Source: an uncultured Pseudomonadales bacterium (GTDB taxonomy: Bacteria > Patescibacteriota > Microgenomatia > UBA1400 > PJMF01). Taken from it: 64,000 nucleotides of DNA. Positions 1 to 64,000 of this stretch are shown in pieces. Position 1 is the stretch's first letter, and each line of letters begins with the position of its first letter. Position numbers and translations under genes: made by a program. The notes beneath the pieces were generated by a model. That model was not told the DNA's origin. It made no database searches and was given only the letters and a program-made list of their open reading frames with translations. The stretch is from assembly GCA_964574595.1 (NCBI GenBank), contig CAZNOF010000006.1:21532-85531 (forward strand), written 5' to 3'.

Positions 1-46
1 CCCCGTTGTTAAGACGGAGGGATTTCTCAAAATTCAAAATAAAAGC

Positions 47-256
47 TTATGCTTTTTTCAAAACTGGCATACCTGTGCGAGCGGTTTCCATAACGGCGTA
101 ACCTGCTGGTACTGCATCTAAGGCTGCATCTGGACGAACATCACGAGCAAAGAAGAAAATTCTTTGTTTGCGACCATTTTTCAAGGTCACTTCTCGGGTG
201 TGCAAATAGTAAGTTTGCCCCTTTTTGTTTGTGTAACTGAAGGCATTATTTGCCAT
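47..256 (-). CDS. small conserved hypothetical protein (69 aa, basic; KKGQTYYLH...TLKNGRKQ...FFF motif)
   Basis: Intact ORF. The sequence pattern resembles a widespread small uncharacterised bacterial protein family. No catalytic motif seen. Confidence 0.45.
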   Translation of the reverse strand: MANNAFSYTNKKGQTYYLHTREVTLKNGRKQRIFFFARDVRPDAALDAVPAGYAVMETARTGMPVLKKA

Positions 257-357
257 GTTGCTCCTTTTTCTCTCCTTTTCTTGAGGAGATGATCAATTTA
301 CTAATTGAACAAGCTTAAGCCTATCACACTCGAGTATTCTATCAAGAAGGAAATCTA

Positions 358-876
358 TTACTTCTGGTTAGTACTCTCCTTTTGAATAACTCCTCGCAAT
401 AAGGGCAGCTCCATCTCGTTATCATTGTTTTTCTCTTGTGAGACCACTACTTCAAATGGCAGAACGTCAGCAGAGATAGAACCACTACCTACATATCCAC
501 CTTTTTCCACTTCTAGGGTAAATGCTTTTTTCTTTGAGGAACCGTTTAAATCTTGCAACCAAACTTGATATGAAGCATCTTTTGCTACAGGCAAAGTAGC
601 AATCACGCTAAACTGAACTTTACCATCTTTGATTTCGTAACGAATTTCACCAGTCTCATTTTTACTTCCCTGCATTTCAACAGTACTCACGTCTTTAGCA
701 CCTTTGCGTAATTTGGTGTTATCAACTGGAGAGAGCTCAGAAATCGAAGTCCCATCGGCGAAATCAGGAATCTTGCCCTGTTTAGAGGATGTTTGGGCGT
801 TGTACCAACGAAAAATCAAAACGAAGATGATCAACAAAGCGATCAATGGAAATAAGAACGGCAAGAATTTTTTCAT
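358..876 (-). CDS. membrane-anchored hypothetical protein (N-terminal TM helix, extracytoplasmic domain)
   Basis: N-terminal hydrophobic segment FLPFLFPLIALLIIFVLIF followed by a hydrophilic domain. No recognisable motif. Confidence 0.45.
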   Translation of the reverse strand: MKKFLPFLFPLIALLIIFVLIFRWYNAQTSSKQGKIPDFADGTSISELSPVDNTKLRKGAKDVSTVEMQGSKNETGEIRYEIKDGKVQFSVIATLPVAKDASYQVWLQDLNGSSKKKAFTLEVEKGGYVGSGSISADVLPFEVVVSQEKNNDNEMELPLLRGVIQKESTNQK

Positions 877-893
877 AGGCCCCTATGGTGTCA

Positions 894-1532
894 TTATTTG
901 GCCAGGAAAGATTCGACAGTTGAGTTCAACTGCGGGGCAAGCGTCTTCTGACCATTTACGTAAAAAGTAGGTGTGCCATCAACACCAAGTTTGTTGGCAT
1001 CACTTACATCGGTCGCGATTTTGTCTTTGACCTCTTGGCTCTCTATTCTCTTCATCAGCTCAACTTTGTCAATCTGTAATTTATCGGCATACTCACCAAA
1101 TTTTTTCTGAACATCTGTTGAATTGAGCTCAGACCAATCTGTTTGGTTAGCATATAAGTAATCATGGAATTTCCAGAAGGTAGCCATATCGAAGGTAGCG
1201 GCAGCCTCAACTGCTTGTGCAGAAATCTGAGCATTTTTATGAACAGTCACCAGTGGGAATTGGCGGAAGATAAATCGAACGTCATTGCCATGTTTACTCA
1301 TCATCTGTTCCACTAATGGTTCTACAGAGCCACAGGCTGGACACTGCATATCTCCAAACTCAACCACTGTTACTTTGGCGTTTTCTGACCCTTTGACTAA
1401 ACGAGCATTATTCAGCAAGACTTTTTGATCAACGGGTGCAGTATCACTGCCTTTGGAAAAAATAGCAGCCACCACGACCACCAGTAAAATGGTGCCAAAA
1501 ATTGTACCTAATAATAATGGGAGATTTTTCAT
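894..1532 (-). CDS. DsbA-like thiol:disulfide oxidoreductase (thioredoxin fold)
   Basis: N-terminal signal/TM segment. CPAC active-site motif (FGDMQCPACG). Length and context typical of the DsbA/BdbD family. Confidence 0.75.
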   Translation of the reverse strand: MKNLPLLLGTIFGTILLVVVVAAIFSKGSDTAPVDQKVLLNNARLVKGSENAKVTVVEFGDMQCPACGSVEPLVEQMMSKHGNDVRFIFRQFPLVTVHKNAQISAQAVEAAATFDMATFWKFHDYLYANQTDWSELNSTDVQKKFGEYADKLQIDKVELMKRIESQEVKDKIATDVSDANKLGVDGTPTFYVNGQKTLAPQLNSTVESFLAK

Positions 1533-1541
1533 ATGCTTCCT

Positions 1542-1886
1542 TTATTCTCTTGGCCAAACTTGCTCACCAGTTGAAGTATCGGTAACTATAATAGCAGCTG
1601 TAGGACAGCTTTGAGCAGCTAATAATTTCGTGTCATCGTCATTTCCATCTTGAGAAAGAATGATGGCAATGTCCTCTTCATCTAAAGCAAAAACTGCCGG
1701 AGCAATTGCTACACAACTTGCTGCACCAATGCATTTTTCACGGATAACTTCAACTTTGTACTTACCAATTTGCTTTTCTTGAACAACTCGAGAAGTAGCA
1801 GGCGCCGTAACAGGAGCATGCGGCATGGTTGAAGGCACTGCGGTGACAGTGGGAGTAGGTTTAGATGCTTGGACGGGATCGGTCAT
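1542..1886 (-). CDS. ferredoxin (single [4Fe-4S]/[3Fe-4S] type) with Pro/Thr-rich N-terminal extension
   Basis: C-terminal about 65 aa has the cysteine pattern CIGAASC...SCPTAAI typical of small Fdx-type ferredoxins. N-terminal 40 aa is low complexity. Confidence 0.55.
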   Translation of the reverse strand: MTDPVQASKPTPTVTAVPSTMPHAPVTAPATSRVVQEKQIGKYKVEVIREKCIGAASCVAIAPAVFALDEEDIAIILSQDGNDDDTKLLAAQSCPTAAIIVTDTSTGEQVWPRE

Positions 1887-1935
1887 ATTTTTTAAATGAG
1901 TATTTGCATTCTACAGTACTCAACTGAAATGAAAC

Positions 1936-2643
1936 TTAGTAAAATTTCTCTCGATGTAATTGCTCTTTAGGCACACCTTTTGTTTGTAAAAGTGTCAGCA
2001 CGTCTGTCACCATTTTTTCGCTTCCGCAAGCAAAATAATGAGTATTTGGTAGGAGTGCATGCGTACTCAAACAGTCAGTCACATGTCCTCGACAAAGTGG
2101 CCAATCTTCTGGAGCTTGAGAGATCACTGGGTGAAATTGGAAATTTGGAAATGCTTGCATTAATTCGGCAAATTCGTCTTCCCAAAAAATCATATTTGGC
2201 TCTCTCATCCCCCAATAAAGCATAATCGGCTGAGTATTTTTCTTATTTTGCAGTTGATCCAAAACCATGCTTCTATATGGCGCAATCCCGGAGCCAGTCG
2301 CGATAAAGTGCAATGGTCCGGTCACAGTTTCTGGAACAGTAAAGACACCCAATGGGCACAGACAGGAAATTTCTTGACCAAATTCGAGGGATTGTAAATA
2401 TTTGACACCAATACCATTTGGAGCGATATCAAGCATCAAATCAAAACCATGCTCCTTGGCTGGGTTGCTGCAAATTGAGTACGAACGGCGCATTTGTGAG
2501 TCTGGCAATAAAATGGACATGTACTGACCGGCAGCAAATGTAACTTGATGAGGCTCAGTCCATTCAAAAGTGAATTGGATGAATCGATCATTCAAAAGTA
2601 ATTTCTCGGACAGTTTAGCTTTGCATTGTTTTGGTGGGATCAT
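1936..2643 (-). CDS. FNR-like FAD/NAD(P)-binding oxidoreductase (ferredoxin/flavodoxin reductase family)
   Basis: RRSYSI (RxYS FAD-binding) motif. GSGIAP NAD(P)-binding glycine motif. About 235 aa, typical of FNR-like modules. Confidence 0.65.
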   Translation of the reverse strand: MIPPKQCKAKLSEKLLLNDRFIQFTFEWTEPHQVTFAAGQYMSILLPDSQMRRSYSICSNPAKEHGFDLMLDIAPNGIGVKYLQSLEFGQEISCLCPLGVFTVPETVTGPLHFIATGSGIAPYRSMVLDQLQNKKNTQPIMLYWGMREPNMIFWEDEFAELMQAFPNFQFHPVISQAPEDWPLCRGHVTDCLSTHALLPNTHYFACGSEKMVTDVLTLLQTKGVPKEQLHREKFY

Positions 2644-2678
2644 ACTTTGGAGATGATACTAGGAAGATCAAGAAATGT

Positions 2679-3269
2679 CTATGAAGGAGCCTGGTTTGAC
2701 TCTAACGATTTTTGCCAATCACGACCAAACCAAATGCCAATAGCTAGTTTGGCAATTGCGGCATACTCAGTAGTTCTATCAACAAAGTTGTCTGTAATAA
2801 TGCCTATCAAACCACTTTTATGTTTCACATTTTCAATTCCTGAAATGTGAGAAGAAGCTACGCCCATTTCTTCTCCTTGGCGAATTCTGGCAGCTACAAT
2901 CTCTGGCACTTTAAACCGAGCTCCATTGCTAGCAAAGGTATTCCCTGATTCATCAACAACGACACCCCAGACAGTCGACCACATTTCTCCATCCATCTCG
3001 GTGACCCCACCTTCTAGACCGATGCCTATGTTGATCTCGCTTTTTCCCTGTTTGATGCCTGCCGCTAAAGCAGCTTTGGCTCGGTTTGTTGCCCCGAGTT
3101 TTGTTTCTGCATCACCTTGAGGTTGACTAGATACACCACTTGCCACTTCAAAGCCCTGCACCATCCCATGTGGCCAATGAGTCACGGTAGCTCTTTTGAC
3201 CGAGTTCACCTTAACAGGGTTGGTAGAACCCACAAAAAATGAAATAGTTGAAGAAGAATTATTCGTCAT
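2679..3269 (-). CDS. yjjX: inosine/xanthosine triphosphatase, YjjX family (non-canonical purine NTP phosphatase, DUF84)
   Basis: TNPVK, GVSSQPQGDAETKLGATNRA and GLIGIIT motifs align with E. coli YjjX (TNPAK / [20 protein letters not shown] / GAIGVFT). Confidence 0.7.
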   Translation of the reverse strand: MTNNSSSTISFFVGSTNPVKVNSVKRATVTHWPHGMVQGFEVASGVSSQPQGDAETKLGATNRAKAALAAGIKQGKSEINIGIGLEGGVTEMDGEMWSTVWGVVVDESGNTFASNGARFKVPEIVAARIRQGEEMGVASSHISGIENVKHKSGLIGIITDNFVDRTTEYAAIAKLAIGIWFGRDWQKSLESNQAPS

Positions 3270-3681
3270 GAGTTGCTTTCTGAGTTAACGATTTCTGGAT
3301 GGCTTTCAAGGAAAGTAGCAAACATTTCTGTCTACCATAAGCAATCTCATCAATACCCAATAACTCTTCCACATCGTGCTTTTTCATATTCAGAATACTC
3401 TTGACCGTTTTTTGAGGCACATACTGAGAAAGTAAACTCGTGGCAGCCAAACTAATGGCACAGCCTTGACCTTCCCAGCTCATCTCCAGTATTTTTTCTT
3501 TTGAGTCATCAAGTTTGAGAAAAATAGTAATTTCATCACCACATGAGGAGTTTCGTTCTTTCCACTCAATATCTGGCTGCTCTAACTTACCAAAATGATG
3601 AGGATGACTATATTCCTCTAAAATAATTTCTTGGTATAAATCATCGGACATAGAGATCTTATTTGCCAAATACTTTCGCAA
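3259..3681 (-). CDS. sufU: SUF system Fe-S scaffold, SufU/NifU-like N-terminal domain protein
   Basis: Conserved Cys in CGDEI and GQGCAIS motifs. Overlaps sufS by about 20 nt. About 140 aa, typical for SufU/IscU-like proteins. Confidence 0.7.
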   Translation of the reverse strand: MRKYLANKISMSDDLYQEIILEEYSHPHHFGKLEQPDIEWKERNSSCGDEITIFLKLDDSKEKILEMSWEGQGCAISLAATSLLSQYVPQKTVKSILNMKKHDVEELLGIDEIAYGRQKCLLLSLKAIQKSLTQKATHDE

Positions 3682-4906
3682 CTTTTTGTAAAGCTAAAAT
3701 CAGCGCGTCAATATCTTCTTGGCTGTTATACAGTTGGAAACTGACTCGAACGGTAGCCGGCCAACCAAATTTGGTATGAAGCGGCATTGTGCAATGATGC
3801 CCACTTCTCACCGCTACTCCTTCTGAATCCAGAATTTGACCCACATCATGAGCGTGCACACCTTCGTAAATGAAGGCAACAGACCCAACCCGGTCAATCA
3901 GTTTTTCTGAATCAACGATTCCAACAATTTTTACTTGAGGCAATTTTTTCAGCTCGGAAACAGCATAGTTCACCAGAGATTGATCATGCTTCAATAACTC
4001 GCTCATGCCAATTTTCTGTAGATACTTACAAGCTGCTGCCCAACCGATCAACCCCGCAACATCTGGAGTTCCAGCTGTAAATCGTTCTTCAATATCTTCG
4101 GCAAAATCAGTTTCAATTAAAGAAACGGTATTTATCATGCCACCGCCAAACAAAAATGGTGACAGGGTGTCAATAATTTCTTTTTTGATAAATAAGCCGC
4201 CAATGCCCATAGGTCCAAGCATTTTGTGAGCAGATACGACGTAAAAGTCGACACCAAGTTCTTTAAAGTGAATTGGCAGATGTGGCGCAGATTGGGCGCC
4301 GTCTATTAGTACTTTGGTTTTGGGGGAGGTTTTCTTGATCAAATCAGTCATTTTTTTGACAGGATTGACCGTTCCTAATGCATTTGAAACATGCGTAAAA
4401 CAAACAATTTTCACTTCATTTTCTTTGAGTATGTTCTCTAACTCAGAAAGATCTAACTCGCCAAATTCATTGACCGCTAGGTACTTCATCTTGGCATGTT
4501 TTCTCTTTGCAAGTTCTTGCCAAGGAACTAAGTTACTGTGATGTTCCATTTCAGTACAGATAATCACGTCACCTGGTTGAATGTGTGTTTCTCCCCAAGA
4601 GTAAGCCACTTGGTTAACAGCTTCTGTCGTATTTCGAACGGCGATGAACTCAACCGGCTGAGCTCCAAAGAAATGAGCAATTTCTTGCCGAGATTGATGA
4701 AAAAGTTTCGTACTCTCATCGCCAAGTTGATGAATTCCCCGATGGACATTAGCATTATGTTCACGATAATAACTACTTATCGCATCGATGACCGATGCTG
4801 GTTTTTGTGAGGTGGCTGCATTGTCTAAATACACAAGGCGCTTATCACCGTGGATTTTCTTTTGTAAAATAGGAAAATCAGCTAAAATACTTGATGAACT
4901 AAACAT
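3659..4906 (-). CDS. sufS: cysteine desulfurase SufS (PLP-dependent, class V aminotransferase fold)
   Basis: SAHKMLGPMG (PLP-lysine) and RSGHHC (active-site Cys) motifs. Start placed at the internal Met (MFSSSSILADFPIL) at 4906 rather than the ORF-track start at 4951, which would overlap the divergent GT2 gene. Confidence 0.85.
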   Translation of the reverse strand: MFSSSSILADFPILQKKIHGDKRLVYLDNAATSQKPASVIDAISSYYREHNANVHRGIHQLGDESTKLFHQSRQEIAHFFGAQPVEFIAVRNTTEAVNQVAYSWGETHIQPGDVIICTEMEHHSNLVPWQELAKRKHAKMKYLAVNEFGELDLSELENILKENEVKIVCFTHVSNALGTVNPVKKMTDLIKKTSPKTKVLIDGAQSAPHLPIHFKELGVDFYVVSAHKMLGPMGIGGLFIKKEIIDTLSPFLFGGGMINTVSLIETDFAEDIEERFTAGTPDVAGLIGWAAACKYLQKIGMSELLKHDQSLVNYAVSELKKLPQVKIVGIVDSEKLIDRVGSVAFIYEGVHAHDVGQILDSEGVAVRSGHHCTMPLHTKFGWPATVRVSFQLYNSQEDIDALILALQKVAKVFGK

Positions 4907-4944
4907 ATGCGTATTGTACCAGAATTGGGAGCAACCATTTAAGC

Positions 4945-5646
4945 ATGCCAAAAACTACTGACTTAGCAACATGTATTGTTCCCCTCTATAACGAAGGCTT
5001 GAATATAGCCCGCGTTTTGACTGAATTAACTCAACTTTCTTTCTTAGACCAAATTATCTGTGTAGACGATGGTTCTGTAGACAACTCAACAGCAGAAGTT
5101 GAGAAGTATTTTCCGAGAGCGGAGCTCATTAAATTACCGCAAAACATGGGCAAAGCATTTGCTGTAAAAACAGGGTTGGAGCACGCCAAATATGACAGTA
5201 TTTTGCTGTTTGATGCGGACATTAAAAACTTAGTCAGAACTGAGATTGCCACTTCTTTTGAACTCTTTAAAAAACAAAATATGGACATGCTGATTTTAGG
5301 CAGAACCTGCCCCAATCCAATTTTGCGTGCTACCCGCGGCGATATCATTGTTTCTGGAGAAAGGTGGATCAAAAAAGAAGATTTATCAACTGTTTTTAGA
5401 ACACTCCACTTTGATAAATTTGCATTGGAAGTAGCCATTAACTACTACATGGTGAAACAGAAGAAACATATATACTGGTTTCAGACCTCAGCCGAAAACA
5501 CCTTTAAAACTGCCAAATATGGATTTTGGGATGGCTGGATTTCAACCTTTGCCGAAATTGGCACGCTGTTCACATCTCGGTTCAGTATTGTGAACCAAGT
5601 GGTGAATTTTAAGCCTAAACAAATTACAGAAGACGCCCTCAATTAA
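4945..5646 (+). CDS. family 2 glycosyltransferase (GT-A fold)
   Basis: DDGSVDNS and DAD (DxD) motifs near the N-terminus. Sits inside the suf cluster on the opposite strand. Confidence 0.7.
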   Translation: MPKTTDLATCIVPLYNEGLNIARVLTELTQLSFLDQIICVDDGSVDNSTAEVEKYFPRAELIKLPQNMGKAFAVKTGLEHAKYDSILLFDADIKNLVRTEIATSFELFKKQNMDMLILGRTCPNPILRATRGDIIVSGERWIKKEDLSTVFRTLHFDKFALEVAINYYMVKQKKHIYWFQTSAENTFKTAKYGFWDGWISTFAEIGTLFTSRFSIVNQVVNFKPKQITEDALN

Positions 5647-6161
5647 TCAGTCTCTTTTAACTCTAAAAAGCCCTCAGTAATTATCTCTTCAGCTTGAGCC
5701 CGTGGAATGCCTCGACTTTGCAAATAAAATAAGTGTTCTTCCGGAATTGGACTAACACTCGCTGCGTGAGAACACTTCACATCGTCACTCAAAATTTCTA
5801 ATTCAGGAACCGCCTCCGCACTGGCTTTATCGGAGAGCAGCAAAATTCGTTCTTCTAAAAATGATTTAATTCCTGGGCAGTTCGGCTCAATTTTTATGCG
5901 TCCAAAAAATCGAATCCTACTTTGATCCTTGGCAACACCTTTCAAAACAGTTTGAGCCGAAGTATGTGCGGCTTTATGGACAATATATAAATTCACTTCT
6001 AATTGTGTTTTATCAGTTGTTAAGAACGCGCCTTTGATATCAGCGTGAGCGCCAACTCCATTCAACTCAACAATATAGTTACCGGGTTCTGCAATTGTGA
6101 TCACTTTGTGTTCATTTGCTTGTAGGGTAAAGATCGTATTTTCTTTGGGTGTTTGCGTCAT
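5643..6161 (-). CDS. sufD: SufD-like protein, short form (SufB/SufD C-terminal beta-helix region only)
   Basis: C-terminal RGI..AEE..GF motif shared by SufB/SufD. Only 172 aa (canonical SufD is about 400-440 aa). Directly follows sufB. Confidence 0.55.
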   Translation of the reverse strand: MTQTPKENTIFTLQANEHKVITIAEPGNYIVELNGVGAHADIKGAFLTTDKTQLEVNLYIVHKAAHTSAQTVLKGVAKDQSRIRFFGRIKIEPNCPGIKSFLEERILLLSDKASAEAVPELEILSDDVKCSHAASVSPIPEEHLFYLQSRGIPRAQAEEIITEGFLELKETD

Positions 6162-7588
6162 TAGCCGATACTTCCTTCCATCTCATGATCAATCAATCTA
6201 TTCATCTCAACAGCGTACTCTAAAGGTAGTTTTTTTACTAATCCATCAATAAATCCATTCACGATCATTTTTCTAGACATCTCTTCAGTTAGGCCGCGAC
6301 TCATCAAATAAAAGAGCTGCTCTTCACCAATTTTAGAGACTGTAGCTTCGTGTTGAACTTCTACAATATTATTGAAAATTTTATCAACCGGATATGTGTC
6401 AGAACGTGATTCTGGATCCAGCAACAACGCATCACAAATCACAGTATTTTTACTGTGGTGAGCAAGTGGACCAACGTTGACCATTCCACGATAACTAGTG
6501 CGTCCACCATTTTTACTAATTGATTTTGAGATAATTGTTGAACTGGTATAAGGTGCTAAATGAGTAGCTTTTGAACCAGTATCCTGGTGCTGTCCCGCAC
6601 CAGCGAGTGCCATAGAAAGAGTCTCCCCTTTGGCACCTTTGCCAGCCAAAATAAAACCTGGATACTTCATGGTTAATTTACTTCCCATGTTAAAGTCGGT
6701 CCAAATCATCTCAGCTTCTGCGTCTACCCATGCGCGCTTTGTCACTAAGTTATAAATATTTTTGTACCAATTTTGAACGGTGGTGTACTGACAGCGACCA
6801 CCTTTTTTAACAAAGATTTCTACCACTGCGGAGTGCAAAGAAGACGAGGAGAATGAAGGTGCTGTACAGCCTTCCACATAATGAACTTTAGCGCCTTCAT
6901 CCACGATGATTAACGTTCGTTCAAATTGACCCGCATTGGCTGCATTAATTCTAAAGTAAGTCTGCAACGGCATCTTCACTTCCACACCCTTCGGCACATA
7001 GACGAATGAACCACCTGACCAAACTGCCGTATTTAAGGCTGAGAATTTGTTGTCGCCACTAGGAATTAACTTACCAAAATACTCTTTAATTAATTCTGGA
7101 TACTGCTTTAAACCTTCATCCATCGATAAGAAAACGACACCATCTTTTGCCCAAATATTTTTAAGCGAGCCGTAAACTACTTCAGAGTCGTACTGCATTT
7201 TGACACCGGCTAAGTAATCTCGTTCTGCTGCTGGAATACCTAATTTATCAAAAGTAGCTTGAATTTCTGGCGGCACGTCAGCCCATGTTTTGGTAGCATC
7301 GGCAGGGCGTAAATAGTAATGAATCGCGTCGTAGTTAATGTCACTTAAGTTGCCACCCCACATGGGAGTTGGTTTTGATTCAAATTGTTGTAAAGCAATC
7401 AACCGTAGCTTCAACATCCATTCCGGTTCCTGTTTAATTGCAGAAATCTCTCTAACCACACCTTCATTTAAACCTGGCTTGATAATATGTTGATAGTTAG
7501 TCGTTGGATACGAGAATCCCTGCTCATAAGAGTCATCTTTGAGACTTGGGTCTAGCTCCTCAGTGTGTTTAGCGGCGAATCGAGACAT
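6161..7588 (-). CDS. sufB: Fe-S cluster assembly protein SufB
   Basis: 475 aa. Highly conserved SufB sequence throughout, with C-terminal GF(I/V)..V motif. Confidence 0.9.
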   Translation of the reverse strand: MSRFAAKHTEELDPSLKDDSYEQGFSYPTTNYQHIIKPGLNEGVVREISAIKQEPEWMLKLRLIALQQFESKPTPMWGGNLSDINYDAIHYYLRPADATKTWADVPPEIQATFDKLGIPAAERDYLAGVKMQYDSEVVYGSLKNIWAKDGVVFLSMDEGLKQYPELIKEYFGKLIPSGDNKFSALNTAVWSGGSFVYVPKGVEVKMPLQTYFRINAANAGQFERTLIIVDEGAKVHYVEGCTAPSFSSSSLHSAVVEIFVKKGGRCQYTTVQNWYKNIYNLVTKRAWVDAEAEMIWTDFNMGSKLTMKYPGFILAGKGAKGETLSMALAGAGQHQDTGSKATHLAPYTSSTIISKSISKNGGRTSYRGMVNVGPLAHHSKNTVICDALLLDPESRSDTYPVDKIFNNIVEVQHEATVSKIGEEQLFYLMSRGLTEEMSRKMIVNGFIDGLVKKLPLEYAVEMNRLIDHEMEGSIG

Positions 7589-7590
7589 AA

Positions 7591-7902
7591 TTATTTGTAA
7601 ATGAGTTCCTCTAGCTTAGGAAGATAATTTTGAATATTTGCCAGTGCATCCTTCAACTTGTTGGAGTCTGCATCAGTAATATTTAAGTCAGCAATCCATT
7701 TGTCCATTTCAGTACGAAATTCTTGCCATTTCTCAGGGCTCACAGTTAAGTCACCCAACTCAATATCTGTCTTAATCGTGGACAACCTTGTGCCAATTTG
7801 TAATAAGTCTGAGTAACGTCGATTCTCATCCAGCGCGTGACCTTCACTTTTTGCACGTGACTTTATGGCTGCAATTCGATCGTCAAAATTGAGTTCACTC
7901 AT
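7591..7902 (-). CDS. hypothetical protein inserted between sufC and sufB (103 aa, acidic, coiled-coil-like)
   Basis: Intact ORF translationally coupled to both neighbours (ATGA-type overlaps). No known motif. Confidence 0.4.
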   Translation of the reverse strand: MSELNFDDRIAAIKSRAKSEGHALDENRRYSDLLQIGTRLSTIKTDIELGDLTVSPEKWQEFRTEMDKWIADLNITDADSNKLKDALANIQNYLPKLEELIYK

Positions 7903-8675
7903 ATTTTTTCGTATCCTTTTGCTTCCAGTTCAGCGGCGAGATCACGGCCACCACTCTGAACAATTTTGCCAGCTTTCATGACGTGGACAAAATCAGGCTG
8001 TAAATACTTCAAAATCCGCTGATAGTGAGTAATCACGACTACGCCAGTCTGATGCTTTTCTACGATCTTTTTGACACCTTCTGCCACGGCACGCATAGCA
8101 TCAACATCTAATCCAGAGTCTGTCTCATCTAATATGGCGAATTTTGGTTCTAAAACGGCCATTTGTAAAATTTCAACTCGTTTTTTCTCACCGCCACTAA
8201 ACCCTTCGTTCAAACCTCGTTTTAAGAGTTCTGGTTTTACCTTTAATTCTTTGGCTAAACTTTCCAAGTGCTTTCGAAAAGCGAGAACTGTTGGAAATAA
8301 ACGGCTTGGTTCATTAGCAAAACGAGCGTTGTATGCCAACCGTAAGAAGTTTTGGACTTTGACGCCCGTTACTTCTACTGGATATTGAAACGCTAAAAAG
8401 ACACCCATCGCCGCGCGTTCATCAGGAGATTTTGCGAGTAAATCAGTCCCATCCAGGATTATTTTTGAGCCAGCGGCTTCATCAACTTCGTAAAAAGGAT
8501 GCCCAGCCAATGTATATGCCAAGGTAGATTTCCCTGAACCGTTTGGCCCCATGATGGCATGAACTTCACCAGGTTTTACAACAAGGTCGACACCTTTTAA
8601 AATTTCAGTTCGTTGTTGAGTTTGTTGATCGACAACTGAGACAAAAAGATTGGAAATCTCTAAAGTATTTTTCAT
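7899..8675 (-). CDS. sufC: Fe-S cluster assembly ATPase SufC (ABC-type)
   Basis: Walker A GPNGSGKST, ABC signature LNEGFSGGEKKR, Walker B ILDETDSGLD. 258 aa. Confidence 0.9.
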   Translation of the reverse strand: MKNTLEISNLFVSVVDQQTQQRTEILKGVDLVVKPGEVHAIMGPNGSGKSTLAYTLAGHPFYEVDEAAGSKIILDGTDLLAKSPDERAAMGVFLAFQYPVEVTGVKVQNFLRLAYNARFANEPSRLFPTVLAFRKHLESLAKELKVKPELLKRGLNEGFSGGEKKRVEILQMAVLEPKFAILDETDSGLDVDAMRAVAEGVKKIVEKHQTGVVVITHYQRILKYLQPDFVHVMKAGKIVQSGGRDLAAELEAKGYEKI

Positions 8676-9202
8676 AGCTTTTGAGCTGCTTTCTGAGCGA
8701 TAAGTAGGTCAGTTTTAATATTGGGAACTAAGTTATAGGAATCTAATTTTGACAGATCAAACCACTCAATTCCATCAGTTTCTTGTAGATTTTGTGAGAA
8801 ATCGATGGAATCAATTGGCTCGACCAAATATAAAAAATTCAAGTGCTGCTCACAACCACGCTTCCATTTTGCCGCAACTGTGTAGTGTTCAGGATCGGCG
8901 ATTCTGGCATCAAAATTTTCACGAGAGACAAAATGCAAATTGGTAGAAATTGGGTTTGGTAAGTACTCGCTATCAGGATCAACAATTTTTGACTCGGGAA
9001 TGGCTTTGACTTTAATTCCAGTCTCTTCCCAAAATTCTCGTTCCGCAGCGGCATGTGGCAACTCATCTGGTTCAATATGCCCACCAGGATTTAACCACAT
9101 ACCTAATTTCTTATGTTTAACTAGTAAAACTTTATTGTTTTGGATTAATACAGCCGCCACAGTTAAGCAGATCTTCGCTGGGTATTGGTGCAGGTTTGCC
9201 AT
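8672..9202 (-). CDS. NUDIX hydrolase
   Basis: Nudix box GGHIEPDELPHAAAEREFWEETGI (Gx5Ex7REuxEExGu). Confidence 0.75.
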   Translation of the reverse strand: MANLHQYPAKICLTVAAVLIQNNKVLLVKHKKLGMWLNPGGHIEPDELPHAAAEREFWEETGIKVKAIPESKIVDPDSEYLPNPISTNLHFVSRENFDARIADPEHYTVAAKWKRGCEQHLNFLYLVEPIDSIDFSQNLQETDGIEWFDLSKLDSYNLVPNIKTDLLIAQKAAQKL

Positions 9203-9211
9203 GCCTGGATT

Positions 9212-9802
9212 TTACCATGATAAGAGGCTCATCTGAACCCCTGCATCCTTTTTGGGAGTAAAGGTGAAATCAACGTCGCACTCGACTAACCGATTCCATT
9301 TATTTTTGAATTTCACTTTGCCTGTTTTCAGCCCGTAATCGTAGATATCTCTGGTCACGGCTACATCTTGTAGACAGTACTTTGATAAACTTTCCCAATC
9401 CTTGCTTTTGTAGTACTTAATTGCATCTAGACCATCGCCACTTTTACCAATTCCAAGTGTTTCTTTGGCCACTGCGTCCAAGCCAATTCGATGACCTACG
9501 CTATTTTTAATCCTGACCAATAAGTCTAAAGTCGCAATTTTGGAGATATCACCTTTGTAATATGGCACAAATGTTTGCATGTCAAAGTTGTCACAGTTAA
9601 AGCCTACGATCACATCTGCGGCTTCAAGTAAAGGAAAAAGCTTTGGTAAATCTTTTTCAAAGTAGCCCTGCATCTCACCTTGTCCGCTAAATCCGTCTCT
9701 GATACAAACTCCCACAAAAGAAATACCTAACCGGTCGGGGAAAAATCCGCCGACTTCATCAAATGTTTTTTGTGTTTCCACATCAAGAATAATTTGTCGC
9801 AT
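9212..9802 (-). CDS. DEDDy-type 3'-5' exonuclease domain protein (RNase H-like superfamily)
   Basis: Exo I LDVETQ, Exo II GFNCDNFD, Exo III YCLQDVAVTRDIY (Yx3D) motifs. 196 aa stand-alone domain. Confidence 0.5.
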   Translation of the reverse strand: MRQIILDVETQKTFDEVGGFFPDRLGISFVGVCIRDGFSGQGEMQGYFEKDLPKLFPLLEAADVIVGFNCDNFDMQTFVPYYKGDISKIATLDLLVRIKNSVGHRIGLDAVAKETLGIGKSGDGLDAIKYYKSKDWESLSKYCLQDVAVTRDIYDYGLKTGKVKFKNKWNRLVECDVDFTFTPKKDAGVQMSLLSW

Positions 9803-9811
9803 ACGTACTAT

Positions 9812-10423
9812 CTAACTCATAGCCTCATCAAAGCGTCGCGCTACTTCTGACCAATTTACCACGTTCCAAAATGCTTTAATGTAATCTGGACGGCGATTCT
9901 GATAGTTCAAGTAATAGGCATGTTCCCAAACATCTAAGCCTAAAACAGGAGTATGACCCTCCATCAGTGGAGAATCTTGATTCGCAGTAGATATAACAGC
10001 CAGCTTCTTCTCTTTACTTACCACCAGCCAAGCCCAACCTGAACCAAATCTGTTGGTAGCAGCCGTGTTAAATTCTTCGGCAAACTTTTCAAAACTACCA
10101 AACTGTTGGGTAATTGCTTCAGCAATTTTTCCGGTTGGAGTGCCACCAGCATTTGGAGCTAAAATAGCCCAAAATAATGAATGATTCGCGTGACCACCAC
10201 CATGGTTTTGAACGGCCGTTTTAATTTCAGCTGGCACTTCATTGATACCTTCCACCAACTCTTCTACAGATTTGGCTGCAAGCTCTGGGAACTTTTCTAC
10301 CGCAGCATTTAATTTATCAACGTAGGTTTGATGATGTTTTGTGTAGTGAATTTCCATCGTCTTTGCGTCGATGTGTGGCTCTAAAGCTGCGTATTCATAT
10401 GGCAATTTTGGTAAAGTGTACAT
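9812..10423 (-). CDS. sodA: superoxide dismutase, Fe/Mn family
   Basis: [10 protein letters not shown], metal-ligand context DVWEHAYY. 203 aa. Confidence 0.9.
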
Positions 10424-10453
10424 ATCTATCTCCTCTAAATAATTAATAGTTTT

Positions 10454-10804
10454 TTATCTTTTTGAACGATTTGATTTGGCTTTTGGTTCAGGTTCTGAAG
10501 CAGGCTCAGGTGGGGTCATAAAATTGAACATCATCGTCAGCAGTGCCTCTGCTGCATAACCTATAAAAGCATACACGAATAATGCAAAAAGTGTGTTGTA
10601 TTCCAAGATGCCACCTTTTTGCACCGCTGAACCAGGGAAAGCCAGCGAGAATGGCTTGAGTAATGGCTCACTGGTTTGATACACCCACGCGACCGCCTCT
10701 GAAGAACTACTTGCACCAAGTAACTTCAACAGGAAACGTGCCATTAATAAAAATTCTAGCAAGCTGATTACAAACGCCAAAATATCTTTAGGAAACTTAG
10801 ACAT
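10454..10804 (-). CDS. YggT/Ycf19-family small membrane protein
   Basis: About 117 aa from the internal Met MSKFPKD. Two hydrophobic helices with YggT-like ARFLLKLL pattern. The annotated 5' extension (10805-11158) is antisense to a better plus-strand gene and was trimmed. Confidence 0.45.
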   Translation of the reverse strand: MSKFPKDILAFVISLLEFLLMARFLLKLLGASSSSEAVAWVYQTSEPLLKPFSLAFPGSAVQKGGILEYNTLFALFVYAFIGYAAEALLTMMFNFMTPPEPASEPEPKAKSNRSKR

Positions 10805-10970
10805 AGTTGTGTCGAGTATAGCAAGTGAAATTGTCTGCCGCAAATTGGCTAATGATATAATAAATGAGTATTTGATCTGGAAATGACTAGTTTCACATGC
10901 TGAAATGAACCATTTCAGACCCTTATACACGCACATTCCAAAGTCCATATAGATGAAGAGGTAAGAACCC

Positions 10971-11468
10971 ATGAAGAAAGTAGTTCTGCTACTCACGCTC
11001 GTTGTGTCGTTTCTCGTCACTCTGCCGCATGCCATCGCCCAAGAAAGTGATGGGCTGCCATTTCGGGTCAATCCGGACACCGAGACAGTTGAGCTGCATT
11101 TAGGTGCTCCCGAGATGCAGGATTGCGTCAAACTTGAGTTTTCGATCGGAGTCGGCAAACATGCCGTTCCCTACGAATTTGATGTGATCATTCAAGGCTC
11201 TGGCGAGTATGCCGATGCCCGTTGGGCGTTCAACGTGTCGACCTTGTTACCTGAAAAAGCGGCCGGCAAGTTCATCGCCGTCATCCCGGTTGATCAGTTC
11301 CAGTTGAAGGATCCTGCAAATGGCAATTTGGATCCAACGAAACTGTTCGATCCGAAAAAAGTCACCGCCAGCGACTGGGGCCTATACTTCTGGGACGACA
11401 ATAAGGCCATGAAGGTAACAGTCAGTTCACTTGACATGACCCCTTGTGCTGTGGCCGTCGCCTCCTAA
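10971..11468 (+). CDS. secreted hypothetical protein (signal peptide MKKVVLLLTLVVSFLVTLPHAIA), noticeably GC-richer than surroundings
   Basis: Clear Sec signal peptide with AxA cleavage site. Coherent hydrophilic domain. RBS-like gagg upstream. Confidence 0.55.
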   Translation: MKKVVLLLTLVVSFLVTLPHAIAQESDGLPFRVNPDTETVELHLGAPEMQDCVKLEFSIGVGKHAVPYEFDVIIQGSGEYADARWAFNVSTLLPEKAAGKFIAVIPVDQFQLKDPANGNLDPTKLFDPKKVTASDWGLYFWDDNKAMKVTVSSLDMTPCAVAVAS

Positions 11469-11495
11469 TATCTATGTAATCTTTCATTGTGCTGA

Positions 11496-11520
11496 AGAGC
11501 TGGGGTAACCCGGCTCTTTT
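11496..11520. terminator. intrinsic terminator hairpin (AGAGCUGGG-GUAA-CCCGGCUCU + U-run) between convergent genes
   Basis: 9-bp stem (one G·U), tetraloop, then TTTT. Lies between the stop of 10971..11468 and the stop of mutY. Confidence 0.5.
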
Positions 11521-11525
11521 GACGT

Positions 11526-12524
11526 CTAGTGACCTAACTGAACACGATCAGCATGTATTGAAATCATTTCTTCCGTGACTAACCCTGAGATAAGTTTTTG
11601 AAACCGTTTATTATCAATTAATCCGTACTCGTCTTCCAATTTTTTTGCTAGCTGAGTCACATCATAAGAATCTGCTCGTAACAGATCCATGATTCGTCCT
11701 CGGAAAAATCGATCAGTATCTTCAAACCTGACTGTTTTTTTAATGCCACGAGGTTTTTTCGGTAAGCTCTTCAGCCAAGCCGCATAATTTTCCCAGCCGT
11801 GAGCTTGCGCTTTTTGATTGCTTTCGCAGTAATTACTTATCGGACACATTTCACATTTGGGAGAAGTGGCAATACACACCATTGCTCCTAAATCCATAAT
11901 TCCCTGATTCCAAGGATCCGCTTGCCCTGCTGGAAGCATCTCGTCAGCCAGCGAAAAGTAATCAGCCTTTAAATCAATTTGTGGATTCACTTGTTTTTCT
12001 GACCACTCAATTCCCTGTGTCCTAGCAATGACTCTTTTGATATTGGTATCAACTACACCCACCTGCATTCCAAAGGCGAAGGACATAATCGCTCGAGCGG
12101 TATATTTCCCAATACCCGGCAGTTGTAGCAACTCAACTTCGGTGGTTGGCCAAACTCCATTACTCTGCTCAATCTTCTGAGCAAGTTGCCACAAAAATTT
12201 GGCACGCCGGTTATACCCTAGTCCTTGCCAAAAAATCAGGACTTCTGCTAAAGTGGCCTTCGCCAAGTCTGCAGTGGACGGCCATTTGCTCATCCATGCT
12301 AAGAATTTGGGTATGACTCGATCAACTTGGGTTTGCTGCAACATCATCTCAGCCACCACAACTTTGTAGGGATCTCGTTTTAAAGATGAGGCAAAGTAGT
12401 GATCAAACGATTCATTCCGGGTTGCCGTTTTGGGACCTAACATTTTTTCTCGCCACGGCAAAACTCGACCATGCTGGCGCCACCATGAAAAAAGAGCTGT
12501 ATGTACAAGTGAAAGTTCTAACAT
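11526..12524 (-). CDS. mutY: A/G-specific adenine DNA glycosylase MutY (HhH-GPD + [4Fe-4S] + NUDIX-like C-term)
   Basis: HhH-GPD region (LPGIGKYTARAIMSFAFG). Four-Cys cluster CIATSPKCEMCPISNYC. 332 aa. Confidence 0.8.
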   Translation of the reverse strand: MLELSLVHTALFSWWRQHGRVLPWREKMLGPKTATRNESFDHYFASSLKRDPYKVVVAEMMLQQTQVDRVIPKFLAWMSKWPSTADLAKATLAEVLIFWQGLGYNRRAKFLWQLAQKIEQSNGVWPTTEVELLQLPGIGKYTARAIMSFAFGMQVGVVDTNIKRVIARTQGIEWSEKQVNPQIDLKADYFSLADEMLPAGQADPWNQGIMDLGAMVCIATSPKCEMCPISNYCESNQKAQAHGWENYAAWLKSLPKKPRGIKKTVRFEDTDRFFRGRIMDLLRADSYDVTQLAKKLEDEYGLIDNKRFQKLISGLVTEEMISIHADRVQLGH

Positions 12525-12555
12525 AGTCGGTCAAATTAAGTTACAATACTATACT

Positions 12556-13599
12556 ATGCAATTCTCGTTCGCCAAGCGATCCAGTGCAGCAGATTCTCTT
12601 TTGCTGTTTATGGTCACGGCCGCAGCGTCAGTATTACTCACCCGCTTTTATCTCTTTTTATTTGACTATCCACAAATTGCTCGTGGCCATATTCATTTTG
12701 CACACATTATTTTTGGGGGCATATTTTTATCAATCGGAAATATCCTGCTTTTAAGCATGCACGGCAGGCGAAGTCGTCAATTTGCTGCGGTTGTATCCGG
12801 AATAGGATTTGGGCAATTTATCGATGAATTGGGTAAATTTATTACTCAAGAAAATAATTATTTTTACCAGCCAGTACCAATGCTCATTTATCTTTGCTTT
12901 ATATTTCTATTTTTCTTATATCGATACTTCACTGAATATACTCCTCTCCAGCCACGAGAGTTGATGTACCAAATCTTGGAAGAGATGGAAGAAGTGGCAG
13001 AGGGAAGATTTTTTCCAGCCACCAAAAAGCGAATTTTATACTGGACTGAGAAGCTGAAACTCGAAACAAAGCAACAGTATCAACACTTTGCCTTAGGTAT
13101 CGAAAATATGGTCAGTCAGTTAAACGTGGCTTCTTCCCCACGCCCTAAACAGTATGTTCAAAAGATCAAATCCTCATGGATGTGGCTTGATGAATTTACG
13201 ACTGAGCGTCGACCAGTGTTTTACATTCTAATTTTAATTTTTGTACTCTATATTGGCATAACTTCTTTTGGTATCGGGTCTTTTTTATTCAATCTTTTAA
13301 ATAACAATTTCGATAAATTGAAATTTAAAGCTGCTACATCGTTTGACTGGTTTATGGTTGGCGGCTTATTTCTCTCTCAATTTTGGTCAATGCTAATTAT
13401 GGTCCGGGGTGTGTTTTACTTAATCGGTCGAAAGAGAAATCGAGCGTTGGCGCTCTTTAGAAACGGCTTAGCCGTGAACATTCTGGTGACGCAAGCATTC
13501 ACGTTCTACTTCGAACAGTTTTCAGCCACGATTGAACTGCTTTTTATTTTGGGTCTTTTCGCCATTATTCAAAATATTATTGAGGATGAGCTAGAGTAA
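12556..13599 (+). CDS. polytopic membrane protein, hypothetical
   Basis: Multiple hydrophobic helices. Start moved to the internal ATG (MQFSFAKRSS) to avoid a 95-nt overlap with mutY. Confidence 0.45.
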   Translation: MQFSFAKRSSAADSLLLFMVTAAASVLLTRFYLFLFDYPQIARGHIHFAHIIFGGIFLSIGNILLLSMHGRRSRQFAAVVSGIGFGQFIDELGKFITQENNYFYQPVPMLIYLCFIFLFFLYRYFTEYTPLQPRELMYQILEEMEEVAEGRFFPATKKRILYWTEKLKLETKQQYQHFALGIENMVSQLNVASSPRPKQYVQKIKSSWMWLDEFTTERRPVFYILILIFVLYIGITSFGIGSFLFNLLNNNFDKLKFKAATSFDWFMVGGLFLSQFWSMLIMVRGVFYLIGRKRNRALALFRNGLAVNILVTQAFTFYFEQFSATIELLFILGLFAIIQNIIEDELE

Positions 13600-14431
13600 T
13601 TTGAGTCAGCTCAGTGATTCGTTGTTTGCCCGTCGTATTTAAAAAGACTTTTATTTTTTCCAAATCAGGTGAACCATCTGGCATGCGCATTTGTCCAATT
13701 TCCTGCCACACAGATCTGCCAGCAGCGAAACCTTTTGCCCCATTTTCCATTGAAACTCTGAGGGCATTTGCAAACTCCTCATAATTCATACCGCGAGATA
13801 ACAGAATCCACGGCACATCTAATTCTGCAGTGATGGTGGCGCAGGCTAACGCATCTCCAGGATATTGAATTTTGAGAACATCACAATACTTTTGAAATTC
13901 TTGAAGAGTCTGTAAATGAGCATCTTGATACTCCGTTTTAGAGAGCGACTCTGACCCGTTGGGGTTATACATAATCGGCTCGATCAGAAACGAAATATCT
14001 TCATACTTACATGACTGGGACAACTCAATAATTAATTTCTTTTTTTCTAAAGCATTCTTTTCTGCTGGGTGATAATAAATGAGCAACTTTGCCACAGCAT
14101 AGTTACTTTTTACCTGATGAACACTCCACCCGGAAATGATGGTCGGAACTAATGATTTATCGCCAGAATAATCTGAGGCTTCGAGAGTCAGAATAAGTCC
14201 GGTGTTAGGCGCTTTATAATCAAGTGAGGGGAAGCCGAATTCTGGATCAACCAGCACTCCTGAACACATTCCCGAAAAAGCTTCCATAAATAAGATTTTT
14301 AGTTGAGTCACAATATATTGTGCTGTTTGATCTCGAATATCCATGTCAAACATTTTTGCCAGGGAACCTCGATGGTCAAACGGAGCAATCGTAAAAAAAC
14401 CCTCAGGCGTTTGGATGGAGCGCAAATTCAT
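13577..14431 (-). CDS. class I aldolase of the LacD/tagatose-1,6-bisphosphate aldolase family (DhnA-type TIM barrel)
   Basis: N-terminal FFTIAPFDHRGSL resembles the LacD (ISALAFDQRGAL) signature. 284 aa. Confidence 0.55.
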   Translation of the reverse strand: MNLRSIQTPEGFFTIAPFDHRGSLAKMFDMDIRDQTAQYIVTQLKILFMEAFSGMCSGVLVDPEFGFPSLDYKAPNTGLILTLEASDYSGDKSLVPTIISGWSVHQVKSNYAVAKLLIYYHPAEKNALEKKKLIIELSQSCKYEDISFLIEPIMYNPNGSESLSKTEYQDAHLQTLQEFQKYCDVLKIQYPGDALACATITAELDVPWILLSRGMNYEEFANALRVSMENGAKGFAAGRSVWQEIGQMRMPDGSPDLEKIKVFLNTTGKQRITELTQITLAHPQ

Positions 14432-14598
14432 ATTCTTCAGTATAGCTTACTCTCTTACTTGAATTCTACGGTTGACGGAAAGTTTGAAGGGTATTTTTAA
14501 AGCATGTTTGAACGGTTGATTAAGCTAGCAAGAATAATTCAGGGTTGCTGCATCACATGTGGAGGTCAATTAGAAATTTATTCTTCTAAACGAGCTTT

Positions 14599-16284
14599 TT
14601 GCAAAGTGTGCGGTACAAAAAACTGAGCTTATTTCTGCTAGGATGTATTCTATTGATGAGTTTATCGTTTCTAAAAAAGCTACCAATCAAAAAATATCTT
14701 CCAGAAATTCTTTTGGTGGTCATTGTGATAGTCGGCTTAGGTTTCCGACTGTTTCGCCTTTCTGATTTGCTCTGGGCTCAACGAGGATTTGATGATCAAC
14801 GAGATATGCTCGTCTCCAGACACATTGTGGATTTTGGTGAGACAATTGGTCGTGGTCCACTGGCGGGTGGTGGATTTAACCTCATTAAAAACTCTCCCTA
14901 CTATTATTATTTGACAGCTTTTTTGTGGTTTGTCTCAGGAGGTACACCTTTCTCTTTTTCTGTAACTTGCTTATTGCTTGTCAGCTTCGTTATTCCTCTT
15001 TCATATTTGGTAGGGAAACAATTATGGGATAAAAAAACTGGACTAATTGCGGCAGCCTTCTTCTCCTTAAACCAGGAGCTCATTTTTGAAAGTCGTCACT
15101 TCACTCAGCCCTACTTAATTCCACTCTTCACGCTGTCACTATTTTGGATTCTGACCTGGAAACCATCGATAAAAAGTGTCTGCTTAGCACTCTGTTGTTT
15201 ATTCATACCACTTCACTTTCATTACAGTATTTTGCTTTTCTTTCCAGTTGGGCTGTGGTGGATTTTGCATGTTTGGCTCGTTATTTTTGATGAGGGTAAA
15301 ACCAATAAAAAACAGCTTGCCTTACCTTTTTTAGTCGGAATAATTCTTGGATTGATCTGGATTTTTTCTACGTATACTCGATTTCCATTTGATCAAATCT
15401 ATTTTTTTGTCTTCAATTTTACTGGATCGAAGGGGCATTTTATTCTTAATGTTCAGAACAGTGCCTCTTTACTATTCAAACTCCTTTGGAGCCAAGTTAA
15501 TTTATTAAAAGAGGCCATCAGTGTTATTTTGCTAGCACTAACCTTATTCTGGCCAAAAGTACTGAGAGATCAGAAAAGTCAAAGGAATTTCTGGATTTTT
15601 AATTCATTTTTGATTTCTTACCTGCTAAGCATTTTTTTTGGTGGCAACCTTTTACAAAGTTATGTTTCAGGATTCGTTCCGTTTCTCTTGATAGGCATCG
15701 CTGTGGGATTACGAATCATCATTTTAAAGAATCGATTCGTGGGATATTTACTTACCGGGGTTTTACTGATCGCACTCACTCAAACGAGTAAAAACGCACT
15801 CTATTTTGATTTACCTGCTACTTCTTACTATGAAAAGTCTCGGCAAGCTACCAACGCAATTTACCAAGACTACAACCTGAACCACATCCAGTTAAATAAC
15901 GATAATCTTGAGGATTTTGGCGTCGTTACGTTAGTAACCGGCAATCCTCAACCATTTGATGGCTGGGGTACTTCTGGGATTTGGTTCTTACTAGAACAGA
16001 AGTTCAAACATCCGCTTGTTAAACTCAGTGACTGGGGCGTAAATAGCTACCCATTGGCTTCAAACCCCACTTTTTTGTACATGGTCTGCGACCATCGAAC
16101 AAATCCAGAGCTCATTGAAAAAGAGTGCCTAAATCGGTTCACGGGCGTCCGAGACTACTTGCTTCCAAATGAAAAGAAAATTTGGGAAACAGCAGATGTA
16201 ACTGTTTGGAGATTTGAAACCACTCTTAAATTGAAAAATAGACTGAGTTACTTCCACGTTTACAATGAACTGCTTCCCAAATAG
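14599..16284 (+). CDS. GT-C-type polytopic membrane glycosyltransferase (ArnT/PMT-like), putative
   Basis: 561 aa with about 12 predicted TM helices and a C-terminal soluble domain. Architecture typical of ArnT/PMT_2-like enzymes. No catalytic motif verified. Confidence 0.4.
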   Translation: MQSVRYKKLSLFLLGCILLMSLSFLKKLPIKKYLPEILLVVIVIVGLGFRLFRLSDLLWAQRGFDDQRDMLVSRHIVDFGETIGRGPLAGGGFNLIKNSPYYYYLTAFLWFVSGGTPFSFSVTCLLLVSFVIPLSYLVGKQLWDKKTGLIAAAFFSLNQELIFESRHFTQPYLIPLFTLSLFWILTWKPSIKSVCLALCCLFIPLHFHYSILLFFPVGLWWILHVWLVIFDEGKTNKKQLALPFLVGIILGLIWIFSTYTRFPFDQIYFFVFNFTGSKGHFILNVQNSASLLFKLLWSQVNLLKEAISVILLALTLFWPKVLRDQKSQRNFWIFNSFLISYLLSIFFGGNLLQSYVSGFVPFLLIGIAVGLRIIILKNRFVGYLLTGVLLIALTQTSKNALYFDLPATSYYEKSRQATNAIYQDYNLNHIQLNNDNLEDFGVVTLVTGNPQPFDGWGTSGIWFLLEQKFKHPLVKLSDWGVNSYPLASNPTFLYMVCDHRTNPELIEKECLNRFTGVRDYLLPNEKKIWETADVTVWRFETTLKLKNRLSYFHVYNELLPK

Positions 16285-16301
16285 CTCTCAGAGATCCAAA
16301 A

Positions 16302-16336
16302 AAGCACTGGTGTGGTTTGATCCATCAGCCAGTGCT
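16302..16336. terminator. bidirectional intrinsic terminator (AAGCACUGG...CCAGUGCUU flanked by A-run and U-run)
   Basis: 9-bp perfect stem with 17-nt loop. AAAAAA upstream and TTTT downstream, so it can terminate both convergent transcripts (GT-C gene and pnp). Confidence 0.6.
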
Positions 16337-16356
16337 TTTATCTAGGTCAATAAGTC

Positions 16357-18693
16357 TTATCGACGTGGACCTCTTGAGAAACCTCCACGGTCTCCACCTC
16401 GGCCACCTCGATCTCCACCTCTGTCATAGCCACCGCGGCCACCACCAAATGATGGTCTGCCACCGTCTCTACGACCACTGAAACCACCTCTGTCGCCGCC
16501 TCGGTCACCACCGCCATTGCCGCGTTTTTCAGCTGCTTCAGCTTCTTGTTCTGGAGTAAGCATTGTCAATTTGATTTTGCCATCTTCTTGAATGTCACTG
16601 ACGCGGACATGAACTTTTTCACCCATGGTTACGACGTCATTTGCATCTTGGACATAGTCGGTAGACATGGCAGAAACGTGAACTAAGCCATCTTTATTTG
16701 GAGCAATGTTGACGAAGGCGCCGTAACTTTCGATACGAACAACTTCTCCATCAAACTCTTCACCAATTTCAATGGATTTCATCATGCTACTAATGACTTT
16801 GTAAGCGTGATCAACTTTAGCTTGATCTGAAGAACCGATATTGACGATTCCCATGCCGGTTTCTTTGTCTTCATCGACTTCGATTTCAGCACCAGTCTCT
16901 TCAATAATACTCTTGATCATCTTGCCACCTGGACCAATCAACTCACCAATTCTGTCACCAGGAATTTGGAGCTGTTGAATCTTTGGAGCAGTTGGAGCAA
17001 GGGTCTTTCTTGGCTCAGCGATGACTTCCAACATTTTACCCATGATGTGCATACGACCAACTTTTGCTTGGCGTAAAGCTTGCTTCATGACTTCTGGAGG
17101 AATTCCTTTAATCTTGATATCCATTTGTAAGGCTGTGACACCTTCAGCGGTACCAGCGACTTTAAAGTCCATGTCACCGATGTGATCTTCCAAACCTTGG
17201 ATGTCAGATAAAACTACGTACTCTTCACCATCAGACATCAATCCCATTGCGATACCAGCCACTGGTCGTTTAATTGGCACACCGGCTGCCATTAAAGCCA
17301 TGGTTGATCCACAGACAGAACCTTGTGAGGTTGAGCCATTGGAACTGACCACGTTTGAAACGACTTGAATGGTGTATGGGAACTCTGCTTGTGATGGGAT
17401 GACTGGAATTAATGCTCTTTCAGCTAATGCACCATGACCAATTTCGCGGCGTTTTGGCGAACCAACGCGACCTGCTTCACCAGATGCAAATGGAGGCATT
17501 TCGTAGTGATGTATGTAATGTCTTTCTTCTTCACCCATCATGTCTTCAATTAGCTGACCTCGAGCTGGTGAGCCCAAAGTTGCGATTGATAACACTTGTG
17601 TCGCACCACGTTTGAACATTGCTGAACCGTGAGTACTGGCGAATAAGTCAACTTCACACCAAATTGGGCGGATTTCATCGGTCTTTCTGCCATCTGGACG
17701 AACTTTATCTTTAATGATCATCTTGCGACCAGCTTCAATCATTAACTCACCAAAGACATTCTTTAAGAAGGTTGGGTCAGCTAGGAGACCTGGCTCTTCG
17801 CCTTCAGCTGGTTGGTTTTCTGAAACGATCTTGTAAATCAATTCGTTCATACCACTTGGCTTTAAGACGCCTTCCAACTTAATCATCTCTAAGATCTCTT
17901 TTTCGTATTTCTTAGCAATCTCTTTTTTGGTTGCGGCAGCTTCTTTGGTTTTTTCTGTCTCTTCCACAACTGGAATGAGTTCGATTTTCTCTTTACCGAT
18001 ATCAGCCACGATTTGATTCATCTCAGCACAGATTTTGCCTAACTCTGATTGAGCTAAGTCAAAGGCTTCTAAGATTTTCTCTTCTTCAACTTCATTAGCA
18101 CCTGATTCAACCATGATGATGGCTTCACCTGTACCAGACACGATTAAGTCCATGTCAGCTTTGGCAGATTCAGACTCAGTTGGGTTGATCACGAATTTAC
18201 CATCGGCTTTTGTGTAGCCCACGCGTAAACCAGCGACTGGTCCGTCAAATGGAATTGAGGAAATGGATAAACCAATACCGGTAGCTAATAAGCCAAGCAT
18301 GTCAGCTGGATTCTCTTTATCTACTGAGAAAACAGTTACGATGACTTGGACTTCATGAGTCAAACCTTCTGGGAACATTGGTCTCATGGTTCGGTCAATT
18401 AAACGACCTTTTAAGACCGCGCCATCAGTTGGACGACCATCACGTTTCACCCAGCGAGAACCTTTAATGATTCCACCGGCGAATAACTTTTCTTGATACT
18501 CAACTGACAATGGGAAGTAACCCAAGTCAACTTTGCGACCAAGCGCAATAGTAGCCAGCACGGTTGTGCCACCACATGTCAAAAGGACGGCAGCATTTGC
18601 TTGTTCAGCAAATTTACCAACCTCTAATTTAATAACTTTGTCACCAACGTGAAGCTCACGGGTGTATGTGTTTGGGTATGTCGGGTATGACAT
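16357..18693 (-). CDS. pnp: polynucleotide phosphorylase (PNPase) with C-terminal RGG/RG-repeat tail
   Basis: Two RNase PH domains, KH and S1 regions conserved throughout. Last about 60 aa are GGDRGG/RGG repeats. Confidence 0.9.
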   Translation of the reverse strand: MSYPTYPNTYTRELHVGDKVIKLEVGKFAEQANAAVLLTCGGTTVLATIALGRKVDLGYFPLSVEYQEKLFAGGIIKGSRWVKRDGRPTDGAVLKGRLIDRTMRPMFPEGLTHEVQVIVTVFSVDKENPADMLGLLATGIGLSISSIPFDGPVAGLRVGYTKADGKFVINPTESESAKADMDLIVSGTGEAIIMVESGANEVEEEKILEAFDLAQSELGKICAEMNQIVADIGKEKIELIPVVEETEKTKEAAATKKEIAKKYEKEILEMIKLEGVLKPSGMNELIYKIVSENQPAEGEEPGLLADPTFLKNVFGELMIEAGRKMIIKDKVRPDGRKTDEIRPIWCEVDLFASTHGSAMFKRGATQVLSIATLGSPARGQLIEDMMGEEERHYIHHYEMPPFASGEAGRVGSPKRREIGHGALAERALIPVIPSQAEFPYTIQVVSNVVSSNGSTSQGSVCGSTMALMAAGVPIKRPVAGIAMGLMSDGEEYVVLSDIQGLEDHIGDMDFKVAGTAEGVTALQMDIKIKGIPPEVMKQALRQAKVGRMHIMGKMLEVIAEPRKTLAPTAPKIQQLQIPGDRIGELIGPGGKMIKSIIEETGAEIEVDEDKETGMGIVNIGSSDQAKVDHAYKVISSMMKSIEIGEEFDGEVVRIESYGAFVNIAPNKDGLVHVSAMSTDYVQDANDVVTMGEKVHVRVSDIQEDGKIKLTMLTPEQEAEAAEKRGNGGGDRGGDRGGFSGRRDGGRPSFGGGRGGYDRGGDRGGRGGDRGGFSRGPRR

Positions 18694-18907
18694 GAAAACT
18701 CCTCTAGTGGATTACTTACAAAAAAATAAGGGAAAGGAAAGAAGAAATTCTAAATTTTAATGATGAAGCTCTAAATTCTACCGCACATTAGAACCTCATT
18801 TTTAAACTTTAGAATCCAAATCTCCTTAGACTCCACAAAACGTATATTGTGATTATTATAGCATAGCTGTACCTTTTTACTGGATAGTTATCTAGGAGAA
18901 GGTCTCT

Positions 18908-19654
18908 ATGAACGATACTGGATCAGAAAAGCAGTCAAAACAAGAAACAACATCACCCAGAGACAAGTGGAGCTACGACCAATTTCGATCGTACATTCTT
19001 GAGGCTGGACGCAAGTTACCCATATCATTAAAGGACATGCCTAAGGAAATCACACTGGATCGAGAAAAAGGCGATACCCGCCCAAGTATTGGCACAATCA
19101 CCGATGAGATTTGGTCAGAAACAGCGAAAGATCCTCAACGAAATGAGCGGTTCAGAGCTGGTATTAGGACAACCGACGGGGGTCTTCGTTTTCAGCCGAT
19201 GGCTATTGGAACTGAGTATCATGTTTCGACAAAATCACCTCTTAAAACGAAAATCCTACAGAACCCAGTCACCTTATTAAAATACGACGTAAATGAGCTG
19301 AGACTTATGACTATTCATTCTCATGGGAAACAAGACTCGCCCCCATCTTCTAAAGATTTCTTGGACATTATTACTGATCAATCAGAAAAGCATGAAGTCG
19401 CTTTCGTCGTAGTAACCGAAACCACCAAATACTTACTGCTTCGCTCGTTTGAGACACCCGATTTACCCCCAGCACAAGCTGAGGCAATCATAAACACTGC
19501 GAAACTAAAAGTGGACATGCAGCAGATCGGCAAAAGTAGAGAGGATCAATTTAAAGTCCAATTAAAAGTCATGCTCGAAACCTGCAAAAGTCAGAGTTTA
19601 GCGTTATATAGAACAACCAATGGAAGTAATACCTACCAACGAGTGGAAATTTAA
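18908..19654 (+). CDS. hypothetical protein
   Basis: Intact 248-aa ORF divergent from pnp. No recognisable motif. Confidence 0.4.
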   Translation: MNDTGSEKQSKQETTSPRDKWSYDQFRSYILEAGRKLPISLKDMPKEITLDREKGDTRPSIGTITDEIWSETAKDPQRNERFRAGIRTTDGGLRFQPMAIGTEYHVSTKSPLKTKILQNPVTLLKYDVNELRLMTIHSHGKQDSPPSSKDFLDIITDQSEKHEVAFVVVTETTKYLLLRSFETPDLPPAQAEAIINTAKLKVDMQQIGKSREDQFKVQLKVMLETCKSQSLALYRTTNGSNTYQRVEI

Positions 19655-19656
19655 AC

Positions 19657-19926
19657 TTATTTAGTTAAGTTCAAGCGATCGATTAATTTTCGGTATCGCT
19701 CTTCACTCTTAGTTAATAAGAAGTTCAATAATCTTCGTCTCTTGGCAACTTGTTTTAACAAGCCACGGCGAGAGTGGTTATCTTTCTTATGTTTCTTTAA
19801 GTGTTCAGTTAATTCAAGAATGGAGTTGGTTAAGAGAGCAACTTGGACTTCTGGAGATCCAGTGTCACCTTCAAACAAGGCGTAATCCTTGATAATTTGT
19901 GTTTTACTTGTTTTGGTCAATGCCAT
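19657..19926 (-). CDS. rpsO: 30S ribosomal protein S15
   Basis: 89 aa. Conserved S15 sequence ([16 protein letters not shown]...). Confidence 0.9.
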
Positions 19927-20027
19927 ATTGGTATTTTCCTTTTTTCACCGAGTCGAAACCTGGGGAAAAAGTAGCCTTTTATTTAATAAGATGGATATTA
20001 TATCACAACAACTCGAGAGATAAACCT

Positions 20028-21473
20028 TTAGTCCTCTTCCACTTTGTAGGCAATCAAGTGATCGCCAATTTGGAATCTAACATTGCGTTTGAAAGTCATA
20101 CCGAACTCACTCTTGGTTCGAGCGATATCGATTTGATCTTTGCCATGCATCATTGATTTAATTTCTGGGTCTAATAAAATTTCATCACCACGTTTTAAGT
20201 GCAATTTATCAGTCTTTTTCACTTCACCAGTCACAACTCTACAACCGGCAATGACTTCACCCTTCATCTCAAAGATCTGTAAGATCTCGATGTCGCCCAG
20301 CACCACTTCATCAATGGTTGGCTCGAGAAGTTTCAACATCTGTTTTTGTAAGTCTTCGAGTAATTTGTAGATGACGTCGTATTGCTTAATCTTCACTTTA
20401 GCGTTTTTAGCCTTCTCTTCAACCTTTTTTGGAAGTTTAGTGTGGAAAACCAAAATCATTGAACCAGTGGTTTCTGCAAAATCGATATCATCTTCAGTCA
20501 CTTCACCCACACCAGATCGTAAGACCACAGTACTTTCCTCATCAATGTTTTGCATGATGGCTTCTAAAGTACCTTGGACATCTGCTTTAATCATCAATTT
20601 TAATTTTGGATGCTCGTTGAAAAGAGCGGTGTAGTCAGTTGGAACGCGAACTTCAGGCTCAGCGACCACTTCTTCTACGGCGGCTTCTTTGCCAACTTCT
20701 TGAATAATCGCACCTACGGCTGGAACATCAGTGAATCCTACAATTTCAGCTGGACTACCTGGTGTCACAGTGATAAGTGGTTTGCGATTTTCATCAACTA
20801 ATTGGCGAACTCGACCTAAAGCACCATCAGCCACTACGTCTTGGCGAACTCGCAAAGTACCTTGTTGGACAACTACAGTCGCAACTGCGCCACGTTTTTG
20901 ATCTTTGGTAGATTCAATGACTACTGCTTTCAAATCTGCATCTGGATCTGCTTGGTAGTTGTTCAACTCAGCCATCGTTAAGATTAGCTCGAGCAATTGA
21001 TCAACACCTTTACCTGTCTTGGCAGACAGCTCAACCACGTCAATTTCACCGCCGTAGCCATGAACTAAGACATCTTGCTCAGCAAGTTGGGCCTTTGCCA
21101 TATCTGGATAGACATTTGGTAAGTCGATTTTGTTAATAGCCACCACGTAAGGCACACCAGCTTCTTTAATATGACGAATTGACTCAATGGTTTGAGGTTT
21201 GACGCCATCATTAGCAGCCACAACTAAGACCACAATATCGGTCACCTTGGCACCACGAGCACGCATTTTGTTAAATGCTGAGTGGCCAGGAGTATCGATA
21301 AAAGTAATCTTCTTTTTCTCAAATTCAATCTGGTAGGCACCAATATGCTGCGTAATTCCACCCGCTTCACGAGCCGTGACGTGGGTTTTACGGATGTAAT
21401 CCAAGAGGGACGTCTTCCCGTGGTCGACGTGACCCATGATGGTTACAATTGGTGGTCTTGGTGTCAATGCCAT
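20028..21473 (-). CDS. infB: translation initiation factor IF-2, minimal form (G domain + domain II + C-terminal domains; no N-terminal extension)
   Basis: [12 protein letters not shown] (G1), DTPGH (G3), NKID (G4). 481 aa versus 700-900 aa typical for bacterial IF-2. Confidence 0.85.
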
Positions 21474-21476
21474 TAT

Positions 21477-22799
21477 TTATTCAGCTTTCTTGTCTTTTCT
21501 ATCGTTATCAAATGGTTTGTTATCAAAAGGTTTGCGACCTAACTTCATGCCTAAGGCATCTCGTTCAGCCATTTCTTTTTCAAACACAGTTACTTTTTCT
21601 TCAAGCATGGCTTTGAACTCATCGCTCATCTCTTCCATGGCTCTCCAGCGATCTTTAAATCGAGCTAAGTCGGCTAAAGTTGTCAATTTGTTTTGAATTA
21701 ATAACTCGCGAACTTCTGGTGTTAAGCCTGGGAAGGTATCGATTTCGTGTTCTTCTTCACCAGTGACAGCAGATTGGACATCGCCTGATGCTGATTGAAT
21801 GGTAATTTTGTACCCTGTCAATTTAGCAGCTAAACGAACGTTCTGTCCACCGCGACCAATGGCTAATGACAGTTGATCATCTGGAGCAGTCACGGTCACC
21901 ATCTTCATGGCTTCATCGATCTCAATCTTCAAATTCTCAGCAGGAGCTAAAGCACCTTTTAAGTAATCAACTTGATCTTCAGTGTATGGAATAATGTCGA
22001 TTTTTTCGTTGTTAACTTCACGAATGACTTCTTGGACACGCACACCGCGTTGACCAACACATGAACCAACTGGATCAACACCTTCTTGGGTTGATTTAAC
22101 AGCTAATTTAGTGCGGACACCGGCTTCACGAGCAATAGCCACAATTTTGACAGCACCTGAAGCGACTTCTGGAACTTCTCGTTCAAATAATTTAGAAACG
22201 AGTTCTTTTGAAGCACGAGAAACGATAATAGATTTACCCTTGAAAGTATCTCGAATTTCTTTGACATACACGGAGATACGATTGTTTAATCGATAAAACT
22301 CACCGCGCATTTGCTCTTCTGGAGGCATAATTCCTTGACCTCGACCTAAGTCTAAGATCACCATCTTGCCGTCCATACGGAGGATTTGAGCATTAATAAT
22401 TTCACCAATTCTGCCTTGGAAGTCAGAAATCACTTGGTCTTTTTCAGATTCACGGATCTTTTGTAAAATCACTTGCTTAGCAGTTTGCGCGGCAATACGG
22501 CCAAAACCAGCTGGAGTAACATCTTCTTTGACTTTTGGATTCCATTTCAAGACTTCGCCAGTCTCTTCATCTTTTTCCAAAACTGGATATTTGAAGATCT
22601 GTGACTCACCAGTATCGGCGTTCACTTCGGCAATGTAATGTGATTCTTCATCGAGTGGACCAAATTGTTTGCGGTATGCTGAAACTAACGCTTGCTGAAT
22701 ACCTTCCACAATAGATTCTGGGGTAATTCCACGTTCGTTAGAAATCTGTGCAATCGCAGCAGAAAATTCGGTACGAGCAACTTTTGGTGTGGCTGACAT
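21477..22799 (-). CDS. nusA: transcription termination/antitermination factor NusA with short charged C-terminal tail
   Basis: N-terminal RNAP-binding domain, S1 and two KH domains (GxxG motifs). 440 aa. Tail has KPFDNKPFDN repeat. Confidence 0.85.
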   Translation of the reverse strand: MSATPKVARTEFSAAIAQISNERGITPESIVEGIQQALVSAYRKQFGPLDEESHYIAEVNADTGESQIFKYPVLEKDEETGEVLKWNPKVKEDVTPAGFGRIAAQTAKQVILQKIRESEKDQVISDFQGRIGEIINAQILRMDGKMVILDLGRGQGIMPPEEQMRGEFYRLNNRISVYVKEIRDTFKGKSIIVSRASKELVSKLFEREVPEVASGAVKIVAIAREAGVRTKLAVKSTQEGVDPVGSCVGQRGVRVQEVIREVNNEKIDIIPYTEDQVDYLKGALAPAENLKIEIDEAMKMVTVTAPDDQLSLAIGRGGQNVRLAAKLTGYKITIQSASGDVQSAVTGEEEHEIDTFPGLTPEVRELLIQNKLTTLADLARFKDRWRAMEEMSDEFKAMLEEKVTVFEKEMAERDALGMKLGRKPFDNKPFDNDRKDKKAE

Positions 22800-23280
22800 A
22801 AAAATTCCTTCTTAATTGATATCTTTTACAAAAAAAGGACAGCCTGGGCGTCCTTCTCTACTCAATCTCAAACAGCCCTTATTATACACATTTTTTGAGG
22901 AAATTCAAAGGTGAGGTGGCAAAGGGAAAGATTTTGTGGAGAGGCGGGTTTTGGTTTATAAGCCAAAACCCACCTCAACTGTTAAGGATGCGAGCTTCTA
23001 GTTGCCGCCAACGGTGCCAGTATCTCCATTACCGGGAGAAGGACTTGGACCGTCATCGGGACCGTAGCTCAAGAGACACTTCTTCATGCTGCAGTACTCC
23101 TTACATAACTGAACATTGCAGTTGACCGCCTTGATGGCATCCGCTAAGGATTTGTCAACGTACATGATGATAATCTGGTTTTCCGCGACGTCAACCGTTA
23201 GTTATATGAGCAATCTAGATTACCAGAAGCGAGAAGTTATAGTAAAATAAAGAGAATTACATCCCCAGCTAGGAGTCATC

Positions 23281-23700
23281 ATGGCCGTCACAAAATTAAA
23301 TCCATACATTAATTACAAAGGGCAAGCAAAAGAAGCCTTGGAGTTTTATCATTCCTGTTTTGGTGGCGACTTGAAGATGACTACCTATAAAGAAGGCGGC
23401 ATGTCTCACGGACCCGCGACAGATAACTTGATCATGCATGGTCAATTGACCGTGAGCGACTCATTTACCTTGATGGTTTCTGACGCTCCAGAAGATATGC
23501 CAATTGATGCCGGCTCTAGTATCCAAGTTTCCATTAGTGGTGATAATGAAGCCGAGCTTCAAGGATATTGGGACAAATTAACTCAAGGTGGCTCAGTCAC
23601 CATGCCATACACAAAAGCTCCTTGGGGAGATACCTTTGGCATGTTTAAAGACAAATTCGGAACCAACTGGATGATCAATTGCGCTGGTAAAAAGGCCTAA
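23281..23700 (+). CDS. VOC/glyoxalase-superfamily protein, PhnB-like
   Basis: N-terminal LNPYINYKGQAKEALEFYHSCFGG matches the PhnB-like pattern (NPYL.F.G.A.EA..FY...FG). 139 aa. Confidence 0.6.
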   Translation: MAVTKLNPYINYKGQAKEALEFYHSCFGGDLKMTTYKEGGMSHGPATDNLIMHGQLTVSDSFTLMVSDAPEDMPIDAGSSIQVSISGDNEAELQGYWDKLTQGGSVTMPYTKAPWGDTFGMFKDKFGTNWMINCAGKKA

Positions 23701-23720
23701 TTTTCTGATACGCTTACTGA

Positions 23721-24287
23721 ATGCAGAAACCAACAAGAAAAACCTGGGTAATTGGCGGAATTATTGTGATTGCTGTTTTAGCACTAGCATCGAAAGGCTA
23801 TTCATCTCCGATGAATACCTCCCGAGACATTCTGTCTAGTTCTCATGATTATCGTGAACCAGCCCATTTTACCTATGATGCCAGTAAACTTCCTTCACTT
23901 GGAGCTTCAGAATCGGATGTGTACCGACTGTTGGGTTCAAATGTTGACAGACGGCTAAGTTATAAAACCACACATCAAAAAACAGTGAACGGCCAATCGT
24001 TTGAATTTAATAAAATTATTGAATATAACGATACTGTCTACAAGACAACACAACGAACTGATGGCGACGTCCAGGTTACCGACTCGCTCCCAGTTGAAAG
24101 TTCTGAAGTTGTCATCTTCCTTCTCGATGGAAAAGTCACTCATTTTGCTGGCTTTCACGGCACTAGACAATCACTTCAAGAAGACTATGCCCCTTCAGCT
24201 GACTCAGTTAATTTGGATGAGCAAGGTAAAGCATGGCCAGATTCCATGGAAGATATTAGAATGTACCGAGAAGAAACTGGCAGCTAA
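23721..24287 (+). CDS. membrane-anchored hypothetical protein
   Basis: N-terminal TM helix (WVIGGIIVIAVLALA), then a soluble domain. Convergent with the J-protein gene. Confidence 0.45.
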   Translation: MQKPTRKTWVIGGIIVIAVLALASKGYSSPMNTSRDILSSSHDYREPAHFTYDASKLPSLGASESDVYRLLGSNVDRRLSYKTTHQKTVNGQSFEFNKIIEYNDTVYKTTQRTDGDVQVTDSLPVESSEVVIFLLDGKVTHFAGFHGTRQSLQEDYAPSADSVNLDEQGKAWPDSMEDIRMYREETGS

Positions 24288-25142
24288 TTACTCAACGTCT
24301 TGAAGTTGTTCAAGAATTTTTTTCTGTTCTCGAGTCAATTTTTCTGGCACAGTCACGATTAAGCGGACGTATAAGTCACCACGACCTCGAGCCTGGAGGT
24401 GCTGCACACCTTCCCCACGTAACCGAATTAATGAGTGGGTCTGTGTTCCAGCGCGTACCTTCACCTTCAACGAACCTTCCAAAGTAGGAACTTCTGTGGT
24501 CCCCCCGAGTGCGGCAGTAGTAAATGAGATGTTCTGATCAACGTATAAATCGTAATTATCTCGTTTGAAAATGCGGTGTGGGGTTACTTCCAGCGTAATA
24601 TCAAACTCATCAAATCGAATTCGGGTGCCATTATCGGCTCCAGCAGGGATTTTAATGGTCTTCTTTTTACCGGCTACCTCAATGACTTTTTCCACGCCTT
24701 TGACGGCCTCCATGAACTCAATTCTCATAGAGTAGCGCTGTCGGCGTTGGCCACCAAATCCACCACTGAAAATATTTTCAAAAATATCAAACGGATCATT
24801 GAAATCCATGCCTTCAAATGGGTTTCCACCTGCCCCTTGTTGATATGACCATTGGAACGGACCTTGGCCAGCTCCTGAGAATGGATTGCCACCCCCGGCC
24901 CCACCCATATTGTTTTGGTTGAAAGCGTTGTGACCATAGGTATCGTAGGCCTGTTTCTTTTGGGCGTCAGATAACACCTGGTAGGCTTCATTGATTTCTT
25001 TGAATTTGGCCTCTGCACCAGCCTCTTTATTGTGGTCTGGGTGATGTTTAAGCGCCATCTTGCGATAAGCCGCCTTTATATCAGCTGCGGAAGCCGATTT
25101 TGATACACCTAAAATTTCGTAGTAGTCTCGAGTAGTTGCCAT
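24288..25142 (-). CDS. cbpA: J-domain co-chaperone, CbpA-like (DnaJ class lacking the Cys-rich zinc-finger domain)
   Basis: J domain with HPD (KHHPDHN). Gly-rich linker. DnaJ C-terminal substrate-binding domain. No CxxCxGxG repeats. 284 aa. Confidence 0.75.
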
Positions 25143-25345
25143 AAGTTGTTTATTCTAACAAGTTTTTTGTATTAAGTTAAGCAGACAAATAGATTGATTG
25201 CTAAATCCAGATCAGATATCGAGTGATATTATCAGAAATTAGGCCTATAACATTTACAAATTGGACTTTCTTTGCTATAATAACCGAGGTGATTGAATAG
25301 TCTGATCACACAGCGATCAGACCTAGCTCTTTAAAGGTAAAAACC

Positions 25346-25585
25346 GTGAATAAGAAGCGTCGTTTCCCAGGAATCGGTCGTGTTGCTCTCTTGTTAGTGT
25401 TCATCATTGTAACTTTAATCGGATTAGCTCTCGACTATCATGGGATTTGGGATTATATGCCCACGGAGCAGGATACTCCAAGCATCGTCATAGGACTCGC
25501 TTTAGCTCTTATTGGGCTGATCGGTTCCCTACTCACGTACAATAATTTGCGCAATTACCTGATTACGCACATTCATGAACTCTAG
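25346..25585 (+). CDS. small two-TM membrane protein, hypothetical (GTG start)
   Basis: 79 aa with two hydrophobic helices. aaagg RBS upstream of GTG. Followed by a strong terminator. Confidence 0.4.
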   Translation: MNKKRRFPGIGRVALLLVFIIVTLIGLALDYHGIWDYMPTEQDTPSIVIGLALALIGLIGSLLTYNNLRNYLITHIHEL

Positions 25586-25606
25586 TCGGTTCACCAACCG
25601 CATTAG

Positions 25607-25645
25607 ATTAAAAAGACCCCTGGCATGTATTGCAGGGGTTTTTTC
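25607..25645. terminator. bidirectional intrinsic terminator (ACCCCUG-loop-CAGGGGU with flanking A-run/U-run)
   Basis: AAAAAGACCCCTGGCATGTATTGCAGGGGTTTTTT. Confidence 0.6.
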
Positions 25646-25654
25646 TGTCAATTT

Positions 25655-25948
25655 TTACTTTCCTGCGTATTCGCTTTGCAGCCGTTCTTCTTCTGCCAAC
25701 AAATCTTTTTGCGCTTGGGTAATTTTGTTCAATCCTGCTTTTAAGTGGGGCTTTTGGCTAAAGTCCGGTTGGTTCACAATCGCCGCGTACTCTCGGCGCA
25801 AATGCAGCCTGCGATTGTTAATTCCCTGCCTGATAAACTCAAACTGCATGTGCGGACTGAGCTCAGCCCACTCTTCATATTTTTTGAGAAATTCCGGATC
25901 ATACTCGCCGAGTTTGATGGCGTCGTCGAGGTTGTATTTGGTTGGCAT
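25655..25948 (-). CDS. hypothetical protein (97 aa)
   Basis: Protein-like composition. Preferred over the overlapping Cys/Ser-rich plus-strand ORF 25575..26072. Confidence 0.4.
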   Translation of the reverse strand: MPTKYNLDDAIKLGEYDPEFLKKYEEWAELSPHMQFEFIRQGINNRRLHLRREYAAIVNQPDFSQKPHLKAGLNKITQAQKDLLAEEERLQSEYAGK

Positions 25949-25949
25949 A

Positions 25950-26786
25950 CTACTTATCCCATTCCGGAAGATTATCCCATGGCCCTGGGAAATTTGGTGG
26001 ATTCTTGACGTGATCTTTTCCCCAGGTCTCGATTGTCACATCTCTAAAATCAATTTTGTCAGTTGGGACTAATCGCCAGTCAAAAATAATTGCTCTTTTT
26101 TTGGAGTATCTCGCAATAAAAGTATACATGTTTTGATCGGGGTAATATTGATAAATCATCTGAGAAACTGGGCTGAGACGAGCGAACTCACCCGGCTCAA
26201 TGTATGACAGCTCGGTCAGGTTATGTGGACAACCAATTCGCTTGGGATCCATAAAACAGGTATTCTTGATAGCGGCATTCAAGATGAAAAAGTTTGAGGC
26301 TTGAGCACTGCCGTAACTTTCTAGGACATTTTGGAGAATCAATGAGCCACCTAAGGTAAATGTCAAAAAAGTCAGGACCGCTAATATGGCGTCAACTTGA
26401 ACAAACTGTTTGCTCCGTTTGGTTACTTTTAAAATCAACCTAAAAAAAGCATACGGTATCGCCGTTATGCCCAAGAACACACTCGCAGCTACGAACAAGA
26501 CTGTTGAAAAAAACACCGCTGGAGGCGGTACATGGGTATTTATGACTTGGTCTTTAATAAAAGCAATAATCAGCGGGGCGGCTAACCAGCACCCAAACCA
26601 CCCAAACGCCGGGAGAATAAAGACTAAATATTTTTTCCAAGATTGAATTTTTTTTGTAGAAAGATGGAAATGCGGCAAGATGTATTTGGGAAACAGGAAT
26701 AAAATCCACACGGCATACCCGAAAACACTTAATGAACCAACAACACCCAGAAATAATGAGAAGAAAAGAAGTTGATCCATACTCAC
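25950..26786 (-). CDS. polytopic membrane protein, hypothetical
   Basis: About 6 hydrophobic helices. Translationally coupled to the downstream 97-aa gene. Confidence 0.45.
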   Translation of the reverse strand: MSMDQLLFFSLFLGVVGSLSVFGYAVWILFLFPKYILPHFHLSTKKIQSWKKYLVFILPAFGWFGCWLAAPLIIAFIKDQVINTHVPPPAVFFSTVLFVAASVFLGITAIPYAFFRLILKVTKRSKQFVQVDAILAVLTFLTFTLGGSLILQNVLESYGSAQASNFFILNAAIKNTCFMDPKRIGCPHNLTELSYIEPGEFARLSPVSQMIYQYYPDQNMYTFIARYSKKRAIIFDWRLVPTDKIDFRDVTIETWGKDHVKNPPNFPGPWDNLPEWDK

Positions 26787-26817
26787 CTACTTTCTGGATT
26801 CAATTATACAGCTCTCA

Positions 26818-27231
26818 TTAACTCACTAATTTCTTGACACCTGGCGCGTTCAGTTGCATAACTTCCAGGGGATACTCTGCCAGTATGCGACCTTCTTGCT
26901 CGATAATAAACAGGTACTCCCCAACTTCTGGGAAAGGAAACCCTTCCAAGTTAGAGATCATGTTGGCTTTGCCATTATCACCAAATTTGATGTTGGCGAG
27001 CGCGGAAAACAGCTCTTCATTTGCTGGAGAGAGGGCTCGCAATTTCACTTGAGCTTCTTGATGTGGTTTACCTCGGAGAATGGCCACAAAGGACAGTTTT
27101 GGGTAATTCATAGGGACTTGTTGCACAAAAATTTTGTCAAAAATACCCATCACAGATAACTTCTTATCCTCGGAGGTGATCGCGTAATCAGCCAGAGCAA
27201 TGAGCTCTGGCTGAATCAAATGCTTATCCAT
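26818..27231 (-). CDS. hypothetical protein immediately downstream of dnaK
   Basis: Start set at Met38 (MDKHLIQ) with an AAGGAA RBS, 1 nt after the dnaK stop. The ORF-track start would overlap the dnaK 3' end by 110 nt. Confidence 0.4.
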   Translation of the reverse strand: MDKHLIQPELIALADYAITSEDKKLSVMGIFDKIFVQQVPMNYPKLSFVAILRGKPHQEAQVKLRALSPANEELFSALANIKFGDNGKANMISNLEGFPFPEVGEYLFIIEQEGRILAEYPLEVMQLNAPGVKKLVS

Positions 27232-27232
27232 G

Positions 27233-29170
27233 TTATTCCTTGACGACTTCGCCTTCTTCGGCAGCGCCTTTGTCATCGGCTTTGGCGCCATCTGCGGTTC
27301 CAGTTCCGGCTTCGGCAGCTCCCTCAGTTCCTGGTGCACCACTGGCAGCTGATTGAGCTTTCATCATGGCTTCACCAATTTTCTGGGAAGAGGTTAAGGT
27401 TTCTTCAGTCGCTTTATCAAGCTCTTCTTTGGTCGCGTCGTCTTTCTCAGCTAACTCTTTCAATTTCTTGACGTTTTCCTCGATATTTTTCTTGGTGTCT
27501 GCGTCGACTTTGTCGCCGTAATCAGCCAATTGTTTCTCGAGTTCAAAGACCACACTTTGAGCGTGATTTCTAGCTTCAACAAGCTCTTTCTTTCGTTTAT
27601 CTTCGTCGGCATACTTCTCAGCTTCAGCCTTCATGCGTTCCACTTCCTCATCTGAAAGGTTGGTAGAGTTTTGAATACTGATTTTTTGCTCTTTACCAGA
27701 CGTTTTCTCTTTGGCAGAAACGTTCAAGATACCGTTGGAGTCAATATCAAACGTGACTTCAATTTGTGGCATTCCTCGGCGAGCAGCTGGGATTCCATCC
27801 AAGATGAATCGACCTAATGACTTGTTGTCAGCGGCCATTTCACGCTCACCTTGTAAGACGTTAATCTCGACTTGAGTCTGATTATCAGCCGCAGTTGAGA
27901 AGGTTTGTGACTTACTGGTTGGGATGGTCGTGTTGCGATCGATCAAAGGAGTTCTGACACCACCTAAAGTCTCTAGACCTAATGTTAGTGGGGTCACGTC
28001 CAAGAGGACTACGTCTTTGACGTCTCCACCAATCACACCAGCTTGAATTGCAGCACCAACGGCCACGACTTCATCTGGGTTGACGCCTTGGTGAGGGGTT
28101 TTGCCAAAGAATTTCTTGACTTCTTCCACCACTTTAGGCATACGAGTCATACCACCAACTAAGACCACTTCTTGAATATCTGAAGCTTTCAACTTGGCGT
28201 CTGCCAAGGCTTTTTTGACAGGTTCGAAACTGCGTTTAATTAAGTCATCCACTAACTCTTCCAATTTTGCTCTAGTGAGCGTCATGGTTAAGTGAAGTGG
28301 TTGACCATCATCACCTTGACCAATGAATGGTTGGTTAATTTCAGTTTGAGCGGCAGAAGACAGCTCAATCTTGGCTTTTTCAGCAGAATCTTTAATACGC
28401 TGCATGGCTTGTGGATCTTTGGACAGATCTTTGCCAGTTTCTTTTTTGAACTCACTTAAAATCCACTCAATGACTTTACTGTCAAAGTCGTCACCACCCA
28501 AGAACGTGTCACCGTTGGTAGATTTGACTTCAAACACACCGCCACCAATTTCCAAGACGGAGATATCAAAAGTTCCACCACCTAAGTCGTAAACAGCGAT
28601 CACGCCGTTGCCTTTTTTATCAAGACCGTAGGCTAAAGCAGCGGCGGTTGGCTCGTTGACGATACGCTCGACTGTTAAGCCGGCAATTTCACCCGCTTGT
28701 TTGGTTGCTTGACGTTGAGAATCATCAAAGTAGGCTGGCACGGTAATCACGGCACGAGTTACTTCGCCACCAAGGTAGGCTTCAGCATCAGCTTTGGCTT
28801 TACCTAAAATCTTGGCAGAAATCTCTTGTGGTGAGTATTGTTTGGCAGCCACTTTAATCATGGCCATGCCATCTTTACCTTCGGCCACATCATAGGCCAC
28901 GTGTTTCATCGCGTTTTGCACGCGATCTGACTTCACTTTTTGACCCATAAAGCGCTTGACTGAGTTAATGGTAGCTTTTGGATTCAAGACCATTTGACGT
29001 TTGGCGGCATCGCCGACTACGTAGTTCTCGCCCTTAAATGAGACGATAGATGGAAAGGTATTTCGACCTTCCGCAGTTGGAATAACTTTTGGTGAACCAC
29101 CTTCCATCACAGCGACTGCTGAGTTGGTGGTACCTAAATCAATTCCGATTATTTTTCCTGTATTTGACAT
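27233..29170 (-). CDS. dnaK: molecular chaperone DnaK (Hsp70)
   Basis: [20 protein letters not shown] and other Hsp70 signatures. 645 aa. Confidence 0.95.
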
Positions 29171-29215
29171 ACAATCTCCTATAAATTCGCCCCCCTTCGG
29201 GGACCTTGTAATTTT

Positions 29216-29749
29216 TTATAACTCTTTCTCTGCTCCAACCACGACTTTGGCATGGCGGATGACTTCTCCATTCAATCTATATCCTCTGGAAACGACTTTC
29301 ATGACTTTTTCCAGATCTTTTTTGTCTTTGACTTCGACTTTATCAATCACTTCCATGGTGGCTGAATCAAACTTTTTGCCCATTACATCAATCTCTTCTA
29401 AACCTTCACCAGCTAAGGCTTGCTGGAACTGCATGACCACCATGTCTAAACCTTTATCTTTCAATTGATCCTTGGCTAAAATTAAGTGGTCCAAAGGTTG
29501 CAAGATACTTTCGATGACGCTCAAACTTGCCATCTTGGCCATTTTGGCTCGATCATCTTGCGTCCGGCGATGCAAATTTTGATAATCTGCTTGCGCGCGG
29601 CGCTGTTGTTCTTGTAGGTTTTTAATCTGTGCCTCTAAGTCAGCCACTCTATCGCCATTTTCTTCAACAGCTACCTCAATATCATCTGGATCCAGCTCTT
29701 CAGCGTCGTCGACCATATTTACCGGTATTTTGTGTACGTCGTCTGCCAT
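29216..29749 (-). CDS. grpE: nucleotide exchange factor GrpE
   Basis: RAQADYQNLHRRTQDD (GrpE signature). 177 aa. Precedes dnaK. Confidence 0.85.
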   Translation of the reverse strand: MADDVHKIPVNMVDDAEELDPDDIEVAVEENGDRVADLEAQIKNLQEQQRRAQADYQNLHRRTQDDRAKMAKMASLSVIESILQPLDHLILAKDQLKDKGLDMVVMQFQQALAGEGLEEIDVMGKKFDSATMEVIDKVEVKDKKDLEKVMKVVSRGYRLNGEVIRHAKVVVGAEKEL

Positions 29750-29759
29750 TGTGTTTCTC

Positions 29760-30488
29760 CTATTGGTTATTCACTAGTTCTTCAATCAAAGAGCGGAAGT
29801 AGCGCATCATGGGAATCACATATTGATAATCAAATCGATGTGACCCAATCACGCCTAATCGACAGTTATGTCCAGCCACTGGGAAACTCATATAGATGAA
29901 TCCCACTGGAGCTAAGAATTTATTGCCTAGTTCTGGTCCATAAACTACTCGAATTAAGTTTTCAGAAGCGCCAAATTCAAAAATTTCTTCGAGTAATTTG
30001 ACTTCTTCAATTAAGTTTAAGACGTGTCTCATGACTTCAATGTCATAAAACTCAGGCATCTGTAATAAGTTGGCGTAGCCAGCCGAATACAAATGTTTAT
30101 CATCAGTTAAACCAATACCTAATGAGTGAGATTTTTCAGCTAAAGCCTTTGTGACCTCATACATTAAGCTGTTCAGCTCTTTGCGAGAATCCCAAACGCG
30201 TTCCTTGGCAGACACTTCATCTGCTACAGAAAGTTCTTTCTCTTTCATTAACTCGTTCACATACAACTTCATGGCAATTGGGGTGGGCATACGACCAGCA
30301 CTACTGTGTGATTTATTTAAGTAGCCTTGCTTGGTTAAGTAGACCATCTCGTTGCGAATCGTCGCGGGTGAAACACCCAAACTGAACTTGCGATCCAATG
30401 TTTCAGAACCCACTGGCTCAGCCGTGGCAATGTACTCTTCGATGATGGAGCGTAAGATTTGTATTTGACGAGCGGTAAGATCTAACAT
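29760..30488 (-). CDS. hrcA: heat-inducible transcription repressor HrcA (short form)
   Basis: N-terminal winged-HTH LTARQIQILRSIIEEYIATAEPVGSETL. Start set at Met12 (RBS AAGGAAAG), leaving about 40 bp to the CIRCE-like operator. Gene order hrcA-grpE-dnaK. Confidence 0.8.
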   Translation of the reverse strand: MLDLTARQIQILRSIIEEYIATAEPVGSETLDRKFSLGVSPATIRNEMVYLTKQGYLNKSHSSAGRMPTPIAMKLYVNELMKEKELSVADEVSAKERVWDSRKELNSLMYEVTKALAEKSHSLGIGLTDDKHLYSAGYANLLQMPEFYDIEVMRHVLNLIEEVKLLEEIFEFGASENLIRVVYGPELGNKFLAPVGFIYMSFPVAGHNCRLGVIGSHRFDYQYVIPMMRYFRSLIEELVNNQ

Positions 30489-30527
30489 TGCTTTCCTTGT
30501 CTTAAAAACCCATAAAAACAACTGTAA

Positions 30528-30554
30528 TTAGCAATGTTACTCATTAACTGCTAA
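30528..30554. promoter_or_regulatory. CIRCE-like inverted repeat (TTAGCAATG-N9-AACTGCTAA), putative HrcA operator
   Basis: Matches TTAGCACTC-N9-GAGTGCTAA at 7/9 + 7/9 with the exact 9-nt spacer. Lies about 40 bp upstream of the hrcA start. Confidence 0.55.
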
Positions 30555-30568
30555 TGTGTCAAGGGTTA

Positions 30569-31342
30569 TTAGCGGACAGGTTTTCTGCAGACCAGGATGA
30601 GGTTATTTGGCTCTTTGAAGTGAAAGAACGTATTGATCAATTGTTTCACTGGGAAGCGGTTTTTAAAGGCAGACGCGCGATAGACTTTTTCCACTTCAAA
30701 ACCAACTGTTTCCACTTCAAAGCTGAGTAGTGATTCTGAGTAGAGGCGCATGTGACTATTTGGATTGATTGGCAACATCTCTTCTAAACCTTCATTGACC
30801 GGAACACTGACAATGAACTTGCCACCTGGTTTGGTCAGTTTATAAATGTGCTTTAAAACGGGAAAGGTTTCGCGCTGTTTAATGTGCTCTAAAACTTCTA
30901 ACAGCAGGATTTGGTCAAACTGATATTTCTTGGGTGATAAGCCTAACAAGTCAGTTTTTTGAAAGTGGAGATCAGGAAATTTAGCGATTAAATGATCAAC
31001 CGTTTTGGCGGCAATATCCGTACCTAAATAACTCAACTGACCATACTTTTTTAAAAGGACTGTTTCTAAATCGCCACGCCCAACACCTAAGTTGAGAAGT
31101 GATTTGTGAGGATCGATCAGCTTGGCAATCGTTTCGATGCGCCACTGCTCCATTGGGAAAACCCCTGGCTCCTTCGCAAAAATGTCATCCCAAAACTCGC
31201 CAGTATTCTCATCTGGCAAAAAATCCTGTTGTTGGCGATAGGTGCGAAGCAATTGGCTGTGCTTTCCTTGAGCCAGCAAGACTTTTCTTTTTTTCTCCCA
31301 GGCCACGGCTTTATTCATAACTGGATAATAAAACATTTCCAC
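30569..31342 (-). CDS. class I SAM-dependent methyltransferase
   Basis: Motif I LNLGVGRGDLE, motif II-like YLGTDI, post-I acidic residue, Rossmann-like spacing. 257 aa. Confidence 0.6.
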   Translation of the reverse strand: MEMFYYPVMNKAVAWEKKRKVLLAQGKHSQLLRTYRQQQDFLPDENTGEFWDDIFAKEPGVFPMEQWRIETIAKLIDPHKSLLNLGVGRGDLETVLLKKYGQLSYLGTDIAAKTVDHLIAKFPDLHFQKTDLLGLSPKKYQFDQILLLEVLEHIKQRETFPVLKHIYKLTKPGGKFIVSVPVNEGLEEMLPINPNSHMRLYSESLLSFEVETVGFEVEKVYRASAFKNRFPVKQLINTFFHFKEPNNLILVCRKPVR

Positions 31343-31377
31343 TTACATCTCTAGCTGAGATTCGGTATGCTTATTTC

Positions 31378-32805
31378 ATGGACAGCTATCGAAGTTACTC
31401 CCTCCGAACCGCCCGTTTAAAACTCATCCTTAGAACGGTCCCTTTTTTACTCCTGGTCGTGGGTGCCCTGGTGGGTGCTTGGCAAATTAAACAGGTCAGA
31501 GAGTTTTTTGGGCGAGCCAGCGGCGAGCCTGCCAATATTCAAATTGATAATCAAGCTGTTTTAGGCAACATGCCAAGACCCTGGCGAAATCTCGCCCAAG
31601 GTGGTGAGGATCATAACTGGCGGATGTCACCCACCGTCATGTCCGGGGTCAAAGCGCTACATCCTCAATATATTCGCTTAGACCACATCTATGACTTTTA
31701 CGATATTGTTCAAGGCACACCTGGAAATTTAACTTTCAACTTTAGCAAATTAGATGACGTATTGAATGACATTAAAGGGACTGGGGCAACTCCCTACATT
31801 TCTCTCTCCTATATGCCTCCTGCCATTTCTAATGGTGACCTAACCGGTAAACCAACTCGCTGGAGTGATTGGCAATTAGTTATTCAGAAGACGATTGAGC
31901 ACATTAGCGGCCAACGAGGCACACCCAATGTTTACTACGAAGTTTGGAACGAGCCAGATTTATTTGGCGGCTGGAAAACCTATGGTGATAAAAATTACCT
32001 GACTTTATACGATTATGCTGTGCGCGGCGCCAACGCTGCCGCCCCAAAGGTTCAGCCATTTAAAATTGGTGGCCCTGCCACAACCGCCCTCTATAAAAAT
32101 TGGTTTGACTCCCTGGCGAAATACACGGTCGAAAATAACTTGCGCCTCGATTTTTTCTCCTGGCACCGCTACAGCAAAGATTTAGATCAATACAAAAAAG
32201 ATATGGTGGATGTCCGAACTTGGGCCAAAGCCTATCCACAAATTGAAAGTACATTAGAGTATCAAATCACTGAGTGGGGACATGATAGTAACGTCAGTCC
32301 AGGGTATGACAATAATTTAGGCGCTGCTCATTCTGTTGCAGGTGCTATTCAAATGGTGGGATTCGTCGAAAAAGCCTTTGCTTTTGAGATTCAAGATGGC
32401 AAAGATCCAGCTGGTCAGAAGTATTGGGGCCGCTGGGGTTTGTACACACATCAAGATTTTGGGACAACACCTAAACCTCGTTATAACGCTTTTAAAATGC
32501 TCGATCAAATCGGCCAACAACGTTTGCAGTTACTTGGCAATGGCTCTTGGGTAAAAGGCTTAGCCGCAAAGGGCGACCAGGGTCAAATTCAAGTAATTTT
32601 AGCCAACTATGACACTAATGGTCTGCATAGCGAAACCGTGCCCATCACCCTTCAGAACATTAATCCGGGCAGTTATCAAATTACCAAGAAGTTTTTAAGT
32701 GGAGCTCAGCAAAAAGAGGACGTGGCCACCACCGCTGCCAGTCTCAGGTTCAACGTGCCAATGTCGGCGAACAGTGTTAGCTTTATTGAGGTGAAACAAC
32801 AGTAA
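31378..32805 (+). CDS. membrane-anchored glycoside hydrolase, clan GH-A (GH5/GH39-like TIM barrel)
   Basis: N-terminal TM. YYEVWNEPD (acid/base Glu in NEP). ITEWG (candidate nucleophile Glu). 475 aa. Confidence 0.5.
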   Translation: MDSYRSYSLRTARLKLILRTVPFLLLVVGALVGAWQIKQVREFFGRASGEPANIQIDNQAVLGNMPRPWRNLAQGGEDHNWRMSPTVMSGVKALHPQYIRLDHIYDFYDIVQGTPGNLTFNFSKLDDVLNDIKGTGATPYISLSYMPPAISNGDLTGKPTRWSDWQLVIQKTIEHISGQRGTPNVYYEVWNEPDLFGGWKTYGDKNYLTLYDYAVRGANAAAPKVQPFKIGGPATTALYKNWFDSLAKYTVENNLRLDFFSWHRYSKDLDQYKKDMVDVRTWAKAYPQIESTLEYQITEWGHDSNVSPGYDNNLGAAHSVAGAIQMVGFVEKAFAFEIQDGKDPAGQKYWGRWGLYTHQDFGTTPKPRYNAFKMLDQIGQQRLQLLGNGSWVKGLAAKGDQGQIQVILANYDTNGLHSETVPITLQNINPGSYQITKKFLSGAQQKEDVATTAASLRFNVPMSANSVSFIEVKQQ

Positions 32806-32822
32806 CTTGAAATTCGGCTGAA

Positions 32823-33980
32823 TTAACTCAAAACCTTCTCCACCAACTCCAACATTTTCTCTTTAAACGTGGCTTCACTAAACTTCATAGCGTGTTCGTG
32901 AATTTTTTTGGCGTCCCATTTTTTCTTTTGGAATTCGTAAATCGTCTCAATCAGGGCATTCGTATTTAAATTATCAAAGAACAAGCCCGTCACTCCTTCA
33001 GCAATGGTCTCCTGCGGCCCACCACTCCGGTGCGCCAGTACTGGAATACCATGTCCCATGGCTTCAACTGGGACGATGCCAAAGTCTTCATCTTCAACTG
33101 GATACAGTAAGGCGGTCGCCCCGGCGTAGAGTTTGTGTAAATCATCATCAAGGACTGCCCCCAAAAATTCCACGGTTGGACCAGCCATTTCCTTGAGCTT
33201 CGGCAGCAGCTTTCCATCACCAACTACTTTCAGTGGCAAGTGCAGCTCAGTGCACGCTTGAATCGCCATTTCCGGATGTTTGGCAAAGGCTAATCGATTA
33301 ACGTATAAAAAGTAGCCATCTTTTGTGACCGCGGAGGAACTCGAATCCTCTTTTTTCCAAGTTTGAACATCTTTCCAATCAGGAACCTGAACTGGCGGAT
33401 AGATCACTACCGAGTCTCTTCTGTAAAACTTGGCGATCCGGCGCTTCACTTCTTCTGAGTTGGCCACAAATTGATCAACTCGCTGTGCCACTTTGAAATC
33501 GACAATTCGCAAATAATGATTAATGAGTGTTCCAATAACTCTGGTCACTGGTTTACTCTCCCAGTCAGTCATAGTGCTGTACCCGTAAAGTGATCGAGCC
33601 GGAGTGTGACAGTAACAAATGTGCTTGCCGGTCGTTTTGACAGCTTTACCAAAGTAGGCATTAGATGAAGAAATCACTACGTCGTAGTCAGACAGGTCAA
33701 ATGACTCAAAGTAATTTGGTGCCCAAATCCGTAACGGAGAAAACAACTTCTTATAAAAAGGAATTTTGGTTAACCAGCTCTCTCTGATATCCCAATCTTT
33801 AAATTTTTGCCAATGGATGCCGGCTACCTCAGGATCAGAGAAGGCTACATAAACTGGTGCTGTTGGAAAAAGATCATGAATTGACTCCACCACTCGCTCG
33901 GCACCACCGTACTCTCGCAAGTAGTCATGAACTAAGGCAACTTTGAGGTTTTTCAGATCCAGTTTTTTAGAAGAGGGCAT
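32823..33980 (-). CDS. family 4 glycosyltransferase (GT-B fold)
   Basis: C-terminal EDFGIVPVEAMGHGIPVLAHRSGGPQE (EX7E motif region). Confidence 0.75.
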   Translation of the reverse strand: MPSSKKLDLKNLKVALVHDYLREYGGAERVVESIHDLFPTAPVYVAFSDPEVAGIHWQKFKDWDIRESWLTKIPFYKKLFSPLRIWAPNYFESFDLSDYDVVISSSNAYFGKAVKTTGKHICYCHTPARSLYGYSTMTDWESKPVTRVIGTLINHYLRIVDFKVAQRVDQFVANSEEVKRRIAKFYRRDSVVIYPPVQVPDWKDVQTWKKEDSSSSAVTKDGYFLYVNRLAFAKHPEMAIQACTELHLPLKVVGDGKLLPKLKEMAGPTVEFLGAVLDDDLHKLYAGATALLYPVEDEDFGIVPVEAMGHGIPVLAHRSGGPQETIAEGVTGLFFDNLNTNALIETIYEFQKKKWDAKKIHEHAMKFSEATFKEKMLELVEKVLS

Positions 33981-34995
33981 TTTGGACTCCTACTTCAAAC
34001 TCGTCAGGTGGAAGTAATTTTAGTAATGAGGTAAATTCGAGCTCTTCAAACAATTTTTCCACATCCTGCTTCTTATAGCTGGTTAAACGGCACTGTTCTA
34101 ACTCGAGAGTGATGGGTGCATTTCGATCAATAGTGGCGAGTTGCTGACTCAAAATGGCGTCTTCATGACCCTCAGCGAGCTTCTTGACTAATTTAGCAGT
34201 CATTATCTCATGTCTGCTAATTTCTTTTTCTCCAATTTGGATTGATTCATAGATCTTATTTAGACTATCAAATTCTTGAATCAATTTTATGGCTCCTTTT
34301 TCGCCGATTCCGGTGACTCCAGGGATATTGTCGGATGCATCACCCATTAAGGCTTTTAAATCCACAATTTGATCAGGTCGAACACCCATCCTGGCTTGGA
34401 CTTCTTCTGGGCCATACTCTCGATCAGGTAATTTAGGGGGTCTGCCTGGCATCCAAACGTGAGTGGTATCAGTTACTAGTTGAAAGGCGTCTCGATCGCC
34501 GGTGACAATGATTGTTAAATCTGGGACTAATCCTCGACCATCACCTTCTACTTGGCGCAACTCATCAAGTTGACGTGACAAGGTTCCAATTAGATCATCA
34601 GCCTCATATCCTGGCAGTTCAAACTGGGGAATATTCAGTGCCGTCACCACTTGCTTAATCAAATCAATCTGTCCCTTCAAGTCGTCTGGCATTTCAGCGC
34701 GGTTGGCTTTGTAACCTACAAAATCGGCATGACGGAAGGTGGGCTTAGCATTGTCGAATGTGCAAACGATATACTCCGGATCAAAGTCTTTAACGACCGT
34801 CAGCAAAATTCGAGTAAAACCGTATACGGCATTGACTAACAATCCTGAAGAAGTCGATAAATCACGAAACGCATGGTATGCACGATAGATCAGAGCATGA
34901 CCATCGATCAGGATGATGTTTTTTGACATGGGGAAATTGTAACACTTTACTCGATTTGAGCATAAAGCGATAATTGAGGAATGGTTGGCCATCAC
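33967..34995 (-). CDS. stand-alone 5'-3' exonuclease / flap endonuclease (Pol I N-terminal-domain homologue, no polymerase domain)
   Basis: LILIDGHALIYRAYHA N-terminus. Conserved acidic clusters. HhH-like GIGEKGA. 342 aa. Confidence 0.8.
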   Translation of the reverse strand: MMANHSSIIALCSNRVKCYNFPMSKNIILIDGHALIYRAYHAFRDLSTSSGLLVNAVYGFTRILLTVVKDFDPEYIVCTFDNAKPTFRHADFVGYKANRAEMPDDLKGQIDLIKQVVTALNIPQFELPGYEADDLIGTLSRQLDELRQVEGDGRGLVPDLTIIVTGDRDAFQLVTDTTHVWMPGRPPKLPDREYGPEEVQARMGVRPDQIVDLKALMGDASDNIPGVTGIGEKGAIKLIQEFDSLNKIYESIQIGEKEISRHEIMTAKLVKKLAEGHEDAILSQQLATIDRNAPITLELEQCRLTSYKKQDVEKLFEELEFTSLLKLLPPDEFEVGVQNALF

Positions 34996-35715
34996 TCCTC
35001 AGAAAACCTGACTCTGCCATCGCCTGAAAAACCAGTCACTAATCTGGAAGCGAGCCGGTTATTGGAAGTCGATGCAAATCCGTTGTTGTTGGGCAGAGAA
35101 AAGCTGTTCATCAAAAGACTTCTCAGTGGTTGTTCTGTCGCCCCATCTTCAGAAGTAACTCAGGTTGAGATTACTGGTATTTCAGCAGAGTCAAAAAAGG
35201 CGATCGAGTGGATGGTCCTTTGGGATGGACACAAGCGATCTCCCCAAGAGTTACTTGCCTTTATGAATCCTCGAGATCTTGGGCCACAAGTTGAGTTCAA
35301 TAAAAGCCATGTTCCCGAATTGCTCGATTCTCTTAAACTCTATTTTGCGGGTGTCACTGGGAATCTGGATAGCATCATTGAGCGAGTTACCAACAAAAAG
35401 GGTAACTGCCTCGAATACTCTTTAGTCATGCAGCTGGTATTAAAAGCCTACTACCCAGTTGAGGTGGCTGATGCTCAGTTGTTAGCATTCTCCTCTTTTG
35501 ATTACTCTAGACATTACTATCTCTATCACAAAGTGGTAGTCGAGGAACTCGATATTAACTTTCTGACGTTATTTAAAGGTCACACTCGCTGGAGATCTAG
35601 AGAAGAGGCAGAGGAAAAAATAAGAGAAGGCAGCACTGGCAAACAAGCTGACCAAGCCGCTATTTACGCCTCGTTTCTACAATTAGTTGATTACTCCTTA
35701 AAGAAAACTGATTGA
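34981..35715 (+). CDS. hypothetical protein
   Basis: 244-aa ORF with protein-like composition. No motif. Confidence 0.4.
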   Translation: MVGHHSSENLTLPSPEKPVTNLEASRLLEVDANPLLLGREKLFIKRLLSGCSVAPSSEVTQVEITGISAESKKAIEWMVLWDGHKRSPQELLAFMNPRDLGPQVEFNKSHVPELLDSLKLYFAGVTGNLDSIIERVTNKKGNCLEYSLVMQLVLKAYYPVEVADAQLLAFSSFDYSRHYYLYHKVVVEELDINFLTLFKGHTRWRSREEAEEKIREGSTGKQADQAAIYASFLQLVDYSLKKTD

Positions 35716-35745
35716 CTTTCAATCAGAAAGTCGTATTATCCCCCT

Positions 35746-35970
35746 CAGTACTTGCTTTGCCTTGGTTCGCCTCGGCATCCATTAAAGTGTTAGTTTTGCT
35801 CTGGCTACATTCCCCTATCCCCCTAAGGTGAAGTGTTCCAACGGTGTAAGATCAACAGGCAAAGCAAGTACTTCCTTATACTAAGGGAAGCGATTTGGTC
35901 CTATCGGATCATCTTCGCGAGACAGTTAGGAAAACTTTTAAAGCCCGCGGAGAAATCCAAGGGCTTTTTT
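35746..35970 (+). ncRNA. candidate structured ncRNA A (about 225 nt) with its own promoter (TTGACT-16-TATTAT at 35712-35739) and intrinsic terminator (AAGCCC-N-GGGCUUUUUU at 35941-35970)
   Basis: No ORF. Consensus promoter. Transcript begins at a 15-nt segment AGUACUUGCUUUGCC (35747-35761) perfectly complementary to 35858-35872. Ends with a hairpin + U6 terminator. Confidence 0.45.
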
Positions 35971-36030
35971 ATTGCTTTCTTTCCCATTTCTCTTTCTTGA
36001 CTTCACTTTCAAAAATCGTAGAATCATGCA

Positions 36031-36333
36031 CGTACTTGCTCTGTTCTGGATAATTCCGGATGGCAGATTATGGATGCGGGAAGCGCCTGGTGGCGCTGAC
36101 CGAATGAATGATGATGGGCTCCTTGTGTGGGATCCCTCAACCTGCACAAGGGCAAATGTGAAATGTGGTTAGCAACGGTAAAGATGAAGTTTGCCGGAAA
36201 ATCGCAGCCGCGTAGAAAAGGATAGAGCAAGTACTCCTCGTGTTACTTTTCGGCCGGTTCATCCGAGCCGCCACCGCAAAGTGACACCAGACCAATTTGA
36301 AACCTAGGACGAGTTTGCTCGCTAGGTTTTTTT
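36031..36333 (+). ncRNA. candidate structured ncRNA B (about 300 nt), paralogous 5' end to ncRNA A; promoter TTGACT-16-TAGAAT (35997-36024), terminator 36301-36333
   Basis: No credible ORF. 5' segment GUACUUGCUCU (36032-36042) complementary to AGAGCAAGUAC (36225-36235). Several internal hairpins (AGCGCC/GGCGCU, CCUUGUG/CACAAGG). Strong terminator ACCUAGGACGAG-UUUG-CUCGCUAGGU + U7. Promoter/5' end about 70% identical to element A. Confidence 0.45.
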
Positions 36334-36397
36334 ATACTTGTGCACATTAACATCCCTTTTAAGATTTTTAGACTATTTAGACTAAGGAGCAGAGACA

Positions 36398-37009
36398 ATG
36401 GCTACGAAATCGTTACGTGATGCTCGTGGTGAGTTAGTGCTCGATCCCCTGAGATTGTTGGCTTGGTCAGGCTACCACGTGCCGCTCAGCCATCAGTTGA
36501 GTCGTGAACGGTATCTGTGGGATTCTGGCGTGGTTGCTTTGATTGTTGGGAACGAAGGTCAAGTTTCTAGAACGATTGGTCCATTCGCCCTGAAGGAAGT
36601 TCAGTTTGAAACGCGGCAAATGCTGACAAATGCGCGTGAGTGGATGCAGCAAGAGATGAACGATTTCTACCATCGGATTACCCTCAATGACTGGCAGATT
36701 GCCAAAATCTGGAGTTACTCACTCCATCCCAACTTCAAGCTCTTCAAGCATACAGTTGGTGAGCCGTTCCACGTTACTGAATTTAAGGTGGCTGATCTGA
36801 AGTCTGTGGCGGATAAGGCTTGGTCTGTCTGGGAATGGTACGGAGCAATCAGGACACACACCGAAAGTAGCGTCCCATTCAATGAATTTACTTTGTCAAA
36901 TGTGCGCGTTACGTTCGCCAATGCCGGCGCGGTTTATTCAGCCGGTGGCATCAACTTTAAAGACGGATTGGACATGGTTCGAGAGCTGCATGTCGGCGAA
37001 AACACATAG
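36398..37009 (+). CDS. hypothetical protein, GC-richer than neighbours
   Basis: 203-aa ORF with AAGGAG RBS 8 nt upstream. Codon composition visibly GC-shifted. Confidence 0.45.
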   Translation: MATKSLRDARGELVLDPLRLLAWSGYHVPLSHQLSRERYLWDSGVVALIVGNEGQVSRTIGPFALKEVQFETRQMLTNAREWMQQEMNDFYHRITLNDWQIAKIWSYSLHPNFKLFKHTVGEPFHVTEFKVADLKSVADKAWSVWEWYGAIRTHTESSVPFNEFTLSNVRVTFANAGAVYSAGGINFKDGLDMVRELHVGENT

Positions 37010-37040
37010 TCAAGAAATCAAATTAAGGAGTTCAGCACAA

Positions 37041-37068
37041 AACCGCTTCATATGAGGCGGTTTTTTAT
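37041..37068. terminator. bidirectional intrinsic terminator (AAACCGCUUCAUA/UGAGGCGGUUUUUU)
   Basis: Hairpin with 7/8-bp stem flanked by an A-run and a U-run between convergent 36398..37009 and ftsH. Confidence 0.5.
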
Positions 37069-39050
37069 TACCCCTCAACGATCATGCCCTCTTGGCCTTT
37101 CACAAAGGCTTTGGTGCCGGCTTTTGGCGCACCCATGATCTCGATGAACTCATCGGCATCAACGGTTTCATTCTCGATTAAGCGCTGGGAAATTTTATCA
37201 AGTTGTTTGCGATACTTTTTAAGCATGGTCATAGCGCGTTTTTCACCTTCAGCGATGATGGCATTTACTTCCAAGTCGACTTGTTCCTGGAATCGATCGG
37301 AAATCTTAGAAGGCTCGCCGCCTCGACCATAACCCATGTCATATTGTGGCGCAAAATTGACTGGACCCAATTTACTCATACCATAATCAGTAACCATCGC
37401 TCTGGCGGTGCGAGTGGCTTTATCGATGTCTGAACTAGCGCCTGCTGTTAGCTCATTAAAAATCAGCTGCTCAGCGGCTCGGCCGCCGAGTAGGACAGCA
37501 ATATCATCAAGGAGTTCTGATCGAGTCACTTGGACTTTATCTTTCTCTGGCGGAGTCAAAGTGAAACCTAAGGCCATACCTCGGGAAAGAATTGAGATGC
37601 GGTGCACTGGATCTGCATGAGGTGAGAAGTGTGCAATCACGGCGTGACCACCTTCGTGATAAGCCGTCATACTGCGTTCTTCATCGTCAAATAAACGTTT
37701 TTTACTTGGTCCAAGCTTCACTTTTAAGGAGGCTTCTTCAATATCAGCGTAATCAATTTCAATTCGATTGTTGCGAGCAGCAGAAATAGCCGCTTCGTTA
37801 AGCATGTTTTCCAGATCAGCACCTGAGAAACCGACTGTCCGTTTGGCAACTTTGTCCCATTGAACATCTTTATTGAAGGATTTCCCTCTGGCATGAATAC
37901 TTAAGATGAACTTTCGTTCTTCCAAATCTGGCAAGTTCACCTGAACTCGACGGTCAAAACGGCCTGGTCTCACCAAGGCTGGATCGAGCATGTCACCACG
38001 GTTGGTGGCAGCCATTACAATCACGTTATCATTTGGGGTAAAGCCATCCATCTCGACGAGAATTTGGTTTAAGGTTTGCTCTCTTTCGTCATGTCCACCC
38101 ATACTGCCTTGACCGCGAATGCGACCAATTGCGTCAATTTCATCAATAAAAATAATTGATGGAGCGTACTTTTTAGCAGTTTGGAATAAATCACGAACGC
38201 GGGAAGCACCTACACCCACCAACATCTCCATAAATTCAGATCCAGCCATTGATAAGAATTGCACGTTGGCTTCACCGGCGACAGCTCGGGCTAACAACGT
38301 CTTACCTGTTCCAGAAGGACCAACCAGTAAAACACCTTTTGGTGTTCTGGCACCCACCTTTTTGTACTTCTTAGGATGCTTCATGAAGTCGACGATTTCC
38401 TCAAGTTCCTGCTTGGCTTCGTCCATGCCACCCACATCCGAGAACTTGGTATCTTGTTTGCCTTTGATAAACAACTTGGCTTTACTTCTACCAATCCCCA
38501 TGATGCCATCTTGAGCACCTCGAGCTTGACGGAAGAGGAACAAGAAAATCACCGCCATCAAGATGATAGGCAAGATATTGATCACTAATTGCCACCCCAT
38601 ATCCATCAGGGTTAAGTTCTTAATTTCAACGTTCACACTGCTTAAATCCAGGCCAGATTTGTTTAAGACATCCAAAACTTGTTGTCCGTCTTCTTTACGA
38701 GTGATCTTTTCTGAGGAATCTTTATAGAAAATATGAACATCTGAACCGGCCACTTCAAGTTTATTGATTTTTTGGGCTTTCACATCACCAACCAATTCAG
38801 ACAGAGTGATTTCGTTCTGTTTTCCCAGGCCAAACAAAGAAATAATGAATGGTAAGAACAGCAACCCTACAAAGACAAACAACAGTCCTTTTGTCAAAAG
38901 TTGGTTCATATTGAGCTGTAACTCAACTTTTTTAGGCTCAGTTGGCTTATTTTCACCACCGACTTGGTTAGAAGCCTGATTAGCTGGCTCTTTTTTGGCG
39001 TCTTGTTTTCTAAATCTTGGGATTCGAATTGGTGGAACTGGTTTCTCCAT
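37068..39050 (-). CDS. ftsH: ATP-dependent zinc metalloprotease FtsH
   Basis: TM helices. AAA module (GPSGTGKT Walker A, DEID Walker B, SRH). HEGGH zinc motif. 660 aa. Confidence 0.9.
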
Positions 39051-39181
39051 ATTTTGCGTCTCTTTCTTATCGATATGCTAGTCAAGCAATGTGCTGTAGT
39101 TTAGCACAAATCACTATACTTTAGGAGGAAGATGTTGAAATCAATTCAGGCTCAGCCATATCTGCAAAGAGTCCTATAATA

Positions 39182-39210
39182 ATTGACTTTTCTCATCTTT
39201 TTTGATATAA
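39182..39210 (+). promoter_or_regulatory. near-perfect sigma70 promoter TTGACT-17-TATAAT
   Basis: TTGACT at 39182-39187, 17-nt spacer, TATAAT at 39205-39210. About 175-nt leader to the ATG at 39389. Leader begins with a small hairpin + U7. Confidence 0.55.
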
Positions 39211-39388
39211 TTTGACCCGATGAGATCGTCTTTTTTTGCGACTAAATCAACTGATTTATTTGCGAAATTGACTGCCTCAGCACTTTAACAGTTTACACAT
39301 TCTCCTCGAGTATTTGGAGATCATTAAAGAGAGCGCTTCAATGTGCTCTGTTAGTGATCTTTCAACTATTCAAATATGGAGATTTTCG

Positions 39389-40120
39389 ATGAAAAACGTA
39401 GACTCAATGCGCGTCCTGACGTACGCCACGATTGCTGGCACGATTCTGGCATTTCTTACCGCAATATTCCTACCCATTTACCTGTTCAATCAAGTAAAAC
39501 GGGAAGTTATTGTTGTTACCGCCACCCCCGCCCCGACCTCAATTGTCGAGTTAGTCGCCCCGCAAGGCTGCCAAGCCAAGCAGGTAAACGACCTGCTCCC
39601 GATAAGTGTCTTTGTCTACCCAGTGTATGACACTTCTCGAGATAACATGACCAGCACCTCCGCAGTTGTTCCCAAGGGATTCAAGCCCGATTCAATTCAG
39701 GTCAGCCGCATTTCAAGGGATCAAGCATTCCTGAAAGTGACAATCACCTATAATATGTCCAATCATCCGCTCATTTTGGATGGCTGGGTACTTTCAGAAT
39801 ATATGGCTTTTGCAGGTGAAATTGCAGATTGCCAGAACTACGGCGTTACCTACGCTAGCGGTCAATGGCTCTTAAACGATATCAATCAGTTCGTATGTCA
39901 GCTGGCAGTGGTCGCTGAATCGAACTACAGCGTCTACATGCTTGACAGCCAGAACAAGCTGCAAGTCTACCAAACCATCAATGGTGTGGCAGACGCGGAG
40001 TATCCATTCAAGGGTTCGTTCAATGCAGATGACGGAACGCTCTATATCCAGATCACCGGCGACGAACGTAAACAGTTCGTCGATGCCAAATACATCAAGC
40101 TGGGCAACAAAGTCTGCTAG
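39389..40120 (+). CDS. membrane-anchored hypothetical protein (N-terminal TM, extracytoplasmic domain with 4 Cys), GC-richer
   Basis: Start chosen at ATG 39389 with a GGAG RBS 8 nt upstream. TM helix VLTYATIAGTILAFLTAIFLPIYLF. Confidence 0.45.
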   Translation: MKNVDSMRVLTYATIAGTILAFLTAIFLPIYLFNQVKREVIVVTATPAPTSIVELVAPQGCQAKQVNDLLPISVFVYPVYDTSRDNMTSTSAVVPKGFKPDSIQVSRISRDQAFLKVTITYNMSNHPLILDGWVLSEYMAFAGEIADCQNYGVTYASGQWLLNDINQFVCQLAVVAESNYSVYMLDSQNKLQVYQTINGVADAEYPFKGSFNADDGTLYIQITGDERKQFVDAKYIKLGNKVC

Positions 40121-40212
40121 TAATTAGAACAATCGAATACATGTGTAAATTGTAGGGTCAGCCGGAAACGGCTGATCCTATCCTAAAGAGACGAAACATT
40201 CGTCTTTTTAAG

Positions 40213-41022
40213 ATGGGATTTATAAAGAAAGAACTTATGACTCAGATTGAATCACTTCGATTTTTTATTCCTGAACCAGATGAAGATCTGGATGAGGCTT
40301 ATTTAGGTAAATCTACCGTTGAAAAAATGCGATCTGCCAAACTCTTCACTGACGAGCCGGAAACCAACCTTGATGCTCCTAAAGAAGAGGCTGAAAAGAC
40401 ACCTGCTGATCATACTGCCTCAGATCTAGCTACAGAGAATGCCCTTTTAGAAGCAGCTCTTCAAAAGGAACAAGATGCCTTCGTGATGGAAGAGCAGTTC
40501 CCCGCCGCCGTCTTTAAACGAGAAATGGACCCAACTATTAAAGAACCAACTGTTCAAGATTGGGCTCGCGTCGCTCGCCAATTGCAAACCACTTTTGAAG
40601 AGACATTTGCAGGTCGAACTCGTCAAATTTTAGACAAAGAAACTCATCGATATTCAAGAAAAACTCGCAGACCTGAAGGCGTGCAGAAGAGACGAGATGC
40701 TCAAAAAATGAATCGTGGTGAAGAAACCCAGAATGCTGACGAATTCCGCTGGGGCTCATGGACTTCTCGAGATCACCGCTTTGATAAATTCGACAAAAAG
40801 AATAAAACTCGCAGTAAAAAAAGCTTCCATCCAGAGAATCGCAAACCTCAATACATGACACCTCATGAGATGAAAGAGTTAAAGAAAGCCAAAAACTTGC
40901 GAAAAAATATTGATAAGTCAATGGATAATGTATTTATGGGTCGACCATACACGCCAGCCTATCAATACAGACAAGCTCCAATTGATAATCGTCGTTACGA
41001 ACGCAACTCGTTTAGCGAATAA
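40213..41022 (+). CDS. hypothetical highly charged (K/R/E-rich) protein
   Basis: 269-aa ORF with an acidic N-terminal half and a basic C-terminal half. No motif. Confidence 0.4.
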   Translation: MGFIKKELMTQIESLRFFIPEPDEDLDEAYLGKSTVEKMRSAKLFTDEPETNLDAPKEEAEKTPADHTASDLATENALLEAALQKEQDAFVMEEQFPAAVFKREMDPTIKEPTVQDWARVARQLQTTFEETFAGRTRQILDKETHRYSRKTRRPEGVQKRRDAQKMNRGEETQNADEFRWGSWTSRDHRFDKFDKKNKTRSKKSFHPENRKPQYMTPHEMKELKKAKNLRKNIDKSMDNVFMGRPYTPAYQYRQAPIDNRRYERNSFSE

Positions 41023-41362
41023 TACTGCCCTCTTTGACAGCTTCAGGTAACGGAAAAATAATTGGCTTGCCGTCAGATTCGGCGGAGTCGTCTGAGCCCA
41101 TGATCATCATGCCTTGACTGACTGCCTCACCCATTTTTCGCTCGGCTAAGTTAATGACGAATGGAAATTTTTTGTTCAAGAAATTCTCTGGGGTGTACCA
41201 TTTTTTAACACCTGACAAGATCGTTTTTGTGCCAATTTCAGCGCCAAAGTCCACCGTAAACTGAATCAATTTATTACTCCACTCAGGCATGGTAGCTTCA
41301 GTCACCAACCCGACTCGGAGGTCTACTTTTTCAAAATCAGCGTATTCAATAGTTGGTTTCAT
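41012..41362 (-). CDS. tRNA-binding domain protein (CsaA/Trbp111-like, EMAP/Myf OB fold)
   Basis: VDLRVGLVTEA...KL..F.VDFG...TILSGV matches the tRNA-binding-domain signature. 116 aa. Immediately downstream of trpS. Confidence 0.7.
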   Translation of the reverse strand: MKPTIEYADFEKVDLRVGLVTEATMPEWSNKLIQFTVDFGAEIGTKTILSGVKKWYTPENFLNKKFPFVINLAERKMGEAVSQGMMIMGSDDSAESDGKPIIFPLPEAVKEGSIIR

Positions 41363-41368
41363 AGGTCC

Positions 41369-42379
41369 TTAGTTGAGTTTATTTTTAATGCCAATTGTTT
41401 CGTACACTTCATCCATGGTTTGTTTGGCCACCTGGCGAGCTTTTGCGGCGCCTTCAGCCAAAATTTGTTTCACCATCTCTGGATTTGCGGCCAATTCAGC
41501 GCGTTTCTCTCGAGCCGGAGCAAATAACCGTTGATGAGCGGCCAGCAATTTTTGCTTGACTTCTACATCGCCAACTTGACCAAGAGTGTAGCGTTTTTTT
41601 AAATCCGTCACTTCTGCCAAGTCATCGTTGATTAAATCGTGATAAATAAAGACTGGATTGCCTTCGACTTTACCTGGATCTGTAGCTTTTTTACGATTTG
41701 GGTCGGTGAAAGAGCTCATAATCTGCTTTTTGATGACTTCTTCGTCTTCAAAAATGCCAATCGTATTGTTTAAACTTTTACTCATTTTGCGCTCGCCATC
41801 TGTGCCCACAATTCGGCCAGTTTCTTTACGAATTAAGGCCTCAGGCAGTGGAAAAAGCTCTGTCTGGTACGCACGATTAAAAGCCTCAGCCATATCTCGA
41901 GTAATCTCGACGTGTTGGCGCTGGTCGTCACCGACTGGCACGCCACTTGGCTTGTAGAGCAGAATATCCGCTGCCATCAAGATTGGGTAGTTAAAAAGAC
42001 CCATATTGATCGACTCTACAGAAGCTCCTTTTTGGAGTTTATCTTTAAAAGCGTGCATTCTCTGCATATGGCCATAGGTGACGTAATTTGCCAATACAAC
42101 GGCTAATTGAGAGTGTTCTGGCACATCTGACTGTCTGAAGAAGACTGATTTCTGAGGATCCAGGCCTAACGCCAAGTAATCTAGCACCACACCCTCGATG
42201 TTTTTCTCGAGAGTTTCTTTAGTTTGAACAGTTGTTAAGGCGTGCAAATCCGCTACAAAATAGTAGGTTTCTTCATCCCGATTTTGCAGTTCTAAAGCTG
42301 GTTTAATAAAGCCAAAATAATTGCCAATGTGCAGCGTGCTGCCACTAGGCGTAATTCCAGCTAAAATACGATTTTTCAT
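41369..42379 (-). CDS. trpS: tryptophanyl-tRNA synthetase
   Basis: TPSGSTLHIGNYFG (HIGH-class motif), KMSKS, class Ic length 336 aa. Confidence 0.85.
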   Translation of the reverse strand: MKNRILAGITPSGSTLHIGNYFGFIKPALELQNRDEETYYFVADLHALTTVQTKETLEKNIEGVVLDYLALGLDPQKSVFFRQSDVPEHSQLAVVLANYVTYGHMQRMHAFKDKLQKGASVESINMGLFNYPILMAADILLYKPSGVPVGDDQRQHVEITRDMAEAFNRAYQTELFPLPEALIRKETGRIVGTDGERKMSKSLNNTIGIFEDEEVIKKQIMSSFTDPNRKKATDPGKVEGNPVFIYHDLINDDLAEVTDLKKRYTLGQVGDVEVKQKLLAAHQRLFAPAREKRAELAANPEMVKQILAEGAAKARQVAKQTMDEVYETIGIKNKLN

Positions 42380-42410
42380 AAGTTCCTAATTTCTTGTTGC
42401 ATTATATAGC

Positions 42411-43193
42411 CTATTTGCTAATTAACGATATTACCTGAATTGTATCCTCAACTTCCAGGTCTATAACTGGTATTTTTAACTGTTTTGATAACTTGTTTGC
42501 AATAATTGGAAAGGTTGACTGCTCACTAAAATGATGACCTAACTCCAAAAGAGTGATACCTAAATCTTCGGCATACTTAGTAGCCTCTTGCTCAAACTCT
42601 CCTGCGATATAGAGATCTGGTTTTAGCTGGTCAAAGAACTCACTAATAAACCCTTGTCCAGAAGTAATTGCAATTCGAGAAAACCTGGTTCTTTTTCTTC
42701 CGGCAACTCGAACATGTGAATTTCCCAAAACTTGAACTCTGCTAATCAGTTCTTCTAGCGATATTGGATACTCTTTGCTCAAATTTACTCCACCAATTAA
42801 ACTTCTTCCTTGATAAGAAGTGATTGCTTTTGAAGAGGGAATTTTCAAAATGTCACAAAGTGAATCAATGATACCTCCTTCGCAAAAATCCAAATTAAGG
42901 TGACAACGATACACAGAAAGTTGATGCTTTGCGGCAAAGGAAATTTTCTGCAAGTTATTTCCTGTCAGCGGATAGTGAATTTCCGTTGGCCCGTGGTGAA
43001 CGATTAAAAAATCGCAGTTCGCTTCTATTGCTCTCTCTATAGCCAAAAGCGAGTAGTCTAATGTCAAACCGATTTTAGTAACTCGCTGTGCATGATTACC
43101 TTGAAGAAGACCTACGTAATCAAACGGAGCTAGATTGGGAGGTGCAAATTCTTCCAGTAATTTAATCACATCTGCGACAACCATTTTTTTCAT
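42411..43193 (-). CDS. Nif3-family dinuclear metal centre protein (YbgI/YqfO-like)
   Basis: N-terminal MKKMVVADVIKLLEEFAP...VGLLQG and IVHHGP motif typical of NIF3. 260 aa. Confidence 0.7.
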   Translation of the reverse strand: MKKMVVADVIKLLEEFAPPNLAPFDYVGLLQGNHAQRVTKIGLTLDYSLLAIERAIEANCDFLIVHHGPTEIHYPLTGNNLQKISFAAKHQLSVYRCHLNLDFCEGGIIDSLCDILKIPSSKAITSYQGRSLIGGVNLSKEYPISLEELISRVQVLGNSHVRVAGRKRTRFSRIAITSGQGFISEFFDQLKPDLYIAGEFEQEATKYAEDLGITLLELGHHFSEQSTFPIIANKLSKQLKIPVIDLEVEDTIQVISLISK

Positions 43194-44170
43194 ATCTTTC
43201 CTTTCTTATGTTTAATAAAAATAACGGGTGAAATATCTTCAGGGTGCTTCAAAAAGTTATATGCAGGCAAAGCACTTAGGGCATCGGGTGACAAGATAAC
43301 TGAGTTGGACTGAACTGTATTTCCATAAACTGTGTAACCAGCCAATTCATTAACCACCATTGACCTTGCTAACTCCTCCTGCATGAGATCAATGTCTTTT
43401 TGCTTCTTTCTTTCTAAGTAGAGTTGATTCAGGGTGTTAACAACTTTTTTCTTATTACAAGTTAACAGCAACTCTGAAATTCTCTTTAGTTCTTCAGAAT
43501 AAGAAATCTCATGAGCTTCAAAAAACGCGTTCATTGAAGTAACTTCTACCCTGTCAGAAAAACCTATATTTCTTACTTCTTCTTTAATCTTCAGGGCTGT
43601 TGCCTCAAGTTTCAGTAGAAAACTTGCGTGTGTTTCACAGGTAGCTTTTAAAATATTTGGATCGAAAGCTTCAACATCAGCCAAATGAATTTTTAAGTGA
43701 AAATCAAAATTACGTTTGGAAAATAAAATTGATACATCGTGTAATACGGCTAATAATTTTTGAGCTGCCGATCCAATGCCTTGATCTAACTGATATCTTT
43801 CGCTGTAGTCGGGACAAACCGGGGAAACTAGTGATAAGGGTAACCCATGGACTCGCGAGTATATGCAATGTCTCGCTAAAGATGAATATTCATCCAGCGG
43901 ATAATGCCTCAACGGATCAATAGCTGGTAGTTGGTTTTGAAGCAAATCAAGAATCAGCAAGCAAGTATCTTCACAAATATTCGAAAGGTTATCTAAGCAT
44001 TTTGTTCCAAGGTGGGGTTCTAAACTCAGAACTAAATGAAGTGCTTCCTCAATAGCCCGATTCAAAATATCATTCTTTGGCTGCAAAGATAACGCATTTT
44101 CATGTTCACTAAACCTAATTCCACTAAGAGAAAGTTTTTCTCTATCTTGTTCAGATTTTAAGTTTGGCAA
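43190..44170 (-). CDS. hypothetical protein downstream-coupled to Nif3
   Basis: 326-aa ORF overlapping the Nif3 start by 4 nt. No motif recognised. Confidence 0.4.
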   Translation of the reverse strand: MPNLKSEQDREKLSLSGIRFSEHENALSLQPKNDILNRAIEEALHLVLSLEPHLGTKCLDNLSNICEDTCLLILDLLQNQLPAIDPLRHYPLDEYSSLARHCIYSRVHGLPLSLVSPVCPDYSERYQLDQGIGSAAQKLLAVLHDVSILFSKRNFDFHLKIHLADVEAFDPNILKATCETHASFLLKLEATALKIKEEVRNIGFSDRVEVTSMNAFFEAHEISYSEELKRISELLLTCNKKKVVNTLNQLYLERKKQKDIDLMQEELARSMVVNELAGYTVYGNTVQSNSVILSPDALSALPAYNFLKHPEDISPVIFIKHKKGKI

Positions 44171-44328
44171 ACTTGCGCCAAAGTCCCTCCGGCAACAATG
44201 GGTATTTTTGATAAATACTGGTTAGTAATCTTTCATTTTTACTCATATCTCCTTTAAAAGGTGGGGGGTTTTAGGTATGACTACCACGGTGGTTACCCCC
44301 AGGTCTTATAAATGACCTACCTTTACGC

Positions 44329-44712
44329 TTACTCAGAATCCGACTTTGATTTAGCTCGTTGTTCTATCCTCCATTGAACTTGTCCTTTCCATTCCTCAAT
44401 TCCCCAAAATTCACCAGAATTCTCATCTAAACGCTGGATAACTAGGTCACGGATTGCGGGGATATGGTTTTCAGAAATACCCCGTGAGCGACAAAGTTCA
44501 TCTATGTTCTCCCAGACTAAAAGCGCTATTTCTGGTACGTGCCTGCTATCTTGTTCTAGTTCCCTGTCAGTCATTTGAGACTCCTTGCACTCGGAAAGAT
44601 CGTCGGTTTCTTGAGAGCTGCTGCTAATTAGTAAAGAGAAAGAAGTTTTGCATGTAAAACCTGATTCTCTGTACCTTTTTAGCAACAAAAAAACTCCTTT
44701 GCAGGAGTTCAA
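44329..44712 (-). CDS. hypothetical protein
   Basis: 127-aa ORF, acidic C-terminal half. Confidence 0.35.
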   Translation of the reverse strand: MNSCKGVFLLLKRYRESGFTCKTSFSLLISSSSQETDDLSECKESQMTDRELEQDSRHVPEIALLVWENIDELCRSRGISENHIPAIRDLVIQRLDENSGEFWGIEEWKGQVQWRIEQRAKSKSDSE

Positions 44713-44739
44713 CTTTATTTATTGGCAGAATAAAACGCG

Positions 44740-45048
44740 TTACAGAACTCCCTTTTCAGATGAAGAGTCCCACCAGGATTCAGAGAATTTTCCTCGGGAA
44801 ATTTCTCGAGAACCACGACTGACCGTGGCAATGCCAACGCCCACTTTTTCAGCAATTTGCCTTTGAGGCATGCCTGACTTGAGGAGTCTAACGATTTCAA
44901 TTCGTTGATTCAGCTCTAGAATTTCTTTAGGTGTCAAAATACCTTCCAAAAAATCACTCATTTCTGACTGAGTTTTGGGTTGTAAAAAAGTAGTTGCAAG
45001 TTGTGTTGTTTGTTTCACCGTACTAGTATGATAGTACAAAACAGACAA
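44740..45048 (-). CDS. TrpR-like HTH protein, YerC/YecD family (possible shorter start at Met30, 44961)
   Basis: ILTPKEILELNQRIEIVRLLKSGMPQRQIAEKVGVGIATVSRGSRE matches the YerC/YecD Trp-repressor-like signature. Confidence 0.55.
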   Translation of the reverse strand: MSVLYYHTSTVKQTTQLATTFLQPKTQSEMSDFLEGILTPKEILELNQRIEIVRLLKSGMPQRQIAEKVGVGIATVSRGSREISRGKFSESWWDSSSEKGVL

Positions 45049-45088
45049 ATGTCAATTCTGAGTTTATAGTTAATGTTGAAAGTAGTTT

Positions 45089-45979
45089 ATGCCTAGATTC
45101 GAATTACCTAGTATCACTGAGTCAATCAAACTTACTGCTTGGGATAAACCTGCCAAAAGCAGTAGAGTTGAAAAGATTGGCAACGCGATTGCACTCATTC
45201 ATGAAGGAATTCCACTTGAGGAGTCGTACATCAAAACCCTTTTTGGGGACAATCCTCCACCTGACTTAGATGGCACATTTGACTCCATCAATTTAGCAAC
45301 TGACGAGATTGCCAGAGATCCCAATGATGATCTTTCTATTAGAGTTGCCTTTGAAAATATGTACAAGCAAAAACAAGTCGAAATTGCTGCAGATATACAA
45401 AGAGTTAAGGAAGCAAATGAGGCTCTCCCATTAATGCAGCGCATTAGAAATCGCTTAACTGGGCGAAACGCCATTCGTACCTGGAATACTGGACCCAATT
45501 TTGACAAACGATCCAAGAAACAACAATTGGCTGATTTTATTGAATCCGAGAAAAGAGAGCGACGCCATCATTTGGCCTTAGGAACTCGATCTGATTACTT
45601 TCGACAAGGTTATCAAGAAGTTGAAATTGAGTTACGAGCCAAAATGATTCTGGAGGATGACCCAGCAATCTTCAAGCAATTTTTTGACACAATCAAGCTG
45701 ACACCCCAAAAACCTTTTCTAATCATCTATGGACATGGCGGTGACCGAGAGGGTCAACCACAAAAGTGGCAAATTGGCGAGTCCTTCACTCAAAACTATA
45801 CCGATTTAACTGAAGTTTTTAAAAAAATGCAGGCAGAAACTGGTAAATACTCGGCTATTCTGCTGGTTTCTTGCAATGGCAATAAATTAACACCACCAGA
45901 TGCAGGTGGCTCCCCCGTTTTTTACGCTGAGGGCCTCGCAGGATTGCGAGTACCAGGGAAAGTAGCGAAAGTTTTATAA
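45089..45979 (+). CDS. hypothetical protein
   Basis: 296-aa ORF. No motif. Confidence 0.4.
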   Translation: MPRFELPSITESIKLTAWDKPAKSSRVEKIGNAIALIHEGIPLEESYIKTLFGDNPPPDLDGTFDSINLATDEIARDPNDDLSIRVAFENMYKQKQVEIAADIQRVKEANEALPLMQRIRNRLTGRNAIRTWNTGPNFDKRSKKQQLADFIESEKRERRHHLALGTRSDYFRQGYQEVEIELRAKMILEDDPAIFKQFFDTIKLTPQKPFLIIYGHGGDREGQPQKWQIGESFTQNYTDLTEVFKKMQAETGKYSAILLVSCNGNKLTPPDAGGSPVFYAEGLAGLRVPGKVAKVL

Positions 45980-46873
45980 TTCTTCAATACGAACACTTGG
46001 GTTCATATCTGGAGTATCAATCAACTTGAGGTATTTCTCAGTGGTGGTAATTCGCTTGTGACCTACTAATTGAGAGACGTACACCAAAGGTGTACCGGCT
46101 TTCAATTGCTCGATAATAAAGGTGTGGCGTAAGTCGTTAACTTTACCATCTTTAATACCAGCTAAGCGGAAGTAGCGATCAATAGCGGTTCTGATGTTAC
46201 GAACTAAGAAAGGTCGGCAAGTTTTGGTTAAAAACAAGGTTTTTTCTCGAGCTCGTGGACGAATTCTCATGTACTCGGTTAAAGCGTTCTTAGCAGCTGT
46301 ATTCAAAGGAACTTTACGTGCTTCTCGAGAATTTTGAGCCTGAATGAAGATCACGTTATGATCCATATCAACCTCATTTACTTGGAGAGAAGAAAGTTCA
46401 CTAATACGCATTCCTGTCTGGAGTAAGATCTCGACGATACCGTAAATACGGACATCACTTCGACAAGCATCTCGCAAAGCGCGATACTCTAATTTTGACA
46501 ATACTCGAGGAGGAACTTGATCATATTTTGGATGAGTAATCACATCTGCTGGATTCTCAGTTAAAGCACCTTGAGCAATTAAGTAACGGAAAAAGGACTT
46601 AATTGAGTTGATTTTTCGAGAGATAGATTTACCGGTGTAGCGTTGCTTCTTGAGTAATTCTTTAAATTCCTCGATATCGTCAGAAACGATTTCATCAACT
46701 TTGGTTTTGTTTCGCTCAGCTAAAAACTGGAGCACTTGCTCCACATCTTTACTATAAGCGATAACCGTAGCGTGTGCTCGGCCTGCCGTGACTAAATATT
46801 GAGTGAACTGCTCGCGCATTTCAGATAATGAGTCTAAATTCATATTCTTGTCTTCTAGCTTGTTACAGGGCAA
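45974..46873 (-). CDS. xerD: tyrosine site-specific recombinase, XerC/XerD-like
   Basis: N-terminal SAM-like domain. Catalytic R...HxLRHT...HKRITTTEKY (R-H-R-Y tetrad context). 299 aa. Confidence 0.8.
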   Translation of the reverse strand: MPCNKLEDKNMNLDSLSEMREQFTQYLVTAGRAHATVIAYSKDVEQVLQFLAERNKTKVDEIVSDDIEEFKELLKKQRYTGKSISRKINSIKSFFRYLIAQGALTENPADVITHPKYDQVPPRVLSKLEYRALRDACRSDVRIYGIVEILLQTGMRISELSSLQVNEVDMDHNVIFIQAQNSREARKVPLNTAAKNALTEYMRIRPRAREKTLFLTKTCRPFLVRNIRTAIDRYFRLAGIKDGKVNDLRHTFIIEQLKAGTPLVYVSQLVGHKRITTTEKYLKLIDTPDMNPSVRIEEL

Positions 46874-47004
46874 AATGTACTCAAGCGATTCTTATTAACT
46901 AGTAGTTATAATCTCGTTCTACAAGAGCTTATAATATCACAGAAAGGGTTTTTACGCAATTCTCGCGCTTAGTATACCATCCAGTCACAGTTTTCGGTAT
47001 AACT

Positions 47005-47313
47005 TTGGTTGTAATTGCGGTTTGCGTGTCGTTATATTTCAACGCTCGAGAAATTAAAAGTTCTTCCGATTTAGTGACTCATCTACGATCCCAGGTGGAC
47101 CAGCGGCAGCAAGAGTTCGAAAGAGTGAAAAAAGAGGCAAATAGAGCGCAAACTTCTCTTAATCAGGAAAGTATTATTCGCGATGAGTTACTCATGCAAA
47201 AACCGGGTGAATATATCGTCCAAATGCCTGATTTACCAGAACCTATAATCAATCAGAAGGTGACACAAAAACAGCTTTCACCGTGGCAAGAGTGGCAGTT
47301 ACTTTTAAACTAA
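47005..47313 (+). CDS. septum-formation initiator family protein (FtsB/DivIC-like), putative
   Basis: N-terminal TM helix, coiled-coil segment, then IRDELLMQKPGEYIV resembling the FtsB/DivIC ARExLGxxkPGE motif. Confidence 0.5.
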   Translation: MVVIAVCVSLYFNAREIKSSSDLVTHLRSQVDQRQQEFERVKKEANRAQTSLNQESIIRDELLMQKPGEYIVQMPDLPEPIINQKVTQKQLSPWQEWQLLLN

Positions 47314-47332
47314 GCATCAATTAAAATTGCAG

Positions 47333-48274
47333 CTACCCACCGAGAGCCCAGAAATAAAATCCGGTCATTGCTCCGCTAGCTTTTACCCAAAACTCCAAGA
47401 GTGTCCATTGTAAGAGAGCTGGCGTATAGCCATGCAGTCGTACTCCAGCAGATAGAAAATGCCCAAAACTTGTCCAAAACTGCTGCCAACTTTGGCGAAT
47501 GACTGGCCTAGCAAATCGATACCCCTGCAAAACAAAGTACAAATAACAGGCCATCTCACCTCTTTGGTAATAGAGATACTGCAGGTCATACTCTCTGGGC
47601 GTTAACCACCGATTGTGAAATACCACCATATCTGGAGAATAAAAGTACTGCTGCCACCTGGTTAAACCCCGCAAAGCAATCTCCCCATCTTCACAGTTTT
47701 GGCCAACCGAGCCTGGACCTAGCCACTCCTTAAAGTTTCCCACCTGCTGAAAGAACCGTTTCCGAAACGCCATATTATTACCAACCCCAATCATTTTGCC
47801 ATGATTTCCAGGCTTGGTAATACGATGTGATTGAGGATGTTGCACATTTTTAAAACTGGAGGGACAGCGAAATCCATGATGCTTTTCAGGCTGAAATGGC
47901 CTTGTTTGGCCAAATACACCGGCCACATCTGGATATTGAGTAAAAATACGAACGATTTCTTTCAACCAGTCCTGATCTGGGAGGCAGTCATCATCGGTGA
48001 ATGCAATTAGGGGCGCTTTTGCCATCGAAATCCCCCGATTCAAGGCTTTACTCTTGTTTTTCTCTGGCACTAGCACATATTGAAACGAGCTAAAAGCAGC
48101 TTGAAATTTGGCCTTTTGAGGCGCTGTGAGGCTATTTTTGCCCTGAACTACCACAATGACCTCTATCGGCACATCCCGACTTTTCCTCAAGGCTTCAAGG
48201 CAAGCGGTCAGGCTCTGGGGACGATTTGAGCTGGCAATGACTACCGTTATGATGGGATCTCGTGAATTAGGCAT
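47333..48274 (-). CDS. family 2 glycosyltransferase
   Basis: TVVIASSNRP...IEVIVVVQG N-terminal GT-A pattern and FTDDDCLPDQDW (DxD). 313 aa. Confidence 0.65.
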   Translation of the reverse strand: MPNSRDPIITVVIASSNRPQSLTACLEALRKSRDVPIEVIVVVQGKNSLTAPQKAKFQAAFSSFQYVLVPEKNKSKALNRGISMAKAPLIAFTDDDCLPDQDWLKEIVRIFTQYPDVAGVFGQTRPFQPEKHHGFRCPSSFKNVQHPQSHRITKPGNHGKMIGVGNNMAFRKRFFQQVGNFKEWLGPGSVGQNCEDGEIALRGLTRWQQYFYSPDMVVFHNRWLTPREYDLQYLYYQRGEMACYLYFVLQGYRFARPVIRQSWQQFWTSFGHFLSAGVRLHGYTPALLQWTLLEFWVKASGAMTGFYFWALGG

Positions 48275-48331
48275 ATTCTTCTTGGCGATTGCTTATAGCA
48301 TACCAGACGTGGTAAACTAACTCTCTATCCG

Positions 48332-48400
48332 CGCGGGATAGTGTACGGTGCACGTGAGGCTCATAATCTCGCAGGTCGGGTTCGACTCCCGATCCCGCAA
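48332..48400 (+). tRNA. tRNA with CAU anticodon (Met / initiator-like; 69 nt, CCA not encoded)
   Basis: Hand-folded. Acceptor CGCGGGA/UCCCGCA with a C1·A72 mismatch and A73 (E. coli tRNA-fMet has CGCGGGG/CCCCGCA+A). U8 A9. 3-bp D stem GUG/CAC with a GG-containing loop. Anticodon loop CUCAUAA. Perfect T arm UCGGG-UUCGACU-CCCGA. Followed by a weak hairpin + U7. The anticodon stem has two G·U pairs and Y11:R24, which is atypical for initiators. Confidence 0.5.
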
Positions 48401-48459
48401 CATAAGAAACAAGAAAATCGCCCCAGAGGCGGTTTTTTTGTACCTCTGCCTAAGATTTT

Positions 48460-51018
48460 TTGTTTTATACTATAATCCAGATTATGCCATTAGAAATTTT
48501 TATTCCTGGTGCTTCTGAGCATCAAGCACCTGAATCGAAACCCCTAGCGAGTGGTCTCGTCATCAATGCTCGAGGCGAAACGCTTGATTCAACACAAAAA
48601 ACCCAATTATTTATTACAAATGAAAAAGGTACAATTAAAGAAGTTGCCCCACTCGGACAAGAAAGACCCACTATGAACGGCGAGTACTCTCCTACCTCTC
48701 ATATTCCACAAGATGAACCAGAAGACATGAGAAGAACACTTGTAGAAACAGAAGCGGTGAAAACAGGACGAGCCTATAAATCAGATACGATCCTCGAAGC
48801 GGTAGCGAACAATGAAATACCCAAACTCTCGCACGGGCTGTACGATTTGGTTTTTGAGTTGGGATCAACAAATATTGACTGGCGAAAAGATGTAGAACCC
48901 ATCTTAACTGCAGCAGGCATCAATACTCTCAATCCAGATATGGGCGCGAACTGGGATCCTAAGCGTGACACGCTAGCTGAAGCATGGGGTTTGGGAAACT
49001 CTGCCGAGCTGGCGATGTATATTGAAAATGCTGCTGACATTAAGGATGGAAGTTTAGGTTCTTTAGTAGAAATCGGTATGTCCGTCTACTCAGCGGTTAT
49101 TAGTGGGCAGCATGTGGATATTCACTTTGACGAACACTTTGAGGAAACCTTAGAAGACCCCGGCGCCATCGCACAATTTGAAGCGTTAAAGACACAACTA
49201 GCAGCAATTCAAAAAAAATACGGTCACTTAGTCTCGGTTGAGTACAATAGTACTCGTCAAAACTATGCTGAGAAAATTCAATTGGCCATGGAGAGACAAC
49301 GGAATCCTGAAACCGCCAACAAGCCAATTACCAAAGAAAAATTGCAAGAATTTGCCGAAAAAAGAAGACAGAGATTGGCAAAAAAGAAACGCAAAGTGGT
49401 TTACGGCGGATCTTCTGCGCCTTTCGATAAATCACTGCAACTCTCCTTTGACACTGAGCAAGACTTAATTCAACAAATTTTTGGTGGCGAAGCAGCTATG
49501 GATGTACTTAACAGAGAGCCACTCAAATCTGCCTGGGATCGTGCCTACGAAGAAGGTATTAGTAAAGATGAGCAGATCAAACGTATGAACTTCTTATTCC
49601 AAATGGAAGCTGGTCCCAAAAGCCAAGCCGACATTTTACTCTGGATCATTCAAGCTAGAGCCGAGTCGATGGCTGCCATAACGGAAACACCGTTCCTGCT
49701 CCTAAATGCTTTAGAAGAAGGGCAACAAGTAGGCGTCCTCTCTGAAGACTTAGATGCTGACTTTTATGTGCAACACCTGTTTGGCAGAAGAGCACCAGAT
49801 CTTGAAAAAACGACTGGACCATTGCCAATTTACGACCAGCTCCGAGATAAACGAGAGACAATTACCTTTAAATCCATCAAAAATGAACCTGAACTCAAAA
49901 AGACTCGGCTCTTCTCACGTGCTGATAATGTCCGTCGCACTCGAGCCATTTCCTCACAGCAGTTACTAGGTATCAATGAAAAGGCCAGAAAAATTGCGGG
50001 TGACGAGGAAATTGAGTTGTTTATCTTTAGTCGAGATTTGACTGATTTTGCACAGAAGTGCCAAATTATTGCCGACAATGAAACCTTTGAGGGTCGTGAA
50101 GTGTTCTACAACAACTTAAGTAAGTTTAACGATAACATGGAGGCCATGGTGGCTGAGCATGCTGGAGATAAAGAACATGCCGTAGAGATTGTTTGGAATG
50201 CGATCAAAGCTGCTGTAGAGCTCAACCCATTTGCGCCATCATTAGAGAAGCACTTGAATGAAGTCAAGGCCACTTGTGCCACTTTGAAAGAATTGGTTGC
50301 GGCTCATCCGGACGCTGATGGCAATCCATACTTAACTCCAGAAGAAATGAAGTTAATGGTTGATTATGTGGCTCCTCTCCACGACATCTTAAAACTCCTC
50401 GGTGCTCCAAATGTCCAAGCTATCCCTGACCATGAAGTCTTTGCTGGATACATCGTAAACACTTACTTTGAGAAACTTGGATTTACTCCACAAGAAGTAG
50501 CATTCATTGCCGGCGTGATTGGCAATCATGAGAACATCTTTAAAGAGAAAGAGCGTGATAAGTACTCTTCATCAGAGAAATCAGTGGACCGAGGAGTTGC
50601 TCTCTTCTTTATCGCAGATGGCTTAACTGGCGTTGTGTCTGAGGAAAATGGGGTCATAAAACTCGATCCAGCTCAACTTGATGAACGTTTCGGCAAGCTC
50701 TATGTCAATCACATGGATCCAGAGACTCGAAAAGTTGCGCTGCCACGACCAGAATGGGGCTTCTCAACCGTCAAAGATTATCTGGCTACGTTTGATACGC
50801 TGGAAGCAAAATACGGCTTCAAATTTGATCCAGGTGCTCGAAAGATGTTGATTGATTCTGCTGTTAAAGCAATTGATACCACGCTCGGGAACAATGGCAA
50901 ACGAAAAGAAGAGGCATCCAACAAAAAACCACTCATGACTGATCCGGAACTGATTAATTTGATGAAAACACGATCGGCACTCAAGAAGATTGGCCGCGAG
51001 CTAGCACCAGCAGCCTAG
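48460..51018 (+). CDS. large multidomain hypothetical protein with C-terminal HD-domain-like motifs (alternative start ATG 48484)
   Basis: 852 aa. C-terminal third contains H...PLHDILKLLG...FFIADG, resembling the H / HD / D signature of HD phosphohydrolases. N-terminal regions unassigned. Confidence 0.4.
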   Translation: MFYTIIQIMPLEIFIPGASEHQAPESKPLASGLVINARGETLDSTQKTQLFITNEKGTIKEVAPLGQERPTMNGEYSPTSHIPQDEPEDMRRTLVETEAVKTGRAYKSDTILEAVANNEIPKLSHGLYDLVFELGSTNIDWRKDVEPILTAAGINTLNPDMGANWDPKRDTLAEAWGLGNSAELAMYIENAADIKDGSLGSLVEIGMSVYSAVISGQHVDIHFDEHFEETLEDPGAIAQFEALKTQLAAIQKKYGHLVSVEYNSTRQNYAEKIQLAMERQRNPETANKPITKEKLQEFAEKRRQRLAKKKRKVVYGGSSAPFDKSLQLSFDTEQDLIQQIFGGEAAMDVLNREPLKSAWDRAYEEGISKDEQIKRMNFLFQMEAGPKSQADILLWIIQARAESMAAITETPFLLLNALEEGQQVGVLSEDLDADFYVQHLFGRRAPDLEKTTGPLPIYDQLRDKRETITFKSIKNEPELKKTRLFSRADNVRRTRAISSQQLLGINEKARKIAGDEEIELFIFSRDLTDFAQKCQIIADNETFEGREVFYNNLSKFNDNMEAMVAEHAGDKEHAVEIVWNAIKAAVELNPFAPSLEKHLNEVKATCATLKELVAAHPDADGNPYLTPEEMKLMVDYVAPLHDILKLLGAPNVQAIPDHEVFAGYIVNTYFEKLGFTPQEVAFIAGVIGNHENIFKEKERDKYSSSEKSVDRGVALFFIADGLTGVVSEENGVIKLDPAQLDERFGKLYVNHMDPETRKVALPRPEWGFSTVKDYLATFDTLEAKYGFKFDPGARKMLIDSAVKAIDTTLGNNGKRKEEASNKKPLMTDPELINLMKTRSALKKIGRELAPAA

Positions 51019-51914
51019 TTTTTACGAAGCTTATAAACGAGTTTTTGATGAACAGGAATAGCTTCAACTGAGAAGCCAAGCTGCTTAAAGCAAGCCATCA
51101 GTTCGGCGTACTGGGCCAAACAATATTCATACCAATTAGTCAATGATTTGGCTTGTTCAAAAACACTTCTGTAGTGAACGACCAGCAGGGTTCCTTCTGG
51201 TTTCATTAATGAAGTGATGTGTCTAGCCAGAAACATCAACTCTGGCGATTTGCCAGACATCAGTTCTTGGGTAGCTGTTTTAAATAGCTCAGCATCTCGA
51301 TATAACTCTTGAATGTGCTGGCCCGACTTTTCCGCCCAAGTATTTAACAAATAATCATCAAGAAAATGATTGGTCGTTACAAGATCGTATTGTGGGTCAT
51401 TTGGCAGAACGAGGAGTTCAGAAACCAGTTTTTTGACAGCGAATTGAGGGTGAAAAAAGCGTAAAACTGTCTCTAATTTCTCCAATGAGGCTAGATCCGT
51501 ATCCAACAACGCAACTTCCCCTGTAAAGTTATGACGAGCCAATGCAATCTCAACTTTGGGAGCCCAGCCAGGCAGCAGATCAATCACGTTCATTTCCGAA
51601 GTCAATTTCACTGATTTCAGTAATTCATACCAGAGGTCTGAAATGTGATGGAAGCCTTCTAAATAACGCATGAACTCAGCGGTTCTTCTGCCTACATCGT
51701 CATGTTGCCTGCCAATGAATTCTGTCTCCGAGTACAGCCCCTTCTCGGCATACTCGACCATAAACTGTAAGTCAAAAGCCACGTTTTCTTGCTCCAAAGG
51801 CGTCAACGTAGAACTCAGTTTTTGCAGGCGGTCTAAGTAAGAAGATATTTGAGAAGAGGTGGATGAGGTGCTCATGAGGAATTGCCGTATAATATCATCT
51901 GGAACACTCGCCAT
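51015..51914 (-). CDS. hypothetical protein with weak Rossmann/SAM-methyltransferase-like motifs
   Basis: VIDLLPGWAP (motif I-like), VALLDTD (motif II-like), DLVTTNHFLDDY (motif IV-like). Start uncertain because the annotated start overlaps the divergent gene. Confidence 0.35.
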   Translation of the reverse strand: MASVPDDIIRQFLMSTSSTSSQISSYLDRLQKLSSTLTPLEQENVAFDLQFMVEYAEKGLYSETEFIGRQHDDVGRRTAEFMRYLEGFHHISDLWYELLKSVKLTSEMNVIDLLPGWAPKVEIALARHNFTGEVALLDTDLASLEKLETVLRFFHPQFAVKKLVSELLVLPNDPQYDLVTTNHFLDDYLLNTWAEKSGQHIQELYRDAELFKTATQELMSGKSPELMFLARHITSLMKPEGTLLVVHYRSVFEQAKSLTNWYEYCLAQYAELMACFKQLGFSVEAIPVHQKLVYKLRKN

Positions 51915-53040
51915 GCAACTTGATCAATCCACCACTTCTGCCGAAGCAATTCAGTTGAGAAAAAAACTGACCAGAATTGCGCGTGGCTTACGACATACAA
52001 CACTGCCTGAAGTTCTTGACTATTCCCTGCCTCAATCCGTCTCATCAGATACGATTCGTTTTAAAGACACCTTCATCTCTCGAAAGCGGATTGTGCTTTT
52101 AACCGGAAGTTGTAGTGTTGCCAGTTGTACGATGTGTCATTTGCCCAATGAAGCACTTTGGAAAGATCGGCCACAGCCCACACAAAAAAACTTGCTGGAT
52201 CAGTTTTCGGCCGCGTTCGCAGAAGACAAGATCAATAATTACGACATGATCACGATTTATAATAACGGCAATTTTTTTTCCGATCGCGAAGTTCCACCTG
52301 AGGTGCGCCTCAAGATTGCTGATCAAATTAATACCGCTGGCTGCAAGTACTTGCTCGTCGAGTCTCTTCCCCAGTTCATCACCTCAACAGCACTTCAAGA
52401 AATGAGTACGGCACTTGGAAATACCAAGCTCGTCCTATCGATTGGTCTCCAATCTGCCAATGACTATGTGCGTGAAGTGGCGGTGAACTCAACTTGTTCA
52501 AAACAACAATTTGAACGAGTGGTCAAGGAAGCCACCGAACTTGGTCACGAGATAATGACCTTCTTAATGCTCAAACCACCTTTTTTAACGGAACAAGAAG
52601 GCATTGATGACATGATTCAAAGCTTAGAGTACCTGACGTCTTTAGGACTCACAGAAACTGCCATTTGCCCAACTCAAGTTTCTGACTTTACGATTGCAGA
52701 TGTCCTTTTCACTGAGAAATCATTTACTCCACCGTGGTTATGGTCGGCGATAGAAGTTTTAAAGATTGCTCAACAAAAAAACCTGACTTTGCCACGCTTT
52801 GCCACATCCGTCTTGAGCTCTTCACATCTTGAGAATTTAAAGTTGGCGTATAATTGTGATCAATGTTCTGATCGATTCATCCATCTTTTAGAAGAATACA
52901 ATAACTCAAGAAATATTGATGCTCTCGTCAATTTTTCATGTTCATGCAAAGAAGAATATGATCGGCAACTTGCCCAAGCAGTCACCTTAGAAAGCTTAGA
53001 ATCGCGCATTACGGCGTTCACTCAAGCCCATTTTGTCTAA
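51859..53040 (+). CDS. radical-SAM-like protein with non-canonical Cx4Cx2C cluster and C-terminal extra Cys motifs (start uncertain; Met at 51916 possible)
   Basis: LLTGSCSVASCTMCHLP (C-x4-C-x2-C). TIM-barrel-like length. C-terminal CDQC...SCSC. Confidence 0.4.
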   Translation: MDEVLMRNCRIISSGTLAMQLDQSTTSAEAIQLRKKLTRIARGLRHTTLPEVLDYSLPQSVSSDTIRFKDTFISRKRIVLLTGSCSVASCTMCHLPNEALWKDRPQPTQKNLLDQFSAAFAEDKINNYDMITIYNNGNFFSDREVPPEVRLKIADQINTAGCKYLLVESLPQFITSTALQEMSTALGNTKLVLSIGLQSANDYVREVAVNSTCSKQQFERVVKEATELGHEIMTFLMLKPPFLTEQEGIDDMIQSLEYLTSLGLTETAICPTQVSDFTIADVLFTEKSFTPPWLWSAIEVLKIAQQKNLTLPRFATSVLSSSHLENLKLAYNCDQCSDRFIHLLEEYNNSRNIDALVNFSCSCKEEYDRQLAQAVTLESLESRITAFTQAHFV

Positions 53041-53043
53041 TAT

Positions 53044-54006
53044 ATGAATATCTCCTCTCCCACTTTTCAAGCCCTTACTAATCCCGTGCTTTTGACAGAA
53101 CTGCAAAACTACCGAAAGAGGCGCGGCTTTGAGGCAGAGAAAGTTGTACAACAAAAACAAGAACTACTGGCAAAATACTGCACGGATTGGCAGATTGACA
53201 CCTTAATTGTGCCAGTTAGCGGCGGAGTTGACTCTGCGGTGGTGGCAGCCTTAACGGCGGTTGTAACACAGAAAAATCAAACGCTCAAAAAAGTGATCCT
53301 GCTTTTTATTCCTCAGTTCAATGAGGGCAGTTCGAACCAAGCCGATGCTCAAAAAAAAGTCGAACTTCTGGCAGACAAACTTCAAGTTGAGCTCATTACC
53401 TTTGATATTTCAAACTTGCACCAAACTGTGATCGAAGAACTCAATAAAAAATCTCTCAGCAGTGGCTGGCTAAAAGGCCAAGTGACGACCTATTTGAGAA
53501 CGCCCGTTTGGTATAGTTTAGCGGCTCAACTAGCCGAGGCAGGCCATCGGGCAATCGTCTCCGGCACTATTAATTTTGATGAAGGCAGCTATCTGGGCTA
53601 CTTCTCTAAAAGCTCTGACGCCATGACTGACATTCAGCTGATTTCCGATTTACATAAGTCGGAAGTCAAAAAAATTGCTGAGTACTTTCGGATTCCTGAA
53701 GAGATTAGAAACGCGATTCCCAACGGGGACATGTATGACAATAGAAATGACGAAGCTGTTTTTGGAACGAGTTATGATTTTGTGGAACTGTATAGTTGGT
53801 TTCTTCAGCTACCTGAAGCGGAGCAAGCACGGAAATTGAAAGGTTGGCCGGCGGCAGCTCAAAAAGAGTTCGAGCGGATGAGAGCAAATCTAGAACGACT
53901 TCATGAATATAATCGGCACAAATATACTGTCGCCCCACAAGGACTGCACTTCACGGTATTTGAGGCAACTATTCCCGGTGGCTGGACATTAGTAAAATAT
54001 GTTTGA
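53044..54006 (+). CDS. nadE: NadE-like PP-loop ATP pyrophosphatase (NH3-dependent NAD+ synthetase family)
   Basis: PP-loop VPVSGGVDSAVVAAL. C-terminal ISDLHKSEVKKIAEYFRIPEEIRNAIPNGDMYDNRNDEAVFGTSYDFVELY matches the NadE L.K.EV..LA..LG.P..I..K.PSA.L..Q.DE...G..Y..LD pattern. Confidence 0.6.
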   Translation: MNISSPTFQALTNPVLLTELQNYRKRRGFEAEKVVQQKQELLAKYCTDWQIDTLIVPVSGGVDSAVVAALTAVVTQKNQTLKKVILLFIPQFNEGSSNQADAQKKVELLADKLQVELITFDISNLHQTVIEELNKKSLSSGWLKGQVTTYLRTPVWYSLAAQLAEAGHRAIVSGTINFDEGSYLGYFSKSSDAMTDIQLISDLHKSEVKKIAEYFRIPEEIRNAIPNGDMYDNRNDEAVFGTSYDFVELYSWFLQLPEAEQARKLKGWPAAAQKEFERMRANLERLHEYNRHKYTVAPQGLHFTVFEATIPGGWTLVKYV

Positions 54007-55732
54007 CCATCGCCTCAATCCGTACTTCCAAAAATGGCTGGGTCTCAATCAGGATGAGCTTGATGCAGCTTTCAGTGCCTTGCCCGATATTGATCAGCTA
54101 AATCCAGAAAACAGATTTTGCTGGAAAGTCTTACGAGACACGCATTACGCCACGGTTTGTGAACAGCTTGACACGCAAGAACTCATTAAAGCAGGTTTTT
54201 TTGATGACACGATTAATTTTCAAGATACGGTCTTCTCACATCAAAAAGTTGCCCAAGTGGGAATTCCAACCCGGAAACTTGATACGTTATTAGGGAAAAG
54301 TTCAAATTCTGCAAAACCAAAAGTCGTTTTGTTAAGTACCGGCGCGTTTGCCCATGCGCACTTTGGTCATATTCATATGATGGAGCAAGCAAAAAAAGCA
54401 GTTGAACAATCTGGGAAAATTGTAGTCGGCGGATTCCTCTCTCCCTCTCACCAAGATTATATTTCTTATAAATTGGGCTCGATCGCACCTCTTTTTTCGA
54501 TTGAGGAAAGATTGGCTGCCTTACGATTATTGACCGATGAATCAGACTGGTTAGACGTGGCACTGACGGAATCCCTTTACCGTAAAACATCCGTCAACTT
54601 CACTGATATCATTGAAAGTTTGCAAATCTATCTTGGAGAACTCTATCCGACGGAATCTATTGAAGTCATCTATGTCTTTGGATCTGATAATGCGAAGTTC
54701 TGTTATGCATTCGCTCATCTTGGTAGCGCCATCTGCGTCCAAAGAGATACTTTTCATGAAGAGTGGCAAACGTATCAGCAGTTATTTAAAACCAACCACC
54801 GAATTTTATTTACCAATGCCATCATCCCGTACTCCACCTATGCATCCTCAAAAAATAGAACCGTCAAATCAGAAACTCCTGCCACGCCAAAGTTAGTGAA
54901 AAAGCATAAAACACTTTTACTTCGTGATGACCGAGACTACCTATTAGAAAAATGGCCGATTGGGAATACAACTCAGTTGAAAACTACCTTGGATTTATTT
55001 CACCAACGCCTAACTCAGCTCTTAGAAGAAGCATTGTCAAAAGACGAAACCTTCAGTTGGCAGGTGATCAAAAATCCCATGAATGAGCAGAAAAAAAAGT
55101 TAGCTGAGCTGATGAGAAATCAGCTTGTGATCAATTTAGATGAATGTACCCAAGGAAGTCACGCTTTGCGTGTGTCACGCTTGTTCTCTTTGTTTGACTC
55201 ACAAACAAAACCACTCAAACTCGTGGCAACTCCTGGCTCTGAATCAATCGAAAAACAGTTAGCGCAAATTCCGGCTGGTAAGTACCAGCTGACGGACGAT
55301 GACATTTCAACTGGTTTTACGACAACACAGGCTCGCAAACTTTTGGAAGCAACTGAGCATCATATTTCTGAAGTGACCAGTCTTTCAACAAACGATGCTT
55401 CGGTGCATGAAGTCTTAGATCTACGGGACTTTCTTGTGGGTGCTCCTGCCAGCGGGTTAGTGATTGAGCTGTCTGACAACAAGTACCGAGTTCCGTACTT
55501 GTGGCCGTATGTCAATATTTCCAGGCGTGGCTCACTACCATTTTTGGCGAGTTTTGAGTTCTCTAAACAGATATGGCAAGCAAATGCGGCGTTTTTTAAA
55601 GCCGTTGCACCTACAATGACACTAAGCGAAATAGATCCATACAGGGCTGAAATCTTTTACTTCTTTGGATTCACCGCACAGACAACAATCGTTGAGCTAT
55701 GTCTGAAACATGTTCAATTACTGAATCTTTAA
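53999..55732 (+). CDS. fusion protein: HxGH nucleotidyltransferase (NadD/NMNAT-like) domain + C-terminal type I phosphoribosyltransferase domain
   Basis: VVLLSTGAFAHAHFGHIHMM resembles the G.F.P.H.GH signature of NMN/NaMN adenylyltransferases (Ala for Pro). C-terminal KYQLTDDDISTGFTTTQA is a PRPP-binding loop of type I PRTases. 577 aa. 8-nt overlap with nadE. Confidence 0.5.
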   Translation: MFDHRLNPYFQKWLGLNQDELDAAFSALPDIDQLNPENRFCWKVLRDTHYATVCEQLDTQELIKAGFFDDTINFQDTVFSHQKVAQVGIPTRKLDTLLGKSSNSAKPKVVLLSTGAFAHAHFGHIHMMEQAKKAVEQSGKIVVGGFLSPSHQDYISYKLGSIAPLFSIEERLAALRLLTDESDWLDVALTESLYRKTSVNFTDIIESLQIYLGELYPTESIEVIYVFGSDNAKFCYAFAHLGSAICVQRDTFHEEWQTYQQLFKTNHRILFTNAIIPYSTYASSKNRTVKSETPATPKLVKKHKTLLLRDDRDYLLEKWPIGNTTQLKTTLDLFHQRLTQLLEEALSKDETFSWQVIKNPMNEQKKKLAELMRNQLVINLDECTQGSHALRVSRLFSLFDSQTKPLKLVATPGSESIEKQLAQIPAGKYQLTDDDISTGFTTTQARKLLEATEHHISEVTSLSTNDASVHEVLDLRDFLVGAPASGLVIELSDNKYRVPYLWPYVNISRRGSLPFLASFEFSKQIWQANAAFFKAVAPTMTLSEIDPYRAEIFYFFGFTAQTTIVELCLKHVQLLNL

Positions 55733-55743
55733 AGCTTCTGCAA

Positions 55744-56841
55744 TTACCCTGAGTGAGTGTACGTTTGTGGAGACTGATTCCACTTATAACTAGAACTGGA
55801 CGGAACACTTGGTGGCTGAGAATTGTATTTAGCCGCTTGAGCTTGAGCTTGTCTGGCTGCTTCTTCAGCTTCTTCTTTAATTCGTTGGCGATTTTTCTCT
55901 TCTCGATACTCTTTAAGCTGGGCGTCCATATCAATTGGCTTTTTCAAAACTTTCACTTTTGTAAACAACTCAATAACTTGACCATCCCTGTGCTCAACTT
56001 CAAACTCAAAGCGTGAGAAATCTCGTCCTGTCTCTGAGTCAATATCTCCTATATTTGCAAAAGAACCTGGGACAACTTGAAACTTTGACTTAGCCCCTGG
56101 GGCTTCTTCAGTCAGTAAGATTGGACGAATGAGGTCGTACTTATCTGGGTCTTTGCACGAGATAATCAGCTCTTTCTCACCATTGGCATTATTGATATAA
56201 AGGATGTCAACTTCATTGCTTGGATCATTAATATCACTCGGATTAAATCGCAAAGTCACGAGCTGGCCGTTACCACCCTTAACTAGACCCTCGATGCGGA
56301 CGATTGGTAACTTCTCGACTTGCTTATCGATGGCTTTCTTGACTTGTTCTCGTTTTGCCATCTCTCTGAATGAATCCATGGCGGAAACAAGCTTGGTATT
56401 TAAACCAATACTCGCTAGAGAAGACTTATCAATCTTGTTATCAATTTCATCAACCCGCAGCTCTAATAAGTCAGCCAAGTTTCCTAAGAATTCATCGCTT
56501 TCATCACCGTAGAACCATTCAAACTTGGTTCCTTGAAGGGCTGCCTTCCCCCCACCATCTCTTACCAGCTTAATAAAGCTTTCGATATTCGCTTTTTCTG
56601 CAGCACTTATTGTTTCCGTGTCAAAAATAAGTTCACCCGTACCAGATTTAAATGCTTTATCTCGTGTCACACCCTGATCATGTTCATCTGGATCAGAGAG
56701 TGGTTTTTCAGAAAAGACGAACTTCTGGTCACCAATAAATTTAGATAGAAAGCTACCCTCTGTAGATTCTTTCTCAGGTGGCAAATCCATTTCAGTTTTA
56801 AATTCTTTTGGATCAAAGCGTCTATTCGGATTTTCTGTCAT
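55744..56841 (-). CDS. hypothetical acidic protein, last gene of the ATP-grasp/AAA/VWA operon
   Basis: 365-aa ORF. C-terminal Q/A-rich tail. No motif. Confidence 0.4.
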   Translation of the reverse strand: MTENPNRRFDPKEFKTEMDLPPEKESTEGSFLSKFIGDQKFVFSEKPLSDPDEHDQGVTRDKAFKSGTGELIFDTETISAAEKANIESFIKLVRDGGGKAALQGTKFEWFYGDESDEFLGNLADLLELRVDEIDNKIDKSSLASIGLNTKLVSAMDSFREMAKREQVKKAIDKQVEKLPIVRIEGLVKGGNGQLVTLRFNPSDINDPSNEVDILYINNANGEKELIISCKDPDKYDLIRPILLTEEAPGAKSKFQVVPGSFANIGDIDSETGRDFSRFEFEVEHRDGQVIELFTKVKVLKKPIDMDAQLKEYREEKNRQRIKEEAEEAARQAQAQAAKYNSQPPSVPSSSSYKWNQSPQTYTHSG

Positions 56842-56869
56842 ACTTTCCTATCTCTTGTAATTTCGTAAT

Positions 56870-58498
56870 TTACCATTCTGGAACAACCTCATTGCCACTT
56901 ACTTTGGCGCTTGCACCTGGTCCCATGTAGTTGTGACCAGCTTGGTTCTTAGGTTTCAGCATATTCCACAGTGGCATACTATCGATGTAGTCGTAGACGA
57001 TTTTGTAATCACTTGGTGTCTTCTCATCACCAAAAACACCAGATAAATAGACTTCTCTCAAGGCTTCTCTTACTACATTTCCCCAGTTAATTTCAGCTGG
57101 TTCTTCGAGCCCACCGTTTGGAGTTTCTTCTGCCGTACGGTTAATACCAGCAATCATTGCATCAACTAAAGCAGAGACATCCCGCTGATCAAAGACATAC
57201 GAGCCACCGTTCTTCTTCGTTCGACCAATTAAACCTTTACTGACCATTTCTGAAAGAGAAACATGGAGCGTAGCGATACTTTTGCAGACAACATTTACTT
57301 TGTCAGCTGGCAAAGATTCAAAGTATGACTTTTGTGGAGTTTCCACGCCTCTTCTTCCCTTAATCAGTTTGCCATTCACACGTACATCTGGATCATCACC
57401 TACCATCTTAAATTTGAGGATATTTTCTACATACTCAGGAGTTACATTTGGTAAAACAACTGTTTCATTGCGACTTTGCCAGGCGTCTGAAAGATACGAA
57501 CGGCCGGAAACAGCTGGTGGGTTCTGAGCCATGACAATAAATGCGTCAGGACTTCTCACCACGGGTGGTCTAAACCCAGATACTGAGAAACTTACTGTAT
57601 TGACTTCTAGCAAAGGCAAAAGCACTTCCAACACACTTGTGTTATCTACAGTATTTGGCTCATCTAAAGCCAAGATTCCACCCCATTCGATAATCTCTAC
57701 AGCGGGAGAATCTTTCCATGTGTATTCAGATTTAATTAAGAGCTCCAAATTAATCTGACTCATCAGGGCTTTAGCAGCATCCAATACTTCTTCATCGTCA
57801 AGAGCTTTACTCTCTAAAAGCTCAATCAAGTTGTCGTAGACAATGATTAAGTCGCGGTCTGCACTTGTAAGTTTATCTTCTTTTCCGTCTGCAATCAGTT
57901 TTTTTCTCCATTCAACTTGTCTGGAGACACCAGCTGATTTCAGCAATCTCATCACTGTTGGCAGGATAATTTCTTTTTGATCAGAAACGCGACTACCAAT
58001 AATATTTGATTCTTTGGTGCCAGCTGAGAAACTTAAGCGATAGTATGGTTGACCAATGATCGCGGAAAACACCCAGGTCGCAAATGTTTTAGAAACAGCT
58101 GGAGGACCTTCCAAAGTCATCGGCTGGCGACGATTGTAACGGACACCAATTTCTCCTAGCACCCACAGTGTTGTTTCATCAAGCATGACCTGTTCTTGGA
58201 TATGCTCCCACTGCGTGATGCGCTCCTGCATTTTTTCATTGGCTGGCATCTCTGGGATACGGACGATCACTGGAGTATCAAACTCAGGGCAATACATACG
58301 GACAATTTGGTGTCGTTCATCATCATTCTTGGCATAAAATCTCAATGCACTACTATCATCACCTAAAACAGAGTGATACTCACTCCAGTTGATTTTTTGA
58401 TACTGCTCACGAGCTGCTTCACGGCTACGTTCACGTTGGAGTTCAATTGCTGTTTTGCCAGCTTCTGGATTCTTGCTAGTTGGATTCTGCTCGTGCAT
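56870..58498 (-). CDS. AAA+ ATPase of the MoxR / AAA_5 (dynein-related) class with degenerate Walker A
   Basis: GPPAVSKT (P-loop with Ser in place of the second Gly). Walker B ILALDEP. Sensor-1-like MAQNP. 542 aa with long N-terminal extension. Confidence 0.55.
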   Translation of the reverse strand: MHEQNPTSKNPEAGKTAIELQRERSREAAREQYQKINWSEYHSVLGDDSSALRFYAKNDDERHQIVRMYCPEFDTPVIVRIPEMPANEKMQERITQWEHIQEQVMLDETTLWVLGEIGVRYNRRQPMTLEGPPAVSKTFATWVFSAIIGQPYYRLSFSAGTKESNIIGSRVSDQKEIILPTVMRLLKSAGVSRQVEWRKKLIADGKEDKLTSADRDLIIVYDNLIELLESKALDDEEVLDAAKALMSQINLELLIKSEYTWKDSPAVEIIEWGGILALDEPNTVDNTSVLEVLLPLLEVNTVSFSVSGFRPPVVRSPDAFIVMAQNPPAVSGRSYLSDAWQSRNETVVLPNVTPEYVENILKFKMVGDDPDVRVNGKLIKGRRGVETPQKSYFESLPADKVNVVCKSIATLHVSLSEMVSKGLIGRTKKNGGSYVFDQRDVSALVDAMIAGINRTAEETPNGGLEEPAEINWGNVVREALREVYLSGVFGDEKTPSDYKIVYDYIDSMPLWNMLKPKNQAGHNYMGPGASAKVSGNEVVPEW

Positions 58499-58506
58499 TT
58501 AGTCCT

Positions 58507-58929
58507 TTAATTCATTCTGCATGTGTAATCAAACACATGTTGTAAATTTGGTGATAAATCAGACACATTTGTGTTATTTAAGAGTACAAAAAGGCGACCT
58601 TTGTTATCACTATGACCTGCCTGGGAAGCTGTTTGTTGCCAACCCATTAAATCGGTGTACATACTTAATAACTGATCTTGATCCTTACAAGTAATCAGGA
58701 CGACCACGCCTACCTTGAAAAAGGTGTTGACGATGTCGAACAGTTTGGCGGCCCCAATTTTCTCAACTTGATCTCCAGAAAGAGTTTGACACATCTGGCC
58801 TTTACTCTTAATGATGTTCACAATTTCCATGCCATTTGTGTCTTTGTCAGTCACAAAAAGGGAGACAAAATGAGAACCTTCTGGGGTTGGGGTAAGACGT
58901 TTAGTGATGAACTCTTCAACGGTATTCAT
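58507..58929 (-). CDS. hypothetical small protein (140 aa)
   Basis: Intact ORF between the AAA_5 and VWA genes. Alpha/beta-like composition. No motif. Confidence 0.4.
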   Translation of the reverse strand: MNTVEEFITKRLTPTPEGSHFVSLFVTDKDTNGMEIVNIIKSKGQMCQTLSGDQVEKIGAAKLFDIVNTFFKVGVVVLITCKDQDQLLSMYTDLMGWQQTASQAGHSDNKGRLFVLLNNTNVSDLSPNLQHVFDYTCRMN

Positions 58930-58962
58930 AGGTAGCTTTCACGGTATTGTACTGCACCTTCT

Positions 58963-61764
58963 TTATTTTTTAAACTCATTTGGGTTACTAATAATGTATT
59001 GAAAAATGATTGGTAATACAATCGTTAACTCTGCTGTATCTGAGAATGAGTTACTTATACCTTCAAATTTCACCTTGCCAACTTTAGCCGTTAGTCCCTC
59101 ACGAGTATAGTAATTGTTCAGCTCTTGAGTGATCTCAGCGCGCAATCCGTCTGGTAACAGAGGAAAGACTTCATTGACAAATTCTGTATTCTGACCGATA
59201 CCAAACCCTAACAGGGCCAAATCTATATTATTATTTGTGGCATCAGACTGCACTTGTTTAATGACCTCTTTGAGCAAATCACTTGGTGCGAGCGGGATAT
59301 TTGGAATGCTATCAGTTGGTTGACCATCTGTTAAGACAATTAAGAAATCTCGCTTCTTACCGCTTCTGGCTGTCTCTTCATTTCTTGTTGCTAATTCTTT
59401 GAACGTGGATAACATGGCACTGGAGGTTGGTGTGCCATTTCTTGGTACCATTAAGAGACCACCAATATTCCTCTTCTGCTCTTCACTCAACTCCTCATCT
59501 GTGTCTTCCGTTTCTGCATAGGATTTAAACACTTTCATAGTCGTGCCATCACTAAACTCCGTAAATCCCTCCACCGCGAACTCAATTCCCAACGCGGTAA
59601 ATACTGTAGATAAAATGGTTACCATCTTGAACGCTTCGCGAATCTTATCGTCCATAGAACCAGATAAGTCGACTAAAATAGTAAATCGATAATTTTTCTT
59701 ATTTGGCTTCTCCTCATATGCTAAAACATCTCGGCCACCCTCACCTCGTTTGCGATCGATATCTCGGTCAATATCTAACTCACCTTCATCTTCAGAATAG
59801 CGAGTTCTCGGATGATTCTTGGGTCTGAAAATTGGCGAAAACTCATCAACTAGTGTTTCAATTGCTAACTTAATCTCTGGCAATCTGCTTACTGTATCAA
59901 ATACCTCCATGGTATCTTCAACTTCCGACATAAATTGATCATTCGCTCTCTGAATTTGATCCAAAATATCTTGGGGAACTGGAGGTAATTCTCTTGGCGA
60001 GGGGGATGGCTTTTTTTGCTCAGGAATTGGCTTTCTCGTGGCGGATTGTTGATTCTCTTCTCCTGAATCACTGGCCTCTTCACTTTCTTCACCTTCTTTT
60101 CCATTTTCACTCTCACTTGATTCAGATTCACCACTCTCTTGTCCTGGCTGGCCGGCCTCACCGGACTCACCTTCACCCGCTTCGCCTTCACCGGACTCAC
60201 CCTCCCCACTTTCACCCTCTGAACTCTCACCGCTGTCATCACCTGATTCAGATTTCTCACCTTTTTGCTGCTGTTTCTGCTTCTCTGAAACCTTACTCGG
60301 TCGGCTGACGCCTTCTTTATCAGATTTGCCTTCTAATTTTTCATTGACTTCATCTTCAACTTCGCCAAGTTCTTGCTGAGCCTTATCCTTCATTCCTTGC
60401 TTGGTATCTTCTTTGACTTTATCGAACTGTTCTTTAATTTTTTCTTTGGACTCTTCGCTGACTTTATCCCATGGAATTTCAGGTTTCCCGCCTTGAGAAC
60501 TACTTTCTCCACTTTGGGATTGTTCGCCAGATTGCCCACTTGCTGAACCTGATTGAGAACTTGGTTGAGAAGAGCTTGAAGAGCTTTGTTGACCTGATTC
60601 TTGTCCTGCCTGACTGCCTTGACCTGAATCAGAACCCTCCTGAGCTTCCTGGCTTTCACCAGACCCGCCAGATTCTTCACCTGATTCTCCTGAGCCGGCA
60701 CCAGATTGTTGACCCTGTTGACCAGGTTGACCCTGCTGGCCAGGTTGGCTCTGTTGCTGTCCTTGCTGCTGTTGTTCTTCTTCTTTACGTTGTTCGTCGA
60801 TGAGTTCTGCCAACTCTTTTTGGACTTCTGGAGGCAAAGAGTCAAAATCGATGATGACGAATTGACCACCATCTTTCCCTTCAAATTGCCCACCCTCGAT
60901 CAGTTGATCAATAAACTCTTTCAAGGATTGATCATCAACAGATTTTTCAACTAATTCTTTGTAAATATTCCAAATGTCACGGTAAACAATCGCGCGAGCC
61001 TTTGCTTGCTCTTGAATTTGCTCTTCCTTGGCATACATGTCTGGAACGGCATCCCAAAAAGCTTCCATCAGCGGGGCAATTTTTTGAAATGCTGCCTCTA
61101 CATCTGGATCGATACTTTTAATGAGTGCGGAAAACTCATCCATTTTAGTTTGGTCAATTTCGGTGTATGGATCAACTCCATAGATCGGGGTTTTTTGGTC
61201 TACGTTGAGGGTTCCAGCCACTTGCCTGCCGTAAAAATACTGACGCATCACGCCACCTAAGATCATGTGTTTTGGAATGTAGCCAAGTTTTTTCTCAACT
61301 TGTTGATTGATGGTGATATCTAAGCCGCCACCTTTTGCGACATCGACATCCAGATGAGATTTAATCAGCTCCTTGCCTCGGCGGTGAACTCGGTCAGCGG
61401 CATTTTCAATTCCACAGTCTTCGGCAAAGTTAAAACCTATGGCAAATCCTAATTGTGACCACTCGTCTTTGGTAAAGTGTTTCACACGACTCATCCAAAC
61501 ATGAAGTGCTTCATGCAAAGCAACACCCACACAATACTCACGAGATTTCCCGAGTAAGTCATTCTCATCCATCACAATATAATTTTCTTGAAAGTTCCAG
61601 TACCAACCTTGACCTTTTTTCCAAATAACAGGAATGTCTTTGCCCGGATTCGCAAATTTCACGATTTCAGCACACTGACGTCGCGTTTCTTCTCGATAAA
61701 CGACTTCGGATCTGCCAGTGTCTGCCTCGTGTGAAATCATAGATAAATCAGCATTATACTTCAA
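58963..61764 (-). CDS. metallopeptidase-like (HExxH) N-terminal domain + long acidic/Q/G/S-rich disordered linker + C-terminal von Willebrand factor A domain (DUF2201-like architecture)
   Basis: VGVALHEALHVWMS (HExxH). About 250 aa of QQG / SGE / EGES repeats. C-terminal MIDAS motif ILVDLSGSMDD (DxSxS). 933 aa. Confidence 0.6.
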   Translation of the reverse strand: MKYNADLSMISHEADTGRSEVVYREETRRQCAEIVKFANPGKDIPVIWKKGQGWYWNFQENYIVMDENDLLGKSREYCVGVALHEALHVWMSRVKHFTKDEWSQLGFAIGFNFAEDCGIENAADRVHRRGKELIKSHLDVDVAKGGGLDITINQQVEKKLGYIPKHMILGGVMRQYFYGRQVAGTLNVDQKTPIYGVDPYTEIDQTKMDEFSALIKSIDPDVEAAFQKIAPLMEAFWDAVPDMYAKEEQIQEQAKARAIVYRDIWNIYKELVEKSVDDQSLKEFIDQLIEGGQFEGKDGGQFVIIDFDSLPPEVQKELAELIDEQRKEEEQQQQGQQQSQPGQQGQPGQQGQQSGAGSGESGEESGGSGESQEAQEGSDSGQGSQAGQESGQQSSSSSSQPSSQSGSASGQSGEQSQSGESSSQGGKPEIPWDKVSEESKEKIKEQFDKVKEDTKQGMKDKAQQELGEVEDEVNEKLEGKSDKEGVSRPSKVSEKQKQQQKGEKSESGDDSGESSEGESGEGESGEGEAGEGESGEAGQPGQESGESESSESENGKEGEESEEASDSGEENQQSATRKPIPEQKKPSPSPRELPPVPQDILDQIQRANDQFMSEVEDTMEVFDTVSRLPEIKLAIETLVDEFSPIFRPKNHPRTRYSEDEGELDIDRDIDRKRGEGGRDVLAYEEKPNKKNYRFTILVDLSGSMDDKIREAFKMVTILSTVFTALGIEFAVEGFTEFSDGTTMKVFKSYAETEDTDEELSEEQKRNIGGLLMVPRNGTPTSSAMLSTFKELATRNEETARSGKKRDFLIVLTDGQPTDSIPNIPLAPSDLLKEVIKQVQSDATNNNIDLALLGFGIGQNTEFVNEVFPLLPDGLRAEITQELNNYYTREGLTAKVGKVKFEGISNSFSDTAELTIVLPIIFQYIISNPNEFKK

Positions 61765-62557
61765 ATAATCGCTCGAAAGAGTTGGTAATTATGTCTAAAA
61801 CTGGCTTGTGGCTTCTGCCTTTTTGGGCAAGATATTCATAATGTACCTCTGCCAAATGGCGAACTTCTTCGATCACGTATTCGTGGCACGTTTCATCCTT
61901 CGCAAACATCGTAAATGACACGTACTTCAATCCTGGAAATGTCAGCAGTACTTTTTTAGCAATTTTTTTGAGTTGACGAGAGGCTTGTCCAGTCACATCC
62001 ATATACGCAAAAGAATTTGTTTGAAAATCAACTTTTTTTCCTGCCTCGACAAAACTGATCACATTCTCGTGGGTCCGAACTTTTTCGAGCACTTGAATGA
62101 AGCCTGTGTCACTCAAGAAGACTTGATACTCGTTGCCCTGAAGTTGCTTTTCTATCAGCACGTTTTGTTCGACTTTGCTCAAGGTCTCAAATGCTTCAAT
62201 TAACTGTTTTAAGGAATAAATAGTCGTTAGCTCATCACCTTTGGCATTCGCATTTTCTAATTTCAGTGAAATTGGGAAGAGTATTTTTTGAGCGAAAGCC
62301 ACAGCTCTAGATAAATCTTGGGATGAGAAAACTGCCGACTGGGGTATACACAGTTTAGCGTCCTGCAAGACTTTTTGCGTAAAGTATCGATTGCCCAAGA
62401 TCAGTCCTATGTTATAGGGTACCATCGGCAAATACTCGCCAATCACAAAGCGCTGTTTGCCATTTTTCGTGAAGACTTGAATATCAGTGCCAACAACTTC
62501 TTCTACTTGGAAATGATTTTTGAGTGCGTAATCAAGAATTTGTTGATGCATTTTCAT
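61754..62557 (-). CDS. ATP-grasp-fold protein, paralogue of the upstream ligase, possibly degenerate
   Basis: Aligns by eye with the 333-aa ATP-grasp protein (FPISLKLENANAKG vs YPVVVKPVNDGQG; LIEKQLQGNEYQVFL vs LLEKHIFGEEYRVLI). Lacks the terminal E-x-N...PG Mg-binding motif. Confidence 0.45.
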   Translation of the reverse strand: MKMHQQILDYALKNHFQVEEVVGTDIQVFTKNGKQRFVIGEYLPMVPYNIGLILGNRYFTQKVLQDAKLCIPQSAVFSSQDLSRAVAFAQKILFPISLKLENANAKGDELTTIYSLKQLIEAFETLSKVEQNVLIEKQLQGNEYQVFLSDTGFIQVLEKVRTHENVISFVEAGKKVDFQTNSFAYMDVTGQASRQLKKIAKKVLLTFPGLKYVSFTMFAKDETCHEYVIEEVRHLAEVHYEYLAQKGRSHKPVLDIITNSFERLFEV

Positions 62558-63555
62558 ACGTTAAAACTCACTTCCACCAGCGGTTTGGCAACGTCATGAG
62601 ACTGACCTTTTCCTGGGACAGTATGCAGTGATAAACCTGGGTAGGCATTGAGCTCGCAGATTATCCATTCCTGTTTTGTAAGTGGTTTACTAATATCCTG
62701 ACAGATCAAGTCTAAACCCACATATGCCAATCCGCCCACCGCATCTAAAACGCGACTTGCCAACTTTTTGACACTTGGATGAGCTCGATTTGTGATATCT
62801 TCACAACCGCCACCTTTTGAGACATTGGTATTTGGCCGAAGCTGCACAACAGCACCTTGTGCTGGAACAGATTGAAGATTTTGCTGATTTTTCGCTAAGA
62901 AAGTACTCACCACTTCATCCATTTTAATTTCACACAAGCAAGTGATTCTGGGATTCATTCGTCGAAAGTTTTCTGCTTCAATCAACTGTTTAATTGAGTG
63001 CTTGCCATCACCAAGGACTCGTGCTGGAGTTCGGTGGACTGCCGCAAAATAGCCAGTCTTGGTAATCAAGACTCGATACTCTTCACCAAAGATATGCTTT
63101 TCAAGTAAGAAGACTGAGGAACTATGATTTTCCTTCGCGTAACGATCAATGCAGGTACTCAGTTCCGTTGGTGATTCAATAAGTGAATACACGAAGTTTC
63201 CTTGGCCATCATTAACTGGCTTAACCACTACGGGGTAAGCTACTTCATCGGCAAACTTGAGTGCCTCCCTTTTTTGATAAATACTAAACACTTTGCCTGG
63301 TGCCACATTGATCTTGTTCATTTCCAGGACTTTTTTGGTATAGAACTTATCGCTAGCAATCCAGCCGGAGGTGAAAGAAGAACAGGAAGAACTGATATCA
63401 AACAGCAGTTCTTTATGACCATTAAGAGACGCGACAGTAATTGGCGTGTCATCGATAAACCGTAGCCGAGCTCCATTTTTTTCGGCAGCAACTAAAAAAA
63501 GATTGGTATTGTAGTGAATGTCTTTTCTTTTCATCAAGTTTAAATCTGGGCGCAA
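62554..63555 (-). CDS. ATP-grasp ligase (RimK / cyanophycin-synthetase-like peptide ligase family)
   Basis: YPVVVKPVNDGQGNFV (ATP-binding lysine loop), EKHIFGEEYRVLI, C-terminal WIICELNAYPGL (E-x-N Mg site). 333 aa. Confidence 0.6.
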   Translation of the reverse strand: MRPDLNLMKRKDIHYNTNLFLVAAEKNGARLRFIDDTPITVASLNGHKELLFDISSSCSSFTSGWIASDKFYTKKVLEMNKINVAPGKVFSIYQKREALKFADEVAYPVVVKPVNDGQGNFVYSLIESPTELSTCIDRYAKENHSSSVFLLEKHIFGEEYRVLITKTGYFAAVHRTPARVLGDGKHSIKQLIEAENFRRMNPRITCLCEIKMDEVVSTFLAKNQQNLQSVPAQGAVVQLRPNTNVSKGGGCEDITNRAHPSVKKLASRVLDAVGGLAYVGLDLICQDISKPLTKQEWIICELNAYPGLSLHTVPGKGQSHDVAKPLVEVSFNV

Positions 63556-63597
63556 TTATACAGGGTCAGCCAAGCAGCGAGCTGCTACAATCATGAC

Positions 63598-64000
63598 ATG
63601 CACATTTACCTTGTCCGACACACAAAGTATCACAATCCGGAAAATGTCTTTCCCTTTCATTTGCCGGTCAATTTATCAGTGGAAGGACGCGAGCATGCCA
63701 AACGAATCGCAGCTTGGTTCAAGGACAAAAAACTTGGTCAAATTCCAATTTATTCCAGTCCAATTGTCCGTTGTGTCCAAACCTCGGAAATTATTGCCGC
63801 TCAAACAGATTCCTTTGTTACTGCTGATGACAGACTCGTAGAAACATTTAGTCCTGGAATTCAGGGCACTCACAAACCAGAAAAAGATGAGTGGAAGATT
63901 GAAGATGAGGATCCAACTCGTGAGTCAATTGAGTCTATCCGCCAACGAGCCAGTTCCATATTTGAAGAAAAACTCAACCACAATCACAACTGTATTTTAG
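63598..64000 (+). CDS. histidine phosphatase family protein (SixA/PGAM-like), 5' partial in window; not in supplied ORF track
   Basis: Hand translation from ATG 63598: MHIYLVRHTKYHNPENVF...GREHAKRIAAWF...IPIYSSPIVRCVQTSEIIA, matching the LVRHG / YSSPL.RA.QTA signature. Open to the window end. Confidence 0.55.
   Translation, partial: MHIYLVRHTKYHNPENVFPFHLPVNLSVEGREHAKRIAAWFKDKKLGQIPIYSSPIVRCVQTSEIIAAQTDSFVTADDRLVETFSPGIQGTHKPEKDEWKIEDEDPTRESIESIRQRASSIFEEKLNHNHNCIL

Follow-up and report, generated by a model that had tools for sequence, protein, structure and literature searches.

Several described systems bear a partial resemblance to the locus reported here. In Euryarchaeota, the radical-SAM enzyme RaSEA acts in complex with a ligating enzyme, ArcS, to release the free amidine from preQ0-lysine. 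The nitrogen comes from lysine and not from NH4+, Asn or Gln, and RaSEA takes off the carbon skeleton of the lysine (PMC11298593). Phage pathways for NAD+ reconstitution are also known (bioRxiv 10.1101/2024.02.11.579819; PMC13464706): NARP1 comprises Adps and Namat, NARP2 Nampt and NMNAT/Nudix, and NARP3 PnuC and a NadR-like protein, with Adps having a PRPP-synthetase fold that lies within the type I phosphoribosyltransferase (PRT) fold group (10.1101/2024.02.11.579819; PMC13464706; PMC13586617). Further comparisons can be drawn with the Preiss–Handler pathway (PncB–NadD–NadE) and with NadM-Nudix and NadR, in which, as here, an NMNAT domain shares a polypeptide with another NAD-related domain and whose genes NrtR often controls. 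The PRTases known to act on nicotinate and nicotinamide are of type II.

The window, that is, the whole 64,000-nucleotide stretch of DNA analysed here, is recorded as coming from an uncultured Pseudomonadales bacterium; the analysis treats its host as a member of the candidate phyla radiation (CPR). A sequence-only reading of it had picked out three co-directional, overlapping or abutting genes at 51859-55732. All three ORFs were found as described, on the + strand, encoding 393, 320 and 577 aa, with a 3 nt gap between the first and second and an 8 nt overlap between the second and third; the four motifs quoted for them were each located at the amino acid and nucleotide positions given below. 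Since each protein has many homologues (E 1e-40 to 1e-100) and gene order is conserved across phyla, we take these to be real genes rather than chance ORFs. The trio stands as the core of a module, but the conserved unit in the window is bigger than the extent first proposed, spanning 51015-63555 (~12.5 kb) and ten genes:

51015-51914, - strand: Rossmann/methyltransferase-like accessory gene, cluster c3 (Methyltransf_23 18.7 bits, weak and below cutoff)
51859-53040, + strand: protein 1, a TIGR01210/RaSEA-type radical-SAM enzyme (profile, motifs, orthologues beside NadE-like and fusion genes)
53044-54006, + strand: protein 2, a divergent NadE-like PP-loop amidoligase (ATP pyrophosphatase) (PF02540, TIGR00552, motifs, linkage)
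53999-55732, + strand: protein 3, a fusion of a family-specific N-extension, an NMN/NaMN-adenylyltransferase domain and a type-I-PRT-like domain (AlphaFold, homologues)
54299-54868, + strand: NMNAT-fold nucleotidyltransferase domain of protein 3, approximately residues 101-290
54890-55729, + strand: divergent type-I-PRT-like domain of protein 3, residues 298-577
55744-56841, - strand: accessory gene F, with a conserved C-terminus ending ...SG (positional orthologues in loci L006 and L009)
56870-58498, - strand: accessory AAA+ ATPase, AAA_5, MoxR/CobS-like (PF07728 38.2 bits)
58507-58929, - strand: accessory small protein D, 140 aa (positional conservation)
58963-61764, - strand: accessory VWA-domain protein with a long acidic Gly/Ser/Gln-rich linker, a CobT/MoxR-partner-like architecture (PF00092 30.6 bits, residues 696-861)
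61754-62557, - strand: accessory ATP-grasp ligase 2, Ddl-like (Dala_Dala_lig_C 27.5 bits; cyanophycin synthetase model 39.1 bits)
62554-63555, - strand: accessory ATP-grasp ligase 1, cyanophycin synthetase G-domain-like (TIGR02068 228.4 bits, E 1.5e-67, model positions 204-471)

An adjacent "HD-motif protein" (48460-51018) had also been suggested as a possible participant. A Pfam search gave no HD match for it and it lies beside the module in none of the other loci.

Protein 1 belongs, as had been guessed, to TIGR01210: the profile aligns with residues 75-371 (model positions 15-303 of 313) at 201.3 bits (E 2.2e-59), a score 11 bits under the curated cutoff of 212.15. The motif GSCSVASCTMCHLP (aa 83-96, nt 52105-52146) contains the reported Cx4Cx2C triad (Cys 85/90/93), but this spacing is no peculiarity of the protein, being common to 97 of 120 homologues; more distant, archaeal-type relatives have Cx7Cx2C or Cx9Cx2C. 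The additional C-terminal CxxC and CxC pairs are present at 333/336 and 361/363 and are conserved among homologues. The true start of protein 1 is probably the ATG at 51913, given that the deposited protein (P0036) is 375 aa long and that this start removes the overlap with the divergent gene at 51015-51914. Orthologues with 43-44% identity adjoin NadE-like and fusion genes in L006 and L009. To our knowledge, RaSEA with ArcS is the only characterised relative. The two systems have in common the TIGR01210 family, non-canonical Cys-triad spacing, the C-terminal CxxC...CxC and the pairing of the radical-SAM protein with a ligating enzyme. They differ in that the module's host is bacterial, its ligase is a NadE-like PP-loop enzyme rather than ArcS, it is not accompanied by ArcTGT or preQ0 genes, it is expected to act on a pyridine nucleotide and not on tRNA, and protein 1, besides scoring below the cutoff, is interchangeable with 2OG oxygenases. 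Distant TIGR01210 relatives occur in unrelated contexts, such as a Nocardia sugar-nucleotide cluster, and the RaSEA analogy is thus not guaranteed.

The assignment of protein 2 as a NadE-like enzyme with an SGGVDS PP-loop and a NadE-type C-terminal signature is borne out by PF02540 (99.7 bits) and TIGR00552 (97.3 bits, over the 63.65 cutoff but under full-length equivalog cutoffs, marking a divergent subfamily unlike the NadE of the Preiss–Handler pathway). The nearest solved structures are NH3-dependent NAD synthetases (3fiu, E 2.2e-15). In an alignment of the NadE-like family (A2), SGGVDS (aa 59-64, nt 53218-53235), a GT(T/I)NxDEGxYxGYFxKxxDxxxD motif and a C-terminal NxHKY are invariant, and the enzyme retains residues that we take, from the Bacillus subtilis NadE structures, to bind NaAD.

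Both domains predicted for protein 3, an HxGH NMNAT-like domain and a type I PRT, are likewise found in the fusion (AlphaFold pLDDT 87.9, pTM 0.87), the PRT-like one in very divergent form. GAFAHAHFGH lies at aa 115-124 (nt 54341-54370). Whilst more than 90% of the family keep the Trp of DPWE, the window's NMNAT domain has Thr in its place, and the base-pocket region, with invariant N231, F234 and F238, differs from that of eukaryotic NMNATs. The PRPP-loop motif QLTDDDISTGFTT (aa 430-442, nt 55286-55324) has an invariant DD..G core in the family, its Thr being kept by at least 90% of members; an Arg is a candidate for the PPi loop. This domain is nevertheless very divergent from every solved PRT (Z no higher than 7) and matches no Pfam model, so that sequence does not reveal its activity or specificity. 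The earlier view that the fusion is not a standard NAD enzyme agrees with the lack of a Pfam model for the C-domain and with the annotation of all named homologues as "hypothetical protein". Where the Preiss–Handler pathway uses a type II PRT, the module has a type-I-like one, joined in a single protein to an NMNAT that looks like the eukaryotic type.

A first search recovered ~35 full-length homologues of protein 3, and a profile of its C-domain 599 representatives at E<1e-30. As judged from these searches, the trio is the core of a large, widespread and previously uncharacterised family (about 600 representatives at 50% identity), found in CPR, Melainabacteria, gut Firmicutes, Myxococcota, Bdellovibrionota, Actinomycetota, Leptospira and giant viral contigs; in Bacilli, a GNAT domain is fused to the fusion protein. 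The NadE-like gene adjoins the fusion gene in 104 of 118 loci, 11 lineages have a single NadE-2OG-NMNAT-PRT polyprotein and 30 a NadE-2OG fusion, which argues that the NadE-like enzyme and the fusion protein act in one pathway. Six viral loci carry the fusion gene, with all invariant pocket residues intact, in the absence of ligase and oxidase, implying either that the fusion can work by itself or that its partners are encoded elsewhere on these 170-480-kb contigs.

Among 81 well-flanked loci, 74 have both a NadE-like gene and an oxidase gene, six have neither, one has the NadE-like gene alone and none the oxidase alone (Fisher p = 2e-8, the loci not being phylogenetically independent); an oxidase thus accompanies the NadE-like gene in 74 of 75 cases. 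The oxidases are of three non-homologous kinds: a 2OG-Fe(II) oxygenase, often fused (39), a small canonical radical-SAM enzyme (26) and the TIGR01210 type (9). Physical fusion to the NadE-like enzyme is seen in 41, and the small radical-SAM gene ends 30 nt inside the NadE-like gene that follows it in 29 of 32 loci. That three non-homologous oxidases occupy the same slot is not explained by chance neighbourhood. On this genomic evidence, ligase and oxidase form a unit in which the oxidase is the almost obligate partner of the NadE-like enzyme, the predicted partner in the window being protein 1. The Preiss–Handler pathway has no such fourth activity, and the near-constant pairing hints at an unrecognised route to the universal cofactor NAD, or to a close relative. 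The small radical-SAM enzyme has MoaA and viperin, families that act on nucleotide riboses, as its closest models.

Neighbouring genes also point to NAD. In seven loci and in Leptospira the module adjoins NrtR-family regulators (NrtR_WHD 87-97 bits), NrtR being an ADP-ribose-responsive regulator of NAD genes (PMC2330246). Canonical NadD (TIGR00482 173 bits) and NadE (TIGR00552 211; PRK02628 639 bits) are encoded beside it in L024, L071, L056 and L080, the NH3- or glutamine-dependent NadE in L024 and L071. As canonical NadD and NadE occur together with the module, in a Saccharibacteria genome too, the module is not simply their replacement, and where a canonical NadE lies alongside, it needs explaining why amidation should reach the same product by a second and more costly route. 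Amino-acid-handling genes recur directly upstream: an Asp-racemase-family gene in 10-11 loci (TIGR00035 146 bits) and a lysA-like PLP decarboxylase in 17 of the 26 small-radical-SAM-type loci.

Taken together, these results make it likely that the trio is the core of an assembly line for a dinucleotide of the NAD family whose amidoligase needs an oxidative partner. From what is observed (the domains, their conserved catalytic motifs, the fusion and linkage of the genes, and the NAD genes nearby) we infer substrates, order of steps, nitrogen donor and product as follows. The type-I-PRT-like domain of protein 3 would couple PRPP with a free base of the pyridine type that bears a carboxylate, nicotinate being the likeliest, and the NMNAT domain would convert the resulting mononucleotide, with ATP, to a dinucleotide. 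Protein 2 would then adenylate the base carboxylate on the way to the carboxamide, ligating an organic amine, namely an amino acid, in the place of ammonia, and the oxidase would abstract a hydrogen atom next to the nitrogen and strip the donor's carbon skeleton to leave a primary amide, like RaSEA with ArcS; in other lineages, a 2OG-Fe(II) oxygenase or a small canonical radical-SAM enzyme would stand in for protein 1. Our best explanation of the whole, these steps included, is a NAD-metabolism module making a nicotinamide-type dinucleotide, most likely NAD+, which we put forward tentatively. The specific "ligate then trim" role of the oxidase, drawn by analogy, is more doubtful. Against the explanation as a whole stand the type II nature of the known nicotinate and nicotinamide PRTases and the need for three unrelated oxidases all to perform the same C–N cleavage.

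Of the two possibilities first raised for the cluster, NAD salvage and queuosine/archaeosine-type tRNA-base chemistry, the former is partly supported: it is closer to the evidence, having NrtR, nadD and nadE as neighbours, yet incomplete, omitting the near-obligate oxidase and the coexistence with canonical NadD and NadE. In its plain form (nicotinate to NaMN, NaAD and NAD+ with ammonia, the radical-SAM gene being an unrelated neighbour) it is very unlikely. All three activities needed, shared with Preiss–Handler (base plus PRPP, ATP-dependent adenylylation, ATP-dependent PP-loop amidation), are predicted in proteins 2 and 3, and around the NadE-like and fusion genes of L053 no oxidase is found within 10 kb, but the 74 of 75 pairings, the 41 fusions and the absence of the oxidase from all six loci lacking the NadE-like gene tell against it. 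Nucleic-acid base modification of the queuosine, archaeosine or 7-deazaguanine type is close to refuted by context and can be given hardly any weight, although protein 1 shares its family with RaSEA, there is a tRNA-Met gene 3.5 kb upstream in the window and QueC, MnmA and TilS-type PP-loop models match protein 2 at sub-threshold scores. The NadE score of protein 2 (99.7 bits) is far above its QueC score (20.6 bits), an NMNAT-PRT fusion has no role in these pathways, the radical-SAM slot is filled in most loci by a 2OG oxygenase or an unrelated radical-SAM enzyme, and the recurring neighbours are NAD genes. TGT/ArcTGT, ArcS, QueC/D/E, FolE and DpdA were all absent from the Pfam-annotated gene calls of the inspected loci and from annotated recurrent neighbour clusters, some other clusters having no Pfam match or annotation. 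Base modification is thus not supported as a pathway, but RaSEA chemistry remains a useful mechanistic analogy.

A less easily dismissed, though still somewhat unlikely, alternative is that the product is not NAD+ but a chemically distinct analogue serving as a new cofactor, signal or antimetabolite. The PRT would then take a non-nicotinate carboxylated heterocycle, or the oxidase would hydroxylate, desaturate or otherwise modify base or ribose, with ATP-grasp, GNAT, methyltransferase-like and PLP enzymes as tailoring steps. The occurrence of canonical NadD and NadE alongside the module speaks against simple redundancy and fits this view, as do the distance of the PRT-like domain from all solved PRTs, the difference of the NMNAT base-pocket region from eukaryotic NMNATs, the MoaA and viperin likeness and the biosynthetic look of the accessory genes (ATP-grasp cluster c2 in 30 loci, methyltransferase-like in 28, GNAT, PLP decarboxylase and a weak SelO/YdiU-like protein). 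NrtR adjacency and retention of the module amid housekeeping genes in tiny CPR genomes (L002, L053) better fit core NAD supply, however; the NadE-like enzyme keeps its presumed NaAD-binding residues, the accessory genes are missing from about two thirds of loci, and three kinds of oxidase would seldom yield one tailored product unless the reaction were simple H-abstraction next to a heteroatom. A further proposal, which we consider improbable, concerns biological role and is compatible with the chemistry of our best explanation: mobile elements and giant phages would use the module for counter-defence or self-protection, rebuilding NAD+ after cleavage by TIR/SIR2-type NADases, in the manner of the NARP pathways, with NrtR turning the operon on as ADP-ribose builds up. 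The NARP sets are compact and phage-carried, and NARP2 also couples a PRT to an NMNAT. The fusion, for its part, is present in 27 viral loci, many of them on giant contigs of 170-480 kb, and can have a TIR effector as its neighbour: the Leptospira operon NrtR-NadE-like-2OG-fusion adjoins a CAP12/Pycsar-type TIR protein, putAbiC, an HNH endonuclease and an integrase, and a Variovorax copy adjoins Mom, PLD and IS605-family genes. Unlike the module, the NARP sets have no NadE-like ligase, oxidase or type-I-PRT/NMNAT fusion. Against the proposal, most carriers are cellular chromosomes, the window and many other loci being ordinary chromosomal stretches, flanked by aaRS and ribosomal genes, in bacteria that are free-living or episymbiotic; a search of 50,697 deposited phage genomes yielded no match, and inspection of annotation (rather than a PADLOC screen) revealed no defence genes in the other loci inspected.

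Accessory gene F and small protein D lack family matches (Pfam and PHROG for the former), but F shares the tail YNPP...SS...Y...SG with its L006 and L009 orthologues and has a BLAST orthologue in L049, and L006, L009 and L049 each have, in the position of D, an ORF of 140-152 aa that is likewise flanked by the AAA and VWA genes. The AAA+ ATPase, with orthologues in L006, L009, L049 and L068, weakly matches PHROG 249 ("porphyrin biosynthesis"), which may tentatively be read as CobS-like. Together with the VWA protein and its long acidic linker it recalls CobS/CobT and MoxR-VWA pairs, though a CobN/BchH-like large subunit is lacking; similarly, ATP-grasp 1 resembles cyanophycin-synthetase-type ligases in its G-domain but has no cyanophycin M-domain. 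Both likenesses concern genes that most loci lack, AAA/VWA being found in 7 and ATP-grasp in 30. The methyltransferase-like cluster c3 occurs with all three oxidase types and the window's member has orthologues in L002, L006 and L009. The same three loci hold orthologues of ATP-grasp 1 (41-48% identity) and of its weak paralogue ATP-grasp 2, and the VWA orthologues of L006 and L009 share 26-28% identity over about 920 aa.

The trio consists of three co-directional open reading frames, whose boundaries agree exactly with those claimed in the sequence-only reading:

51859-53040, + strand: protein 1, radical-SAM protein
53044-54006, + strand: protein 2, NadE-like PP-loop protein
53999-55732, + strand: protein 3, fusion of an NMNAT domain to a type-I-PRT-like domain (hereafter the fusion)

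A 3-nt gap separates the first two frames and the second overlaps the third by 8 nt. All four motifs quoted for these proteins were found, at aa 83-96 of protein 1, aa 59-64 of protein 2, and aa 115-124 and about 429-442 of protein 3. Because the deposited form of protein 1 (P0036) has 375 aa, its true start is probably the ATG at 51913, which would abolish the overlap with the divergent gene at 51015-51914.

Protein 1 had been suspected of belonging to the TIGR01210 family (archaeosine biosynthesis radical SAM protein RaSEA), and this is borne out by a match to nearly the full length of the model (201.3 bits, E 2.2e-59). The score is 11 bits short of the curated cutoff of 212.15, whilst that on the general radical-SAM model PF04055 (18.1 bits) is below its cutoff of 29.5. 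Judged by these profiles, protein 1 is a close relative, not an equivalog. The C-x4-C-x2-C triad that had been singled out as unusual is present (C85-x4-C90-x2-C93) but proves to be a family trait, found in 97 of 120 homologues, with Cx7Cx2C or Cx9Cx2C in other, more distant archaeal-type TIGR01210 subgroups; the additional C-terminal CxxC...CxC pairs are real and are kept throughout the homologues. Sequence searches of the PDB gave nothing usable as a solved relative of protein 1 or of the 2OG-Fe(II) oxygenase that replaces it in other loci (see below). A distant TIGR01210-type gene on a Nocardia vaccinii contig (L011, 10001-11110) is flanked by genes for a SIS-PfkB-cytidylyltransferase, an epimerase, a P450, SHMT, GT9 and a carbamoyltransferase, an arrangement that resembles a gene cluster for a sugar-nucleotide or nucleoside natural product; members of the RaSEA-like family in bacteria thus also serve unrelated purposes.

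That protein 2 is a NadE-family PP-loop enzyme was upheld by its SGGVDS motif (aa 59-64), by PF02540 (99.7 bits) and by TIGR00552 (97.3 bits, cutoff 63.65). Since it falls far under the full-length equivalog cutoffs (PRK13980, 100.1 versus 255; PRK00768, 71.9 versus 250), it represents a divergent NadE subfamily; for comparison, the canonical NadE of a Clostridia MAG locus, L024, scores 211 bits on TIGR00552. The closest solved relatives of protein 2 are NH3-dependent NAD synthetases, and its orthologues share as invariant features the PP-loop, the motif GT(T/I)NxDEGxYxGYFxKxxDxxxD and a C-terminal NxHKY. There is no glutaminase domain; the partner is instead an oxidase. Chemistry of the LarE type (nickel-pincer cofactor) was set aside, as protein 2 scores 29 bits on LarE versus 97 bits on NadE and no gene resembling LarB or LarC stood out in the annotated neighbourhoods.

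For protein 3, the predicted structure, of high confidence (pLDDT 87.9), has a nucleotidyltransferase fold in the N-terminal part, which carries the (H/T)xGH and SxxxxR motifs expected of an NMNAT, with a score of 29.2 bits on the NMNAT equivalog TIGR00482 (cutoff 112.45). The C-terminal domain contains the PRPP-loop motif YQLTDDDISTGFT (about aa 429-442), in which D434, D435 and G439 are invariant and T441 is found in at least 90% of members. Upstream of this loop lies a conserved S393-R394-x-F396, counted as providing the PPi-loop Arg, and the sequence profile of the domain aligns to adenine PRTases (APRT) at the PRPP loop in 12 of 13 matches (E about 0.01). The earlier domain calls were therefore right, the type I PRT assignment standing at the level of the superfamily alone. 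At window positions 54566-54571 (residues 190-191), protein 3 has Thr190 at a position of the DPWE motif that is Trp in more than 90% of the family; elsewhere the catalytic motifs of the NMNAT domain are intact. Among viral structures, the sole significant match to the PRT-like domain is BFVD A0A172Q0R7, a 212-aa uncharacterised protein of the cultured jumbo phage Acinetobacter phage vB_AbaM_ME3 (Foldseek E 6.5e-8, TM 0.69 normalised to target), whilst tblastn against deposited phage genomes gave no match.

BLAST and positional comparison with other loci (L006, L009/L068 and L049) place the trio in a conserved unit of 10 genes at 51015-63555, whose further members are:

51015-51914, divergent to the trio: methyltransferase-like gene
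55744-56841, - strand: protein F, with a conserved C-terminal ...SG
56870-58498: AAA_5 ATPase, paired with the VWA protein
within the unit: small protein D
58963-61764, - strand: VWA protein, with an acidic low-complexity linker of about 270 aa (Glu, Ser, Gly, Gln) before the VWA domain
within the unit: two ATP-grasp ligases, the first resembling the cyanophycin-synthetase G-domain (228 bits)

In PHROGs, the cluster gave only an NAD-synthetase match for protein 2 and weak ATPase ones. The ATP-grasp and methyltransferase-like genes recur in about 30 loci, with all three types of oxidase described below, and the AAA/VWA pair in only seven, mostly of CPR; the linker and VWA architecture recalls the CobT and midasin types. 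One possibility is that these accessory genes have a putative role in making or carrying a nitrogen donor. Protein F and its positional orthologues (L006, 8070-8999; L009, 13916-14854) share a tail of the form YNPP...SS...Y... with a final Ser-Gly, and an unrelated 503-aa module neighbour in another locus (L053, 12734-14245) also ends ...SQSG; the Ser-Gly tail may serve in modification or recognition. In 17 Firmicutes loci, for example L029 (13270-15123), the ATP-grasp gene is followed by that for a conserved protein of about 617 aa (cluster c5) with a faint YdiU/SelO-like match only (E about 1e-3), often then by a small protein of about 110 aa (cluster c9).

The window comes from a Patescibacteria (CPR) genome. 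Ordinary cellular genes surround the cluster: NIF3, an XerC/D-type recombinase, a GT2 glycosyltransferase and a tRNA-Met. Features placed upstream of the cluster include:

41369-42379: TrpRS, 73-77% identical to proteins named Collierbacteria, Pacebacteria, Dojkabacteria and 'Patescibacteria group'
48332-48401, + strand: tRNA-Met (CAT), found by ARAGORN and Rfam between the GT2 gene and an 852-aa ORF
48460-51018, + strand: the 852-aa ORF

This last had been put forward as an adjacent HD-motif protein that might belong to the system. It has no HD match in Pfam and stands beside the module in no other locus, and was dropped; it has only a sub-threshold match to nucleoside 2-deoxyribosyltransferases (22.7 bits versus a cutoff of 30). 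At the other end, the edge ORF (63597-64000, + strand) is unrelated to the genes flanking the first ATP-grasp gene in L006 or L068, so the cluster boundary falls there; the ORF is truncated, starts MHIYLVRHTK... and by eye resembles members of the histidine-phosphatase (PGM-like) family.

At E<1e-3 a profile of the C-terminal domain of the fusion retrieves 1,198 representatives of 50%-identity clusters; with the threshold tightened to E<1e-30 there are 599. In species-representative genomes the fusion is encoded in CPR (Curtiss-, Collier-, Shapiro- and Saccharibacteria, Peregrinibacteria), in Melainabacteria (Obscuribacter, Gastranaerophilales), in many gut Clostridia and Bacilli MAGs, and in Myxococcota, Bdellovibrionota, Armatimonadota, Acidimicrobiia and others. 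There are also 27 viral loci, many on contigs of 170-480 kb; two loci with lysozyme, DCD and ThyA neighbours (L004 and L005) were ruled out as phage, being Candidatus Obscuribacter chromosomes. A NadE-like gene lies beside the fusion gene in 104 of 118 loci, only 12 of which have a radical-SAM gene of the window type. Instead, 58 have a 2OG-Fe(II) oxygenase (PF13640/PhyH) and 32 an unrelated canonical CxxxCxxC radical-SAM enzyme of 291 aa (PF04055, 35.8 bits), the latter found by clustering neighbours without presupposing a family. The genes are joined in several ways:

NadE-2OG fusion, with the NMNAT-PRT fusion gene separate: 30 loci
single polyprotein NadE-2OG-NMNAT-PRT of 1,076-1,591 aa: 11 loci
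separate 2OG oxygenase gene: 13 loci
30-nt overlap between the end of the small radical-SAM gene and the start of the NadE-like gene: 29 of 32 loci

The pairing was counted over the 81 loci flanked by 3 kb or more on each side; ORFs of at least 100 aa were called mechanically, and BLAST and clustering served to detect oxidases no further than about 7-10 kb away. Where a NadE-like gene is present, an oxidase is found in 74 loci and missing from one; where it is absent, an oxidase is found in none and missing from six (Fisher p = 2e-8, the loci not being phylogenetically independent). Amidoligase and oxidase thus behave like a single functional unit, which the NMNAT-PRT fusion either has at its side or lacks. 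That three non-homologous enzymes, one O2-dependent and two O2-independent, occupy one slot suggests a step of simple radical or oxidative chemistry, started by H-atom abstraction and indispensable to the pathway.

Six viral loci have only the fusion gene, all its invariant residues being intact, and comparison with trio fusions does not discriminate between the two groups, the invariant pocket residues being identical. Either the lone fusion suffices when the base is already an amide such as nicotinamide (a route of the NadV plus NadM type) or its partners lie elsewhere on these large contigs. Two unannotated neighbour-protein clusters, c8 (about 210 aa) and c17 (350-635 aa), recur beside the fusion gene (viral contigs L094, L095, L096, L099, L101 and L103; also L057, L059, L065 and L100). 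Both are found on giant viral contigs, c8 in some bacterial loci as well; neither has a match in Pfam or NCBIfam.

The neighbours of the module bear on the pathway that it serves. Regulators of the NrtR family (NUDIX plus NrtR_WHD, 87-97 bits), which respond to ADP-ribose and control NAD genes (PMC2330246), adjoin it in seven loci, including those of Shapiro-, Collier- and Saccharibacteria, and in Leptospira interrogans NrtR is the first gene of an operon NrtR-NadE-like-2OG-fusion. These are related loci, the window cluster itself holding no NrtR gene, and a search for NrtR operators in the intergenic regions of five loci (L021, L024, L071, L084 and L086) gave isolated palindromes with no common motif. 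In four loci nadD or nadE adjoins the module: the Clostridia locus L024 has both a canonical NadD (TIGR00482, 173 bits) and a canonical NadE (TIGR00552, 211 bits), and a Saccharibacteria MAG (L071) likewise has a canonical NadD, of 96.6 bits, just below the 112.45 cutoff, and a canonical NadE (PRK02628, 639 bits). Two Obscuribacterales loci (L056, 6796-8109; L080, 8664-9965) have a tandem double NadD of 433-437 aa, with two nicotinate-nucleotide adenylyltransferase domains, beside the NadE-2OG and fusion genes. Between the canonical nadE and the NrtR-like gene of L024 lies a gene for a PTS_EIIC_2-family membrane protein (16035-17105, 355 bits), which may be a pyridine-precursor transporter.

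The sequence-only reading had also considered base modification of the queuosine or archaeosine type. Gene context leads us to reject this: neither the window cluster nor the inspected loci with Pfam annotation nor the annotated recurrent neighbour clusters showed any TGT/ArcTGT, ArcS or QueC/D/E (some clusters have no Pfam match or annotation). The functional partners of RaSEA itself are ArcS and ArcTGT, with a preQ0-tRNA substrate; the host of the module is a Patescibacterium. These neighbourhoods set the module within NAD metabolism. Since NadD and NadE occur alongside, it does not replace them but forms a parallel route or a branch. Parallel NAD routes with paralogous enzymes are common in bacteria, for example NadD alongside NadM or NadV.

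Homology, predicted structure and gene context are the basis of all that follows on function. From domain identity, the PRT-like domain would convert a base and PRPP to a mononucleotide, the NMNAT domain would adenylylate this with ATP to a dinucleotide, and the NadE-like enzyme would carry out ATP-dependent amidation of a carboxylate. That the module assembles an NAD-family dinucleotide with an amidoligase needing an oxidative partner we regard as probable. What the oxidase does is suggested by RaSEA, the only characterised member of the protein 1 family, which works in complex with ArcS: ArcS joins lysine to preQ0, the nitrogen source being lysine and not NH4+, Asn or Gln, and RaSEA then turns this lysine-bearing adduct into the free amidine (PMC11298593). 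By analogy, the NadE-like enzyme might join an amino acid and the oxidase cut the N-C bond, leaving a primary amide; a 2OG oxygenase could do so by hydroxylation and hemiaminal collapse, a radical-SAM enzyme by H-abstraction followed by oxidation.

This ligate-then-trim scheme can be offered only tentatively. It fits the coupling and fusion of ligase and oxidase, the interchangeability of the three oxidase types and the presence upstream of genes that handle amino acids: an Asp-racemase-family gene (TIGR00035, 146 bits) is directly upstream in 10-11 loci, and 17 of the 26 small-radical-SAM loci have a gene for a lysA-like PLP decarboxylase there; to these is added a GNAT domain joined to the fusion protein in Bacilli. 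The main rival, in our estimation rather unlikely, is that the oxidase modifies the base or ribose and that the product is an NAD analogue, which would account both for coexistence with canonical NadD/NadE and for the biosynthetic-cluster flavour of the accessory genes, and such an analogue would be a nucleotide cofactor or signal of a new kind.

In CPR genomes the module lies among housekeeping genes, consistent with core cofactor supply. In Leptospira it is found in a mobile or defence island with a CAP12/Pycsar-type TIR protein, putAbiC, an HNH endonuclease and an integrase, whilst in Variovorax it adjoins Mom, PLD and IS605-family genes; together with the giant-virus copies, these settings suggest an additional role in conflicts over NAD+. 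The published phage NAD+ pathways NARP1 and NARP2 (10.1101/2024.02.11.579819) and NARP3 (PMC13464706) differ from the module in their components (Adps plus Namat; Nampt plus NMNAT/Nudix; PnuC plus a NadR-like enzyme), and NARP3 was accordingly rejected as its identity. We found the module described nowhere in the literature searched (full text, including TIGR01210, NARP4 and NadE with 2OG and phage; coverage incomplete); named homologues of the fusion are all 'hypothetical protein', and its partners 'NAD(+) synthase' and '2OG-Fe(II) oxygenase'.

The biosynthesis of NAD is considered one of the best-charted parts of metabolism. The pathway type, NAD-family nucleotide biosynthesis, and the superfamilies of all components are already known; the novelty lies in the class of PRT, in the fusion and in the obligate oxidative partner. 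If our reading is true, a type-I-like PRT for a pyridine base, in a module spread over hundreds of lineages, is new, as is the enzyme logic of an amidoligase in the NAD pathway that depends on a radical or oxygen-dependent partner, and the oxidases would be a textbook case of aerobic/anaerobic non-homologous replacement. The module could explain the NAD supply of many CPR bacteria, Melainabacteria, gut Firmicutes and predatory bacteria, would carry RaSEA-type chemistry over from archaeal tRNA to small-molecule metabolism and may reveal a further NAD+-restoring counter-defence in giant phages and mobile islands. The fullest version, doubtful as a whole, joins two proposals. The first is a hitherto unrecognised way of making the NAD amide without free ammonia or glutamine, supplied by a new pyridine PRT of type-I-like class fused to an NMNAT, in which the divergent NadE would ligate an amino acid to the nicotinate nucleotide and a radical-SAM enzyme in anaerobes, or a 2OG-Fe(II) oxygenase in aerobes, would cut the donor to leave nicotinamide. 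The second is that the module, controlled by the ADP-ribose sensor NrtR, would give mobile elements and giant phages a fourth type of NAD+ reconstitution system with which to counter NADase-based immunity. Cultured carriers exist in Variovorax, Streptomyces sp. NBC_00158 and Leptospira interrogans, so the question is directly testable.

Follow-up and report, generated by a model that had tools for sequence, protein, structure and literature searches.

Six adjacent genes on the minus strand of the window (the whole stretch of DNA analysed, 64 kb) form a rare cluster which looks like an undescribed protein-tail modification system, joining a midasin-like ATPase and a metal-binding adaptor to peptide ligases and to a new protein ending in a Ser-Gly tail. 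The reading preferred here, to which a probability of about 0.4 is tentatively assigned, is that of a MoxR/midasin-type remodelling machine associated with enzymes that modify one client, the tail protein.

Gene order and conservation

A check of the reading frames in the window confirmed all six genes at the coordinates given below. They are tightly packed, the successive junctions measuring -4, -11, +33, +8 and +28 nt; the sequence-only reading had put all gaps at 30 nt or less, a limit exceeded by one of them. Motifs and Pfam matches bear out the co-directional association of a MoxR-type AAA_5 gene, a MIDAS VWA partner with an N-terminal HExxH motif and an ATP-grasp pair. No convincing internal terminator or promoter was found in the operon, the number of candidate sites being within the range of shuffled sequences, and the 5' edge is marked by a divergent plus-strand gene starting at 63598.

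The order VWA gene, ~145-aa gene, AAA gene, ~360-aa gene is kept in 6/6 related loci (L001, L003, L004, L008 and two more contigs), the encoded proteins being 30-50% identical. In all four loci where upstream DNA is visible, the window included, the VWA gene is preceded by the ATP-grasp pair, which abuts or overlaps its reading frame. Because it recurs in six related loci at such levels of identity, the arrangement is not due to chance; nor is it unique to this genome, a point on which the sequence-only reading had made its proposal depend. The family is rare, only ~22 clusters being found among 1.84 billion representative proteins, and the loci are ~8 in total, every one from uncultured organisms. 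Gene order is stable across diverged relatives of seemingly one lineage, and the system looks vertically inherited rather than mobile. No compositional anomaly was found at the cluster, no att-like repeat at the adjacent tRNA-Met, and no phage, plasmid or IMG/VR copies of the system.

The six-gene unit is real. Yet it is part of a larger one, and the conserved neighbours and the radical SAM genes of the relatives had been missed. The cluster reaches ~48460, as homologues of the five genes located at 48460-55732 also adjoin the system in other loci.

The 365-aa tail protein

The last gene of the operon (55744..56841, minus strand) encodes a 365-aa protein which belongs to no Pfam family. Both family-less products of the operon had been described as acidic, and so they are (pI 5.5 and 5.0); the importance of the 365-aa protein had escaped notice, the evidence now making it the centrepiece of the cluster. 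The protein has a folded core (aa ~30-340), at the end of which a long charged helix is found. No known fold is detectable in the core, and neither a catalytic constellation nor a conserved Cys/His metal site is present. The C-terminal tail (aa 339-365; 55747..55827, minus strand) is disordered, with pLDDT <50, and conforms to the pattern Y.(P).PPSVPS...[RK][WY]...T[YW].[RS]SG-COOH, in which two aromatic positions ([WY]...T[YW]) are conserved. An [ST]-Gly terminus is found in 22 of 25 family members. Mean column identity in the family is 29%, yet Y339, P344 and S364 reach a conservation of 90% or more. Acidic residues (Asp+Glu) make up 0.9% of the tail and 18.2% of the remaining protein, Lys 0.5% and 7.6%, respectively.

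One homologue, P0036, is a single-chain fusion: the AAA is recognized in it with E 2e-43 and the tail protein with an hhalign probability of 99% (E 2.9e-18), the tail remaining at the extreme C-terminus. Given the conserved [ST]-Gly-COOH tail and this natural fusion, the tail protein is a probable dedicated client of the machinery encoded by the cluster. The terminal carboxylate may be the target of the ligase, of the MIDAS site, or of both; the tail could also be a mere docking motif, for example a MIDAS ligand, that is never ligated.

The AAA_5 ATPase and the 140-aa protein

The AAA ATPase (56870..58498, minus strand), a MoxR/midasin-type protein, matches Pfam AAA_5 with 38.2 bits (cut-off 22), and its family counts only 7 proteins in a database of 5.8 billion sequences. 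The Walker A motif is GPPAV[ST]KT in six of the seven homologues (GPPAVSKT in the window), Walker B (D279-E280) is intact, and G131, K137, T138, D279, E280, N326 and R343 are invariant. The P-loop had been called degenerate; it is atypical in sequence but, to judge from its conservation among homologues, is a family trait and not a lesion. The protein carries a ~90-aa insert between Walker A and B, is extended by additional domains at both termini, and has a conserved P-[DE]-W at its C-terminus. In profile searches against PDB, midasin alone scored below 1e-3 (single-domain E-values 2e-08 to 3e-08), CbbQ (0.013) and one MoxR protein (0.046) following at a distance. A weak match was also obtained with phrog_249, a phage CobS family.

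Between the VWA and AAA genes a gene for a ~140-aa protein (58507..58929, minus strand) is found in 6/6 related loci, recognizable homologues residing in L001, L003, L004 and L008, and size-matched genes in the two other contigs. The protein shows an alternating strand/helix pattern, has no Pfam, PDB or hhalign match, and gave only a low-confidence single-sequence AlphaFold2 model (pLDDT 41).

The zincin-like/VWA protein

The 933-aa product of 58963..61764 (minus strand) is made up of three regions. The N-terminal domain (aa 1-320; 60805..61764, minus strand) is the most conserved part of the cluster, 64-67% identical to L001/L003 and 44% to L008, and includes a HEALH motif at aa 84-88; H84, E85, H88, E115, D116 and C117 are invariant. 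Profile matches are all sub-threshold (Peptidase_M1, 0.014-0.042, in two of four members; SprT-like, 0.11), and no PDB or phage match was found. A DUF2201-like architecture had been suggested for this domain, but neither DUF2201 nor DUF2201_N profiles match it. The invariant HExxH...E and the sub-threshold matches point to a putative, very divergent zincin-like domain.

The low-complexity spacer rich in Q, G, S and E noticed in the sequence-only reading spans aa 321-640 (59845..60804, minus strand). Its composition changes from Q 28%, S 27%, G 20%, E 12% (aa 321-424) to E 21%, S 14%, G 12% (aa 496-640), the two parts being interrupted by a K/E-rich helical island (aa 425-495) in which PWDKVS.E.K.KIK...ELGEVEDEVN is conserved in four loci. 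Repeats with a 15-nt periodicity are found at 60153-60221 within the spacer-coding DNA.

The C-terminal region (58963..59844, minus strand) hosts a VWA domain (aa 696-861; Pfam VWA, 4.7e-07) with an intact MIDAS, D699-x-S-x-S703, T780 and D813 all being invariant, and ends with a conserved NPxEF. By profile comparison with PDB the domain is closest to NorD (6.3e-05), the midasin MIDAS (1.7e-04) and CobT (2e-03).

The ATP-grasp pair

ATP-grasp 1 (62554..63555, minus strand; translation probably begins at the ATG at 63534) matches Pfam RimK/ATP-grasp and is of the cyanophycin-synthetase G-domain/GshAB type. The best NCBIfam matches are cyanophycin synthetase (1.5e-67, 228 bits, aa 60-331), GshAB (2.2e-42) and N-acetylglutaminylglutamine synthetase (3.2e-32); the PDB entry of CphA1 (7lgm) is matched at 7.5e-36, and identity to plasmid cphA genes is 30-37%. 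The protein aligns over the whole G domain of CphA1 (aa 60-331), and retains the ATP-binding Lys, the Gly-rich loop, the Mg-binding Asp and E301-x-N. Residues such as these mark it as an intact ligase of the peptide-carboxylate:amine type. Unlike CphA1, it stands alone, devoid of the Mur-ligase M domain and of the N domain, and is paired with a predicted inactive paralogue. Its scores fall well short of every equivalog cut-off.

ATP-grasp 2 (61754..62557, minus strand) matches Pfam Dala_Dala_lig_C/ATP-grasp with 27.5 bits and cyanophycin synthetase in NCBIfam at 2.4e-10. The sequence-only reading had one intact and one degenerate ligase, which holds true, the second having lost its E-x-N site; here the Asn is indeed lost, but the Glu is kept. 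The upstream Mg-binding Asp, the Gly-rich loop and a ~50-aa insert are also missing. In all four orthologues the Mg-binding Asp is changed to Thr/Arg and the E-x-N Asn to Arg/Phe/Tyr, loop and insert being absent. ATP-grasp 2 is thus a degenerate paralogue by its motifs, and a probable non-catalytic partner.

The identity of the pair as D-Ala-D-Ala ligase or RimK, which the sequence-only reading had named as a housekeeping option, was ruled out: cyanophycin synthetase and GshAB are the best families, and no equivalog score comes near its cut-off. Graspetide/microviridin-type maturation had also been evoked, and a search for a short precursor ORF recommended. No such ORF was spotted in the operon's short intergenic stretches. 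The reading is unlikely also in view of the tail, which is the one conserved peptide that could serve as substrate and contains very little Asp, Glu or Lys through which side chains could be macrocyclised.

In L008 the closest orthologue of ATP-grasp 1 belongs to the operon of the NMNAT-like, NadE and RaSEA-like genes. The place beside ATP-grasp 2 is taken there by a copy that has diverged further and whose Mg ligands are altered. In line with this gene placement, ATP-grasp 1 could instead act on a small molecule.

Neighbouring and radical SAM genes

Convergent with the operon is a plus-strand gene (53999..55732) encoding an NMNAT-like nucleotidyltransferase (CTP_transf_like, 1.3e-08; NCBIfam NMNAT, 8.3e-07) fused to a domain with a phosphoribosyltransferase-like motif, Y.L.DDDI..G.T, which is conserved with L008 and may be a PRPP-loop-like element. 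The L008 orthologue lies beside the system, adjoining that of ATP-grasp 1. The next two plus-strand genes encode a NadE-type PP-loop amidotransferase with an NAD synthase domain (53044..54006; Pfam NAD_synthase, 1.9e-28; TIGR00552, 97 bits, cut-off 63.65), with an orthologue in the L008 cluster, and a RaSEA-like radical SAM protein (51859..53040; TIGR01210, 2.2e-59, 201 bits vs. a cut-off of 212). The tblastn match with the L008 orthologue of the latter begins at 52096, near which the true start probably lies. The NadE, NMNAT and RaSEA genes are found in the window and L008 only.

A Rossmann, methyltransferase-like protein (51015..51914, minus strand; motifs GW.PK ... NH.LDD; Methyltransf_23 weakly matched at 0.0015) has homologues in L001, L003, L004 and L008, whose genes immediately follow that of the tail protein, on the other strand. 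An 852-aa protein (48460..51018, plus strand), with homologues in L001 and L003, features a C-terminal HD-type set of His/Asp motifs (Cas3 HD, 1.2e-03), H598, H641-D642, H658-E659, H690-E691 and D736 being invariant. The protein has no PDB match, and contains a weak nucleoside 2-deoxyribosyltransferase-like stretch (Nuc_deoxyri_tr2, 1.3e-04).

The operons of L001 and L008 contain a radical SAM gene of the SPASM peptide-maturase-like type, the product of which matches the WgkB, nif11-class, mycofactocin, PqqE and AlbA families, and a second radical SAM gene. In L004 a B12 radical SAM gene immediately follows the tail-protein gene. Both operonic radical SAM genes of the relatives are absent from the window, being either dispensable or located elsewhere in the genome.

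A possible mechanism and its alternatives

By analogy with NorQ/NorD and CbbQ/CbbO, the AAA_5 ATPase would assemble into a ring, onto which the VWA domain of the 933-aa adaptor would dock, the MIDAS metal engaging a carboxylate of the client. In MoxR/VWA pairs a VWA finger plugs the pore of the ring, and surface carboxylates are required on the target (PMC9976466, PMC13036017). The client would offer its flexible Pro/Ser-rich tail, in which the alpha-carboxylate of Ser-Gly-COOH is essentially the sole one. Since its best families ligate onto C-terminal alpha-carboxylates and its catalytic residues are intact, ATP-grasp 1 would most likely activate the terminal Gly, and then ligate to it one or more amino acids or another amine, ATP-grasp 2 possibly serving as non-catalytic holder of the substrate. 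The zincin-like domain of the adaptor might trim or release the tail, and in relatives a SPASM-type, a second, or a B12 radical SAM enzyme may modify it further, to yield a matured protein or a released modified peptide. All these steps are inferred; what was observed is the gene order and its persistence across loci, the intact or degenerate state of the motifs, family kinship, how well the tail is conserved and what it is composed of, and the joining of AAA and client in one chain. A precedent for MoxR-vWA genes found with a zincin, a precursor carrying a conserved C-terminal peptide and radical SAM-SPASM genes is in section 24 of PMC7159879.

The same precedent, in which FxSxx-COOH-type systems are tied to MoxR-vWA, would also suit a RiPP-like pathway, with the 365-aa protein as giant leader and its last 15-25 residues as core peptide. 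Radical SAM enzymes would cross-link the peptide, the ATP-grasp would extend or cap it, the zincin would release a small bioactive peptide or a protein-derived cofactor, and the AAA/VWA pair would only present or unfold the precursor. The conserved aromatic tail positions, the zincin-like domain and the peptide-maturase kinship of the L001/L008 SPASM protein fit in. Such a pathway is unlikely. There would be no precedent for a folded 'leader' of ~340 aa conserved as well as the core; the radical SAM genes are missing from the window, neither a transporter nor an immunity gene was seen beside the cluster, and the AAA fusion suits a stable partner better than a consumable precursor. Quite unlikely is also an anti-phage or anti-host conflict system of the MoxR-vWA 'ternary' kind, in which AAA/VWA would sense an invader and the HD/deoxyribosyltransferase-like, NMNAT-PRTase-like, NadE and radical SAM neighbours would act as effectors or signal generators. 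The vWA protein bears a peptidase as in some ternary systems (PMC7159879), nucleotide- and NAD-related enzymes are conserved alongside, and the system is extremely rare; but no core protein was matched by PADLOC, neither unassigned protein matches Pfam, so that a VMAP or iSTAND-type third component is not detected, and the hallmarks of mobility (anomalous composition, att-like repeats, phage, plasmid or IMG/VR copies, unstable gene order) are missing.

Little credence is given to a chelatase-like reading, in which the AAA/VWA pair, as in CobST/CobN or NorQD, would insert a metal or cofactor into the tail protein or another target, with the ATP-grasp, radical SAM, NadE-like and NMNAT-like enzymes building the cofactor. 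An acidic linker precedes the VWA domain in CobT and BchD, as it does here, NorD and CobT are among the nearest relatives of the VWA domain, the AAA weakly matches the CobS family phrog_249, and several cofactor-type enzymes adjoin the operon. Against this, no CobN/BchH-like large subunit and no CobS or CobT family match in NCBIfam or Pfam were found, the core of the tail protein is devoid of a conserved Cys/His metal site, and the NadE/NMNAT/RaSEA genes are confined to two loci. That the ATP-grasp pair forms a small-molecule ligase system of its own, a dipeptide synthetase of glutathione or cyanophycin type lying by coincidence beside a MoxR/VWA module, as the placement of the closest L008 orthologue in another operon might indicate, is highly improbable, frames overlapping or abutting directly upstream of the VWA gene in 4/4 visible loci, and L008 too retaining a pair at this site.

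Comparison with known systems

With the MoxR-vWA peptide-processing systems of Kaur, Burroughs, Iyer and Aravind (eLife 2020, PMC7159879) the cluster shares the MoxR-type AAA, the vWA partner, a zincin-like domain, a protein marked out above all by a short conserved C-terminal peptide (such as FxSxx-COOH there) and radical SAM/SPASM genes nearby, here in relatives. In contrast, VMAP, iSTAND or FtsH third components and effector domains on the vWA protein are missing, the zincin is fused to the vWA N-terminus, the 'precursor' is a conserved folded 40-kDa protein rather than one that is small and evolves fast, there is an additional ATP-grasp pair of cyanophycin-synthetase type, and the AAA is set apart by its atypical P-loop and sizeable additional domains.

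NorQ/NorD, CbbQ/CbbO and CobS/CobT are MoxR AAA_5 rings plus a VWA/MIDAS adaptor which remodel one dedicated target. Similarly, an AAA_5 motor is found here with a neighbouring MIDAS VWA adaptor and a candidate client next door, and MIDAS-carboxylate recognition is expected. The adaptor differs by its zincin-like domain and 320-aa Q/S/G/E spacer; the putative client is a new protein whose tail is modified or could be, no metalloenzyme target is present, and ligases are part of the operon. Amines are added to a C-terminal alpha-carboxylate by the CphA1 G domain, the GshAB ATP-grasp and RimK/TTL-type tail ligases.

Midasin (Rea1) is made up of six AAA_5 modules, an Asp/Glu-rich linker and a C-terminal MIDAS domain, a layout echoed by the long acidic low-complexity linker and C-terminal MIDAS domain of the AAA's partner. 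Here, however, the components are prokaryotic and split in two genes, with a single AAA module per chain, and no UBL-domain ligand was seen. The similarity to midasin may be no more than a sign of the MoxR ancestry that both share according to published work (PMC3495828). An AAA_5 gene and a peptidase-vWA fusion are shared also with the jumbo-phage MoxR-vWA pair (Iyer et al., Viruses 2021, PMC7824862); no similarity to phage records or IMG/VR contigs is detectable, and the genes described here are chromosomal, accompanied by ligases and by a putative client.

Organization and distribution of the operon

The six minus-strand ORFs described by the sequence-only reading are all present exactly where it had placed them. 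They encode, from 5' to 3', ATP-grasp 1 (62554-63555), ATP-grasp 2 (61754-62557), a 933-aa zincin-like/VWA protein (58963-61764), a 140-aa protein (58507-58929), an AAA_5 ATPase (56870-58498) and a 365-aa protein ending in a disordered tail (55744-56841). Two of the junctions are overlaps (4 and 11 nt) and three are gaps (33, 8 and 28 nt), and internal promoters or terminators are not in excess in a consensus scan of the operon. The operon starts with ATP-grasp 1, because a divergent gene (start 63598) leaves only 42-63 nt upstream of it, 42 nt to the first operon ORF. The same interval is too small to host a short precursor gene, which is thus excluded upstream of the operon; the search for a small precursor ORF, suggested by the sequence-only reading, gave none in the short stretches between the operon genes either. 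The product of the divergent gene (63598-64000, plus strand, continuing past the window end) has the N-terminus MHIYLVRHT and resembles the histidine phosphatase/phosphoglycerate mutase superfamily. At the other side, the 365-aa gene and a convergent gene have their stop codons 11 nt apart.

At 0.40-0.43, the six genes agree with the window in GC content. The window is ordinary chromosomal DNA of a bacterium and includes genes for PNPase, DnaK, FtsH, IF-2, NusA, SufB/S, TrpRS and MutY. A genomic island at the tRNA-Met gene was rejected, as neither att-like repeats nor a GC anomaly were found, and only tRNA was detected by Rfam in the search for regulatory RNAs. The related MAGs carry the label 'uncultured Pseudomonadales'. 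The DnaK encoded in the window (27233-29170, minus strand) is 56% identical to E. coli DnaK, IF-2 (20028-21473, minus strand) is 481 aa long only, and the Pol I-type 5'-3' exonuclease is the product of a separate 342-aa gene (33967-34995, minus strand). Because of these features, the sequence data suggest that the host belongs to a different, uncultured lineage outside Gammaproteobacteria, probably having a reduced genome.

Related loci fall into a small set. The full cluster is found in the MAG loci L001 (= L007) and L008, and from ATP-grasp 1 onward in the Logan contig L003. The VWA gene is cut by the contig end in L004, L005 and L006 (ENA and JGI contigs), and two more JGI contigs, available as gene tables without DNA, display the core gene order. 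A metagenome scan revealed no locus beyond this set. The order VWA, ~145 aa, AAA, ~360 aa is common to all related loci, neighbourhood conservation being one of the checks that the sequence-only reading had proposed, and the VWA gene is preceded by ATP-grasp 1, ATP-grasp 2 and a 375-aa radical SAM gene in all three related loci in which this DNA is visible. An additional SPASM-type radical SAM gene, whose best matches are peptide maturases, lies before this in L001 and L008, and in L004 the next gene after that of the tail protein encodes a B12-binding radical SAM protein. Neither the 375-aa nor the SPASM-type gene is present in the window. The six-gene system is real, conserved and extremely rare; the original observation is confirmed, and its interpretation is right in part.

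The AAA ATPase and its VWA partner

Assignment of the predicted ATPase to the AAA_5 class holds, PF07728 being matched at 38.2 bits (cut-off 22), with D279, E280, N326 and R343 invariant. Its profile relatives in the PDB are midasin, CbbQ and MoxR only, and matches below 1e-3 are restricted to midasin AAA modules (single-domain E-values 2e-08 to 3e-08; CbbQ 0.013). The canonical Walker A GxxxxGK[ST] is not matched by the sequence GPPAVSKT, in which Ser replaces the second Gly and Lys-Thr are kept. The family has seven members in a database of 5.8 billion sequences, all of which carry G[PM]PAV[ST]KT (GMPAVSKT in P0002 and P0003) along with Walker B Asp-Glu, sensor-1 Asn and Arg343. The P-loop had been called degenerate; it is indeed atypical but, since all seven homologues share the variant with the other motifs intact, the Ser-for-Gly change is, judging from the alignment, a selected feature of the family and not decay. 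The AAA C-terminus (56870-56890, minus strand) features a conserved P-[DE]-[WF], beyond which the distant members P0006 and P0007 have ~70 more residues; this may be a docking motif.

The 933-aa protein is made up by three parts. The N-terminal zincin-like domain (aa 1-320) is the best conserved stretch of the cluster (64-67% identity to two loci), with invariant H84-E85-x-x-H88, E115, D116 and C117. Profile matches are all sub-threshold (Peptidase_M1 0.014-0.042 over the motif region; SprT-like 0.11), and therefore the domain is a putative metallopeptidase at the level of its motif. It had been likened to the DUF2201 architecture, a comparison that fails: neither DUF2201_N nor DUF2201 (PF13203 metallopeptidase-like and PF09967 VWA-like domains) is matched, whether by the entire protein (E up to 0.01) or by four N-domains (E up to 1). 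A homology search with this domain retrieved nothing besides P0018, a fragment 97% identical to it from a JGI metagenome contig of 1773 nt, which must come from the same organism or a very close relative sampled independently.

The spacer (aa 321-640) is of low complexity, rich in Q, S, G and E, and broken by a conserved K/E-rich segment; its coding sequence includes 15-nt periodic repeats (60153-60221). Two ORFs in other frames of the spacer (60390-60893 and 59889-60260, minus strand, 167 and 123 aa) are almost certainly artefacts of repetitive, purine-rich coding sequence.

The VWA domain (aa 641-933) ends with a conserved NPxEF and matches Pfam VWA at 30.6 bits (cut-off 23.8). The pairing of a MIDAS-bearing VWA protein with a MoxR-type AAA, claimed at the outset, stands, as the MIDAS site is complete (DxSxS...T...D), its residues D699-L-S-G-S703, T780 and D813 being invariant in four loci. 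The best PDB matches of the VWA profile are NorD (6e-05), the MIDAS domain of midasin (1.7e-04) and CobT (2e-03), each of which is the adaptor of an AAA_5 motor. No C-terminal effector was found on the vWA protein.

The 365-aa protein, its tail and the 140-aa protein

When 1.84 billion cluster representatives were searched exhaustively with HMMER, only ~22 members of the 365-aa family were found. In the 22 full-length members the core has four invariant positions only, none catalytic-looking, and three tail positions are at least 90% conserved. The tail of the window protein terminates in ...WNQSPQTYTHSG, the family consensus being Y.P.PPSVPS...[RK][WY]...T[YW].[RS]SG. [ST]-Gly is found at the C-terminus in 22 of 25 members, and the other three finish in Ser or Ser-Arg. 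Asp+Glu make up 0.9% of the last 22 residues of the tail vs. 18.2% elsewhere in the protein, and Lys 0.5% vs. 7.6%. The terminal alpha-carboxylate is therefore practically the sole carboxylate in the tail. Graspetide/microviridin maturation, one of the settings to which the ATP-grasp pair had been compared, uses a short precursor whose Thr/Ser/Lys and Asp/Glu side chains the ATP-grasp enzyme macrocyclises. It was rejected on the same figures, since the tail is the sole conserved candidate peptide; no graspetide ATP-grasp family was found among the NCBIfam matches listed.

In P0036, a natural fusion of 922 aa, residues 36-465 match the AAA (2e-43), residues 619-922 the tail-protein profile (probability 99%, E 2.9e-18), and the tail remains at the extreme C-terminus. 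The Walker A of P0036 reads GPSAISKS, and a YDW motif is located ahead of the linker.

Neither the 365-aa nor the 140-aa protein matched a Pfam family. The 140-aa protein retrieved only designed alpha/beta proteins (0.009-0.07) in PDB profile searches, matched neither the AAA nor the VWA protein by hhalign, and yielded a single-sequence AlphaFold2 model with a pLDDT of 41. By Pfam, PDB and hhalign comparison, its relatives are confined to this cluster type. The cluster hence adds two protein families without detectable sequence or structural relatives, besides an AAA+ protein with a conserved atypical Walker A.

The ATP-grasp pair

ATP-grasp 1 matches the NCBIfam cyanophycin synthetase model over the whole G domain length (1.5e-67), solved CphA1 structures in the PDB (7.5e-36) and, among NCBIfam models, also the GshAB ATP-grasp domain and N-acetylglutaminylglutamine synthetase. 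It keeps the ATP-binding Lys, the Gly-rich loop, the Mg-binding Asp and the E-x-N motif. A full CphA1, in which one enzyme unites N, G (ATP-grasp) and M (Mur-ligase) domains, was rejected (228 bits, cut-off 850), the match covering only aa 204-471 of the model, in the G-domain region; no Mur-ligase gene was detected in the cluster by Pfam or NCBIfam. Assignment to RimK or to D-Ala-D-Ala ligase, either of which would have pointed to a housekeeping role, was rejected too, the NCBIfam scores being far under every cut-off (rimK_fam 52 bits vs. 143; Ddl models 28-49 bits vs. 243-246). Pfam and NCBIfam found no ribosomal protein gene beside the operon, and the S6 context of RimK is thus absent.

ATP-grasp 2 is a distant paralogue of the same NCBIfam clade. 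In all four orthologues the Mg-binding Asp and Asn, the Gly-rich loop and a ~50-aa insert are lost, and the proposal that ATP-grasp 2 may be a non-catalytic partner is therefore borne out at the sequence level.

Functional model and alternatives

In the NorQ/NorD system the MoxR protein forms a hexameric ring, the pore of which is plugged by a finger of the VWA domain; the adaptor C-terminus touches the ring, and activation of the target requires the surface carboxylates of the latter (PMC9976466, PMC13036017). By analogy, the AAA and the 933-aa adaptor would form a remodelling complex, and the MIDAS site would bind a carboxylate of one dedicated target. The 365-aa protein is indicated as this target by its place in the operon, its fusion to the AAA and the absence of enzymatic features.

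The ligase families nearest ATP-grasp 1 all phosphorylate a C-terminal alpha-carboxylate and then add an amine. As the tail offers exactly one such group, an ATP-grasp step is proposed. We infer every step of the following sequence of events: ATP-grasp 1, with ATP-grasp 2 as scaffold, would modify the terminal Gly of the tail; the MIDAS/AAA machine would grip the tail, modified or unmodified; the zincin-like domain would trim or free it; and the radical SAM enzymes of the relatives would modify it further. To the general scheme, in which motor, adaptor and ligases act on the Ser-Gly tail of a co-encoded client, we assign a probability of about 0.4.

The closest described concept is that of MoxR-vWA systems coupled to a peptide-processing module, in which a zincin and a radical SAM-SPASM enzyme accompany a precursor whose C-terminal peptide is conserved (PMC7159879, section 24). 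The window cluster has such a conserved C-terminal peptide, a putative zincin at motif level with sub-threshold matches, and no radical SAM-SPASM gene, which is found in L001 and L008; neither the FxsB nor the mod_HExxH family was matched in profile searches. A RiPP-like pathway with a giant leader would account for these likenesses; the 'precursor' is, in contrast with the described systems, large, conserved and folded, and we regard this explanation as unlikely. The cluster further differs from described MoxR-vWA systems in having a cyanophycin-synthetase-like ATP-grasp pair, an atypical P-loop and a vWA protein that begins with a zincin-like domain and continues with a long acidic spacer; it has neither effector domains nor VMAP/iSTAND components. 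A ternary MoxR-vWA conflict system, which the AAA/VWA pair may evoke, is a still more doubtful candidate: the VMAP/iSTAND type, marked by a third component with a VMAP-C or inactive STAND domain and by variable effector domains on the vWA protein, was rejected, as the 140- and 365-aa proteins have no match in Pfam (in a copy that may lack VMAP models) or PADLOC, and PADLOC matched no core protein of any known defence system. A metallopeptidase-bearing vWA protein paired with a MoxR protein has been noted in jumbo phages (PMC7824862); the cluster has no sequence similarity to any phage searched. A phage origin was rejected: neither the region nor the AAA nor the zincin-like domain was matched by blastn or tblastn in 50,697 phage records. 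The system had no match in IMG/VR, and PHROGs gave weak AAA matches only; a plasmid origin was discarded, the AAA being without match.

A machine inserting a cofactor or a metal would fit the chelatase-type signals, namely a weak phrog_249 match and the similarity of the VWA domain to CobT; this is improbable, and a CobNST/BchHID chelatase was rejected, no cluster protein matching CobN, CobS, CobT or Bch families. That the ligases are adjacent by mere coincidence is the least credible account, given their recurrence upstream of the VWA gene. It could draw on L008, in which the closest orthologue of the window ATP-grasp 1 is in one operon with RaSEA-like, NadE-type and NMNAT-like genes, the trio recurring there with an ATP-grasp gene, and a more divergent ATP-grasp 1 copy adjoins ATP-grasp 2. 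This arrangement may either tie both modules together or warn that the substrate of ATP-grasp 1 may be a small molecule. Finally, a macromolecular tag or primer is a further conceivable role for the 365-aa protein; the system would then be a third, ATP-grasp-based route of protein tagging beside ubiquitin-type E1 chemistry and Pup/PafA, a speculation to which we give little credit. The cyanophycin-synthetase-like ligase, aided by its inactive paralogue, would convert the terminal Gly carboxylate to an acyl phosphate, and the activated Gly would be joined to amines of other molecules or lengthened into a polymer; reading and removal of the product would fall to a split, midasin-like AAA/MIDAS machine that brings along a peptidase. 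ATP-grasp 1 and the inactive paralogue would be the counterparts of PafA and Dop in the Pup system and, if this were true, the cluster would be a prokaryotic model of how a midasin-type MIDAS domain engages its ligand.

To our knowledge, MoxR/VWA pairs are widespread, and clients are known for a handful only (e.g., Rubisco, nitric oxide reductase, cobaltochelatase). Under the preferred scheme of a co-encoded client, the client of such a pair appears to share its operon, and to be fused to the motor in one homologue. The Ser-Gly end, with the terminal carboxylate as its only one, makes the tail a simple, testable element of recognition or modification, and six genes and one synthetic peptide suffice to probe the targets of the ring and its MIDAS partner site. 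The cluster also raises the question of ATP-grasp ligases modifying protein C-termini beyond RimK and TTL. The reach of the system is limited by its extreme rarity and by its occurrence in uncultured bacteria only. No family of Pfam, NCBIfam, PADLOC or PHROGs was found to cover it, and the literature searched contained no description of it.

Genes next to the operon

RaSEA-like, NadE-type PP-loop and NMNAT-like/PRTase-like genes form one string (51859-55732), with homologues in L008. The first (51859-53040, plus strand) encodes a bacterial homologue of RaSEA, the archaeosine radical SAM protein of archaea (TIGR01210, 201 bits vs. a cut-off of 212). The 577-aa NMNAT-like/PRTase-like fusion (53999-55732, plus strand) has an NMNAT-like nucleotidyltransferase with an HxGH motif and a C-terminal domain without Pfam match, whose sequence 'Y.L.DDDI..G.T', conserved in L008, resembles the PRPP loop of type I phosphoribosyltransferases.

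In related loci the ~360-aa gene is followed, on the opposite strand, by a gene for a ~230-aa Rossmann-type, methyltransferase-like protein featuring the motifs GW.PK and NH.LDD. The window homologue (51015-51914, minus strand) has an N-terminal extension of ~70 aa that is probably spurious. A ~240-aa orphan family, also on the opposite strand (13481-14212, minus strand, in L001), is found in L001, L003, L004 and L008 and is absent from the window. PDB profile searches with these two families and with an 852-aa orphan protein (48460-51018, plus strand) gave no match. The latter carries an HD-type His/Asp motif set, and homologues reside beside the system in L001 and L003. Its gene is directly after tRNA-Met (48332-48401), and the protein includes a weak nucleoside 2-deoxyribosyltransferase-like stretch.
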